A stretch of 64,000 bases of DNA from Balanoglossus misakiensis (GCA_040954595.2 CM082590.2:6076001-6140000); one strand, 5' to 3'; positions 1 through 64,000 are shown, counted from the stretch's first letter. Translations and numbers: made by a program. Notes: generated by a model not told the origin, from the letters alone.

Positions 1-130
1 CGAAAGTTTTGTCAACGTCACCTGACCAGGTAGTCAACGCCATTTACAACACATAGGAAGGTGACTTGTTCAACTCTAAAGCGGTGCTACTGATCCAGAT
101 GTATTCCAACACAATGTCAATGACGTAATC

Positions 131-160
131 ATGGCTTCCAGAAAAGTCAAGGATCCACTG
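131..160 (+). CDS. Candidate first coding exon of the ROCO gene (MASRKVKDPL)
   Basis: aatcATGG start context, 10 codons, then a strong GTAAGT donor at 161 in phase 0, matching the phase-0 acceptor at 5888. In-frame TAA upstream at 77-79. Confidence 0.6.
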
Positions 161-3100
161 GTAAGTGAACTTTTAACTGTAACAACTGACATTTCACACC
201 AAGGGCAACTCAGTCAGGCAGTGACGACAACTGCTTTATGTGGTTTATTTTTCTGGACTGAAGACTGCGTTTGAAAATTCACCCATTCAACCCCATGCAC
301 ATTTGACATGTAAAACCACTTTGAAAATTGTGTCACAAGACTTATGAATGCTACGTAGACTTGTGGCGTTGTATTCGTTTTATACGGTCTAAGTGGTTTA
401 ATTTTTTTCCAAAGGTCATGCTTGCTCGACCCACGAAAAAAATCAGAATTTTCAGTGTATGTATCCATTACAATATTTGTGCATTCATAAAAAATAACTT
501 GGTTGACGATATGTCAAAATGATTACGACATTTCGTGGCTACTCCAACTGGAGACAAAAAGGATTTTTTGCAATTATATTTGTTGCATTTATTAATTATT
601 TTACTGTTATGCTGCAAGCAAAATTTATTGAGCAAGCTCTATATAAATCAATTGTTGAAATCCATGCCTGTGTTACTTTGTAACCATTCTGGCTGTGTGT
701 CTTTATATAGGACAGTCTGAATTGACGCCATATCAAAGAATGATAACCTTTGACCTGAAATGAGTTCATTCAAGGTGACGCAGGCATGGTGTTGGTCATA
801 AGGGGTCGTGGATAATTATTAATTCCCCATGAGCTGACTCAATCTTCTCCGTATCCTTTGCCGACAGACAACACGACAGGTTGATGATACATGTGTGCAT
901 ACCCACGAGTAAGCTTTTTAAAATGAACCAACCGAACTTTGATAGTAAAATCACGAAAATAATGCATGACGTGAGGCATGTCAAATGCAACTATTTTCAT
1001 TTAACCCAAACCCCTCGCTTAAGTTTGGAACAACAAAAAGCAATGAATATTTTATCCCCTCGACGTGTCTACACCGACTCTCTCTCCAAGAACACATATT
1101 TGTTGTAACCCCAAAAGAAATGAAATTAAATCGGTGCGTGTGTAAACATAAAGTTGTGATATCTACTCACCATAAACAATAATTTCATCACAGAATGTTT
1201 GTTCCAAAACTCGTGACACTAATATACCATATTGAAGATGTTGCTAATGAACGCTTTAATCCCAATTCATGCATCAATTCTTTTATTTATAATAAACTGT
1301 TATGTCTACAAACCAAAAATGTTGAGGTACTAGCACATTTCAGTGTGGTTTGTTGTCTTCTGCCTTCATGTACAAGACTGAGGGGAGGGGTTATACACCA
1401 GCAAGTCCTCCATCTGTTCAAATTTACCAGTCAGACATTTTGTGTTCAGTAGTGCATTATGGGCCGGTTGTCGTTATCCTGGAATGTCGTTTATTGTTTT
1501 CGTTTTGTTGGAATTCCAGTATTTTTGTGATCAGAATTTCACCGATGGAATGCTTTCCTTTCAGCAATGTCTGCACCATGTTTTATCATTCGCGATCAAA
1601 ACTCACAAACATTCACATTTTCCCCATCAAGGGATATTGTGCGCGTGCATGAATTATCCACAACTCCAAAGAATAATGGCATATAAATCTCGAAATAAGG
1701 GACTGGTCAGTTTCTTCGGCCTGGGGGAGGGGGGTGGATGGAGTCATGGGGAGGTCACCCTGTTTTGAAATTGGGTGATGGGGGGGGGGTCACCGGGGGT
1801 CACCCATTTTTCCATGTTCAAAGAGGGGGTCGGGTCAGTCACTGTTTGATATCCGCAAAATAGAATCCACCCCGCAGGCCTAAGAAACTGACAAGTCCCT
1901 AAGCGCTTACGGTTAACTACTATAAAAATGAGGCATTCTAACGGATAGAAAGCAGCTTGTCTACGTCAACCGTGACCCTGTGGCTGATCACAACGGAAAC
2001 AAGTGTTATCCGTTTGGCCGTGTAGTGACAGCCGTGCTGTGACGTTCATTACTGACCGTCGGTTGTGGATTCCATGTTCTGACCAACAGGACGACATCCC
2101 AAATCTGTAGACTATAACAATAGAGTAGTTGGACAGTCAATTGACCATAACCTTGTTCACGTTTCTTTTATGGATATCATGCAAGCCCTATCAAACAGTC
2201 AAAAATGCTTCTTGGGAAGCACATCAGCGAACAGGTATACAAAGCCTTCGCACGACCCACACACTACTACAGCTACACAATAACTTGCCCTCACAGTTTG
2301 GACAAACATTCACAGTGATACTCTCATTTCATTTCTTCACCGTTCTCTTGAGACCGTTGCCTTATCATGAGTCCATGGGCTCATCCGGGCATTTTCCAGT
2401 ACATGTATCTATATTTTGGTGTAAGCCGTGTACGTTTATGTGTAATTAGAATACTTTCCCTTACGAAAAAATATTTTTGCTGGGAGATGGTTATGAGTTT
2501 GCTGCCAATACCCAGCAGGCATATAGTTTGCAGATTGGCTGATAAGAGGGTTTGCAGAAGTTTGCAGGATTCTGCAAACTCAATGCAAACTGAACAATCC
2601 CCAAACATGTTGTGCAGAGAATTCACAGCAAATCAAACTTGTGCAGTGAATTTACAGCAAATAAAAACTGTTGCTGTGAAGTCACTGCAACTTGTTAATG
2701 GTCAGAATGAGCTTGTGATTTCCAAGCAATCTATAGGTTAAAGGTCACAACTACACTGTACAAAGAGATTGTCTGGGCCCAGTGTTAGTACCGGGTACAT
2801 GGCTATGCTGTCCTATGGTCTCCATCCACACATTCAGCAAATGTGATCTACCATTGCTGACAATGAGGGGTGAGCAAAACAAGCACATTGGATAGTAGTT
2901 TTTTACAAATTAAATGTTGATCAGGTTAGATTTTTGGCTCTGATTCCAGGATAGACCAGCAAATTATTTTATATTTATAACTATTCAAATTGAACTTGTG
3001 GATTAGTTACGAAAGTCACCAAGATGTCACAACCTTGTACAAGCTTGCTGCAAGGATGACACAACTTTGAAATGCTAGCTTTTAGCTTGTATAAAGGTTT

Positions 3101-6100
3101 TACAAGCTTGGATAAGATTACGGCTTAAAATTACAAGCTTGAATACAGCTTGTGAACCGCCCCAGACAAGCTTGTATAATACACACAGACCAGTGTGTTT
3201 TAGATATATAGAAATTCTTAACACTGGTCCGGGGCCAGGCTAGGTCCCATGCATAGTGTACAAGATCCCTACATTTAATAAAGCATACTTTTTTTTTCCA
3301 AAAATGAGTATATTTCATGGTTACTCAAATCCTACTTCAATATTTTTCTTCTATAAATATCGTCAGTCGATCCTAACGCACAGTCGATCAATGTTATAGC
3401 TGTGAGCTCTATTTCCGGTTATGACACGAAAATAGCGTTGTGCGCATGCGCGAGGTACACCCGCCATATTTTAACGGTTTTCTTGTTGTAAGCGGTCCCA
3501 GTGTTCGTCAGACATGTTTATCATCCACATCCATTCGGAAAGGGCGATTTTATACCATCAGCGATGCTGCCGTTTTGATGAATTGATCGTTAAAAGATAG
3601 GTAAATCTTTCAGCTAGACTTTGCTGCATGTTGTCAGTCGCGTCCGTCCATACGGCATACTGTTCATTGTTGCTGTAATGGGCGCCGGCGAGTCAGTTCA
3701 GTTCCGTTAAAGACTATCTCGCATTTAGTTTTAAACACCAGGCAAATTTACTGTTACTTGTTGTCTGTACTGTTGGATATTGCAACGAAATGAACTATGT
3801 TTGCATTCTTAAAAATCATGAGTGAACGTGTTTAAATATAGAAGCTGATCGTCTTTGTATGTGCATTGAATGGCCAATGATAATTTATTTGACAGTTGTT
3901 TTTCGTAGAGGTACGATATTTCATGGTAAAAACTGCAATTTCTCAATCGTGCTACATCTGGAATGTACACTGAGTCTGAAGCAAAGGCTTTGTCATTGCA
4001 AAATCAACATTATTTGGAAATTCTTAAAGCAATTGTAAACAAAATAACTATCTTAAATCATGAACACCACCTTCGTAAATAGTGTAGGTGGGAAGTTTTT
4101 TAAGATGTAAAAATAACCTTTTATCTAATATTGCTTCATTTATTTTCAAGCAGAGAAAAAGTGTGTTTGTGTGTGTGTGTGTGGGGGGGGGGGGTTCAAT
4201 GGTACCCCTAGTTAATTGGCTTTGCTGCAAACTCACTGCAATGTTCAAATTTCCAAGGTGGCAATCTTGATTGCTGTGAACTCACTGCAGTATTCAAATT
4301 GCTGTGAACTCACTGCAGTATTCAAAATCTTGTTGCTGGAAGTTTGCAGCAAATTTGCAAGTCCCCTAATTTGCATGGTAAAATCAGGACTGTTTGCCAC
4401 TTTGCAGCAGCAGTTTGCAGTGAGTTTGCAGAATCCTGCTGCAGATTTGCGGGAGGAGTTTGCAGCAGGCCCTTTTTAGGTCCCATTGGTATAGGCCTAT
4501 ATACCATGGGACCTTATGGGATCGGTTGCGTCTGTATGTATGGATGGATGTATGTATGTATGTATGTATGGATGTATGTCCGTCCACATCAAAAACTTGA
4601 AAACCGCTGTGCGTATCACCTCAATATTTGGTGTGTAGGTGCAGGCTGGGCTGTAGATGGGAGTTTGTTCAAACGAAGTTGCCAGGCCCAAAAATATGCA
4701 AATTAGCCTGTAAAATGTGAAATTTATCAAAACTCTGAAAGTCAACAACTACTGGTCAGATTGCTTTAAAAATTGGTATGCATGTACCTTATGTCAACCT
4801 CACATCGACCTGTAAGTGTTAAGTTAATATCATGGATTTTTTATTTTTTATGAATTTTTTAGTCTTTTTATTAAATTTATAACTTTACTTATACCTCTAT
4901 GGTTAAGCTATGTCCACGTCTTATTGTGGAATTCTGGTCTGTGCAATAGTCCTGTACAGTGACTGTCTATTGGTAAGTAAGCACAATGCGGCCAAAATAA
5001 AAGGCGAATTTTTGGGCTCACCTGTAACACCTGCTTAACACATTAATTATGTGCAAACCTAATTCCGGGCTAACTAATAGGGCTAGAGGTTTGGTTTTTG
5101 TTGAACATGAACCAGTATAGGGTCAAAATTTCTTGCCCAAATTTTGCATGACCTCAGGTGACCTTTGACCTACTTTACCATATCTTGGCATCCAGAGCAG
5201 GTACAGACTTGGCGTTTGGAGGGTTGGGACTAACATAATAAAGCCAAATTATGGGTCACCTGTGACACCTGCATATCTCATTAATTATGTGCATACCTAA
5301 TTCCAGACTAACCAATAGGGCTATAGGTTTGGTTTTTGTTGAACATGGACCAGTATAGGGTCAAAATTTCTTGCCCAAATTTTGCATGACCTCAGGTGAC
5401 CTTTGACCTACTTTTCCATATCTTGGCATCCAGAGCAGATATGCTTTTTGCTATGTTGCTATGTTCTATGTTGGCTTGGGCCCGCTATTGCTGCTTGCAG
5501 CTATATTTTTTCTTTAAAAGCACATGCCAGATTGCTTTGCAATTTGACAGTTTATTGGGCATGTTCCTTGTTAATGTTGTTACATTCCATATTTCTATAT
5601 CCTACGATCATATCTGCTTGCAATGTCGCCTGTAATTTTTATTCTGGTGTGTCACTGTTTCCGCATAATCCTCAAATGGGACCACAGTGTCCTTGACGCT
5701 ATTTTTTTTCGTTAGGGTTACCATATCATCGATGCAAAATGTTTATACAATGTGATGTAACAGTGCACTTTCTTGGTGTTTGTGATTTTGTTTATTCATT
5801 ATCGAAGATCAGTTCAAATACTGAAGAATTTTATATTTGACGGAATAATTAAAAAATAACAATTGTATGTTTCACTGAATGTTATAGGATCTCATTAATG
5901 CCGCTGAGAATGGTGATGTTGCAAGGATTCAATCGTTGATAACTGATGGGTACGATGTCAATGCAAAGGGTGAATACAAAGGCTGGGTAAGTATTTGCAC
6001 TGCCTCACTCAACATTTCACACGTACAACCAAGTCACACAGGTAACGAATCTGAAGCGGCAAACGTCTTGACCTTGACTTTATTGATGAACACAAACCTT

Positions 6101-9100
6101 TCCTGTGTTTGATATACCACCTGAATGCATTTGAAATAGAAAACGTGTCAAAAAATAAAGCTTGTTTCCTCCTTTGTTTCTCTTATATCAATTTGAGGTT
6201 ACAAAGAAAAATTTGAAACCGAAACGAATAAGAACATAGTGTTGGATGAAATGTTCAATTATCTGTATATTGTGATCAGTAACAGTCTGTGGCGCGGTTG
6301 TTGACAATTCTAGATGGATGCAAATGTCATAATAAATGAAAGTGTTTACAAAAAAATTAAAACCCCAAAAGCGACACAACATAGAGATTAAAAATCCCAC
6401 GTCGTAAGTCAATCTGGAATTCAGGTAAATATGGTCATGAAAAGATTGCCGTTGATTGCCCTTATAAACAAAAAGTGCGGATTTCTTTAGTCTGTGGTGT
6501 TTGTATTACAAGTGTATTCTTCAGGCGTGATTTGAATCTTTGAGGTGGGGCAGCTGTTGATTGATTGTAATATTTATTTCCTCTGTCTCTTCGATGGATA
6601 TCTTAGCTGTAGAAATTACTTGAGTGAATAAACACACATGATTGGAGATGAAAGTGTTACTGTACCTCAATGGACATAGAACAATGCCAGAGTAAGGACA
6701 TAGTGCTGGTCTATGGGGAATACAGGAGAATATCAGAGTCGTGACAAGGCCAGGCTGAAATGTTTCATTTGCGAACACTCAAAGAATATGTGGAATCTGT
6801 GTCATTGAAGGCTGAAGAGTTGCCATTTGGACGAAATCTTTATTTGTGAAGGAAACTAGTGATTGCATTTGCCCCATGCATTATGTGCCATTGTAAGTTT
6901 AGGGACCGTCTCAGATTGTCACAAAACTATCTGGTTAAATAGGATGTAGAATTAGGCGGTGTCTTTACTATGGCTGATTCTTGGCTTTTTTGTTCGCATA
7001 GGGGCCGTCCACCCGAGAACCGCCAAGACAGAGAACAGAACAGTCAAAATGATCACCACAGCTAAAGACAACACCTAACTCTACATCTGATTTTAATCAG
7101 ATTGGTCACATAAATTCAACAAACAAAGTTCTTTTGTTTATTAGAAGGGCGAATTCAATTTGTTTAGTGAACTCCACTTTCACACTTATTTGCGCGACCA
7201 CAATTTTCCATTTATGTTTTTTGTTAAATTCAGTGAACCAGGCATATGTGATTTCAGTTCCATTCAATGGATACTACAAACGCTTTTTTTTAAAGACAAA
7301 TTTGAGAGAAATGTCCAGACTGGTTTAGACAATTATTTTTCTGATGTTTCCTAGCAACATTAAATAATTATAACATTGATGTACCGTACGTACCAACGCT
7401 AGGTCCATAGCAGGCTATTCCTAAATATTAACTTACACCAACAGAGAAACAGGGGATTGTGTGTGTCGGGTGTATCACGTCCGCCATGTTTATCTGTTAG
7501 AGTACTTGGTGTGATTGAAAATTTGAACATATCAATGTAATTTATGAAATGATATTAAGGCCTGTTGCACCTATGAGTGTGCATAAACATGTATAGTGCG
7601 CTAAGTTATATCATAATTTTATAGTGTTACACTTGTTAGAAAAATCTATAGGGCACGTTATAAAATGTTCTCTGGAACAATAGTGTTTTGGTCTGAAACA
7701 ACTATAGATGCTACACACATTTAACTCATAATTTCAGTCAACACTTCCAGTTACAAATCGATTCCAGTGAAATTTTAGCCATGTAACCTTACAAGTCCAA
7801 CATTGGAACATACCTTGTGTTCATTTTAATTCAAATGAATTTGTCAATTTCAGTCTGGATACACAGCATTGCATGTAGCAGCCAGGGAAAATAAACTGGA
7901 AGCGGCACAAGTGTTGATCGACCATGGAGCTGACGTCAATGCTAAGAATGAGGTAAGTGGCTTTACATGCTCACTCACCAATAGCCCAAACGGCCAAAAA
8001 GGTGACATTGTACTTATATTTTGTAGTGTTGACGACCTTCGGGATGTCAATCACGAAACTAGTGTTACTGCAATAAACTGACACACATAATAGGATTATG
8101 AAGAGTATGAAAGAGTTTGAGGGAGAGTTTTTGGACCGTGGCTATACCTGCGGCCAAGTTAAATTCTTATCTCTTTTGAGACCAACAAATTCACTTTTGA
8201 ATATCATACCACTATAAAGCAATATTTTATTAAAGCATCGAGTAATTCGAGAGGTTGGGATCAGGGTGTTCATATCGAAATGCGTAATTAGGTTTTTCGA
8301 TAAATAATCTACCAATAGTTAACTTTCTGACTGGAAAGTTAGGGACCTAACCATGAACTATTGCTACATGCACGATGACACATTTATTTTATATTTAAAC
8401 AAAGTGTAGTGTAATAGCTGTCAGTAACAACGGCGAAGCGAAATAAAGCTCCGAAAATAAATAAATATAAATTGTAGGGGTGCCATGTATCCTGCACAAC
8501 AGGCCGGGGGGGGGGGGGGGGTTCTCCCATAGGAATGTGTACAGGTTATGTGCCACCCAGAAGGGTCACTTTTCAACGGAAAAATCCCAAAACTTGGGAT
8601 TACTAGCTTTTCAACCGAAAATCTACAAAGTGGGATTCATTCATAAACCGTCATCATGCAATTACCTTTATGGAACTGACTCCAAAGAAAGGTCATTCTC
8701 AATGGCCAGTCCTCACAATCCGTCGACGTCGCTGCCAGGCACACGAAGGGCGCCACAAGCGGCGACGTTGTCTCCGATGCTCGATTCTTGTGGGTTCACC
8801 GCTCGTGGCGCACTTCATGTGGCTATGCCGTCGAATGACAGAGAGAGAGGTCTGGCTGGCGAGACTAAAAAACATTGTCTGGCTGAAGTCTACCATAATC
8901 ATTTGAACGTCAATAGTGGTTCCGCATATTTCTTACTTTTCATTCATAATTGGCGTTCTTTGATTGGCTAATTCCAATGCACTTTTAAGGGGTAATGAAA
9001 CTGCTGTCTAGGCTTTTATAATATTTAGATCATTGTCAGTTTGAGGGTATTGTACAGAGGGCATCTTCAAATGAAAACAACACACGCAAGTATCATAAAT

Positions 9101-12100
9101 GTCAAGTAAAAGAATACCTGTGATGTTAATGTACCCTCAAAGGACTCTGCCCTATCACCACATCATGCATTCATGTCCATTACGTGGGGGACTGGGATGT
9201 ATCCTACTTTTAATTTATCCCCCCCCCCCAAAAAAAAAAAAAAGTGTCGGCAAAACATGTTGTGCCATCTCACAAATTAATGTTCAGAATATGTATAACA
9301 GTGCATGCTTAATGAAACATTGCATGTTCCATTTTACGCTTATAGTCAGGGATGCTCAGTGACACATTTTTGTTGTATTCCCACAGAATGGTAGGGCACC
9401 GTTACACCATGCTGCATGGAAAGGCCATGGTGACGTGGTGAGACTTCTACTGCAATCCAATGCCAGCGTTGATGTGCAGACCAACGTAAGTTAATGTAAT
9501 CACACTAATTCTATTCTACACTCACACATCAGTTGACACGGTTTATTATCAATAACACATATTTTTGTACATAGGTAAATACAAATAAATAGTTAACGAC
9601 TATTCCTCTGCCTTATTCCCAACAACCCAGACTTTACAACCTATTTTTAACAATGACTCGTTAATTATGGATTGTTGCAGCATGATTTTAAAAAAGAAAT
9701 CAATCATTCAGAGCAAGAAGTAATGTTTGTTTTATTGAATCAGCAAAGAGTGTTGTTTATTGTGTGGAATGTGAGATCAAGATCAGCAGATTTATATTGT
9801 TGTAAATATAAATGTGTATTGTAATATAGGTAAAATAAATGAGAGAACCTTCTACTGATAAAATCATGAAGGAAATCCTCTATTCCAGTTCTGACCAATA
9901 AATATATAGCCTGTCACACCGCATAAAAAAAACTGGTTATAAAACGGAAGCTCTCATCGCGCTGCGCTTGTGTGCATTGTTTGTCGGAAAAAAATTGCCC
10001 ACAAATCCCTGAAATTCTATTTTTAGAATTATTTTTTGAATGAACAAAGCAGCCCACTGTAGCATAGACTGGGCAGGACAGCAACTGAAGATCCTAGTAG
10101 GTCGAGGTGACTGCAGTGGGGTTTGCGCTGGTATGGGAGGACGTGTATCATCCATGCAGAGCGCTCGACGCGACGACCACTCAAGCTAGAGAAGCCAGCC
10201 TTGCTAAGACTCAAATGTGCATTAACCCGGCCCTGCATTGCATTGAGCTTGGCACGTCGGTTACATTCCGCTAATAAACCTTATCACACTGTTGTCCGAT
10301 TCCACGTATTTAGTCAGTCAGCTTGTTGTAGAGATGACTGCAACAGGTGGTACAGGCGCTTGAATCGCACCATTCTTGACACGAGTATATTGACTGAGCC
10401 CTATACATGTATAGTGAGCCCTATGCGTAACTGTTTATCTGTTCACAAATGCTCAATATAAGCCTATAATAAGTTTCGCGATGTTGGCTAAACAGCCGTG
10501 GACACTTGCCATAACACGGTAGGTTGATGTCTTGAAAAATTATTCTGTACTTTGCATTGAGGCAAGGAAAAATTTCAGGGGGATTAAACCTGACAGTTTA
10601 TTTCTCTGTGTTTGTACGAAGAAATGAAATCATCTAGTGTAGGCGTTTCCGGGTAAAGTTTATTGTTACCGTAAAGGGCGTATTACACAAATGGGCGTCC
10701 AGCGTAGATTTTGGGAAAGCAAAACACGTTCCGAATCTTCCGTTGTACGAGGAAAGTGGAATTAAATTTCAGAAAATCCAACCTTTTCGGAGTTGGATCT
10801 TCAGTAGCTGTGGAAATGCAGCTGTTCCATCAGGGGGGATGAACTATAAATTCCCCGCATCTCCCCCCCCCCCCCCTCCGGCGGAACAGCTGCGTTTCCA
10901 CAGCTATGTCTTCAGTTGATAAGTCCAGATTGCTGGCTGTTGGGAAGCCCTACAAGTTCAACAGTACGCAATGTTCATGTCAGAACTTGGCTCGCCTTTT
11001 GTCACGTGTTGCTATGGTCACGTCTAATTTTATTTTAAACCTTCCCGCCACATGTTGACGCAATTTATGACTGTAAGTAATACTGAAAATCACACCATCC
11101 CTGCGTTTCATCAGACATTATCTGTTTCCTGATGGGCGCCTGTCACTTGCCTACTCCAAAGATGTTTGTCAAAACCCTGAAACAAACTTTCTGTTTGGCA
11201 GCCATAAAGCCAATGCAAACTTGACATTCAGATGTGTATGAGTCTACATGTACATACGGTCATAACTCTGGCTTCGCTGGAGCATTTGCTGCTTTGAGTT
11301 CATGCCGAGTGCTGAGTTCTGTGTTGGGTTGTGTCGTATGTTTGTGTGTACCAATGCATTAATTAGATGACTTTGGTTGCGCTAAAGGTTCAGAGCCAGC
11401 AGATACATTTTTCAACACATTACACACTCGGTGCGTTGCATCCGTCATTTGAGCGTGCAAGAGTCCATGGAGACGGCTGAACGCTGTTCCCTTCACCCCT
11501 TGCATGATATTTCTGGACCACTTCTGCATCGCTTTTTGTCTCAAGTCGGCCATCTTTGCCCGGCGCAGATTTGTCTATGGTATTTGCCAGACCCTCTATT
11601 TGCAGTGCCCAACGGAAGAAGCAAAGGGCTCTGGATAACCGAGACTACTTGCCTGACAGACCTCGCTATCCGTTGACGTCACGCACAGGCACACGAAGGG
11701 CGCCACAAGCGGCGACGTTGTCTCCGATGCTCGATTCTTGTGGCTTCACCGCTTGTGGCGCACTTCGTGTGGCTATGCCATCGAATGACAGAGAGAGAGG
11801 TCTGGCCGGCGAGACTAAAAAAAGTTGTCTGGCTGAAGTCCACCATAATCAGTTGAATGTCAATAGTGGTTCAACATATTTCTTACCTTTCATTCATAAT
11901 TGGCGTTCTTTGATTGGCTAATTCCAATGCTCTTTTAAGGGGTAATGAAACTGCTGTCTAGGCTTTTAGGATATTTAGGTCAGTCAGTTTCAGGTATTGT
12001 ACAGAGGGCATCTTCAAATAAAAACAACAGACGCTAGTATCATAAATCTCAAGTAAAAGAATACCTTTGATGTTAATGTACCCTCAAAGGACAGAGCCCT

Positions 12101-12706
12101 ATCACCACATCATGCATTCATGTCCATTACGTGGGGCACTGGGATGTATCCTACTATTAATTTATCCCCCCCCCAAAAAAAAAAAAGAAAAAAGAAAAAA
12201 AAAGTGTCGGCAAAACATGTTGTGCCATCTCACAAATGAATGTTTCAGAATATGTATAACAGTGCATGCTTAATGAAACATTGCGTGTTCCATTTTACGC
12301 TTATAGTCAGGAATTTTCAGTGACACCTTTTTGTTGTATTCCCACAGGGTGGTTGGGTACCGTTACACTATGCAGCATGGAATGGCTCTGGTGACGTGGT
12401 GAGACTTCTACTGCAATCCAATGCCAGCATCGATGTGCAGAATAATGTAAGTTAATGTAATCACACTAATTCTATTCTATACTCACACATCAGTTGACAC
12501 GTTTTTATTATATTTAAATCATTGTCAGTTTGAGGTATTGTACAGAGGGCATCTTCAAATGAAAACAACACACGCGTGTATCATAAATCTCAAGTCAAAG
12601 AATTCCTGTGATGTTGATGTACCCTCAAAGGACACTGCCCTATCACCACATCATGCATTCATGTCCATTACGTGGGGGACTGGGATGTATCCTACTATTA
12701 ATTAAC

Positions 12707-12737
<31 letters not shown>

Positions 12738-14979
12738 AAAACTTTCGGCAAAACATGTTGTGCCATCTCACAAATGAATGTTTCAGAATGTGTGTAGCAG
12801 TGCATGCTTAAAGGTATACAGTCACCTCCAACTTACATACGCCCATATATGGCTGAAATGACGTATTTGGGCGTTCTAAAGAACCTATGGTGGCGCTCTT
12901 TCTTTCGCATGTGCCACCCACTGAAAATCTGTGATTGGCTAGATCTCAATTTGCCATTGATGACATGAGTATATCGCGTAATCCCTATATAGTGTGACCT
13001 AGGCTACCAGTTCACGATTCAAACAATGCTCAATCCAAATTGAAGGCTTAAATAACCGTAGAAACTTGCCATGAGGTCGGCCTATGGCTTGATAAATTAT
13101 TATGTATTTTGCATTTAGGATGGGTAAAATTTCAGGGGGATTAAACCGGGCAGTTTCTTTCTCTGTGTTTCTAAGAAGACATGAAATCATCTAGTGTAGG
13201 TGTTTCCGGGTACAGTTTGTTGTTACCGTAAAGGGCGTATTATGCAAATGGACGGAAGCTAGTGAAAAGCATAGATTTTTTAAAACATTCCACATCTTCC
13301 GTTGCATGAGGAAAGAGGAATTAAACTAAGTGAAAATTTCTGAATATCCAATCTTTTTCGGAGATGGGTCTTCAGTTGATAAGTCTAGATTGCTGGCTGC
13401 CGGGAAGCCGTAACATTCACCAGTATGATCGCAATGTTCATGTCAGAACTTGGCTTGCCTTTGCCACGTATTGCTTCGGTCATGTCTAATTTTATTTTAA
13501 ATACCGTCCCACCACATGTTGTCGAAGTTGATGACTGTGTAGGTAATAGTGAAAATCCCACTGTCCCCACGTTTAACGAGATGTAATTTGTTTCCTGATG
13601 CGCGCCTGTCACTTGCCTACTCCAAAGATATTTGTCAAAACCCTGAAACAAACTTTCTGTTTGGCAGCCATAAAGCCAATGCAAACTTGACATTCAGATG
13701 TGTATGAGTATACATGTACATACGGTCATAACTCTGGCTTCGCTGGAGCATTTGCTGCTTTCAGAGATGTTTTCTTGGTATTACTCGATCTTTCCGCAGC
13801 ATTTGACACTGTGAACCATACCATTTTACTCAATCGCTTAAGAGACCGCTTCGGTCTCTCAGATACTGTTCTCATGTGGTTTAAGTCATACCTTTCCAAT
13901 CGTAGTCAGTGTGTACTTGTAAATTCCACCCAATCACCTTTCTATCCGCTCGACACTGGGGTACCACAGGGATCAGTTCTTGGTCCCATACTTTTCAATA
14001 TGTACACGTCTCCATTAGGTGAATTAGTTCAAAGTCATGGTTGTCTTTATAGTTTTTATGCAGATGACTCTTCACTTTATATGTCTTTTAGTAAAGACAA
14101 CGCAGCAAGAACTGTTTCAAATCTTGAACTTTGTATTTCTGATGTTAGGTTTTGGATGTCTGAAAACTTCTTGTGCTTAAACGATGATAAGACTGAATTT
14201 GTTATTTTCTCTGGTATTTTGGGTGATCTGTCTGCTAGAGGGATTTCAGAAATTCGTGTTGGCGATTCTCTGATTCCCGTCCATTGTCAGGCTAAGAGCC
14301 TTGGAGTGATCCTTGACTCTTGTCTGACAATGAAGCCACATATTGGACAGATCTGCCGCTCTGCCACTTTTCATTTACGTCGCATTGCGCTTATCCGCAA
14401 ATATTTATCTCATTCAGCTACAGAGCAATTAGTTCATGCATTCATTACGTCTCGAATTGATTCATGTAATTCACTTTTATTTGGGCTCCCGAAGTATTCA
14501 ATCAACCGTATCCAACGCGTTCAGAATATTGCTGCTAGAATTGTAACTCGTTCTAAAATCACCTGTCACATCACTCCAATTTTGTATCAGTTGCACTGGC
14601 TACCTGTTACAGAGCGTATTGTTTTTAAGATGTTAGTTCTCATTTTTAAATCCATTCATAAACTTGGTCCAATCTATCTTTCTAGCATGACTAATATATA
14701 TGTTCCATGTCGCAATTTAAGGTCAGCTGATCAGTTCAAACTCTGCCCTGTTCGATCACGCACCAAGAGTTATGGTGATCGTGCTTTTACTGTTGCTGCT
14801 CCAATTCTTTGGAATAATCTTCCACTCACCATTCGCCAGGCACCAGACTTATCTGTTTTTAAATCAAATGTTAAAACTTTACTTTTTAAATCTGTTTTTT
14901 AGCCATTTTGTTGTATTGTACTTTTGCTTTAAGCGTCATTGATCACATTTTTTTGTGGATACTGACGCTATACAAATAA

Positions 14980-15018
<39 letters not shown>

Positions 15019-18000
15019 TTCATGCCGAGTGCTGAGTTCTGTGTTGGGTTGTGTCGTATGTTTGTGTGTACCGATGCATTAATTGGATGACTTTGGTTGG
15101 GCTAAAGGTTCAGAGCCAGCAGATGCAGTTTTCAACACACTCGGTGCTTTGCATCATGTCCGTCATTTGAGCGTGCAAGAGTCCATCGAGACGGTTGAAC
15201 GCTTGCATGATATTTCTGGATATTTCAATTGACACGGACACAACGACTTTACATATTAAACCTAACCATTTTGGGCGACTTGGAAGCTGCGATACATCGG
15301 TGGGTTAATGGAAAAAACGCGCAACCAAAAAGAAATTCAGTCTCTGATAGAATGTCAGATTTGCTGAGATACCTCAAACGTTTCACTCATCAAGACTTCT
15401 GCGCCCACATATCAGGTGCTGCATAATTCATACTGTTTGAGAAAGACTAGGTTTTCAGCAATGAAGTCCAAACTGATAATTCCTCTAACATGGTTTAACT
15501 CTGTTGTTGAAACATTCAATATATTCCAAACACAATGGAAGAGATTAAACATTACTTGGTCGTTATACGTGGAAATATATGTTCTATTCTTTGTATTGCA
15601 TAATCCGTTTTGACTAGTGACATCTCTAATTGCTACAAAAACAACAGTGCAACGCGTATATGCAAGCACCAAGAAGAAGACCACTGGTTCACCAAAGAAT
15701 AACGGAGACATTGTCTCAAACTCACTAGAAAAAAAACATAGCGAAATTTTTGTGAGGCTTTTGCGTCAACAGAGCGAGAGAAATTGGATTAACTGAATGT
15801 ACAACAAAAATTGATGAATTCGCAGGTAAACAAACCCTCAAACACATATCTCTCAAGGCGGGAATTTAGATGTTCTTACAAAACTACACGTAATTGCACT
15901 ATTTTTCTGATACGTCATAACGATGATAGCAGACAACTCAGCACATGCTGTTAAAATTGAAAGTAAACGTTTAACCCTGATACAAAGTTGGATTCCTTCA
16001 TAAACCGTCATCTGAACCATTACAAAACTGACTCAGTCTAAAGAAATGTTCTTCTCGCTGGCGAGACCTCGCTTTCAGTCGACGCCGCGAAGTGAAGTGC
16101 GCCTCAAGCGGCGAGGCCGTCTTCGCCGCTCAATTCTCCCGACCTCGCTGCTCGTGGCGCACTTCGTGTGGCTATGCCGTCGAATGACAGAGAGAGAAGT
16201 CTGGCTGGCGAGACTAAAAAAAGTTGTCTGGCTGAAGTCCACCATAATCATTTGAATGTCAATAGTGGTTCTGCATATTTCTTACCTTTCATTCATAATT
16301 GGCGTTCTTTGATTGGCTAATTCCAATGCTCTATTAAGGGGTAATGAAACTGCTGTCTAGGCTTTTATAATATTTAGATCATTGTCAGTTTGAGTTATTG
16401 TACAGAGGGCATCTTCAAATGAAAACAACACACGCGCGTATCATAAATCTCAAGTAAAAGAATACTAATTTGTGATGTTAATGTACCCTCAAAGGACAGA
16501 GCCCTGTCACAACAACATGCATTCATGTCCATTACGTGGGGGACTGGCATGTATCCTACTATTAATTCCCCCCCCCCCCCCCCCAAAAAAAAAAAAAAAA
16601 AAAAAAAAAGTGTCGGCAAAACATGTTGTGCCGTCTCACAAATGAATGTTCAGAATGTGTGTAACAGTGAATGCTTACTGAAACATTGCGTCAAGAATAT
16701 AGTCAGAGATTTTCAGTGTCATATTTTTGTTGTATTCCCACAGGAAGGTTGGGTACCGTTACACTATGCAGCAGCCTGTGGCCATGGTGACGTGGTGACA
16801 CTTCTACTGCAATCCAATGCCAGCGTTGATGTGCAGACCAACGTAAGTTAATGTAATCACACTAATTCTATTCTACACTCACACATCAGCTGACACGTTT
16901 TGTTATCAATATCACACATATTTGAACATAGGTAAATAAAAATAAATAGTTAAAGCCTATCCCTCTGCCTTATTCCCAACGACCCAGACTTTACAACATA
17001 TTTTAACAATGACAGCCTGTCTTGTATAATTATACAGTGTTTACACATGATTAAAAAAAGAAATCAATCATTCAGAGCAGGAAGTGTTGTTTGTTTTTGT
17101 TGAATGTGAGATCAAGATCAGCAGATTTATATTATTGTAAATATAAATGTATATTGTTTAATTAAAGATTGTTTAAACATTTAATATTATAATTTATATA
17201 AGGCATGTGTATAATCTCATGAAAAGGCAATAGTAGAAAAGAGTATTTTAGCAAATCTCAAAGATTTCCTGGGAAGGAACAGATGCGTACAAATGTGCGC
17301 ACTTTACAAGTTTACATTCTACGTGTGATACAGGCAAGTTGTTTTCTTTTCAAAATCAAAACGGTGGCACCCCTTCCGGGCACAAAAGTACCTACTCGAT
17401 AGGGCACTTCTGACACCCTACTCCGAGAGAACCCCCCCCCCCCGGCAGAGAAAAATCAAATCTCTAACAAAACTATCAACAAATCAAGGAAAACGCGGAA
17501 TTCCAGTGTCTCACCGGAACAGGAAATGGAGACACTGAACATAGAGAAAACCAAAATGCTGGAAAAACTCGAACGCGTGGAGCGAATGATCACAACGCAA
17601 CCGTGACCAGACCTCCGGATACGGAGAAAACATCCGCTCATTACTCCGTGCCCCATTTAATAAACATGGCCTCAGACGAGAAGGGCGTCTATCACCTATT
17701 TCGCACAGGCAACCTATGGTCACAGTGCCACCAGGCGGTCGTGATTGTGCAACACGTTTGACAAAGGCTAGTACACGTCATAACTAAGTCTTGTAAAAGC
17801 GTTTGTACAAAATCTGCAAATATAAATGCTTCAACCCACAAACCTTCAGTTCTGCTTTCTTGCTATACTTGCTCTTCAATATTAATAAATCTATGTTTAC
17901 CAGACCTGAACTGCATTTCACCAATTAAGAAGATAACCAAAAAAGCACAAGAAAAAATTAAGGAGCTTTGAGATGTTATGGCAAGGTTGAGACGGATAAG

Positions 18001-21000
18001 GGCTTATTTTTTACAAACCATTCCAGAGAAAGTGTCACATATTCTAATCCTAACATAGGGAGAATCCCACTTAATGTATGCAATGCAATTTCAGTTATTG
18101 AGGGTTTCACCCAAGACACCTTTCATTGGCCTAGAATTTTTGCCATGATTTATGGTTGAGATAAACTCCGCCCTCACCTCGGACTCAAGCTCGCTGAGCT
18201 GGCTCTCATGATTCTCCCCGTTGATTTGTCTGAAGATACCACGATAGAAAACTTTAGAACAACGGAGAAAACATTCTAGACTTGCTATGCTTTTAAAATT
18301 AATGTACGACTTGTAGCGATAGATAAAGGCAAGCTTATGAAATGCCCTTATAGATACACACAACATTTTGTATCAGGTTGTCATGATCAAGACAGACTCA
18401 GGAAAAGGTCAACTCCCCCCTGAAATATCAAAGACTTAATTAATTTAAACTCAGGCGACCTTTACTTCTAAAAATAATTTCGATCACTCTCACATTCGAG
18501 ATATTGTGTTTCAAACTTATTGGTTGTTCATTGCCTATAGTCCCGAAGACGGACACAAATTAGCACCTATGGCATTGTCAATCCAAACATGACCCTACAT
18601 GTGCAATGCCCGTACAATACCCGTCACTCAGGTTTTAACTAAACTCTTTGAATAATCACAGCGATTAAATTGTTACCCTGAAACTTTGCCAAAAACAGTT
18701 TGACCGCGCTAGTTGTTCGTTGATCATAATCCTAAAGATAGCAAACAAATAAGACTTGATGAAAACTGCATTACTTCACTTACAAGTGACTGACGCCAAA
18801 GTAAAATTGGCTGTTGCAGGACGCCACTAGCGGTGAAGTAAGGTAGAATGGTAGTCGCTGAAGTAGATCCCCGGCGCGCTTTACACAGTGAAGTGTGAGG
18901 CTATCCGTTACATTTGTTGTATTCTCTCGTATATTGACAGTCGTCGTCCATGTGTTTCCGAAGAGAGTTGAAACATAGTTTCGTTTGGTGATTTATTGTC
19001 ATTTAGTGGAATCGGTGACCACCGTACACCTGATTTTGCCTGAAATTCGCTTAAAATATGACGGTCCGGGCGACTTTTTGATTTGCAATGTGGAGACAAC
19101 TGACTCTTTCTGTTTAAGTTTCACACGCAGGCAAGAATTTGGTGTCATTCCTGAATTTTTCGCGTACATCCGCGAAATTCCAACGTTTATCACCCAGTTT
19201 TCGGTTGATATTATCGGGTACTTCAGGTGGATGGTTATCTGCTGACATAGTGGTAAAATATCCGGCATTTACACATAAGGCGAATTTATGTAGCAATATT
19301 CTAAACTACCAACCCGAAACAATTTTGCTTCTCTGATGTAAAGGTTGTTGTACACATAAGCCATTGATCATCACAACTGTCATGGTGTCCCATTGAAAAG
19401 TTTATGACTAGAGATATGAAAGGTATTGTAATAATAAATAACAAAACCAACAGTGTTTTTTATTTAATTTGCATAATTACGTACATTTTCAAATAAACCC
19501 GAAAAGTAACTGTGTTGCTGATTACGATACATAAAAATTCCACATTCATTAACTAGTTTTGCAGTGTTAATGTCTGATATGTCTTTGTATTTTACAGGAA
19601 GGTGACACACCTATACACCTGGCAGCAATGAGGGGTCAGGAAGGAGCAGCACTGTTATTACTGAAAGCCAAATGCTCTGTCAACATACAAAACAAGGTAA
19701 GTTAGAACCGGCCTCATTGCACAAGGTGATGTAAGCGTTATAGACTGAGTTTTTTGGTGGCTTTACTTTGGGGACAAGTTTTCGTGTAAAGGTATTGTGT
19801 GTGTTAGTATGTGCGTGTGTTGTGTGTGTGGCGCAGAAACGTTTGAGGATTAGAACAAAACAATTTATTGGGTTCAATTTGCATTCTTCCCACCTGCCCC
19901 CGTTGAAGTTATTTTGAAAAATATGCCTAAAATGTCTGATAACAAAACAATGTGTTTTTATTTTGACAATATTGACGAGGAAGTAATTTGAGAATCGCGT
20001 AAGTTTAGGGTGAAGCAGCAGCGGTTCATTGTTCATCGTGAGCACTTCCTGTAAACGGTGAGATAGATCCCTGGCGCGGTTTACACAGTGAAGCGTGGGA
20101 CTACCCGTCGCGTTTGCTTTATTCTCCTGTCTATACAGTCGCTGGCCGAGAATTTCTGGGGAGAGTGGAAACATTACTAATTTCGTTTGGTGATTTCCTG
20201 TCATTTAGTGGAAACTGTGACCACAGTGGAACTGTCTGGGTAGTTTGGTCCTTAGCTGTAGTGTTAAGCTCAACTCCCTTTTCTCTCTTCTGACGAGGGA
20301 TTTGATATGTTGAGGATTTTACCCGAAATTTGCTTTAAATATGGCGGACCGGGGCGACTTATTAATTTGCATTGTGGACGTAACTGACTCTTCCTGTTTA
20401 AGTTTCGCACGTAGGCAAGAATTTTTTTCTCTTTCTGGAAATATTCACGTACATTCGCGAAATTCCAACGTTTATCCCGTCGGGTACATCAGGTGGATGG
20501 TCATTGGCCGTGAAAGTACATAAGATTATTCTGACTCCCCAACATACTGGCTGACTTTGTGGAAATGATTTTTGTTTTGTATCTATTCAATAGCGTTGAA
20601 GTTGGAGACAATATAGCTTTATTTAAACATCCAAACCACGTGTACAGTATATACCAGCAGGGTTTTGTCATTTTATTACCGTGGTTTATTCATAAATAGG
20701 TAATTTGGTAACTTTTGACACTTTAAAAGAAATTTGTGAAATGCTCCAAATATTTGTCGGTCGGGCCTATTTAATTTATATTTCTATTGATGTAATGAAG
20801 GTGTATACAGTTAAGAGTCATGACATTTAGATTCTTGAACCGGAAAACTGAATCCAAAATTGTGTCAAAAGCAAATTTCAATGTCGTGAGAACAGGAACC
20901 TTTACATGATGCATTATTAAATACTACTGAAGCTGTGGAATCGGTTATCAATGGTTGATTAGTGTTATTCTAGGATTGACTCATTATGCAAACTTTGTAA

Positions 21001-24000
21001 AACTTCACAATGATTTTGACGTTACCTCAGGGTCACACCAAAATTGTGTCAATAGACTCAAAGCCTGGCGCTGGGTTAGATTTAATAAAGGCATGAATTA
21101 CTGATGAACCGCACTTAATTCTTTCCCCTCATGTTCCCTTTTGAATAAAAATTGTAAAAATTTGTTTCAAATGTGGAATGTGAAAACTGCATCGAGTGTG
21201 TTGGGCGAAATTTACCACGGATTCTGTTGGACATTGTCTCACTGTTGTTGTTTTTATCAGCCTCTATATCATTTCGAGGTTAGTATGCTGACATTGTTTC
21301 AGAGTCATTGAAATCCTATTCCCACCTCCATAACATGTAAACAAAATGAAATTCCTTCATACTTTGATAACGACACATATGTTAACACAATATTGCTCAT
21401 GTGACTTCCCTAATGGTAGAGGACCCACTGCCGCTTAAGATTGGGCTCTCCAATCAAAGAATCACGGGTCCAAACCTTTCCACAGGGGTGGTGTTCGTGT
21501 TCTTGAGCAAGAAGATATCCTTCTAGTTGCTTCTCCCAACACAGGAGTAAAAGGGAAGGACTTCAGAGATTATGATTAGTGGTGTGTTTGGCTCGATAAC
21601 GTTAATTGTGGCTGCCAAGTAGGTATGCTGACATTGTTGATTTATAGTCAAGTGATATTAGATCTCGAAACAAAACACTCGTCATATATATCTCCACAGA
21701 GTCCTATCATGTCAGGGCATACTTATGTATAAAACGAAAACCTTTGCGATTTTGATCGCCACATTGTCGTCAAATATTTTATTGCTACAAGGGTATTGCT
21801 AGAATAAAAACGATAAATACCCACGCAGATCACTCAAAAATGGCCAAATGCACTTGTATCATCTTCGGGTTCTTTCATTCTGCTGGAAATTTCGAACTTG
21901 TCAGATTCAAAAAACTTATATTTGTTGTAGTTGTCGCAGACAGAGTAAAGCACATTGATTAAAGGACAGTTTGTTGTAATAAGTATCGAGGTCCAACTTG
22001 TACATTTTAGACACATCAACTGTTTCAAGATTTTAGAGTACCGGTACTAGTAAATATTGCACAATAACAGAATGTCATGAATTCTGCACATGACATATGA
22101 TACAGACCTTAGTGATGTTTAAGAAGGATGCGATTTGTTCTACAGCTGTAGTTTTCATGAGTAAAGCGATCGTGAAATTTAGTCGAACATTTTGCTTCAC
22201 GGGTCATGGATGTCTGACATGTTGTTCAATGACAGAGGGAATAGTTTACAATGTACCGAACTGAACTCACTAGATGCAACATTTACTGCACATGGTGCAC
22301 GGTGACCGTTTTTAAGCCTAGCCAGTTTAAAAGTTTCTCATTCATATATGGATCACAATCGACATGTTTTAGGTATTCACTATTCTCGAATGCTAGATCA
22401 CAGGCAAAGTGCCTCTGTCACAGGGCATATATACATTCATTTACGCCACCTACGATCGATGATTGTCACATTATGTTTCTTCCGATCCTGGTTGCTTATA
22501 GTGCATCTCCCTTTTGCCGTTGGTGGCGGCATTGAAGGATAAAAGACTATCCGCCAGCCGACAGTGAGACTTTACGTAAACTGAAACTGAGGAAAGCACC
22601 GGATCACAGGGATTGTGTTTGCATTGCATCAACGATCAGGCGCAAATTTGAGTTTCTTCTGATTATGGCTACTTAGTACAACACCCTTAGTCGTTGGCAG
22701 CGCTATTTGAGGATAAAATGTTATTTGAAGCCTCTAGACATGTAGACTGAAAGCGAGAAAAGCATCAGATAGGACAGCGACATTCTTACCGATCGATATG
22801 AAATATTTTTTTTATTTCAGATAAAAGTAACGGAATTATCATTGAGTTGCCATCATTTCTTAAACACTTTGTCTAGAAGTTTGCTCTCAGGCCCATGTGA
22901 CCACTGGAAGCTGACCGTGGATATCTGTAAATTTATTATTAGTTTCATTAAAAGAAGGTCATTTCCACCACTCTGCCAATAACACTTATGTTCCATGTGT
23001 TCCATATTATTAAAGAATCGTGCATTCACGTTCTAGTCTTCATTTCCCGTATCACATCGAAAATATCATCCAACCACATTTTTCAGGACCCGCAACAAAT
23101 CCCGATCTAAATATCAGCTACTGGAAAGCCCAACACATTAACACAGATTCTGCATGTGGCCATTAAAACTCTGTGTCTTCATTTTGACAGGATGGCGACA
23201 CTCCTTTGCACAATGCAGCAAGAAAGGATCGTGTGAATATAGTGAGGTTACTGTTGGAATACAAGGCTGATGTCAACATACAAAACAAAGCAAGTAGTAT
23301 TTTTGTAATCTGTATTTATCATTTGAATCAGCATGCTCTTGAGAGGTTGTAACTTGTTCCAACTTTGTACGCAATGTCTGATGCAGGTTTTTTTTATCTA
23401 TCATTTGAATCAGCAAGCTCTTGTGAGATTTGTAACTTGTTCAAAGGTTTTTGCAAAGTTTGATACACATTTTGAACAATTGCTTGAGAGCAATTGTATG
23501 AAGCTTGAATCAAAGATGCCCTTCACACAGTTTGTATGAAGCCTGAACTGGGATTGAAGCAAATATCTATGTGAAGTTTGTCTCAAGTTTTGATTATTTT
23601 GGGGAGATCTGGAATACGTTCCACTCCTAGGTGTGGTTACTTTTCATCTCTCTTCTTTGTACATTTTTATTTCTTTTAAGTTTCTGTACTTTCACTTTTA
23701 ATATATCAGAGATTTCCCCCGTCCATACCCACAAATTCCTTATCGGTGAACAAAGCTAATGTGAAAGGATTGTTGGCAGTTTTAGAAATATCCAACTAGG
23801 GTGCAATTCGGAGACTTAATCATGTAAAATTTTACTATCGGCTAATGTACATTTTCAACACAACACCTGACGATGATTTAATTTACTAAATATCATTTGA
23901 AGACAAAATTTATCTTGATAATTTGTTTTTTTTGAAAAGGATATATGCTTTAAATGCCGCCAACAAAACCATGACAAAGTGTGTCCCCTTTTAAACATAC

Positions 24001-27000
24001 ATTCAGGGTAGCACACTTGCATCACTTCAAGCTCCTTAAACAATGACAACTCATCCCAGTAATAAGCCTATAATAAATTTCGCGATGTTGGCTAAACAGC
24101 CGTGGACACTTGCCATAACACGGTCGGTCGATGTCTTGAAAAATTATTCTGTATTTTGTAAAAAAGGCAAGGAACAATTTCAAGGGATTAAACCTGACAG
24201 TTTATTTCTCTGTGTTTGTACGAAGACATGAAATCATCTAGTGTAGGCGTTTCCTGGTAAAGTGTATTGTTACCGTAAAGGGCGTATTACGCAAATGGGC
24301 GTCCAGCGTAGATTTTTGGAAAGCAAAACACGTTCCGAATCTTCTGTTGCACGAGGAAAGTGGAATTATTTTGTGAAAATCCAACTTTTTCGGAGTTGGA
24401 TCTTCAGTAGCTGTGGAAATGCAGCTGTTCCACTGGGAGGGGGGGGGAGATACTAAATCCCCGCATCTCCCCCCCCCCCCCGGCGGAACAGCTGCGTTTC
24501 CATGTCTTCACTTCATAAGTCCAGATTCCTGGCTGTTGGGAAGCCCTACAAGTTCAACAGTACGATCGCAATGTTCCTGTCAGAATTTGGCTTGCCTTTG
24601 CCACGTGTTGCCATAGTTACGCCTAATTTTATTTTAAATACCTTCCCACCACATGTTGTCGCAATTTATGACTGTAGGTAATATTGAAAATCACAACATC
24701 CCTGCATTTCATGAGACATAATTAGTTTCCAGATGTGCGCCTGTCACTTGCCTACTCCATAGATATTTGTCAAAACCCTGAAACAAACTTTCTGGTTGGC
24801 AGCCATAAAGCCAATGCAAACTTGACATTCAGATGTGTTTGCGTATACATGTACATAACAGTCATAACTCTGGCTTCGCTGGAGCATTTGCTGCTTTCAG
24901 TTCATGCCGAGTGCTGAGTTCTGTGTTGGGTTGTGTCGTATGTTTGTGTGTACCGATGCATTAATTACTTAGATGACTTTGGTTGGGCTAAAGGTTCAGA
25001 GCGAGCAGATGCAGTTTTCAACACATTACACACTCGGTGCTTTGCATCCGTCATTTGAGCGTGCAAGAGTCCATGGAGACAGCTGAACGCTGTTCCCTCC
25101 ACCCCTTGCATGATATTTCTGGATATTTCAATTGACACGGACACAGCGACTTTACATATCAAACCCAACTATTTTGGGCGACTTGGAAGCTGAGGTACAT
25201 CAGTGGGTTAATGGAAAAAACGTGCAACCAAAAAGAAATTCAGTCTCTGATAGAATGTCAGATTTGCTGAGATCCCTCAAACCTTTCACCCATCAAGACT
25301 TCTGCGCCCACATATCAGGTGATGCATAATTCATACTGTTTGAGAAAGACTAGGTTTTCAGCAATGAAGTCCAAACTGATAATTCCTCTAACATGGTTTT
25401 ACTCTGTTGTTGAAACATTAAACATATTTCAAACACAATGGAAGAGATTAAACATTACTTGGTCGTTATCCATGGAAATATATGTTCTTGTTATTGTATT
25501 GCATCCGCGATTTGAATTAGTGACATCTCTAATTGCTACATAAAAAATCGCGTCAAGGACACGGTGGTCCCATTGAGTGATTACACAAGAAAAAGTCTAC
25601 ACTGGAGTACATGGCCATATACAGACAGACAGACACACACACACATAGCGAGAGATCAATGGGCAAACACTGACTGACCCATAAGCTGCCAATAGCATAT
25701 GTACTGTACATACACTAAATAGAACAGCTGGCCTCTTTAAAACTTAGTCAGTTATGTAATCATTCAGGAATTTGCTGTGTTTATATGAATCACAGAGGGG
25801 AGTTCCTGCCTAATTAAAACAACTCAATAAAGTAAATACACACCACTTTGCAAAGCAATCTGACCAGTAGTTCTGGAGTTACTGAGTTTTGCCCAAATTC
25901 ACATTTCCCCAGCTAATTTGCATATTTTGGCAATGGCAACTTCATTTGAACAAACTCCCATCTACAGCCCAGCCTGCATCAGCACACCTAATATCAAGGT
26001 GATACACGCAGCGGTTTTCACGTTTTTGATGTGGACGGACATACAGACATACATACATCCATACCTACAGACGCAACCAATCCCATAAGGTCCCATGGTA
26101 TATACAAATGGGACCCCAAAGCAGTGCAACGCGTATAGGCAAGCACCAAGAAGAAAACCACTGGTTCACCAAAGAATAACAGAGACATTGTCTCTAACTC
26201 ACTAGAAAAAAAAGAGAATAAAACATGGCGAAATTTTTGTGAGGCTTATGCGTCAACAGAGCGAGAGAAATTGGATTAACCGAATGTACAACAAAAATAC
26301 ATATTGATGAATTCCCAGGTAAACAAACCCTCAAACACATCTCTCTCACGGCGGGAATTTAGATGTTCTTACAAAACTACACGTAATTGCACTGTTTTTC
26401 TGATACGTCATAACGATGATAGCAGACAACACAGCACATGTTGAGCATTTGGCAATGTTTAAAACGAAAGCGAACGTGAAACCCTGATATATAAAGTGGG
26501 ATTCCTTCATAAACAGTCATCTGAACCATTACGAAACTGAGATATTGTGTTTTAAACTTATTGGTTGTTCGTTGCCGATAGTCCCGAAGACGGACACAAA
26601 TTAGCACCTATGGCATTGTCAATCCAAACATGACCCTACATGTGCAATGCCCGTACAATACCCGTCACTCAGGTTTTAACTAAACTCTTTGAAATAATCA
26701 CGGCGATTAAATTGTTACCCTGAAACTTTGCCAAATACAGTTCGACCGCACTAGTTGTTCGTTGATCATAATACTAAAGATAGAAAACAAATAAGACTTG
26801 ATGAAAACTGCATTACTTTACTTCCAAGTGACTGACGCCAAAGTAAAATTGGCTGTTGCAGGGCGCCACTAGCGGTGAAGTAAGGTAGAATGCACGTCTG
26901 AGTATTATATGTAGTCGCTGAAGTAGATCCCTGGCGCGCTTTACACAGTGAAGTGTGAGGCTATCCGTTACATTTGTTCTATTCTCTCGTATATTAACAG

Positions 27001-30000
27001 TCGTCGGCCATGTGTTTCCGAAGAGAGTTGAAACATAGTTTCGTTTGGTGATTTATTGTCATTTAGTGGAATCGGTGACCACCGCACACCCGATTTTGCC
27101 TAGTCTCGGTTACCCAGACGCCTTTGCTTCTTCCGATGCTCTCCAGCAGAAAAGGGTCTGGGGAAATACTATTGAAAGCTTTGTAAAACAAAATGGCCGA
27201 TGTCAGGATTTTGATCATCGCCTGATTGGCTGAGCTGTCAGTATGACCCGGGTCACTGACTCTCGACAATGTGTGATTATTTGTCGTATCTTCATATCAA
27301 GAGACCGGTACTTGTTGGTTGATGCGAAAGGCAAAAGGCGTCCTCTGTTAGCATTGTTGGAGAAATTATATGAAATATCTTTGGTAGACGATTGTCGAAA
27401 CTATTGCAATGACCCGGGTCATACTGACAGCTCAGCCAATCAGGCGATGATCAAAATCCTGACATCGGCCATTTTGTTTTACAAAGCTTTCAATAGCATT
27501 TCCCCAGACCCTTTTCTGGAGAGCATCGGAAGAAGCAAAGGCGTCTGGGTAACCGAGACTAGATTTTGCCTGAAATTCGCTTAAAATATGGCGGTCTTGG
27601 GGACTTTTTAATTTGCATTGTGGACACAACTGACTGTTCCTGTTTAAGTTTCGCCCGTAGGCAAGAATTTTGTGTCATTCCTGAATTTTTCGCGTACATC
27701 CGCGAAATTCCAACGTTTATCACCCAGTTTTCGGTTGATATTATCGGGTACTTCAGGGATGGTTATCTGCCGTGAGAGTTCATAAGATTATTCTGGCTCC
27801 CCAACATGCTGGCTGACTTCGTGGAAATTATTCTTGTTTTGTTTTCATTCAATGGCGGTGAAGTTGTAGACAACTTAACTTTAGACATCTAAACCACGTG
27901 TACAGTTTTGGCCAGTGGGGAATGATCCTTTTATTACAGCTTTAACAAACATAAACCAGACTGTGACAAGAAGCAACATGGCATTACGTTGGTCGCTCTC
28001 GTGGCCATGTTACTTGCCAGTGCATTCATGCACAGACAATATTTTGCGAGCTTTGGCAAGCGCTAGACTTGTTTACTAGAACATTGCTTATAATTCATAA
28101 GCACTGTTTGTTTTTGTGCCTTCTATTCATACCTCTTCTATTATAAAATCAAAAGCAATCTCTCGCATGCTTACAGACTTCAAGCTGTCCAGATAAATTC
28201 TGTTGGTCTGACAGACAAACAAGAAAAAACAAACGATAAACACTGTTATATGGCTTCTTATATTTTATACAGCTTGGCCAAACCCCTTTGGATTTAGCAG
28301 TAGAAAAGTTGAAGGTATGTATCTATCAAGTCCAGACATGGTGGTAGTGTTATATCCTTGATCAAAACACTTGGTCAAAGACAGAACATCACCACAAATC
28401 CTTGTAATTGCTTGTAAACGCACATTGAGGACATGGTGTTTTGTAGGACAGACGTTGTAATGTCGGAGTTCAAGCTTCTTCACAGGTTGGGAACTTGAAT
28501 GGAATTAAAAAAGCTCAAAAAGCCTAGTCTGGATAACAATGCTGCTCACAGACTACTGCAGGTTTCTATGCAAATCAAACGCAGGATAGTCATGTGATAA
28601 TAATTAATTAATTATGCATATCACATGCATATTGCATGCATGATAGCTTCTCATTACATGCATAACACATCGAAATGTCAGTTTCAACATTTCAGACAGC
28701 GAAACCCAAGAGATGCTTTGTCTGTCCTGCCAACCCATCTCGGAAAATAAAAACAATATGTAACATAAAGTATTATGGTTAAAGTTTCATTGTTTATCCG
28801 ATAATATCCATTTAGTTTACGGCAAATGTACAATTAATCACATGCGAACAGAATGAAGCAGAATAAAGCAGGCCATGCAGATTTTCTGATGTTTAACTCA
28901 TACACTGCAATGATCGATATGTGTCAACACACTTCTGAGGGATTGGTAATGCTTTGTAAATGTTTAGACACATTTATGCTAGGTTTATTCACATCTTTTC
29001 TGAGATGAAAAATATAAGTATATAATTATCAAAAGAAGAGGTTCAGACATTGATATATTTCATAAACTATGTGTATTTTTCTTTCAACCTATAGCGAAAC
29101 CATGATGGGACAATGTTGTTGACATTGCTATCATATTCCCGTGTATCACTATCAACCAAGGTGAATTCCCATTTTATATATCAGTATTTTTGATATGTTA
29201 TCTGTACAATTTCCCCACATCTCCACACACAGAAAAAAATTCTGCAGTACAAGTACGGCAATATAAACCTACTTTATAGCATCATGTATCATGTAAGATA
29301 AAGGAATTTAGATTTTCATACCTAATACAAGCAACAATGTTAGTGCAGACACCTACAAAGTGGGACTACATCTGTGTTCATCACAGCACCCTGTAAAGAA
29401 GTAATATTAATTGTCGCGGTACATGTATGGCAATCAGAATCTAGCAATATGATATGAATGAGCATAGGGCATGCACATCATGAATGAAAGATTATTAGTC
29501 CACCTATCCAGAAAGAGAAACTACAGAAGAACAACAGAATAAAGTGAATTAAAGAATAGTAACTGTTTAAGAGTCTAACAAAGCTCTCTGAATCATACAT
29601 GTTAACAAATGAATTGATGAATCGTATGTACAAACTGTCGTGTTTGTACTGGATTCATAGAATGCTCTTTTTTCAGACAAAAGAATGATTGCACGAGTAC
29701 ACGTATCCCAGAAAGAGAAACTACGTCTTATTTACTTCGCGAAGAATGTATAAATGAATCCTCAATGTGTAGTATACTGTTGTTCTTGTGTTAGATACTG
29801 AAGGAATTCATTGGATGTGTTCTTTTTTCCAGAAAGCATTACTCAAAGCTGGAAAGATGGATCTAATCTTTGTTGAAAAACCCAGTTTGAAGAGTGAAGT
29901 CTTCGACCTGTCAGATGACACTTTGGATGAGAAGTTGACAGCCGTTTACAACAGTGGTGAGAAAGTAAAGGCAATTGTAGTTGGTGACAGCAAAGCGTTA

Positions 30001-33000
30001 TCAAGGTTAGATGTCCTTATGAAGGGTAGAGAAATAAGTTCATTAGTGTTATGTAATGTCGACATCAAGAAGGTGAGAAACATAAAGGTATCCGAAAGTC
30101 TCACTTTAATCAGTGTTAAGTCTTTTGATCCCGATAAAGTGGCTGGTTGGCTTTTGCCCTCAGCTAGGTATTTCACCTGCATTGATACTAAGATCCCTGT
30201 ACCATGGTCTATCCAACATTCTGGGTCATTTGAAATACTGAATGTAAGTCACTGTACCCTCCAAGTGAAAAGATCTCCTCAAGCAGACAGTATGAAAGTA
30301 AACAAATTACATGTAGCTTGTGGGAGTGTTAAACAGTTGTTCTTAAATAACAATGGTTTGACTGATCTGCAGGAGGACATTGGTTCAATTCCTGGTTTAT
30401 CATCATTGGATGTGAGTAACAATTCAATTAAGAGAATACCACCATCGTTGAGCAAACTTGTTGATTGTGAATACATCAGCATAGAAGGAAATCCAGCCAT
30501 AAACATACCACATGATATTTTAAGGGGTGGTAAGGAAGCTGTCTTGTCTTACCTGAAGGAATTTCTGAACACAAAGACGTTGCCTAACAGGAATGTCAAG
30601 GTAGTTCTCGTTGGTCATGAACGTGTAGGAAAAACAACTCTAGTGCAAGCATTGAAGGGTGAATCATCAGACGTGCAGAAAACTGATGGCATAGACATCT
30701 CGGAAATAAAGCTCAAAGAGAGAGATATTAAGTTGACCGTGTTTGATTTTGCTGGGGATGTAGATTTTCTGGAATCACATTCACTGTTTATTACAGATGA
30801 CAGTGTCTTTTTGGTCACCTTTGACCTCAGCAAATTTGCCATTAGTTCAACAACGAACAAGGTGTCATCTTCACATCAAATGGGGAGAATGAAATTGTGG
30901 TTGCAGACTGTGTTTGCATATGCTCCAAATTCCCAAGTTATTCTGGTAGGTACCCATGCTGATGCGCCAATGTTAAACAGGGCTGTGCTTGACTTGATTT
31001 GGCAGACGGTTCATGATACACTTGTTGAAATGAGAGACACACATCGCAAGCACTACCGGCAAAATATGCGCAAAGATTGCTTAGTGTGTCAGAACCAAGA
31101 TGGGCTGAAAAGAAAGAGTATGTTTAAGGGATTAGCTGGATATGTGAGTATTGATGGTGATGAGGATTTGGTTGATGAAAGTCAAATACCTCCTTCAGAA
31201 GGAAGAGCTCTGACTTCTTGTCCACACGTTGTTGGATATGTTGAGGTTTGCAGCACAGAAAAATTCCCAAATTGGATATTATACAAGGGGAATAAGAGCA
31301 TTGCACAGTTGCAAAAGGCACTAACAAAGGTTTGTGATAATCTTTTGGAATCAACAAACCCAGAAATCCCCGAAAAGTGGAATCTCTTGCGAGAGAACTT
31401 AAAATCAGAACGACTGAAACGTCCAAACCCAGTAATGACCTTCAAGGAATACCAGGAGATTGCTGGTAACATTGGAATTGACAAGGGTGTGACATTAGAT
31501 AATGCAACCAGTTTTCTGTGTAGTCAGGGTGACATAGTGGTTGATCCATCTAGATCTACAACTGGAGACAAGGGTCTGCAAGTGCTGGTAGTACTCGATC
31601 CCCATTGGCTGGCTAATAAATTGAAGACACTGATATCTTATGCAAGGGAAGATGGGTCTGGGGAATTCATTGATAACAATGGCATACTGTCAATGGAGAA
31701 CATGGTAAAAGCCTGGGCAGACATCGAAAGTGAATATCGTGGCTCACTTTTAGATGTTTTTACATCATTGCGTATCTGTTTTGCATTTGGCGAGGAACAA
31801 ACAACATCAGTTGAAGGAAAGAAGGGTTTTCTGTTTCCCTGTAAGTTACCAGTTGGTCAACCATCACAGAATGCATGGGACCCGTATCCCAAAGACACGG
31901 ACAGACAGGCTAGTCACCTTTATCCATTTGGATTTTTGCCTCCACTGTTTTTCTGTGATCTAATAGTAGCAGTCAACAGTGCTACCTTTGCAAAACCAAT
32001 TCACCCCACATACACACGAAATAACATTGTGTTTCTTTGCAATGAAAGGTTGGAACCATGTGGCGAATGTGTCAAGTCAGGTGGTTTTGATTGCAGTGTT
32101 AATGCTGCGCACCTTGTGCGTTTTGAGTTGCTTTACCATAGCAACAGTATCCTTGTCAGTGTTAGGGGACCACAGGCTTGTTGTCTCCTGCAACAACTCC
32201 AAGGCATCATGAAGGATGTTCTCAACACCCCTCAGTACATGAATGTTGATATGAAGGTACCAGAGTCCCTATCATGCCCACACTGTATTGTTCAACGTCA
32301 ACCTGAGATTGGGAACATGGAACAGTTAGGGAACAGTCTAATGTGCTCCATCCCCACATATCAGGGTCACCTGTTTCACAGCAGATTAGACCTACTACAG
32401 TGGCGAGGTGTACAAACACCAGTGTCTATCCAGTCTACACTTGACATGTCCAAAGACATGTGCTGCCCAAGTCACTTTGTTATGCTGTCGGTTAACACAG
32501 GCAGCCTATCAATTGTGGGTCAACTGACACAGTATGTGTTTTCCCACTTCTCTGATGGTTATGCAGTCCACTTGCTTTGTGAAAACCCACAACAGTTGCA
32601 TTTCATTGATTCCCCGGGCTATCGAGTTAGAAATGTGAATGGGTTTCTCAAGAAGTATGGCCCACATATGTGTAGAATTCTGAAGGTCATCGAGGTAGCA
32701 GGAGGTCTGTTGAAGTTTATTCCAGATCCAACTGGTACTGCTGCTGCAGCAGCAAAAACACTTCCAGCAATCGCTGGGAAAGCAGGTAACTTACTGTCAG
32801 AATTCTTGGATGATTTCGGTAGCAAGTATCCAGAATTGAAGGCCATACCCAAGGAGGCAAACCAAAAGTCCACGGAGGAGATAGATAAAATGAAATCATC
32901 ACCACACCGCAGAGATTTCCAACGCTTTCTCGGTAAAGCTGATGAAGATGGACAGTTTGGGGGCCTTCAGCCAATAGCATATGGCACAGGTGTCATTTGG

Positions 33001-33042
33001 GTTTGTGAAACTCACTTTCGTGAGCTGGCAAGTAAACAATAG
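131..33042 (+). CDS. Multi-exon ankyrin-LRR-ROC-COR (ROCO family, MFHAS1-like GTPase module, no kinase). Model join(131-160,5888-5986,7854-7952,9387-9485,12348-12446,16744-16842,19598-19696,23191-23289,29095-29160,29833-33042), about 1332 aa
   Basis: All modelled exons join in phase 0 with AG acceptors and GT donors (one GC donor). The joined frame is open and gives seven ankyrin repeats followed by LRR, ROC and COR. Exons 131-160 and 29095-29160 are less certain. Confidence 0.8.
1699..1899. mobile_element. PIF/Harbinger-like MITE
   Basis: TIRs GGGACTGGTCAGTTTCTTCGGCCTG / CAGGCCTAAGAAACTGACAAGTCCC; TAA on both sides (1696-1698, 1900-1902). Confidence 0.7.
2511..4472. mobile_element. Non-autonomous DNA transposon with subterminal TGCAG/TGCAAAC repeats (CMC/EnSpm-like); right tip lost
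   Basis: Starts CCCAGCAGGCA. 2565-2590 GCAGGATTCTGCAAACTCAATGCAAAC is the reverse complement of ~4413-4439. Both arms are rich in the same short motifs. Confidence 0.5.
3413..3606 (+). promoter_or_regulatory. Promoter-like motif cluster followed by a splice donor, inside the intronic transposon
   Basis: TTCCGG (ETS-like) 3413-3418, TGCGCATGCGCG (NRF1-like) 3441-3452, CCGCCATATT (YY1-like) 3461-3470, AG|GTAAAT at 3600/3601. Locally CpG-rich. Confidence 0.35.
4473..5510 (-). mobile_element. Helentron/DINE-like non-autonomous element
   Basis: Terminal hairpin GGTCCCAT...ATGGGACC, (GTAT)n microsatellite 4533-4578, internal ~240-bp tandem duplication. The other end (GGGCCCGCTATTGCTGCTTGCAGCTATATT) is shared with 40012-40045, and its 3' part is shared with 25840-26120. 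Confidence 0.6.
5888..5986 (+). CDS. Ankyrin repeat exon 1 (N-cap-like): DLINAAENGDVARIQSLITDGYDVNAKGEYKGW
   Basis: 99 bp, tag|GAT ... TGG|gtaagt, ankyrin consensus. Confidence 0.9.
7854..7952 (+). CDS. Ankyrin repeat exon 2: SGYTALHVAARENKLEAAQVLIDHGADVNAKNE
   Basis: 99 bp, tttcag|TCT ... GAG|gtaagt, TALH and GADVNA motifs. Confidence 0.93.
8700..9830 (+). repeat. Duplicated intron-exon-intron cassette, copy A (other copies ~11690-12505, ~16050-17155; partial copy 12510-12811)
   Basis: Near-identical sequence from GCTCGTGGCGCACTTC through the poly-C/poly-A tract, the exon and the downstream intron. Confidence 0.9.
9387..9485 (+). CDS. Ankyrin repeat exon 3 (duplicate A): NGRAPLHHAAWKGHGDVVRLLLQSNASVDVQTN
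   Basis: 99 bp, cacag|AAT ... AAC|gtaagt. Confidence 0.92.
10458..11530 (+). repeat. Intronic transposon-derived block, homologous to ~13060-13764 + 15014-16040 and ~24062-26540
   Basis: Long colinear matches, e.g. AAGCCTATAATAA.TTTCGCGATGTTGGCTAAACAGCCGTGG and GGCAGCCATAAAGCCAATGCAAACTTGAC. Confidence 0.85.
10805..10906. mobile_element. Tiny TAG..CTA MITE (AcademH-like); decayed copy at ~24408-24503
   Basis: TAGCTGTGGAAA...TTTCCACAGCTA with a degenerate 9-bp TSD (GATCTTCAG/TGTCTTCAG). The paralogous site at ~13366 (GGGTCTTCAGTTGAT) is empty. Confidence 0.65.
12348..12446 (+). CDS. Ankyrin repeat exon 4 (duplicate B): GGWVPLHYAAWNGSGDVVRLLLQSNASIDVQNN
   Basis: 99 bp, cacag|GGT ... AAT|gtaagt. 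Confidence 0.92.
12812..13060. mobile_element. Left end of a Kolobok-like DNA transposon inserted at TTAA (right end not found)
   Basis: TTAA|AGGTATACAGTCACC interrupts the cassette sequence TGCATGCTTAA|TGAAAC seen in the paralogous copies. Confidence 0.5.
13765..15013 (+). mobile_element. 5'-truncated L2/CR1-group LINE (RT C-terminal half, 3'UTR, (TTA)n tail)
   Basis: Uninterrupted ORF to 14902 with LDLSAAFDTV, GVPQGSVLGP, FYADD, LNDDKTE and HITPILYQLHWLPV. (TTA)n at 14981-15013. TTCAG duplicated at 13760-13764 and 15014-15018. Empty paralogous sites at ~11295 and ~24897. Confidence 0.93.
16744..16842 (+). CDS. Ankyrin repeat exon 5 (duplicate C): EGWVPLHYAAACGHGDVVTLLLQSNASVDVQTN
   Basis: 99 bp, cacag|GAA ... 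AAC|gtaagt. Confidence 0.92.
18500..19243 (+). repeat. Intronic block duplicated at ~26540-27770; an older related copy lies at ~20060-20650
   Basis: Near-identical colinear sequence, e.g. GTCCCGAAGACGGACACAAATTAGCACCTATGGC. Confidence 0.85.
19598..19696 (+). CDS. Ankyrin repeat exon 6: EGDTPIHLAAMRGQEGAALLLLKAKCSVNIQNK
   Basis: 99 bp, tttacag|GAA ... AAG|gtaagt. Confidence 0.93.
21415..21560 (+). mobile_element. Degenerate tRNA-derived SINE remnant
   Basis: B-box-like CGGGTCCAAACC followed by GTGTTCTTGAGCAAGA...TTGCTTCTCCCAACACAGGAGTAAAAGGG, which resembles the conserved core of invertebrate tRNA-SINEs (from memory). Confidence 0.4.
23191..23289 (+). CDS. Ankyrin repeat exon 7: DGDTPLHNAARKDRVNIVRLLLEYKADVNIQNK (GC donor)
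   Basis: ttgacag|GAT; 99 bp ends AAA|gcaagt. Confidence 0.88.
25541..26120 (+). mobile_element. Helentron/DINE-like element inserted into an A-run, no TSD
   Basis: Absent from the paralogous site at ~15630-15650 (GCTACAAAAACAACAGTGC). (CATA)n microsatellite and 3' hairpin GGTCCCAT...ATGGGACC. Reverse-complement match to 4476-4780. Confidence 0.65.
27101..27561. mobile_element. MITE with ~155-bp TIRs, TAG..CTA ends and a 9-bp TSD (AcademH-like)
   Basis: TAGTCTCGGTTACCCAGACG...CGTCTGGGTAACCGAGACTA. GATTTTGCC is duplicated at 27092-27100 and 27562-27570. Empty paralogous site at ~19032. Confidence 0.9.
29095..29160 (+). CDS. Candidate 66-bp linker/C-cap exon: RNHDGTMLLTLLSYSRVSLSTK
   Basis: Pyrimidine tract + tag|CGA ... 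AAG|gtgaat, phase 0-0 and open. With the following KALLKAG it resembles a degenerate capping ankyrin repeat. Confidence 0.5.
29833..33042 (+). CDS. Terminal exon: LRR + ROC GTPase + COR + C-terminal Cys/His region (1069 aa)
   Basis: ttttttccag|AAA is in frame with the 1084-aa ORF. LRRs LFLNNNGLTDL, LDVSNNSIKRIP and ISIEGNP (~30330-30500); P-loop GHERVGKTT (30613); TDGID; DFAG (30745); VGTHAD (~30946); COR-like IPEKW, VVLDPHWL, FLFPCKLP and LPPLFF. Confidence 0.93.
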   Translation, partial: KALLKAGKMDLIFVEKPSLKSEVFDLSDDTLDEKLTAVYNSGEKVKAIVVGDSKALSRLDVLMKGREISSLVLCNVDIKKVRNIKVSESLTLISVKSFDPDKVAGWLLPSARYFTCIDTKIPVPWSIQHSGSFEILNVSHCTLQVKRSPQADSMKVNKLHVACGSVKQLFLNNNGLTDLQEDIGSIPGLSSLDVSNNSIKRIPPSLSKLVDCEYISIEGNPAINIPHDILRGGKEAVLSYLKEFLNTKTLPNRNVKVVLVGHERVGKTTLVQALKGESSDVQKTDGIDISEIKLKERDIKLTVFDFAGDVDFLESHSLFITDDSVFLVTFDLSKFAISSTTNKVSSSHQMGRMKLWLQTVFAYAPNSQVILVGTHADAPMLNRAVLDLIWQTVHDTLVEMRDTHRKHYRQNMRKDCLVCQNQDGLKRKSMFKGLAGYVSIDGDEDLVDESQIPPSEGRALTSCPHVVGYVEVCSTEKFPNWILYKGNKSIAQLQKALTKVCDNLLESTNPEIPEKWNLLRENLKSERLKRPNPVMTFKEYQEIAGNIGIDKGVTLDNATSFLCSQGDIVVDPSRSTTGDKGLQVLVVLDPHWLANKLKTLISYAREDGSGEFIDNNGILSMENMVKAWADIESEYRGSLLDVFTSLRICFAFGEEQTTSVEGKKGFLFPCKLPVGQPSQNAWDPYPKDTDRQASHLYPFGFLPPLFFCDLIVAVNSATFAKPIHPTYTRNNIVFLCNERLEPCGECVKSGGFDCSVNAAHLVRFELLYHSNSILVSVRGPQACCLLQQLQGIMKDVLNTPQYMNVDMKVPESLSCPHCIVQRQPEIGNMEQLGNSLMCSIPTYQGHLFHSRLDLLQWRGVQTPVSIQSTLDMSKDMCCPSHFVMLSVNTGSLSIVGQLTQYVFSHFSDGYAVHLLCENPQQLHFIDSPGYRVRNVNGFLKKYGPHMCRILKVIEVAGGLLKFIPDPTGTAAAAAKTLPAIAGKAGNLLSEFLDDFGSKYPELKAIPKEANQKSTEEIDKMKSSPHRRDFQRFLGKADEDGQFGGLQPIAYGTGVIWVCETHFRELASKQ

Positions 33043-35759
33043 AGACATACTGATGTGGGTGTCACCCAAAGATTATCACAATACTCTATGTTAACATACG
33101 GTATTGTATCTGTGATACCACAATACATGTGCATGAATGTTACCAAAACATAAATCGAACATTTCCATCAATACACCCTAGCATCCATAATGTACTCTCA
33201 AACATCTCATGAGGGCGCAAGACTGGTAGATTCCAAACACTACAGAATTTGCATCTGGCCACACATGTACTACACAGTAACTGCATTTCCCATTGTGTAT
33301 ATAATGGCAGAGTTGTGACATTATTTCCAAGTACAAGGAATAATACTTATATACATTTTATTCGGATATATCCCATGAACAGTTCCAACAATGTCAAAGT
33401 TAGACAAAAGAATGAAATATTTCATGTTTGATCTGTGGTTAGAGATAGTGGGTATTGTTTTTAGATGACTGTAGGAAATTATACAATAGATCTTCCAGTT
33501 AGATGCTCCTTCACCATGTACCAGATAGCACCATGTTCATCGGCCAAAAGAAAGCATGGTCAAAGATAAGTGGATGAAATGACATGATGGGAACACTGCC
33601 CATGTAGTATCCTCTGTGCAGAGACCAATCCTATGAGTTGATACACAAAAATGTGGCCTTTCAATCTTCTTGTGAGAGAATTCACTTTGAGGTTGCATTT
33701 GTAACATAATCAAATGACCCAGGTTAATTGGATTGCAGTATCTCAATTTATATTTGCATTTAAAGTAGTGATTTCTTTTATAGACTAGTATACCACAACT
33801 GACATTTAACACATTCTGTTGATGTGTAGCCAAATCTATGTTTAATAGAGAGAGAAGGAGATTGTCTGTCTTTACACCAAGTACTTTTATGTATTGTGCA
33901 TCAATGTAGAATTATGTAACTTTTAAAAATTATCAAGAATTTTTTAATGTCCTCTTGAATCATGAATGTTTCCATTAAAACATTCATTTGCAAATTTCAA
34001 GTTTATCAATATACGGCAGTTTTTGGTGTGTTAATATAATACTTGCCTTTTGTTTCTTTTGTCTCATATTTTTATCGCTGAAAATGTATGCGGTTATGTT
34101 ATTTTTTTTTCTGTCACAAGTTTAATGTCTTTAAATATGCATATCAACATGTGATATATGCAAAATTTAATTGATGTACTAACAATCTTGACAGAAATGG
34201 CATATAGTGATTTCATTTCAGTTCTCTTGGATCAAAACCAGCTGTCTTAAAGTTAACATGCCGTCTGTCAGTGAATCCTTTTGTATGGGACCATTACTCA
34301 GACATTTGGGGACAGACTTTATTTCATGTTAACTCACTGTTCTCTTTATCCATTGATCCAGCAGGGACAAGGTTAATTGCAATGACAATATCTGCTTGTA
34401 TATTTAGTAATAGGACAAAAAAACTTCACCAGTTTCTGTGTTTAAGCTCAATAACCAAGGTTATTCTAATACTTTTTATACAATCCAATAATTTTGTCGA
34501 TAAAATACTTAAACCACAGCTTATTGTTATCGCTACAATACACACAAATTGGTAATACTCCCAAGTCTCAGTTAATGTTATGTTTCCTTTTAAAAGCTTT
34601 TTGTATATACGTTTTCTACATTGTGTTTTACAAAACCAAATGTGTGAATTATCAAGCTTGTAAATTCACCTCACAAATATCCCCCCACACAGAAACTGGC
34701 CAGCTTGGATTATTCAGTCTGATCTGATCCTTTTGTTTTGGATGTTGTTCCTGTAACAGCATCCCTTCTATGCTTTAAGCACATTTTCCCCGAATATGTT
34801 AACCTGGCTGGTCAATCCCTAGTTTATCAGTGTGAAGGTAAACTTGTAAAGTTAATAGACGTGGGTCAAACAGATGTGTTTAGCCAGTGCCCGTATTGGC
34901 CATGTGTACATCTGTGTCAGGGACAGCTGTCATGATTAGGACAACTTTGTTTGTATTGAATTATTTTAGAACATACTGAATTTACCTCTCATTTGAATTC
35001 TCTGTTTATGAGTCTTTCAAACTATATGTAAATTGCAGAGACAGATGCCACACAAAAACAAACACACAAATGAACATCAACTGGTTTGAAAAAAAAACTA
35101 CATCAATGATGTTATGGGCATATTAATAAGAATGATAGTGTTTTAAGATGTCTACATATACTAATAAAGAAGACAGGTTGATATTTCAATTATTGATGAC
35201 ATGTATTTGAAGAATTCATTCCAATATTGGCAATTTTGTTTGAATAAAATTGACACAATATTTTCAGAATTTGTTTGCACTATATTCATTTTAACTGAAA
35301 AATAATTCTTAAATCTACATTTAATTATGTAGTACCTTTTGTTGGAAGCCTTATTTATATACCCTTTCAATGTTCTATGACAGGACAATGAATATCCCAT
35401 TGGTCATCATTCAAATTGCGTTGCATTTGATTGAAATGATTTTCTGTTTATGTTTTCGCTAAATTATTTGAGGAATAATCTAAGCCCATACGAATAATTT
35501 GCGAGTCCAGGGGCTTAGGGACCAATTCATGGTTAGGGGGGGGGGGGGGCAAATGTAACCAATGTTCTGGTGGTGAATGACTTACAATGGAAATTTGCAC
35601 ACATAAATAAATTAAAATAATTAAATTAGTATATGAACAAATTAAAAGGACAAGTCATTACAATAGTTAGTAGAATTGGTAAAGGTGGGTTTGGGAGTGG
35701 GTGCCCCCCTCCCACGCTAGAAAATTTTATTAAATACAGAGCTCAAAGCTGCATTTTAA

Positions 35760-36262
35760 AGGCACGTAAGCTGCAACTGGATAAAAAATCAATGTTTTAG
35801 ATAATCTCATATATGCTTTTAATTATATCTATTAAATGCTATTTCATGATAATATATCAAGCTCAACACTTATTTATGACAAAATGGCCAAAAATTAAAG
35901 AAAAACGAAAATTCCTGAAATTTTTAAAAAAGTGCAATATTGCAATGAAAAATTAAAATCTGATGTCTAAGTGGTGTACATTTACTTCCATGAGCTCAAG
36001 TAGATGAGATCATGTTTTGTTTATGAAGTTTCACAACCGGAAATGCGACATTTCATTGTTTCTTTCATTTTCCCATGGTGGCGGCCATAATCGCTTGCGG
36101 CAAAGCTTTATTATTTATCTGGTTAAAACTTGCATATGCACTCATATTTAGGGTTTATGATGCCTGTGTATAGTTCACTGCCTTCATCTGCATGGACTAA
36201 TGGTAGTACAGTGTGAAACAAAAATTATGAAAATTATCCCACAAGTTACAGCTTACGTGCCT
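35760..36262. mobile_element. Kolobok-like MITE (TTAA TSD); right-end fragments also at ~37920-38051 and ~39580-39675
   Basis: TTAA|AGGCACGTAAGCTG ... CAGCTTACGTGCCT|TTAA. Confidence 0.8.
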
Positions 36263-38686
36263 TTAATGAACTCAAAAAGCAAATTAACTCAACTATGTTG
36301 GGGAGGACAAATTTAGCCTTCGCCAATCAAAGTTAGCATTGGTGGGGGGGGGGGGCAAGTACTCTGCCCAGCTACACCAGGCAATACATGAAAGGTGTGA
36401 AAGAATGAAAGGGGTGGGTGTGGGAAGGGGTGTCCCCCTCTGACATTACAAAATTTTGTAATATAACAATCTCCAAACCGCAATTTTTTGTCCCTAAAGT
36501 TGGGGGGGGGGGGGGGCAAAAGTATTTCTTTGCCCCCCCCCCCCCCCCCCCCCAAACACACACACTTCAGAATTGGAGGGGGGCAAGTGACCACCCCTCC
36601 CCCCTCCTGGTTCCTATGCCTATGGAGGCGAAATTGTGGAAATGTATGTCTGCTTGGGACCATTATGCAACGCTTTGGGGTATAGTTTTGTCACTGTCAG
36701 TGTGCCCTCTAAGCCCATATGATGCACCACTGACTCACTGGTGACTCAAGGAAATTATCCACAATACATGCAAAGTACAGACTCAGAGAATTTTTTACAA
36801 ATCTTCAAATTGACTCAAAGCTTTAACAAATTATGTTTGTTTAGAGAACACTGCAGGTAACATTGGCAAGCAGATATGACCTAACCATATCTAAATATGG
36901 AAATGTGTAAAAGAAATAGAACTATAGGAACATGCCCAATCAATTGTCATGTGTCAAGGCAATCCTACAAGCAGTGCAACTTCTTTCAAGCAGCCCTGGG
37001 ACAGACAGTCAGAGACACTCACTGACCTTAGACTCTCTCACAGCCCACGGTTCGCTACAAGGCTCTTTACTGACGCGCCCTCAACCGGCCATCTTGAAAT
37101 TGTTTCGACCATATGTGATTTTCATCACTCACTTAGGTAGCTTAAAACCTATTTAAGTTAGGGAGAATTGCGGGAAAGTGATTGGCTTTAGAGTGTGCAT
37201 GTATGGTAGCTGATCAGTGGCCTTCGTCTCTTCTTTTGTGAAATGTATAAGTGAACGGCCTGTGTAGGTATCTGAGTCTCATTGCAAAAACAAAAAAATG
37301 GCCAGACGCAAAACACCCAGACAGTCTGGTTCACTCTTGAATTGGCACACGTTCAACTGTCAACCCAATTGCATTTGGGTGAAACCAGGTCACGATGATT
37401 AACAAGGCCTTCTTTATACACTCAGTGCCCGCACCGTGATGTCAATGAAAGGAGAGCTCTTTGGAAGATGATTTCTTTTACTTGTATTCAGAGGAAGCAT
37501 TTCATTGTACACGTTAACACCAGTGCTATTTTTCACACGTGTTCAATTAAAGGGACAAAGTCTCTCTCTCTCGCTGCCCTTTTTCTATTAATTATGTTTG
37601 ATACAAGACACTGTTAATGTTATTCTACATGTGGATGTATAGTGAATCAACGTTCGATCAGTTTTTACGGCCGGGGGGCCGGCAAAATCCAGGGGGGGGG
37701 GGGGGTCATTTAAATTTTGAAGTCCGAAAGGGGGGGTCATCTGTTTTTTTTAAACGTTTAGGGGGGTCACATACTTTTACCACCGAACTTTTGCTTTTGA
37801 GTCCACAAAATTGCAGTTTCGCGCCCTTTATTTGACAACATTTTCTAATGTGCGAGGGGGACACCCCCTCCCACACCCACCCCCTCCATTCTTCGCCACA
37901 TATCATTTATTCGCTGGTTGCACATGCACTCATATTAAGGGTGTATAATGCCTGTGTATAGTTCACTGCCTTCATCAGCATGGACTAATGGTAGTACAGT
38001 GTGAAACAAATAATTATGATAATTAGCCCAAAAGTTGCAGCTTATGTGCCTTTAAAGAAAGTAATGTAAATTTAAAAAAACAAACAACATATATCTGATT
38101 GATACTTTTTGTTATGTTTTAGCATTATGAAGCTGACTTTTCATTCTTGTTTTGTAAACCAATCATCTTGTGCAGGTGGTGTAGAACTGTTTCTAGTCGA
38201 ACACCATTAACATCAATGGAATAAAAAACACAGTCATTTGATTAAGCCATGAACAATGTATTTAGCTGAATACAACTTCTCTACTGGCGAAATCTGACGC
38301 ATGGAACGCCAGAGACAAAGAACATGTAGAAGAATATGTAGAACTTCATGACCTCTGCGCGTGATCTGTGCCGTACAGAAGTTATCTTTATGAGTGATGC
38401 GGTGTATTGAAAGGAACTACTTTTTTCATTCTCTCTGTACGTGTTGTCGGTCATTCCATGGACGTCCATGGTCATTCTTGTGATGAAGGACAGTCATCTG
38501 TGTGGTTTATCTCACAAAACAATGCATTCCAAACAATGGTGTTTGTTGACCCTGGCCCGGTTTCTTTTACAATAACGTGCTCATCAAACCGCGACTTCAT
38601 AAGTGTACTCACGGTCACCAAACTCAAAGGTGCACTTTATAGTACAGTATAACCCAGAAAGTATATCTCGGTTTTTTGGCAACGAA

Positions 38687-38735
38687 CCAATCAGTCTTGT
38701 TATGCAAAACACTTTGTCGCACTGTTTATATATAG
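38687..38735 (+). promoter_or_regulatory. CCAAT and TATA boxes of the secreted-protein gene
   Basis: CCAAT 38687-38691 and TATATATAG 38727-38735, ~95 bp upstream of AAAATGGG|gtaggt. Confidence 0.55.
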
Positions 38736-38828
38736 AGAGTTCTGTTGCCATCGGCCCAGTAGTGCGCGCACTTCTGCATTGAAGACAACTTCCAAATACA
38801 TCACTGTTTGTAACACTGAAGCTGAAAA

Positions 38829-41800
38829 ATGGGGTAGGTTTCAAAACTCAGTGGCTTTATTTGGCTAACATACTCTTTGCTGCCATGACGAAATTATCGC
38901 TTGCTGACATTTTCGTTTTACTCAGTATCGTTGTGATGGATCAAATGCTTTGGTCTTTTTTGTTAAATATCTGCATTGATAACTTCAACATTTGCTTTAC
39001 GTGAACTTGGTGAACTTTTTATCTTTAAACTTTGTTAAAGGGACAAAGTGTCTCTCGCTGCCCTTTTTCCATTAATAATCTTTGATAAGAGACACTGTTT
39101 ATATTATTCTACAAGTGGATATATAGTGAGTCAACGTTCAATCACACACAACTTCAATCCAACTTGAAGATACGAGAGTGATAAACTCGCCAAAATGAAT
39201 AATCGGTGTTTACCTTTTACTCATTTTGGCGAGATGTTTACTCTTATATCCTACAAACGGGATGAAAGTTGTGTGTGGTCGAATATTGATTCACTATATA
39301 TCCACATGTAGAATAACATAAACAGTATCTTACATCAAACATAATTAATGGAAAAAAGGGCGGCGAGAGAGAAACTTTGTCCCTTTAATATGGGGATCGG
39401 AGCAGTAGAGGACTCAGAAAACCTCCGGTACTTACGCCTTATGCCATTCCACTTACGTTGCCAGCGGGTCCCCTTGTATTCCTTCATGAAATCAACTTCT
39501 ACCACGTAGAATATTATCACCATGTACACGTTTCTTAGGTTGGGAAAGAGCACTTATATTTAGCGATTTTAATACTTGTATATAGTTCAGTGCCTACATT
39601 TGCATGGGCTAATGTTCGTACAGTTTGAAAACAAATTATGATAATTATCCCAAAAGTTGCAGCTTATGTGCCTATAAAGGCCTTACTCAACAGTGGGTCA
39701 AATCTTTTGTTTCCAATAAACAGTTACGTGCTAAGACAAAGGCTTTCATGTTTGAATCCATTGTACTCCCCTGGGATCGAGAGATGGGCTTTTAATGAAG
39801 GTATTTCCTTGAACAAATTGCGTGTATTGAATACAGACGAGAGAAACACAAGATGTGACTGACGCTGCGCGTTTGTAATGTTTCACTCCTTTTATTTGCA
39901 TTCATTCATTCAATCAATCACAGGTCCCTCTGCCTGCCACTGGCTCTCGTCTCCCTACTCGGTTTCCTGTCTATATGCCAGGCTCAAATTCCAGGTATGT
40001 ATACACTGCAAAAAATATAGCTGCAAGCAGCAGTAGCGGGGCCCTCGCCAAACTGGCACATGGCGTGAATGGGGTCAACATAGGTCAACCATCGAATTTG
40101 CGCACCATAACAGTGGATGAGGTCAAGTGTAAGACTCCATTAGGTGTTCTATCCCTCCAAATGCCAAGGCTCTATCTGCTGTGGATGTCGAGATATGGGA
40201 AAGTAGGTCAGGGTCACCTAAGGTCACCCAAAATTTTGGCAGAACATTTTGACCCCATACTGGTTCATGTCCAACATAAACCAGACCTCTAGCCCTATTG
40301 GTCCACCTGGAATTAGGTATGCACATAATTAACCTTCGATTGTGATTCGTCAATACGCCATCACGTGACCTTAGTCATTTTGAACTGTTCCCTTGGGCAT
40401 CAATTCGATCGGTTTCTGCCCGGTACTGTTGCCCCGTCTTGATATAATTCCGTGTTTGGTGTGTTATAAAACACATGATGACTGACATATTCGGGCAACA
40501 GTGTACTTTTGATGACCTCGGGACTGCCAGTCACACCAAAACATTCTGTTTTCCCTCGGGCATAAAACAAGTCTGTTTTAGTTGTGACTAGCAGCGCCCT
40601 CAGTCATCAAAAATACACTGTTGCCGTCATTGTCAGTCATCATGTGTATACTGATCACTGGGCGTAACCGTTCACGCTGTGTACCAGCCAGCCAATCAAT
40701 TCCCAAAAGTAGTTCCGGTCACACAATGAAAATCGGTCCATGTATTTCCACTAGTAAAATAGACCCTGAAGACTCGTCATACCCTCACTGTTAAACACAA
40801 GCAGGTGGGAACAAACCATTAAATAGTGATAATAACAAATAAATGCGTCATCAATTACGAATTAATATTTAATTATGTACAAATGTAGAAATCAGTGTTG
40901 TTGTTTTTCGTGTTTCAGATGACATGACAGCGACAACGTTAACGGTAACCGTACCAGACCCAACAACAGGTGGATTTACTGATGGGACGAGTGTATTAAC
41001 CACCTTTACACTGGCATATACTGTAACAGGGGCTGGAGCAACACCTAGCGCTGTGAAGATCTACTTCAGCAACGCTGACGGCTCAACAAAGTCGGGTGAA
41101 GTCACGGCAGGTGGTATGGATGCACCGCGCGGCACTATACAATACGGAGCTTCTGGGAGTTTCCGGGACCTCACGGCTTCGCTAATACTCTACACCGCTA
41201 ACTGTGCCGCATACACCAAACTGTGTGCTGCCATCACAGTGACGGATGATGACGCCACCAACAACGAGGCGTGTGTTGACTTTGGCGCTGCCGCTGACAA
41301 AGCCGGCACCAAAATCTGTAGTGAGTATTCAATTATTGCGGAACTATTCTTTACTATCAATCACGTGATCTGGCCACTGAAACAAATGGATGTAAATGTA
41401 CTCCACTGAGACATTATAGTTTTCTTTTTCATTGAAATATTTCACTTTCTTTTTTTAAAATTGCATGAATTTCTGACTGTACTGAGATTTCTTTAATTTT
41501 TTGGCAATTTGTCATAAATGTTATATCTTAATATACTAACAGACACAATAAGCTCAATTGTCTCTAAGAAATACATTTACATAAGTGCAGAATGTTTGGA
41601 AAACATGAATATTCCTTTATCGTATCTGATTGTTATTAGACGGTGGTGACATGCATGCACATCATTAAAGGGACAAAGCCCCCTCTCGCTGCCCGTTTGC
41701 CATTAAAAGGACAAAGTCTCTCTCTCTTTAACCCCTTTCCATTAATTATATATGATACAAGACACTGTTTATTTTATTCTACATGTGGATATATAATGAA

Positions 41801-42701
41801 TCAACGTTCGACCACACACAACTTCCATCCCACTTGCAGACACGCGAGTGAAAAACTCACCAAAATGAATAATCGGTGTTTACCATTTATACATTTTGGC
41901 AAGATTTTTACTCTCCTATCTTTCAAACGGGATGGAAGATGTGTGTGGTTGAACGTTGATTCACTATATATCCACATATAGAATAACATAAACGGTGTAT
42001 CAAACATAATTAATGGAAAAAGGGCAGCGAGAGAGTGATTTGTCCTTTTAATTAACCCTAACACTGCTAAATCGGTTGAAACTGGTTTGATTTCCAGGGT
42101 GCCCAGAATCCTGGCTCCCAGGCCTGTTAGACTGCCAAGTGTGTGTTATTCAGTAGGGCCTATACAAGACCCTCAGACCAATACAGTGCAAATTGGTAAG
42201 ATGGCGGCGAGAGAGAGACTTTCTCCATTTAAATTTGAAACACAAATGAAAGTGCAAAGTTACTGAGCAACACCATGTCTTCCTTTTTAGATGATATTGC
42301 TGCTTCGACATTGACGGTAACATCGCCTGCTCCTGCAAGTGGGATATTCCGCGTTGGAGAATCCGTCTCCACCACTTTCACATTGGCATATACAGTAACT
42401 GGAAATGGCGGGTCGCCTCGTGACGTCAAAGTGTACTTCAGCAATGCCGATGGCTCCACGAAATCAACCGAAGTGACCGCGACTGGGAGCAATGCACCTG
42501 GCGGGACAGCAGTAACGGTGTCCGGAAGCTACGCTTATCTAGTCGCGTCACTTACCCTCGACACTACTAACTGCGATGCCTACACCAAAGTCTGTGGTTC
42601 AATCACAGTGACAGATGATGACGTCACCAACAACGTGGCCTGTGCTGGTTTTGGTACCACTGCTGCTCAGGCAGGGACGAAGAACTGCACTGCAGATGCA
42701 G
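38829..42701 (+). CDS. Secreted/cell-surface protein: signal peptide + two tandem ~135-aa Thr/Ala/Gly-rich, 4-Cys beta-sandwich-like (CARDB-like) domains. Model join(38829-38833,39924-39994,40919-41320,42291-42701..); 3' end unresolved
   Basis: ATGGG|gtaggt (phase 2) joined to cacag|G gives MGSLCLPLALVSLLGFLSICQAQIP, a hydrophobic signal peptide. Two phase 1-1 exons of 402 and 411 bp follow, sharing TTFTLAYTVTG, VK.YFSNADGSTKS.EVTA, C.AYTK.C, DDD.TNN.AC and AGTK.C. Confidence 0.8.
39039..39384. mobile_element. Palindromic Kolobok-like MITE (TTAA TSD)
   Basis: TTAA|AGGGACAAAG ... CTTTGTCCCT|TTAA with long internal inverted symmetry. A left fragment also occurs at ~37550-37660. Confidence 0.8.
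40012..40335 (+). mobile_element. 5' fragment of the Helentron-like family
   Basis: AATATAGCTGCAAGCAGCAGTAGCGGGCCC start; 40190-40330 is a reverse-complement match to 5040-5180 and 5280-5420. Confidence 0.55.
40468..40650. mobile_element. Short palindromic MITE
   Basis: ACACATGATGACTGACA...GGCAACAGTGT mirrored by ACACTGTTGCC...TGTCAGTCATCATGTGT. Confidence 0.6.
41669..42047. mobile_element. Second copy of the palindromic TTAA MITE, with a duplicated left tip
   Basis: TTAA|AGGGACAAAG...TTTGTCCTT|TTAA, colinear with 39039-39384. Confidence 0.75.
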
Positions 42702-42951
42702 GTAACGTCTGAATTTATTCAGTGTATGTCCAGCACCAGCAATGATGAAAAATTAAATCCCAAAAACGCACAGAATGGGGAAACATGCTCGTATGTTCCG
42801 GTTTTCTAAAACAGAATATAAAGGCTGATGGCTCAACTAAGTACAAATAACTTTTCTGATTATAGAGAAGAAATAGTACTTTTGGCTCTAAACTGATTTT
42901 CCTGGGGTGAATAATTATGTTTTTGTTGTTGATTGATTGTTTGTTTGTCTG

Positions 42952-42952
42952 G

Positions 42953-42984
<32 letters not shown>

Positions 42985-44130
42985 CAGTTCAGGTGCACAA
43001 CAGTGCACGTTTATTGCTTTCCAGGGCCTCCAGCCCATAAGCAAGGGGGTATAAAGGTAATAAGAAGATTGTACAAAAATGAATTAAATAATACATGTAC
43101 TCAAATAGTACAAGTGACAACATCAAAAAGCAAATGTGTGGAATTACATACTCAGGATACAAAGTGAGGAACTTAACAGCTTATTGTATGGATTCATGGT
43201 TTTTTAACACAGTTTCTCTAAGTTTAAAAGCATTGTAAACATAATTACATAGCGAAAGAGTCTTGGAGGATTCTGATGCACTCATGAAGTTTACAAACAT
43301 TTGGAAGTGAGGATTCTTAATGTCACCAATATATTGTTTTCTAAGATTATCATATAAGGGGCAAACAAGTAAAAAGTGATACTCGTCTTCTATTTGTTCA
43401 CCAGAGCATAGCCTACAGTGTCTCTCTGAAACGTCCACGTTCAGATGTATTTCCTCCTCTATTGCAAGAGGAAGGGCAGAACAGCGAAAACATGCAAAAA
43501 TTTGTTTGACATTTCGTGTACAGTTGACATTGAGATATTTTTCAGGCTGTAACAATGATTTAAAAAGTGTGTATGTACGGAGTTTAGTTTTGGACGAACA
43601 GTGGGACTTCCATTGTTGCTTCAAAATATCTGAAATTCTTGTCTCAAATGCTGAAGGAACAAACGCTTATCGCCTATTTCCTGGGAAATCCAGGCGTGCC
43701 CGAACCCATACAAAAATAAAATGTGTTTCACCGATGTTGCCCAAGAGTGACGGCCTAAACGGTCAAGATTACATAGCATTAAATATGCTTGCCTAGGGAG
43801 TCTTTCCTGTGGCATCTCAAAAAGTTTCACCCAGTAACGAATACAACATTTCATTGTGTGAACATACACTGGCAACCGCCCACATTCTCCAATTACAGCT
43901 TCATTGGTAGTGCTCCTTGGCACACCTAGAAAAATTCTGCACCATGTTCTTTGCACTTTTTCTATGATGTCATAAAACTGAAAACCCCAAATCTCTGATC
44001 CATAACAGAGAATGGGTAAGATCATGGCATCAAACACCTTGAAGTGACATTCAAATTGCAAATACCCTAGTTTCCACCTGGCAACTGACAGCAGGGTCAA
44101 CGTCTTGTTAGCTTGATTAGCCAATCACTC
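42952..44130 (-). mobile_element. 5'-truncated, frameshifted non-LTR retrotransposon (RTEX-like ORF2 C-terminus) with (CAA)n tail
   Basis: Minus-strand ORFs 43621-44124 (PILCYGSEIWGF, GECGRLP) and 43181-43624 (FRCSALPLAIE, CRLC...IEDEYHFLLVCPLY). AATAAA at ~43010 followed by (AAC)n on the minus strand. Confidence 0.8.
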
Positions 44131-44389
44131 AATAAATACATACATGTTTTGAAGAAGATGCAGTGGTTTAAAGTGCTGCCCAATAGGTGTACTTCCTAAG
44201 TACTGGCGACTTTAAAATGCAGTACTTTTGAAGTCAATCTGTTGTAACATGCACAATAATCTACAGGAAATGAACCAATGCAATCATGAAGAGAAATGAA
44301 GCTAAGGGTAAGTGATAAACACTGGTCCCTAATTTAAACTTGCCCATGTATTACATGAACAGTGGATGCATGTTATTAAATCAGATTTT

Positions 44390-45770
44390 ACACACTTGGA
44401 GTAGGTCGATCTTAAAAGTGTACCCTGTCGCCAATCATTACTCTACAACATATTCAAGACCCAATGTGTAATCTTCAAGAATAAATCAACTGGTGTGCCA
44501 AAAATAAAGTGGCAATATAACGAAAATGTCCATGTGAGATTTATGAATTACCTAGTTTGTATCAATAGCTACTGGCATTACTGTACGGGTAACAACTTTA
44601 AAAAATGTATGTAGTATCCCATCATGTTCTTAACAGTCTCTGAAAATAACAAGCTTTAAACGACATGTTTTCTTACTTTTCTAAATTTTTACCTATGACA
44701 CCTGATTTTCTACAGTGTTAAGCCTATGGGGCACAAACATTTTGGTTTCATAATTATATTTTTATAAATTTTGTCGGCATTGATTAAATATTAATGTACT
44801 CCAGAATAGATAATTTATATGTCTATTCTTCCTGAAAAAATCAGTACTAAATCTCCTTTATTGTACATCTTAGGGTTGGGTCTTAAGTTTTATCATTTGT
44901 TCTATTCTTTAACATGCATAAAAACAAAAGAATCACTTAAACATCACTTTTTTGTTGGCACAAATATTAATTTATTCTTAAGGACACCACATCAGGTCTG
45001 CAATATGTTTTAGGGCAGTAGTTGGCGATTTCAAAACAGGTTACACTTTAAAGATCGGCCCACTCTAAATGAGACAATGTAGACAAGAAGTTATAAAACT
45101 GTAATTATGAAAAATAATGTCAGTGCCCCATAGGCTTTACACTGTAGACAACAGGGTGTCATAGGTTAAAATTTTGGAAAGTAAGAAAACATGTTGTTTA
45201 AAGCTTGTTATTTTCAGAATGTGTTAAGAACATGATGGGATACTATTTTGACTCAATAGCTACTGGCATTACTGTACATGTAACAACTTTAAAAAAAATG
45301 TATGGAGTATCCCATCATGTTCTTTACACACTCTGAAAATAACAAGCTTTAAACAACATGTTTTCTTACTTTCCAAAATTTTAACCTATGACACCCTGTT
45401 GTCTACAGTGTAAAGCCTATGGGGCACTGACATTATTTTTCATAATTACGGTTTTATAACTTCTTGTCTACATTTTAAAAAAAATAATGTACTATAGCAT
45501 AGAAAATTCAAATGTCTATACATCCTGAAAAAAACAGTACTCAAGCTACTTTCATTGTACTAATCAGGATAGGGTCACAAATATTATAATTTGTCCTATT
45601 CTTTAACATGGATAAAAACAAAAGAATCACTTAAACATCACTTTATATTTAGCAAACCTATTAATTTATTCTAAAAGATACCAACTCGAGTCTTTAACAT
45701 GTTTTAGAGCAGTAATTGACGATTTCAAAACACGTTACACTTTAAAGATCGGCCCACTCTAAGTGAGTCA
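44390..45770. repeat. Nested direct and inverted repeats of a DNA-transposon remnant
   Basis: 44563-45068 and 45254-45765 are diverged direct repeats. 45076-45244 and 45306-45474 are near-perfect inverted repeats. Confidence 0.75.
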
Positions 45771-48419
45771 GAAGTGATGTAAACTTAACCTAAAAAAACT
45801 GAGGATTTTGCCTGTCACCAAAATCCCTAAGTACCTAACCCTACACACGAAAAAAAGACCATAACAAATTATAATCGTTGGCTCCCTGATTTCAATTCTA
45901 CGATTTTTGAAAAACGGTTTCAGCGGTTAGAGAGCCAAGATTATAAGCTTTAAAACCATATATTGGATTGTTAGATAACTGTTAGAATAAGCATAAGACG
46001 AAGCCTTTTATAAAAAGTATTTGTCTGCAATTCGCCGAAACCCGGAAGTGAGTGCAAAATACGATCGTAACAAATTGTAATCGTTGGCTCTCTGATTTTA
46101 TTTCTATGGTTTTTGGAAAACGGTTTTCAGGGTTAGAGAGCCCAGAATCTGAGCTTAAAAACTATGTATTTGATTGTAAGATATTCGTTAGAATAAGCAT
46201 AAAACAAACCGTTTTTCGCCGAGTTTTCAACATAAAACTTGTCCCCAAAAACTTATTCCTTTGTTTTTATACATGTTAAGTCATGGGAGTTATTTCAGTC
46301 TATTTTGCAGCATTATTTGAAATAATTAATGGTGTCCAATCTTTATAGTGTAAACTTTTCAATTTTCTATAACATCTCATAATGGTAATGCTTAAAATAA
46401 AAAATAATCTTAAAAAAGCAAAGTGTATATTTAAAAAAAAATCAGGATACAGTTAAGTTCGGGTGCACCACATACATGACAATAATTGGACAACTTCCCA
46501 TCCACCGATTTCAAAAGTGTAACCTGTTTTTAAAAGAACATTTTCATATCTACAACATATTGAACAATCAAAGTGAAAGCTTTAGAAATAAACAAACTGG
46601 TGTGCTCCGAACAAAACAAGCATGAACATTTTAAAATGGTATGTTTTTGTAACCTACAACTCACACACTTAGCGACCTTCAATTTTAAAACTGAAACTAG
46701 TTTTGAAATCTGTTATGTCAACTTTATTAAATATGTGGGTTTGACAGCTGTATGTTTAATAACAATGAAATTGCAACAATTTAGAAAAGTCGCATTTTCG
46801 CCCATAGACAATACACAGGTAACATCAAAGTGGTCCCCAACACAGGTGTATTTGAATAACTTTCCTAAATCTTGATGAATTTTAAAAAAATTAGTATAAA
46901 AAAAATCAGAATCAAAAATATTACAAACGTGCCAAAGGTTTGTCAAAATTCGGTGAAATAACGATTTTTATGCCAAAAATCATGCTTGTGAAGATTTTGT
47001 TTTTTTTTCTGATGCAGCCAGTTCACAGTAAGTATAAGAATTTTCCGAGCAAAGGTGATGTGAGGTGTTGTATTTGATTGACTGACCGCACATTCAGGAT
47101 GCGTCACAACAACCACAGCTATTCGTTTACACACAGCAAACATGCAAACAGCAGACAGCTATCAAATCCTGTCTGGAGGATTAAAGATAGTATTCGGTCA
47201 TACAAAATAAACAGGTCAACACTATCGCGACCACCATCCTACAATACAACCATAGACCGTAGAGTCTTTGATACAATCAAGCAAAACAAAATTGCATTGA
47301 TTAATTGCAGGTAGAGAAAATCTGCTAAATAATTTAATTAGAACTGGGCAAGAAAAGAACATGAACAGAAGACAAAATTGCAGCAAGGATAAAACATACT
47401 AGAATATGTTAAAGTAAATATTTAATCCTCTTTTGGTCAGTTATCAATGCTTCACAGCGCAGTGTCCGTCTCTAAAATTAAATAATTTTGGAAAGGAAGC
47501 TTAAGTGGGTAGGCCCTACGTGAATTGTTTGCTGGTGCCAGGAGTTGTTAGAATAAAATGACAATGTTTTTTTCTTAATTATCATGGCCCCTCCAATGAT
47601 GTTTTTGAACGCTGCCTTAAACCGTAATAGCCTACAAAAAAGCCAAACGTTGCAATTTACATGTCAGATGGTTAATAAAATATTTCCAGCATGAGTGTGT
47701 TCACCCTGCCTGACTTATATGTATTAGCTACTTACACCAAGATTTTCTGATGTGCAGTCAATGTGGCCTCTGTTTATATCAACAACTGATTATATTCTTA
47801 TATTCCGCCACAGATATAAAAATGTCAAGCTTAGAATGTAAGCGTAGTAAGCTGTTTATTTCAAATGTATTAGAAATGTTGAATGATATCATGCATTGAA
47901 AAACAATTCTGAGAAATGAATTAAACGGAATGGTGATAACATATTTCTGTTCCAACTGGTACCAGTGGCTGCGCTGGATCGCAGCCAGGTCATTGGTACA
48001 GGGACAATCAGATGGACTTTGTAATTAGAGACAGAGTCGTCAATAGTTGAAATAATTAGTTATTCCACACTGGACATTCTGTTAGGTCTGTCCGGAGTGA
48101 TTGACATCATTTTTTATCAGTTGAACTAAAAAATTAACCAATAAACAGCTTTGCACATTAACACACCCAGTCATTCTCATCTACCCACACCGGTTGTCGA
48201 CATTATTCGACTGGCCGTGAGCTGCATGAGATGTGGTGCTGTGTGACCGTGTAGAAACGTTCCGCCATTTGTTGTGACAGGTAAGATTGTATTTCTCTAT
48301 TGCTACTAACTCTGCTTTATATGTCTGCTGTAGGACTTAGTCAGAATAAGAGAGCGTTAAATATTTTAGACATGCAATACTTTATCAATGTGAAGAAACA
48401 AACTTCACGGTACTAATGC

Positions 48420-51400
48420 ACGCTAATCGTTCAGTGGCATAGCTGGATGCCGCACCATAGTTACCATGGCCGCGTACGAGCGTTTAAGCAACATGCATAC
48501 GCGTCTGCCACTATATGCGGCTAGCGCTGTGATAGGATAATACCAAGTCAGACGCGACCATTTTATTTTGGAGATGTAATATAGAGGTATTGTTAATTTT
48601 GACATCGCCCACACATGTTTAGTAAATTTTCTTCCATGATCACATTCACATTTGAAAAGATAGAATATGTAAACGAAGTGTTACCTTTTAAGCAATGAAT
48701 GACCTGCTAAGACAAATCCAAATTTCAGAGTATCTAGAAAATGATCTACAGGAAGAATGCCATTGAACTAATCCTTTTTAGAAGCCACCCTACCAAATGT
48801 TAAACCTAGTATTGTGATTACAGATTGTATAAAGTTGGAAGGTTGAAATATAGCGTTGATCTTTACTAGTTATTGAAATAAGCACATGGACCGGTGTGCA
48901 TGGATTTACAAAGTTGATCAGACACTGTCGTTATTATCGTAAAGGTTGACCCCGAGAATTGACCAAAATTAAGTTGATCAAATACATTTGTTGTCTCGAC
49001 AGATATTTATGCCAATTCCTTTCTTCTTGTCAAATTTCTTCACTCTGCTCTACACAATGATCCTACGTAAGGTGTCTTGATCATATTCAGCCACTAAACA
49101 TGTAAACATAAACGTGGCAGGATCTTATTTTTCTCCAGATTTGTTTTTAAACAGAAATAGTGTTCAAAAAATATACGCGCGCGTTAAGTATATACCACTA
49201 CTTTCCAATGATAGGTGCAAGTATATAAACTGCCAAACAAACATTTAGAGAGAAAGAGTTTTGTTGCTAATTTTAAGATTGAAAATTAATATGGTCCCTG
49301 ATATTTCTCGACCAGGGTTAACATTAAAAAGGGTTTGTTCGCCTGTATGTACAATATAACATGATGTTTAAGCAATAAATATATTACATGTAAAATCATC
49401 ACGTAAAATATCAGTTTTGCCTCCTAAGCCAATGATTAGTGTAAGTATGGACTACCCAGCAACCATTTTAAGAGAAAGGGATTTGTTGTGGATTTTAAAA
49501 TTTGAAGTTTAACTTGCCCTGATAATTATCGACCATGGGTTAACTTTCAAAAGAAGTTTGTACATCTATATGTACAATAGTGCAGGATGATTCTTAATAC
49601 TTAATGTGGGTTGTTGTCTCCAATACACAATGACACGTACGATTCTCATTTTCAATAAAGTGATCTCAATTAAGACCACGAATTATCGTCTGAGTGATAA
49701 AGAGTTTGACGTATAAGCTTAATTAATTAGGTGACACTCGTTGAATGTACCTGTTAATGATAACATTGATAAAGAATCAAAGTTTAGATACTGTGTGCTG
49801 ACGTTAAACTATAAGGCGAACACACCTTCAGTCACTCAAGGTGACCTGACCGACATATTGTCGAGATATCTCTACTAATTAGGTCGTACTATGTTCTGCT
49901 GCTGTACCAGAGAATCAACGAAATTGTCATAAATAATCAGAATATCGTACTGTAACGTTTTGACTAAATCCTTTTGTTTCTAGCGATGAAATTGAAATAA
50001 ATTAGGAACCAAATAACACGTGTTCAAAAATGGCCACCAATCTTTGTATCAACTCCTTAGAAATGAAAACAAGATGGTGAATACCCAGTTTTCTATGTAT
50101 AAAAAAATTCCCAACTCACTATAATACAAAAACTATAATGTACGTTCATTAAAATTGAAAGTATTGTCATTTCTTTTGATTGTAGATTTTTTGATTCACC
50201 TTTTTATGTATAAAAATATAGGAGTCACCACGCTTGTTTTTTTTAAATACAGAGCCATGAATTTAGTCGATAATAAAATAAAACTGCTCACTCAGCATTT
50301 TTCACCAATGGTTTGTGTATGGGCAAAATAGTTAACGAAATTTATCTCAAAATGGAGCGCGGTGACCATACCATTTTATTTGACCACTGAATTTATTTTA
50401 CTTGATAGAGCAATTATCAATTTAATCCTATGGATAAAAGCCGAATGCGCACATTTTCTAGTTTATGTTCTGCGCGTACATCCTTAAAGGCTTGGGGAAT
50501 ACAACTTGACTGAAAATATGTCCCCGAAGAACATATTACGTTAAGGAGCTGGTGCAAAGAAAGCCCTAACCCTAACACTATATCAAGAAAAACGTCTTGT
50601 CACTGTTTGTAGCGTGTATCTATCGTCACAATGATTTACTATTGGTATTGTAGATGTACCGATTTTAAAGTAGTAAATTATATTATGCCAGGTCAAACAA
50701 ATTACGTTAATGTAAATAGTATAAGACCATTTAGACTATTTGAAGAACATTTAGAATTTTGCATAGCAATGTGTCATAATAGAAACCTTTACGAAAACCT
50801 AACTGTCACTTACAATCTGGTCTGAAGAACCCATGCAAATTCTTATGTACATGTTCCTTAGTAATTTTGAGAGGACAGGGGAACACACACAAGCCTGGAA
50901 TTTCCAATGTGTTGTTTGGACCGAGACTCTCAACAAATAGAAGTTGTTCTTTTATATTTGACTGCAATCTTTTTCTATGTACTTTATAGCAGGGCTTCAG
51001 ATTCTTAGTGCAATACTTATACGTGGGTGACTAGAGCTCAAAAATGAAATATATAAGTATATATAAAAGTTAATGGAGTTGGGCGCTATGTTTCAGGTAG
51101 TATTTAGTTGGGGCAGGATTCATATTAGTTGTTTGTCCTGGCCTGCAGTCGTCTGAGTTTTAATCATTAACGCTGTCCACTGACTTGTAACTTATGAAGT
51201 TCCACACTGCATGTTGGTCTCTAGGTTCCTGCCGTTAACATATCACATCTAAACATCAACTGCGCATGGGCATACCACAGTGACTCCTTCACCACCCGAG
51301 GGACTCAAGCCATTCCTTTATTCCAAAACTGATCAATATTTACTGTTGTGACAATGACATTAATTTAGTCTTTTTGGTTGGATTGTAAGTGTGGCATTTT

Positions 51401-53061
51401 GAAGATAAAGGTGAACACAAACTAAATTTAGAATTTTAACTGACAATATGTCTGATAATATAAATGTCACCACCCCTTAGAGAATGACGTCATCACCAAC
51501 ACACCAGGCTCAACGTGGCACATAGGGTGTGATGCGTCCAAATGTCTAGTCATACCAGGATGGATCTGAGTGCATTCTCGCAACAACTAAATATGACTGT
51601 TTTAAATATACCATACACGCAGCATGCTTAACAGATGATCACATTTAGGCAAAAAATGAAATGTTGACTCATATAGAAGATTAAGGTTTGAAACACTAAG
51701 TACAGAAATGGCTAGGACACTGTAAATTGTGGTTAATCGGAAATGAACATTGTTGCCGTTGACTAAGCAAGAAAAGCCGAATTCTTAAATAGAATATTGC
51801 TTTTTCAAAATGCTGCTGTCAGTGGCGAGTTAAAATCCAACATAACGCCCATGCTAATCTTTAGTTGTCGTTGAAGTAAGCACTGGGCCAGGTGTGAATG
51901 GGTGTACACAGTTGATCAATCACTGTCCTCAGTATCCTACAGGATGACCCTGGAATTTGACCAAACTTAAGCACATCAAATACCTGTGTTGTCACCGCCG
52001 ATATTTACCAAGTGTTGTCTTTGTGATAAACATTTTTAGAGATAAACCGGCCACACTCGTCGAATATTCCTTTTGGTGATATCTCACAGCAGATACGATA
52101 GAATCAAAGCTAATACTACTGTAGATGGAGTTTATCAATCTCACCAAACAAACCTTTAGTCACTAAACTGTATGAACAAGTCATAGCTTGAGAAAAAACA
52201 CCTGTTGAAAAACATACCTGTGCTACTGAGCAATCATTTTGACAATGCCTCTCTAAATATGGCCGACATATTGGCCAGGTATGTCAAATCAATAAGTCGC
52301 ACTATTTTTTTCTGCTGCCGTACAAGAGAATCAATGAAATAGTCATAGATAATCAGACTATCGTTATGTGTTTCAGACATCCAAAGCTTTGAAAATGTGA
52401 TGAAACAAACTTTACGGCAATAATGTACGCGAATCGTACAGTCGTATATAGGCGAATGCCGCATCATGGTTGCCATGGCAGCGCACGGCCGTTTAAGCAA
52501 CTTGCATGTGCGTTTACAACTGTGATCATGCCATGTCAGACGTGACCATTTTATTGTGGGGTGTTCTCTGATTTTGACATCGCCCACACGTCTTCTGTAC
52601 ATTTCTCTTCCACTATCACATGACATTTTGATAATTCAAAATAAGTAAACGAAGTGTTAAACCTTAACATATTTTTATAAAATATGTCAGTGGACATCTT
52701 CCCATGGCGGCCTCAATCAAAAGGCCAAAAAAGTATCAGCAAAAACTAATTAAATGTACAGGACGTTTCCAAAATGTGCTAAATTCATGGTTAAAACTAT
52801 ACCATTTCGTTTGATTTTTCTCTATGACGGGAATTACTGAGATTTTGTGGAAGAAAATGTACAAATTTAGGTGACACATAGTTTTTTGCACCTTGTTTAT
52901 GATAACATTTAACCTCACTTTTAAAAAATATGGCAAGTTAATATAACGCCCATACTCATTTTTACTAGTCGTTGAAATATTCACCAGGTCAGGTATGAAT
53001 GGATGTACAAAGTTGATCAATCAGTGTCCTCAGGATGACCCTGGAATTTGACCAAATTTAA
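48420..53061 (+). repeat. Old diverged local duplication: ~48420-51240 matches ~52420-53061 + 61717-63680; a third partial copy lies at ~51830-52170
   Basis: Colinear diverged matches, e.g. GTCAGACG.GACCATTTTATT, AGTTGATCA...GACCC.G.AATT.GACCAAA.TTAAG and TTGTCCTGG.CTGCAGTC.TCTGAGTTTTAATC. Confidence 0.7.
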
Positions 53062-56000
53062 TCAGACCTGAGCGGGCGGTCCAGCGCCCTGTCCACTTTT
53101 AAGGGTAACAAGCAATGCGCCGGAGTGCTAGCACACGACTGAATCTTTCAATCTACCCAGGAATTTGACCAAATTTAATCAGACCTGAGCGGGCGGTCCA
53201 GCGCGCTGCCAACTTTTAAGGGTAACAAGCAATGCGCCGGAGTGCTAGCACACGACTGAATCTTTCAATCTACCCAGGAATGTGACCAAATTTAATCAGA
53301 CCTGAGCGGGCGGTCCAGCGCGCTGCCCACTTTTAAGGGTAACAAGCAATGCGCCGGAGTGCTAGCACACGACTGAATCTTTCAATCTACCCAGGAATTT
53401 GACCACATTTAATCAGACCTGAGCGGGCGGTCCAGCGCGCTGCCCACTTTTAAGGGTAACAAACAATGCGCCGGAGTGATAGCACACGACTGAATCTTTC
53501 AATCTACCCAGGAATTTGACCAATTTAATCAGACCTGAGCGGGCGGTCCAGCGCGCTGCCCACTTTTAAGGGTAACAAGCAATGCGCCGGAGTGCTAGCA
53601 CACGACTGAATCTTTCAATCTACCCAGGAATTTGACCAATTTAATCAGACCTGAGCGGGCGGTCCAGCGCCCTGTCCACTTTTAAGGGTAACAAGTAATG
53701 CGCCGGAGTGCTAGCACACGACTGAATCTTTCAATCTATCCAGGAATGTGACAAAATTCAATCAGACCTGAGCGTGTAGTCCAGCACGCTGCCCACTTTT
53801 AAGGGTAACAAGCAATGCACCAGAGTGCTAGCACACGACTGAATCTTTCAATCTATCCAGGAATGTGACAAAATTCAATCAGACCTGAGCGTGTAGTCCA
53901 GCACGCTGCCCACTTTTAAGGGTAACAAGCAATGCGCCGGAGTGCTAGCACACGACTGAATCTTTCAATCTATCCAGGAATGTGACAAAATTCAATCAGA
54001 CCTGAGCGTGTAGTCCAGCACGCTGCCCACTTTTAAGGGTAACAAGCAATGCGCCGGAGTGCTAGCACACGACTGAATCTTTCAATCTATCCAGGAATGT
54101 GACAAAATTCAATCAGACCTGAGCGTGTAGTCCAGCACGCTGCCCACTTTTAAGGGTAACAAGCAATGCGCCGGAGTGCTAGCACACGACTGAATCTTTC
54201 AATCTATCCAGGAATGTGACAAAATTCAATCAGACCTGAGCGTGTAGTCCAGCACGCTGCCCACTTTTAAGGGTAACAAGCAATGCGCCGGAGTGCTAGC
54301 ACACGACTGAATCTTTCAATCTATCCAGGAATGTGACAAAATTCAATCAGACCTGAGCGTGTAGTGCAGCACGCTGCCCACTTTTAAGGGTAACAAGCAA
54401 TGCGCCGGAGTGCTAGCACACGACTGAATCTTTCAATCTATCCAGGAATGTGACAAAATTCAATCAGACCTGAGCGTGTAGTCCAGCACGCTGCCCACTT
54501 TTAAGGGTAACAAGCAATGCGCCGGAGTGCTAGCACACGACTGAATCTTTCAATCTATCCAGGAATGTGACAAAATTCAATCAGACCTGAGCGTGTAGTC
54601 CAGCACGCTGCCCACTTTTAAGGGTAACAAGCAATGCACCAGAGTGCTAGCACACGACTGAATCTTTCAATCTACCCAGGAATGTGACAAAATTCAATCA
54701 GACCTGAGCGTGTAGTCCAGCACGCTGCCCACTTTTAAGGGTAACAAGCAATGCGCCGGAGTACTAGCACACGACTGAATCTTTCAATCTATCCAGGAAT
54801 GTGACAAAATTCAATCAGACCTGAGCGTGTAGTCCAGCACGCTGTCCACTTTTAAGGGTAACAAGCAATGCGCCGGAGTGCTAGCACACGACTGAATCTT
54901 TCAATCTATCCAGGAATGTGACAAAATTCAATCAGACCTGAGCGTGTAGTCCAGCACGCTGTCCACTTTTAAGGGTAACAAGCAATGCGCCGGAGTGCTA
55001 GCACACGACTGAATCTTTCAATCTATCCAGGAATGTGACAAAATTCAATCAGACCTGAGCGTGTAGTCCAGCACGCTGTCCACTTTTAAGGGTAACAAGC
55101 AATGCGCCGGAGTGCTAGCACACGACTGAATCTTTCAATCTATCCAGGAATGTGACAAAATTCAATCAGACCTGAGCGTGTAGTCCAGCGCGCTGCCCAC
55201 TTTTAAGGGTAACAAGCAATGCGCCGGAGTGCTAGCACACGACTGAATCTTTCAATCTACCCAGGAATTTGACCACATTTAATCAGACCTGAGCGGGCGG
55301 TCCAGCGCGCTGCCCACTTTTAAGGGTAACAAGCAATGCGCCGGAGTGCTAGCACACGACTGAATCTTTCAATCTACCCAGGAATGTGACCAAATTTAAT
55401 CAGACCTGAGCGGGCGGTCCAGCGCGCTGCCCACTTTTAAGGGTAACAAGCAATGCGCCGGAGTGCTAGCACACGACTGAATCTTTCAATCTATCCAGGA
55501 ATGTGACAAAATTCAATCAGACCTGAGCGTGTAGTCCAGCACGCTGTCCACTTTTAAGGGTAACAAGCAATGCGCCGGAGTGCTAGCACACGACTGAATC
55601 TTTCAATCTATCCAGGAATGTGACAAAATTCAATCAGACCTGAGCGTGTAGTCCAGCGCGCTGCCCACTTTTAAGGGTAACAAGCAATGCGCCGGAGTGC
55701 TAGCTCATGACTGAATCTTTCAATCTACCCAGGAATGTGACCACATTTAATCAGACCTGAGCGGGCGGTCCAGCGCGCTGCCCACTTTTAAGGGTAACAA
55801 GCAATGCGTCGGAGTGCTAGCTCATGACTGAATCTTTCAATCTACCCAGGAATGTGACCACATTTAATCAGACCTGAGCGGGCGGTCCAGCGCGCTGCCC
55901 ACTTTTAAGGGTAACAAGCAATGCGCCAGAGTGCTAGCACATGACTGAATCTTTCAATCTACCCTGGAATGTGACCAAATTTAATCAGACCTGAGCGGGC

Positions 56001-59000
56001 GGTCCAGCGCGCTGCCCACTTTTAAGGGTAACAAGCAATGCGCCGGAGTGCTAGCACACGACTGAATCTTCCAATCTACCCAGGAATGTGACCACATTTA
56101 ATCAGACCTGAGCGGGCGGTCCAGCGCGCTGCCCACTTTTAAGGGTAACAAGCAATGCGCCAGAGTGCTAGCACATGACTGAATCTTTCAATCTACCCTG
56201 GAATGTGACCAAATTTAATCAGACCTGAGCGTGTAGTCCAGCGCGCTGCCCACTTTTAAGGGTAACAAGCAATGCGCCGGAGTGCTAGCACACGACTGAA
56301 TCTTCCAATCTACCCAGGAATGTGACCACATTTAATCAGACCTGAGCGGGCGGTCCAGCGCGCTGCCCACTTTTAAGGGTAACAAGCAATGCGCCAGAGT
56401 GCTAGCACATGACTGAATCTTTCAATCTACCCTGGAATGTGACCAAATTTAATCAGACCTGAGCGGGCGGTCCAGCGCGCTGCCCACTTTTAAGGGTAAC
56501 AAGCAATGCGCCGGAGTGCTAGCTCATGACTGAATCTTTCAATCTACCCAGGAATTTGACCACATTTAATCAGACCTGAGCGGGCGGTCCAGCGCGCTGC
56601 CCACTTTTAAGGGTAACAAGCAATGCGTCGGAGTGCTAGCACACGACTGAATCTTTCAATCTACCCAGGAATGTGACAAAATTCAATCAGACCTGAGCGT
56701 GTAGTCCAGCACGCTGTCCACTTTTAAGGGTAACAAGCAATGCGCCGGAGTGCTAGCACACGACTGAATCTTTCAATCTACCCAGGAATTTGACCACATT
56801 TAATCAGACCTGAGCGGGCGGTCCAGCGCGCTGCCCACTTTTAAGGGTAACAAGCAATGCGCCGGAGTGCTAGCACACGACTGAATCTTTCAATCTACCC
56901 AGGAATTTGACCACATTTAATCAGACCTGAGCGGGCGGTCCAGCGCGCTGCCCACTTTTAAGGGTAACAAGCAATGCGCCGGAGTGCTAGCACACGACTG
57001 AATCTTTCAATCTACCCAGGAATTTGACCACATTTAATCAGACCTGAGCGGGCGGTCCAGCGCGCTGCCCACTTTTAAGGGTAACAAGCAATGCGCCGGA
57101 GTGCTAGCACACGACTGAATCTTTCAATCTACCCAGGAATTTGACCACATTTAATCAGACCTGAGCGGGCGGTCCAGCGCGCTGCCCACTTTTAAGGGTA
57201 ACAAGCAATGCGCCGGAGTGCTAGCACACGACTGAATCTTTCAATCTACCCAGGAATTTGACCACATTTAATCAGACCTGAGCGGGCGGTCCAGCGCGCT
57301 GCCCACTTTTAAGGGTAACAAGCAATGCGTCGGAGTGCTAGCACACGACTGAATCTTTCAATCTACCCGGGAATGTGACCAAATGTAATCAGACCTGAGC
57401 GGGTGGTCCAGCGCGCTGTCCACTTTTAAGGGTAACAAGCAATGCGCCGGAGTGCTAGCACACGACTGAATCTTTCAATCTACCCAGGAATGTGACCAAA
57501 TGTAATCAGACCTGAGCGGGTGGTCCAGCGCGCTGTCCACTTTTAAGGGTAACAAGCAGTGCGCCGGAGTGCTAGCTCATGACTGAATCTTTCAATCTAC
57601 CCAGGAATTTGACCACATTTAATCAGACCTGAGCGGGCGGTCCAGCGCGCTGCCCACTTTTAAGGGTAACAAGCAATGCGCCGGAGTGCTAGCACACGAC
57701 TGAATCTTTCAATCTACCCAGGAATTTGACCACATTTAATCAGACCTGAGCGGGCGGTCCAGCGCGCTGCCCACTTTTAAGGGTAACAAGCAATGCGCCG
57801 GAGTGCTAGCACACGACTGAATCTTTCAATCTATCCAGGAATTTGACCACATTTAATCAGACCTGAGCGGGCGGTCCAGCGCGCTGCCCACTTTTAAGGG
57901 TAACAAGCAATGCGCCGGAGTGCTAGCACACGACTGAATCTTTCAATCTACCCAGGAATTTGACCACATTTAATCAGACCTGAGCGGGCGGTCCAGCGCG
58001 CTGCCCACTTTTAAGGGTAACAAGCAATGCGCCGGAGTGCTAGCACACGACTGAATCTTTCAATCTACCCAGGAATTTGACCACATTTAATCAGACCTGA
58101 GCGGGCGGTCCAGCGCCCTGTCCACTTTTAAGGGTAACAAGCAATGCGCCGGAGTGCTAGCACACGACTGAATCTTTCAATCTATCCAGGAATTTGACCA
58201 CATTTAATCAGACCTGAGCGGGCGGTCCAGCGCGCTGCCCACTTTTAAGGGTAACAAGCAATGCGCCGGAGTGCTAGCACACGACTGAATCTTTCAATCT
58301 ACCCAGGAATTTGACCACATTTAATCAGACCTGAGCGGGCGGTCCAGCGCGCTGCCCACTTTTAAGGGTAACAAGCAATGCGCCGGAGTGCTAGCACACG
58401 ACTGAATCTTTCAATCTACCCAGGAATTTGACCACATTTAATCAGACCTGAGCGGGCGGTCCAGCGCGCTGCCCACTTTTAAGGGTAACAAGCAATGCGC
58501 CGGAGTGCTAGCTCATGACTGAATCTTTCAATCTACCCAGGAATTTGACCACATTTAATCAGACCTGAGCGGGCGGTCCAGCGCCCTGTCCACTTTTAAG
58601 GGTAACAAGCAATGCGCCGGAGTGCTAGCACACGACTGAATCTTTCAATCTATCCAGGAATTTGACCACATTTAATCAGACCTGAGCGGGCGGTCCAGCG
58701 CGCTGCCCACTTTTAAGGGTAACAAGCAATGCGCCGGAGTGCTAGCACACGACTGAATCTTTCAATCTACCCAGGAATTTGACCACATTTAATCAGACCT
58801 GAGCGGGCGGTCCAGCGCGCTGCCCACTTTTAAGGGTAACAAGCAATGCGCCGGAGTGCTAGCTCATGACTGAATCTTTCAATCTACCCAGGAATTTGAC
58901 CACATTTAATCAGACCTGAGCGGGCGGTCCAGCGCGCTGCTCTCTTTTAAGGGTAACAAGCAATGCGCCGGAGTGCTAGCACACGACTGAATCTTTCAAT

Positions 59001-61716
59001 CTACCCAGGAATGTGACCAAATTTAATCAGACCTGAGCGGGCGGTCCAGCGCCCTGTCCACTTTTAAGGGTAACAAGCAATGCACCGGAGTGATAGCACA
59101 CGACTGAATCTTTCAATCTACCCAGGAATGTGACCAAATTTAATCAGACCTGAGCGGGCGGTCCAGCGCCCTGTCCACTTTTAAGGGTAACAAGCAATGC
59201 GCCGGAGTGATAGCACACGACTGAATCTTTCAATCTACCCAGGAATGTGACCACATTTAATCAGACCTGAGCGGGCGGTCCAGCGCGCTGCCCACTTTTA
59301 AGGGTAACAAGCAATGCGCCGGAGTGCTAGCACACGACTGAATCTTTCAATCTATCCAGGAATTTGACCACATTTAATCAGACCTGAGCGGGCGGTCCAG
59401 CGCGCTGCCCACTTTTAAGGGTAACAAGCAATGCGCCGGAGTGCTAGCACACGACTGAATCTTTCAATCTACCCAGGAATTTGACCACATTTAATCAGAC
59501 CTGAGCGGGCGGTCCAGCGCGCTGCCCACTTTTAAGGGTAACAAGCAATGCGCCGGAGTGCTAGCACACGACTGAATCTTTCAATCTATCCAGGAATTTG
59601 ACCACATTTAATCAGACCTGAGCGGGCGGTCCAGCGCGCTGCCCACTTTTAAGGGTAACAAGCAATGCGCCGGAGTGCTAGCTCATGACTGAATCTTTCA
59701 ATCTACCCAGGAATTTGACCACATTTAATCAGACCTGAGCGGGCGGTCCAGCGCGCTGCCCACTTTTAAGGGTAACAAGCAATGCGCCGGAGTGCTAGCA
59801 CACGACTGAATCTTTCAATCTACCCAGGAATTTGACCACATTTAATCAGACCTGAGCGGGCGGTCCAGCGCGCTGCCCACTTTTAAGGGTAACAAGCAAT
59901 GCGCCGGAGTGCTAGCTCATGACTGAATCTTTCAATCTACCCAGGAATTTGACCACATTTAATCAGACCTGAGCGGGCGGTCCAGCGCGCTGCCCACTTT
60001 TAAGGGTAACAAGCAATGCGCCGGAGTGCTAGCACACGACTGAATCTTTCAATCTATCCAGGAATTTGACCACATTTAATCAGACCTGAGCGGGCGGTCC
60101 AGCGCGCTGCCCACTTTTAAGGGTAACAAGCAATGCGCCGGAGTGCTAGCACACGACTGAATCTTTCAATCTACCCAGGAATTTGACCACATTTAATCAG
60201 ACCTGAGCGGGCGGTCCAGCGCGCTGCCCACTTTTAAGGGTAACAAGCAATGCGCCGGAGTGCTAGCACACGACTGAATCTTTCAATCTACCCAGGAATT
60301 TGACCACATTTAATCAGACCTGAGCGGGCGGTCCAGCGCGCTGCCCACTTTTAAGGGTAACAAGCAATGCGCCGGAGTGCTAGCACACGACTGAATCTTT
60401 CAATCTACCCAGGAATTTGACCACATTTAATCAGACCTGAGCGGGCGGTCCAGCGCGCTGCCCACTTTTAAGGGTAACAAGCAATGCGCCGGAGTGCTAG
60501 CACACGACTGAATCTTTCAATCTACCCAGGAATTTGACCACATTTAATCAGACCTGAGCGGGCGGTCCAGCGCGCTGCTCTCTTTTAAGGGTAACAAGCA
60601 ATGCGCCGGAGTGCTAGCACACGACTGAATCTTTCAATCTACCCAGGAATTTGACCACATTTAATCAGACCTGAGCGGGCGGTCCACCGCCCTGCCCACT
60701 TTTAAGGGTAACAAGCAATGCGCCGGAGTGCTAGCACACGACTGAATCTTTCAATCTACCCAGGAATTTGACCACATTTAATCAGACCTGAGCGGGCGGT
60801 CCAGCGCGCTGCCCACTTTTAAGGGTAACAAGTAATGCGCCGGAGTGCTAGCACACGACTGAATCTTTCAATCTACCCAGGAATGTGACCAAATTTAATC
60901 AGACCTGAGCGGGCGGTCCAGCGCCCTGTCCACTTTTAAGGGTAACAAGTAATGCGCCGGAGTGCTAGCACACGACTGAATCTTTCAATCTACCCAGGAA
61001 TTTGACCACATTTAATCAGACCTGAGCGGGCGGTCCAGCGCGCTGCCCACTTTTAAGGGTAACAAGCAATGCGCCGGAGTGCTAGCACACGACTGAATCT
61101 TTCAATCTATCCAGGAATGTGACAAAATTCAATCAGACCTGAGCGTGTAGTCCAGCGCGCTGCCCATTTTTAAGGGTAACAAGCAATGCGCCGGAGTGCT
61201 AGCACACGACTGAATCTTTCAATCTACCCAGGAATTTGACCACATTTAATCAGACCTGAGCGGGCGGTCCAGCGCGCTGCCCACTTTTAAGGGTAACAAA
61301 CAATGCGCCGGAGTGATAGCACACGACTGAATCTTTCAATCTACCCAGGAATTTGACCACATTTAATCAGACCTGAGCGGGCGGTCCAGCGCGCTGCCCA
61401 CTTTTAAGGGTAACAAGCAATGCGCCGGAGTGCTAGCACACGACTGAATCTTTCAATCTACCCAGGAATTTGACCAATTTAATCAGACCTGAGCGGGCGG
61501 TCCAGCGCCCTGTCCACTTTTAAGGGTAACAAGTAATGCGCCGGAGTGATAGCACACGACTGAATCTTTCAATCTACCCAGGAATGTGACCAAATGTAAT
61601 CAGACCTGAGCGGGTGGTCCACCGCCCTGCCCACTTTTAAGGGTAACAAGCAATGCGCCGGAGTGCTAGCACACGACGGAATCTTTCAATCTACCCAGGA
61701 ATGTGACCAAATTTAA
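53062..61716. repeat. 117-bp tandem satellite, 74 units
   Basis: Consensus TCAGACCTGAGCGGGCGGTCCAGCGCGCTGCCCACTTTTAAGGGTAACAAGCAATGCGCCGGAGTGCTAGCACACGACTGAATCTTTCAATCTACCCAGGAATTTGACCACATTTAA. 8655 bp = 74 x 117 minus three 1-bp deletions. Stop codons occur in all six frames. Confidence 0.97.
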
Positions 61717-64000
61717 GCTTATCAAATACCTGCGTTGTCTCCGCCTATATGTACTCCAGACCATTCTTCTTATCTGAACGAGAATCGTTATGTGCAGTGA
61801 AGCCAGTAAACTGCTTCTCTCAGCTGCATAGTGTTTTTTGATCAAATTTAGTGACTGAACATTACATGTATAAACTTGGCAGTGATCTTTATTTTATCGC
61901 GGTTTTAACAGATATATTTATTTTAAACTGAAATATAGTTCATGAAATATACTTGCACGTAAAATATATCACTGCTTCCCGATGATACATGTAAGTAGAA
62001 ACTTCCCAGCAAACATTTGAAAATATGTTGGTTGCAAAAGTTGAACTGAAAATGACCGATAGCTCTCGACTAGAATTAATTATACAGAAGAATATTTAGT
62101 ACACCAATGCAAATGGACACCAGCAATTATTTCTTCCTCTAAATACTTGTGTAGGTTGCTGGCTGTAATATATGGTGGCGCTTATGATTCTCATTTTGAA
62201 ATTGGTGACTGTACTTAAAGGGACAAGGTCGCTTTTGTTTCAACTTTCTGTGATATCAAGAATATATGGGAAATTTGCATAACGTCTCTCAGTCGTTTTA
62301 GTTGTTGCGAGAATGCACTTAGATCGACCCTGTTATGACAAGACATTTGGACGCATCACACCCTATGTGCCACGTTGAGCCTAGTTAGTTGGTGATGACG
62401 TCATTCTCTAAAGGGTGGTAACCTTTATATTATCAGACATATTGTCAAAAATTATGACGAATCGTTACATCAGAAACGAGGAAAACTTTGATGTTATTTG
62501 AAAGGTCAGCAGCGTATTTCTTGATGTTAGCGGTAGTACAATTAGTTACAGTCCCTGTCTACGTTGTTGTCTGAAAGTTCGTCGTCTTCAAATTTGTCAT
62601 TATAAAAAAGAATCTCAGTACGCGCTTATGTTTGCATCTGAAATTACTGCAATGCACATTACTCTGGGAAATCTTGTCTTAGTTGTCATATAATCTCGTA
62701 TTATTATCAATCACACAGGAGATCATACGTTGTCTTCTTGTAGTCTCACACCTTTAACAATCATTGTAATAAAGAAAGGCCCGATGTTTCTGTTCATAGA
62801 GACGAGCATAACATCAGAGCGGTGAAGCTCAATTGACATTTATTTCTTTTTAATTTGTTTGTGGTGGTGACAGTGGTGTGTTTTCTTGCATCGAGTACAT
62901 CGTTGATTTGGTTTTGTCTTTGACCCCTGAACATTTCCGCGTCCAGAAATGTTTTGTAAAGAGTGTTCGAAGGAAAATTATTTGTGGGTGTATTTCGGTT
63001 TTTTTGTTTATTGTTCTGTTATTTCGGTTAGTGTTCACACATGAATCACGAAAATGTCATTTCTAAATGTTTTACAAAGTGGATAACACTTTGATGGTAT
63101 GAGATGATTTTAATTTCTAGTTCATAAACTTCAGTGTCGGCTATATCATGTGAGTTTAGCTGGTGTTTTTAGTAAAAGTTATTTGTTTGCGCGAGTTTCA
63201 GTGGTCAGCGTCCAATAGCCTGAGTACGCAAGGTCACACACGATCATCACTGATCGGGGTCATTTTGCGCGCATTATCAACTTCCTCCTTCAAGCTGAAT
63301 TGTGCATCGCCAGAAATATTAACTGACTTTGCGTAACAGTTTAATTGTTCCCATAATCAGCGACGTTGGCGTAGTGCATTGTAAAGGAGCGATCTTTCCT
63401 TTCCTAAAAGAAAAATGAGGCAAACAGCCTGGGGACATGCATTAAATGAGAAATTCCAGGGATGCGGTTTGTCATCATTCCTTCATGAAGGTATCTCAAC
63501 AAAGGAATCATTCTGTATAAAAGTTAGTACAGCTGGGCGCTTTGTCGAAGATGCTATTTTGGTGGGCATGAGTCATGCTAAGTGGTTGTCCTGGACTGCA
63601 GTCCTCTGAGTTTTAATCTTTAACGATGAAGATCCTCACGGTATTTTCCGTCTCTATGTTCCCGCTGTTGACATAAATAATAAATTGATCAAATTGACAT
63701 CACTACCCACACCTAGGTTAAGCCATGCTTCGCCCATACCAAGGGAGAACAACAACATCATAACATCATATCCCAACATGGTTGACAAGTTTCAGCTTCT
63801 TTGTATTGAACAATATAACATGTGCGCGAAACGTTTCTGTGGCATTGAAAGTAAGCGCAGCCAATATTTGATCATCCTTCCAAGTCTAAGCATATACGTA
63901 TTGTAAAACGCCCTAACTCACCCCTAACAGCGGTAGTGGTCGCATTGCCATACAATCTCAAAATAAAACGACACAATTTGTTATGCACTATTTCAATTTG

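Follow-up and report, generated by a model that had tools for sequence, protein, structure and literature searches.

Duplicated ankyrin exons in a kinase-less ROCO gene of Balanoglossus misakiensis, with variation mainly at ligand-binding positions

A 64,000-nucleotide stretch of Balanoglossus misakiensis DNA (the window, in which all positions are counted from the first letter) contains a gene for a kinase-less ANK-LRR-ROC-COR (ROCO) protein. One of its ankyrin exon types is found in three copies, and variants of this exon in another sample cluster at the positions where ankyrin repeats bind. The explanation favoured here, which we consider probable though far from certain, is that the gene likely belongs to a multi-copy family in which ankyrin cassettes duplicate by unequal recombination. 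The binding codons would be under diversifying selection, and the protein would probably be a cytosolic non-self sensor.

The gene and its relatives

Nine exons on the plus strand, from 5888 to 33042, connect into a single open frame of 1314 codons plus a stop. The ankyrin array has one repeat per exon, and seven of these exons are 99 nt long and in phase 0: e1 (5888..5986), e2 (7854..7952), A (9387..9485), B (12348..12446), C (16744..16842), D (19598..19696) and E (23191..23289). A, B and C are the cassette exons, and each scores about 38 bits against Pfam Ank (PF00023, cut-off 21.1). Exon e1 resembles an N-cap repeat and matches e2 in tblastn (E=0.024); it has no Pfam match by itself, and a start-codon exon upstream of it was not identified. 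Exon E has a predicted GC donor. It is followed by the predicted exon F (28273..28314, 42 nt), the first half of a terminal ankyrin-like repeat.

Everything else is in one large exon, G (29833..33042), which encodes an LRR-like region, a ROC GTPase, COR, a Cys/His-rich C-terminal domain and the stop. ROC matches PF08477 with 57.8 bits (cut-off 27) and contains what we take to be the P-loop and G3/G4-like motifs. COR comes directly after it (COR-A, 59.5 bits, cut-off 35.3). LRRs ahead of ROC are the most frequent layout of ROCO proteins; here they score just below the cut-off of 27 (LRR_4 26.3 bits, LRR_8 25.7 bits), and a family profile matches LRR proteins over this same region. There is no kinase among the 15 Pfam matches, and as the frame ends at 33042, no LRRK1/LRRK2-type kinase/WD40 part comes after COR. 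The predicted structure of exon G (pLDDT 82, pTM 0.83) has LRRK1, LRRK2 and Chlorobium Roco as its closest folds, and the Roc-COR structures 6hlu and 3dpu are matched. With nine exons in one open frame and both Roc and COR-A above their cut-offs, the original prediction was right to place the ankyrin exons in a ROCO gene. Rfam has no match in the window.

The best protein matches are from hemichordates. Relatives are found in Ptychodera (P0001 and P0002), Glandiceps (P0003), Saccoglossus (P0004 and P0053), Tubulanus (P0058) and Hydractinia (P0056). These invertebrate proteins have the core in common, at 32-55% identity, and mostly carry N-terminal ankyrins, the count of which differs widely between them. 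One Saccoglossus family member bears death-effector domains. A protein search found no shorter relatives with the C-terminal region. The best matches put the gene in an invertebrate ROCO group that is separate from the brown-algal genes. In the two relatives that were checked, the repeats are old and mutually unlike, with 24-55% identity among the 7 of Saccoglossus P0004 and at most 39% among 17 picked from P0058. A homogeneous, recent and hypervariable cassette was seen here only.

Three copies of one cassette

Exons A, B and C lie in duplicated intron-exon-intron units, which self-BLAST places at 8624..9822, 11657..12511 and 15981..17157, all on the plus strand. Unit A aligns with unit C at 83% over 1230 columns, and with unit B at 91%; the intron cassettes around the exons are about 90-94% alike. 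These cassettes had been described as near-identical. This holds for the first 55 nt of the downstream intron, which have 1 difference between A and B and 1 between A and C. The upstream flanks on the other hand differ by 6-10% (41/658, 59/630 and 63/641 in the three pairs), which makes the cassettes recent yet not near-identical throughout.

For the exons themselves, the predicted coordinates, splice bounds, phase and translations all agree with what was found. All three are bounded by AG and GT and open, and their proteins are 76-79% identical. One exon type was thus recently copied together with its flanking introns, likely by unequal recombination.

There are further traces of such events. 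A cassette remnant without an exon (12503..12811, plus strand) repeats the upstream intron part for a fourth time and ends some 70 nt before the would-be exon site. A high-copy element follows directly, with many loose ends at 12808-12810. The intron between B and C holds a 5'-truncated LINE with a reverse transcriptase (13764..15014, plus strand, PF00078 77 bits), which has a poly-(ATT) tail and a target duplication of 5 nt; the paralogous intron near 24900 lacks it. In the intron between E and F, the plus-strand segment 24062..27101 is a paralogue of intron B-C (13049-16031) fused directly to intron C-D (18498-19041). It lacks the 2466-nt piece in between, 16032-18497, which carries exon C. 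Judged by this arrangement, the segment is a footprint of exon loss or gain.

A search of both strands of the window with nhmmer and tblastn gave no further exon copies, and so no inverted or inactivated ones. Mosaicism among A, B and C was not detectable in a runs test (p=0.35), and exon C together with its in-frame flank gave no match when searched as protein.

To compare the copies, residue positions were assigned through the canonical repeat register, from alignments. DARPins, which are designed ankyrins, are randomised at positions 2, 3, 5, 13, 14 and 33 (PMC1261162), and position 10 was varied in the ANK-N5C library (PMC4308713). Ankyrins as a whole also vary most at the six DARPin positions (PMC1261162), so clustering there proves nothing by itself.

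Exons A and C differ at 13/99 nt, 12 of these in amino-acid-changing codons and including two whole-codon swaps in codons 11-12. All this had been predicted, with an identical tail of 42 nt that turns out to be 43. A/C, the pair given in the original prediction, is the best of the three for an argument from selection, with a dN/dS of 2.38 (pairwise NG86, Fisher p=0.31), compared to 0.78 for A/B and 0.85 for B/C, and none of these values is significant. Across the three copies the amino acid changes in 10 of the 33 codons, of which 4 belong to the 6 DARPin positions and 6 to the 27 others. Compared to the flank rate of 52/537 columns, this gives p=0.02-0.045 for the DARPin positions (4/6), and p=0.006-0.016 once position 10 is included (5/7). 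Counted as events, the exons are not more diverged than the flanks (11/99 versus 39/537, p=0.14). Framework amino-acid changes in the window copies are not significantly below neutral (5/26, p=0.28-0.53). Taken alone, the three window copies are weak evidence for selection.

Variants and junctions in another sample

Runs X1, X2 and X3 come from one sample in one study, are all labelled 'DNA?', and have short contigs. Variants were counted in the context of exon A; 40 of the 55 rows are listed, 36 of them exonic, which leaves 15 unlisted. Among the listed exonic variants, 21 of 36 fall in codons 1, 3, 8, 11 and 12, which are ankyrin positions 3, 5, 10, 13 and 14. All three alternative bases occur at 9408, and likewise at 9418. 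Conversely, 17 of the 33 codons have no listed variant, and codons 18-27 and 29-31 have none even at synonymous sites. The claim that variation is mainly at the ligand-binding positions is supported by this clustering.

Per opportunity, listed amino-acid-changing alleles in the DARPin codons (16/48) exceed synonymous alleles in the framework (6/65, p=0.0015). If position 10 is added, which was done only after the data were seen, the listed variants give 21/56 for the binding codons versus 6/64 synonymous (p=2e-4). Restricted to codons 1-14, the listed counts are 20/40 for binding and 4/22 for synonymous alleles (p=0.013), and 3/59 for framework amino-acid changes. Over all codons, listed framework changes in the runs are not significantly below neutral (7/170 versus 6/64, p=0.11).

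These are allele counts and not a codon model, and since alleles are not independent events, multi-base codon swaps are counted more than once. The unlisted rows matter too. In the worst case for these 15, a test on transitions only has p=0.039, and one pooled with the downstream intron has p=1.9e-4. The exon-only test becomes non-significant once more than about 8 of the 15 are synonymous (5 for the DARPin set), and a transversion-only test once 3 of them are. With the unlisted rows bounded in this way, diversifying selection at the binding positions, as in brown-algal ROCO genes, is supported with an allele-count p of 2e-4 to 0.04. Such selection had been proposed from the window copies, where dN/dS does not bear it out; the allele excess in the other sample does speak for it.

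Just upstream of exon A (9347-9386) there are no variants among those listed, although B and C differ there. This is probably edge clipping, and the flank was therefore left out as a control.

Codons 1-14 are covered in full by each of six different X1 contigs; two X2 contigs that have just 3-4 differences are probably further variants. Contigs with exon variants have depths of 25-90, close to multiples of 23, and the long and mainly intronic X1 contigs have depths of 138-518. This suggests several gene copies, where it should be noted that depth is not a copy number and that the sample could be pooled.

X3 also has exon-exon junctions. Its contig 17 runs from the end of one A-type exon directly into the start of a second one, with 44 and 80 letters on either side. 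X3 contigs further have an e2-type 3' end before an A-type exon (27/28 nt match, by eye), a D-type 5' start after one (26/30) and, in one contig, a diverged terminal-type start after one. Paralogues with different exon sets would look like these four junction types as well. The listings of X1 and X2 contain no joint between A-type exons. In X3 the introns on both sides of exon A and several other intron bins are not covered, but part of intron 1 is, and missing cover was not counted as evidence. We infer that the X3 contigs are spliced RNA. The original prediction had allowed for exons that are not spliced in; with X3 read as RNA, its junctions of A-type exons to each other and to their neighbours make it likely that cassette-type exons are.

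Explanations and known systems

It is unlikely that the array simply grew neutrally under relaxed constraint, with a phase-0 exon being duplicated and changes merely tolerated at solvent-exposed positions. Such growth would fit the non-significant dN/dS, below 1 in 2 of 3 pairs, the exon events that do not exceed flank events, and the general variability of the same six positions in all ankyrins (PMC1261162). Relaxation is however capped at the neutral rate, so a binding-face rate above the synonymous one counts against it. Among the listed variants, binding alleles (21/56) are about 4 times denser than synonymous ones, and also about 4 times denser than synonymous and downstream-intron alleles together (10/181, or 25/181 in the worst case). 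The lack of listed variants in codons 18-27 and 29-31, synonymous sites included, also counts against neutral growth. A local mutational process without selection, by conversion of short tracts with diverged ankyrins as donors, or by error-prone repair of several bases at a time in the 5' half of the exon, is more doubtful still. It would account for the common whole-codon and doublet swaps, and listed synonymous alleles are indeed somewhat denser in codons 1-14 than in 15-33 (4/22 versus 2/42, p=0.17). But a tract process is blind to codon function unless filtered by selection, and in codons 1-14 the interleaved framework codons 2, 5 and 6 are skipped among the listed variants, with framework changes as rare there as the counts above show.

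Selection may also be real but unrelated to a repertoire for recognising pathogens, which appears rather unlikely. The gene might be escaping a pathogen antagonist, or following a fast-evolving self partner, as in allorecognition or in transposon and other intragenomic conflict. The sequence signature is identical under these models, and allorecognition genes are found among the fungal NLRs whose repeats are diversified (PMC4986451). Many variants coexist in one sample and one gene however, which suits a broad repertoire better than serial escape. By analogy, the relative with death-effector domains hints at immunity, as do the ROCO precedents from brown algae and from MASL1 and LRRK2, both induced on infection (PMC11378527). 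Finally, there is hardly any chance that A, B and C result from misassembly or are dead pseudo-exons. Repeats are abundant in the region and the reads are not from the assembled individual, but the flanks and the neighbouring insertions differ, splice sites and frames are intact in A, B and C, letters typical of each copy are present in the other sample, and exon-exon joints exist.

In the preferred explanation, that of diversifying selection on duplicating cassettes in a non-self sensor, the gene would be multi-copy and selection, not local mutation, would drive the variant pattern. Shared intron sequence would serve as the substrate for in-frame cassette gain and removal. A ligand bound to the ankyrin array would switch the ROC-COR GTPase, and the signal would pass through the C-terminal domain. 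The immune role is probable by analogy. A more ambitious version, a germline 'natural DARPin library', is possible but tentative: in a deuterostome invertebrate, the genes of an expanded ROCO family would exchange ankyrin cassettes and, as exons are gained, lost or skipped, combine them into a cytosolic pathogen-receptor repertoire specific to each individual. Marine invertebrates would then have a class of diversified innate receptors that has so far gone unrecognised. Somatic diversification is very improbable and has no support.

Known repeat-based variable receptors are LRR systems, like the brown-algal ROCOs, and fungal NLR repeats. Lamprey VLRs are LRR-based variable receptors as well. 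No ROCO with ankyrin exon cassettes was found for animals in the literature searched (Creative Commons PubMed Central and bioRxiv, main texts). If the preferred explanation is true, a cytosolic ankyrin-based repertoire would be added in hemichordates, the sister group of echinoderms. Kinase-less invertebrate ROCO proteins would gain a testable role as sensors, and natural selection would have reached paratope positions that are also used in DARPin design.

The LRR-ROC-COR genes of Ectocarpus and Saccharina shuffle exons of one LRR each (PMC3341825, PMC11378527). As described there, they too have a kinase-less core, N-terminal repeats with one per equal-phase exon, exon birth and death, and diversifying selection on the binding face; their immune role is proposed, not proven. 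The cassettes here are 99-nt phase-0 ankyrins, and those of brown algae 72-nt phase-2 type I LRR exons. Here the LRRs are inside the single exon 29833-33042, the host is an animal, and instead of inverted or inactivated intronic exon copies the window has just exon-less remnants.

Some fungal NLRs, for example Podospora Pa_3_8560, have ANK repeats with high internal conservation, where sites under positive selection lie on the face formed by inner helix and beta-hairpin and the repeat number changes by recombination (PMC4986451). High repeat identity and a hypervariable binding face are thus shared. In the fungal proteins a STAND NTPase (NACHT or NB-ARC) acts as the switch and the repeats are C-terminal, where here the switch is a ROC-COR GTPase and the repeats are N-terminal. 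Each repeat here is an intron-flanked exon; the available part of the fungal text mentions no introns (PMC4986451).

The likeness to DARPins and ANK-N5C, as far as the sources describe these, is that the framework stays constant while positions 3, 5, 13 and 14 (DARPin) and 10 (ANK-N5C) vary, and position 2 a little. The exons here are natural and germline-encoded, position 33 has no variation among the variants listed, and framework positions 1, 6, 16 and 30 vary too.

Gene anatomy and relatives

By its domains the gene is a ROCO. Its large 3' exon, G (29833-33042, forward strand), is a single exon of 3210 nt in which Pfam finds LRR-like repeats, Roc and COR-A; a Pfam search of exon G found no kinase domain. 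The predicted structure of this exon (pLDDT 82, pTM 0.83) matches LRRK1, LRRK2 and Chlorobium Roco in fold comparison. Cys/His sets are conserved across 35 aligned relatives at window ~32270-33039 (C815, C818, C838, H846; H913, C916, H923, C1058). Their pattern suggests metal sites in COR-B and a C-terminal domain.

Three ankyrin exons lie on the forward strand, at the positions given in the original prediction: A (9387-9485), B (12348-12446) and C (16744-16842). Each is 99 nt long, in phase 0, bounded by AG/GT, and encodes a full Pfam ankyrin repeat. Further 99-nt, phase-0 ankyrin exons on the same strand start at 5888 (e1), 7854 (e2), 19598 (D) and 23191 (E), and a 42-nt exon, F, at 28273 (+). 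Joined, the nine exons read through as a single open frame of 1314 codons. No start exon was found; a CpG-rich stretch at 3430-3600, with a donor-like site at ~3600, is a possible promoter with a non-coding first exon. Exon E has a predicted GC donor (23290), a weak site, so that skipping could be favoured.

Among 52 matches, the closest proteins are from Ptychodera (55% and 54%), Glandiceps (50%) and Saccoglossus (46%). Of 14 matches scanned, 10 were looked up; these wider relatives include nemertean and hydrozoan proteins with ankyrins, and one Saccoglossus relative that carries death-effector domains. This protein, P0053, has death-effector domains, FN3 and ankyrins at its N-terminus. The Glandiceps relative P0003 starts with a Rho-like small GTPase, as does P0064 and, in part, P0067. 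These divergent N-termini could reflect genuine fusions or mistakes in the gene models.

Cassette duplication and exon turnover

Self-BLAST of the first 34 kb of the window finds three cassette units, and a fourth, exon-less remnant at 12503-12811. The cassettes had been described as near-identical. This holds for the first 55 nt downstream, with one base of difference for A/B and one for A/C; the upstream flanks diverge more (41/658, 59/630 and 63/641 among the pairs). As claimed, 13 nt separate A from C, and 12 of these lie in amino-acid-changing codons; the identical 3' stretch is the last 43 nt. Protein identity among the three is 76-79%, compared with 24-55% among 7 repeats of the Saccoglossus relative and at most 39% among 17 repeats picked from the nemertean one.

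Part of the intron between E and F corresponds to introns B-C and C-D in direct succession, lacking the 2466 nt that bear exon C. Together with the exon-less remnant, this means that exons have been gained or lost. A young LINE, truncated at its 5' end and with a target duplication of 5 nt (13764-15014, +), is present in intron B-C and absent from the paralogous intron. The introns are similar enough for unequal crossing-over, the likely copy-change mechanism. The window holds no inverted or dead exon copies, and mosaicism among A, B and C is undetectable with three sequences (p=0.35).

Variation at the binding positions

Designed ankyrin libraries indicate which residues face a target. DARPins randomise positions 2, 3, 5, 13, 14 and 33, which are also the most variable in ankyrins at large (PMC1261162); ANK-N5C randomises 2, 3, 5, 10, 13 and 33 (PMC4308713). 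In the exons, positions 2, 3, 5, 10, 13, 14 and 33 correspond to codons 33, 1, 3, 8, 11, 12 and 31. Since these positions vary anyway, only an excess above the neutral rate is informative.

In the window copies, 4/6 DARPin codons show amino-acid change (p=0.02-0.045), or 5/7 with position 10, which joined the set only after the data were seen (p=0.006-0.016). Framework change (5/26 codons) is not below neutral. Exons diverge more than flanks by columns (21/99 vs 52/537, p=0.0016); counted as events, the difference is not significant (p=0.14). These copies alone are suggestive only of selection on the binding codons.

A further source is another sample, of which three sequencing runs contain the gene (X1, X2 and X3; shares 0.59, 0.52, 0.32). 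There are sites where all contigs differ from the window, so the sample probably comes from a different individual or from a closely related animal. Variants were mapped onto exon A, and the counts cover 40 of 55, of which 36 are exonic. Among these, 21/36 fall in codons 1, 3, 8, 11 and 12, and 17/33 codons have none of them. Per opportunity, amino-acid-changing alleles at DARPin codons outnumber synonymous framework ones (16/48 vs 6/65, p=0.0015), in a test that counts alleles and not events, in exon-A context and in a single sample. Adding position 10 gives 21/56 vs 6/64 (p=2e-4). The diversifying selection originally proposed finds its support in this allele excess; the pairwise dN/dS of the window copies (0.78, 2.38, 0.85) is in no case significant.

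Local mutation is quite improbable. The excess persists inside codons 1-14 (20/40 vs 4/22, p=0.013). It is seen for transitions (9/15 binding vs 4/29 synonymous) and for transversions (12/41 vs 2/35), the latter losing significance if 3 of the other 15 variants are synonymous. For transitions the per-kind counts permit at most 4 among those 15, and the worst case gives p=0.039. The exon-only test loses significance if more than ~8 of them are synonymous; pooled with the downstream intron, with all 15 assigned neutral, the worst case is p=1.9e-4. Relaxed constraint is unlikely. Selection arising from a non-immune conflict, which would leave the same excess, is also unlikely, if slightly less so. 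An artefact is very improbable.

The short X1-X3 contigs are not tied to any one gene. Codons 1-14 are spanned by six different X1 contigs; a codon-9 difference occurs in 42 X1 contigs, and two from X2 probably represent additional cassette variants. The variants likely come from more than three loci, or else from two or more individuals. Variant contigs from X1-X3 are also numerous over exons e1 and e2 (window 5800-8147), reaching 16 at 5942; these exons may therefore be multi-copy and variable.

X3, labelled 'DNA?', appears to be RNA. In one X3 contig two A-type exons are fused end to start, with 44 and 80 letters either side; this joint is not listed in X1 or X2. In three further X3 contigs, compared by eye, the partner of the A-type exon is an e2-type end, a D-type start or a diverged terminal-type start. 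These junctions fit exon skipping and paralogues with other exon sets alike. Two X3 contigs across the variable region have residue combinations at codons 3, 8, 11 and 12 unlike A, B and C, so additional cassette variants are likely expressed.

Proposed working and neighbouring elements

On balance we favour, with some reserve, a kinase-less ANK-LRR-ROC-COR gene that is a probable immune sensor, its intron-flanked cassettes likely copied by unequal recombination and its binding codons likely under diversifying selection. From the sequence itself, phase-0 symmetry allows cassettes to be gained, lost or skipped without frameshift. Sequence shared between the introns probably promotes copy change and maintains a uniform framework; on the concave face, new residues are likely favoured by selection. 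If other ROCO proteins are a guide, ligand binding to the ankyrin array would set the state of the ROC-COR switch.

The putative immune role draws on this evolutionary signature, the death-effector relative, brown-algal ROCOs and fungal NLR ankyrins. The brown-algal system (PMC3341825, PMC11378527) works similarly, but its LRR-exon and inverted-exon features are absent from the Balanoglossus gene. The array resembles those of fungal NLRs (PMC4986451), but the gene is not an NLR. Infection induces MASL1 and LRRK2, as cited in PMC11378527. In the limited literature searched, no animal ROCO whose ankyrin exon cassettes diversify is described.

The window holds other elements. The LINE in intron B-C is matched by one X3 contig, with 3 differences over ~1 kb. 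Two similar Thr/Gly-rich, Cys-containing ORFs of ~150 aa (40873-41409 and 42239-42712, +) have no Pfam match and look like repeated single-domain exons of an adjoining gene. Two ORFs at 43181-44124 (-), also without a Pfam match, look like the 3' portion of a further non-LTR retrotransposon. A 117-bp tandem array runs from 52921 to ~62300; its largest family has 73 listed copies. It has no Rfam match, and no ORF of at least 90 aa crosses it. Inverted copies of a 151-nt sequence (51441-51591 and 62297-62447) bracket the array, which is probably a satellite within a mobile element. Finally, intron E-F contains a MITE-like element (27100-27562), whose terminal inverted repeats are perfect over 47 nt and which has long inverted arms internally.
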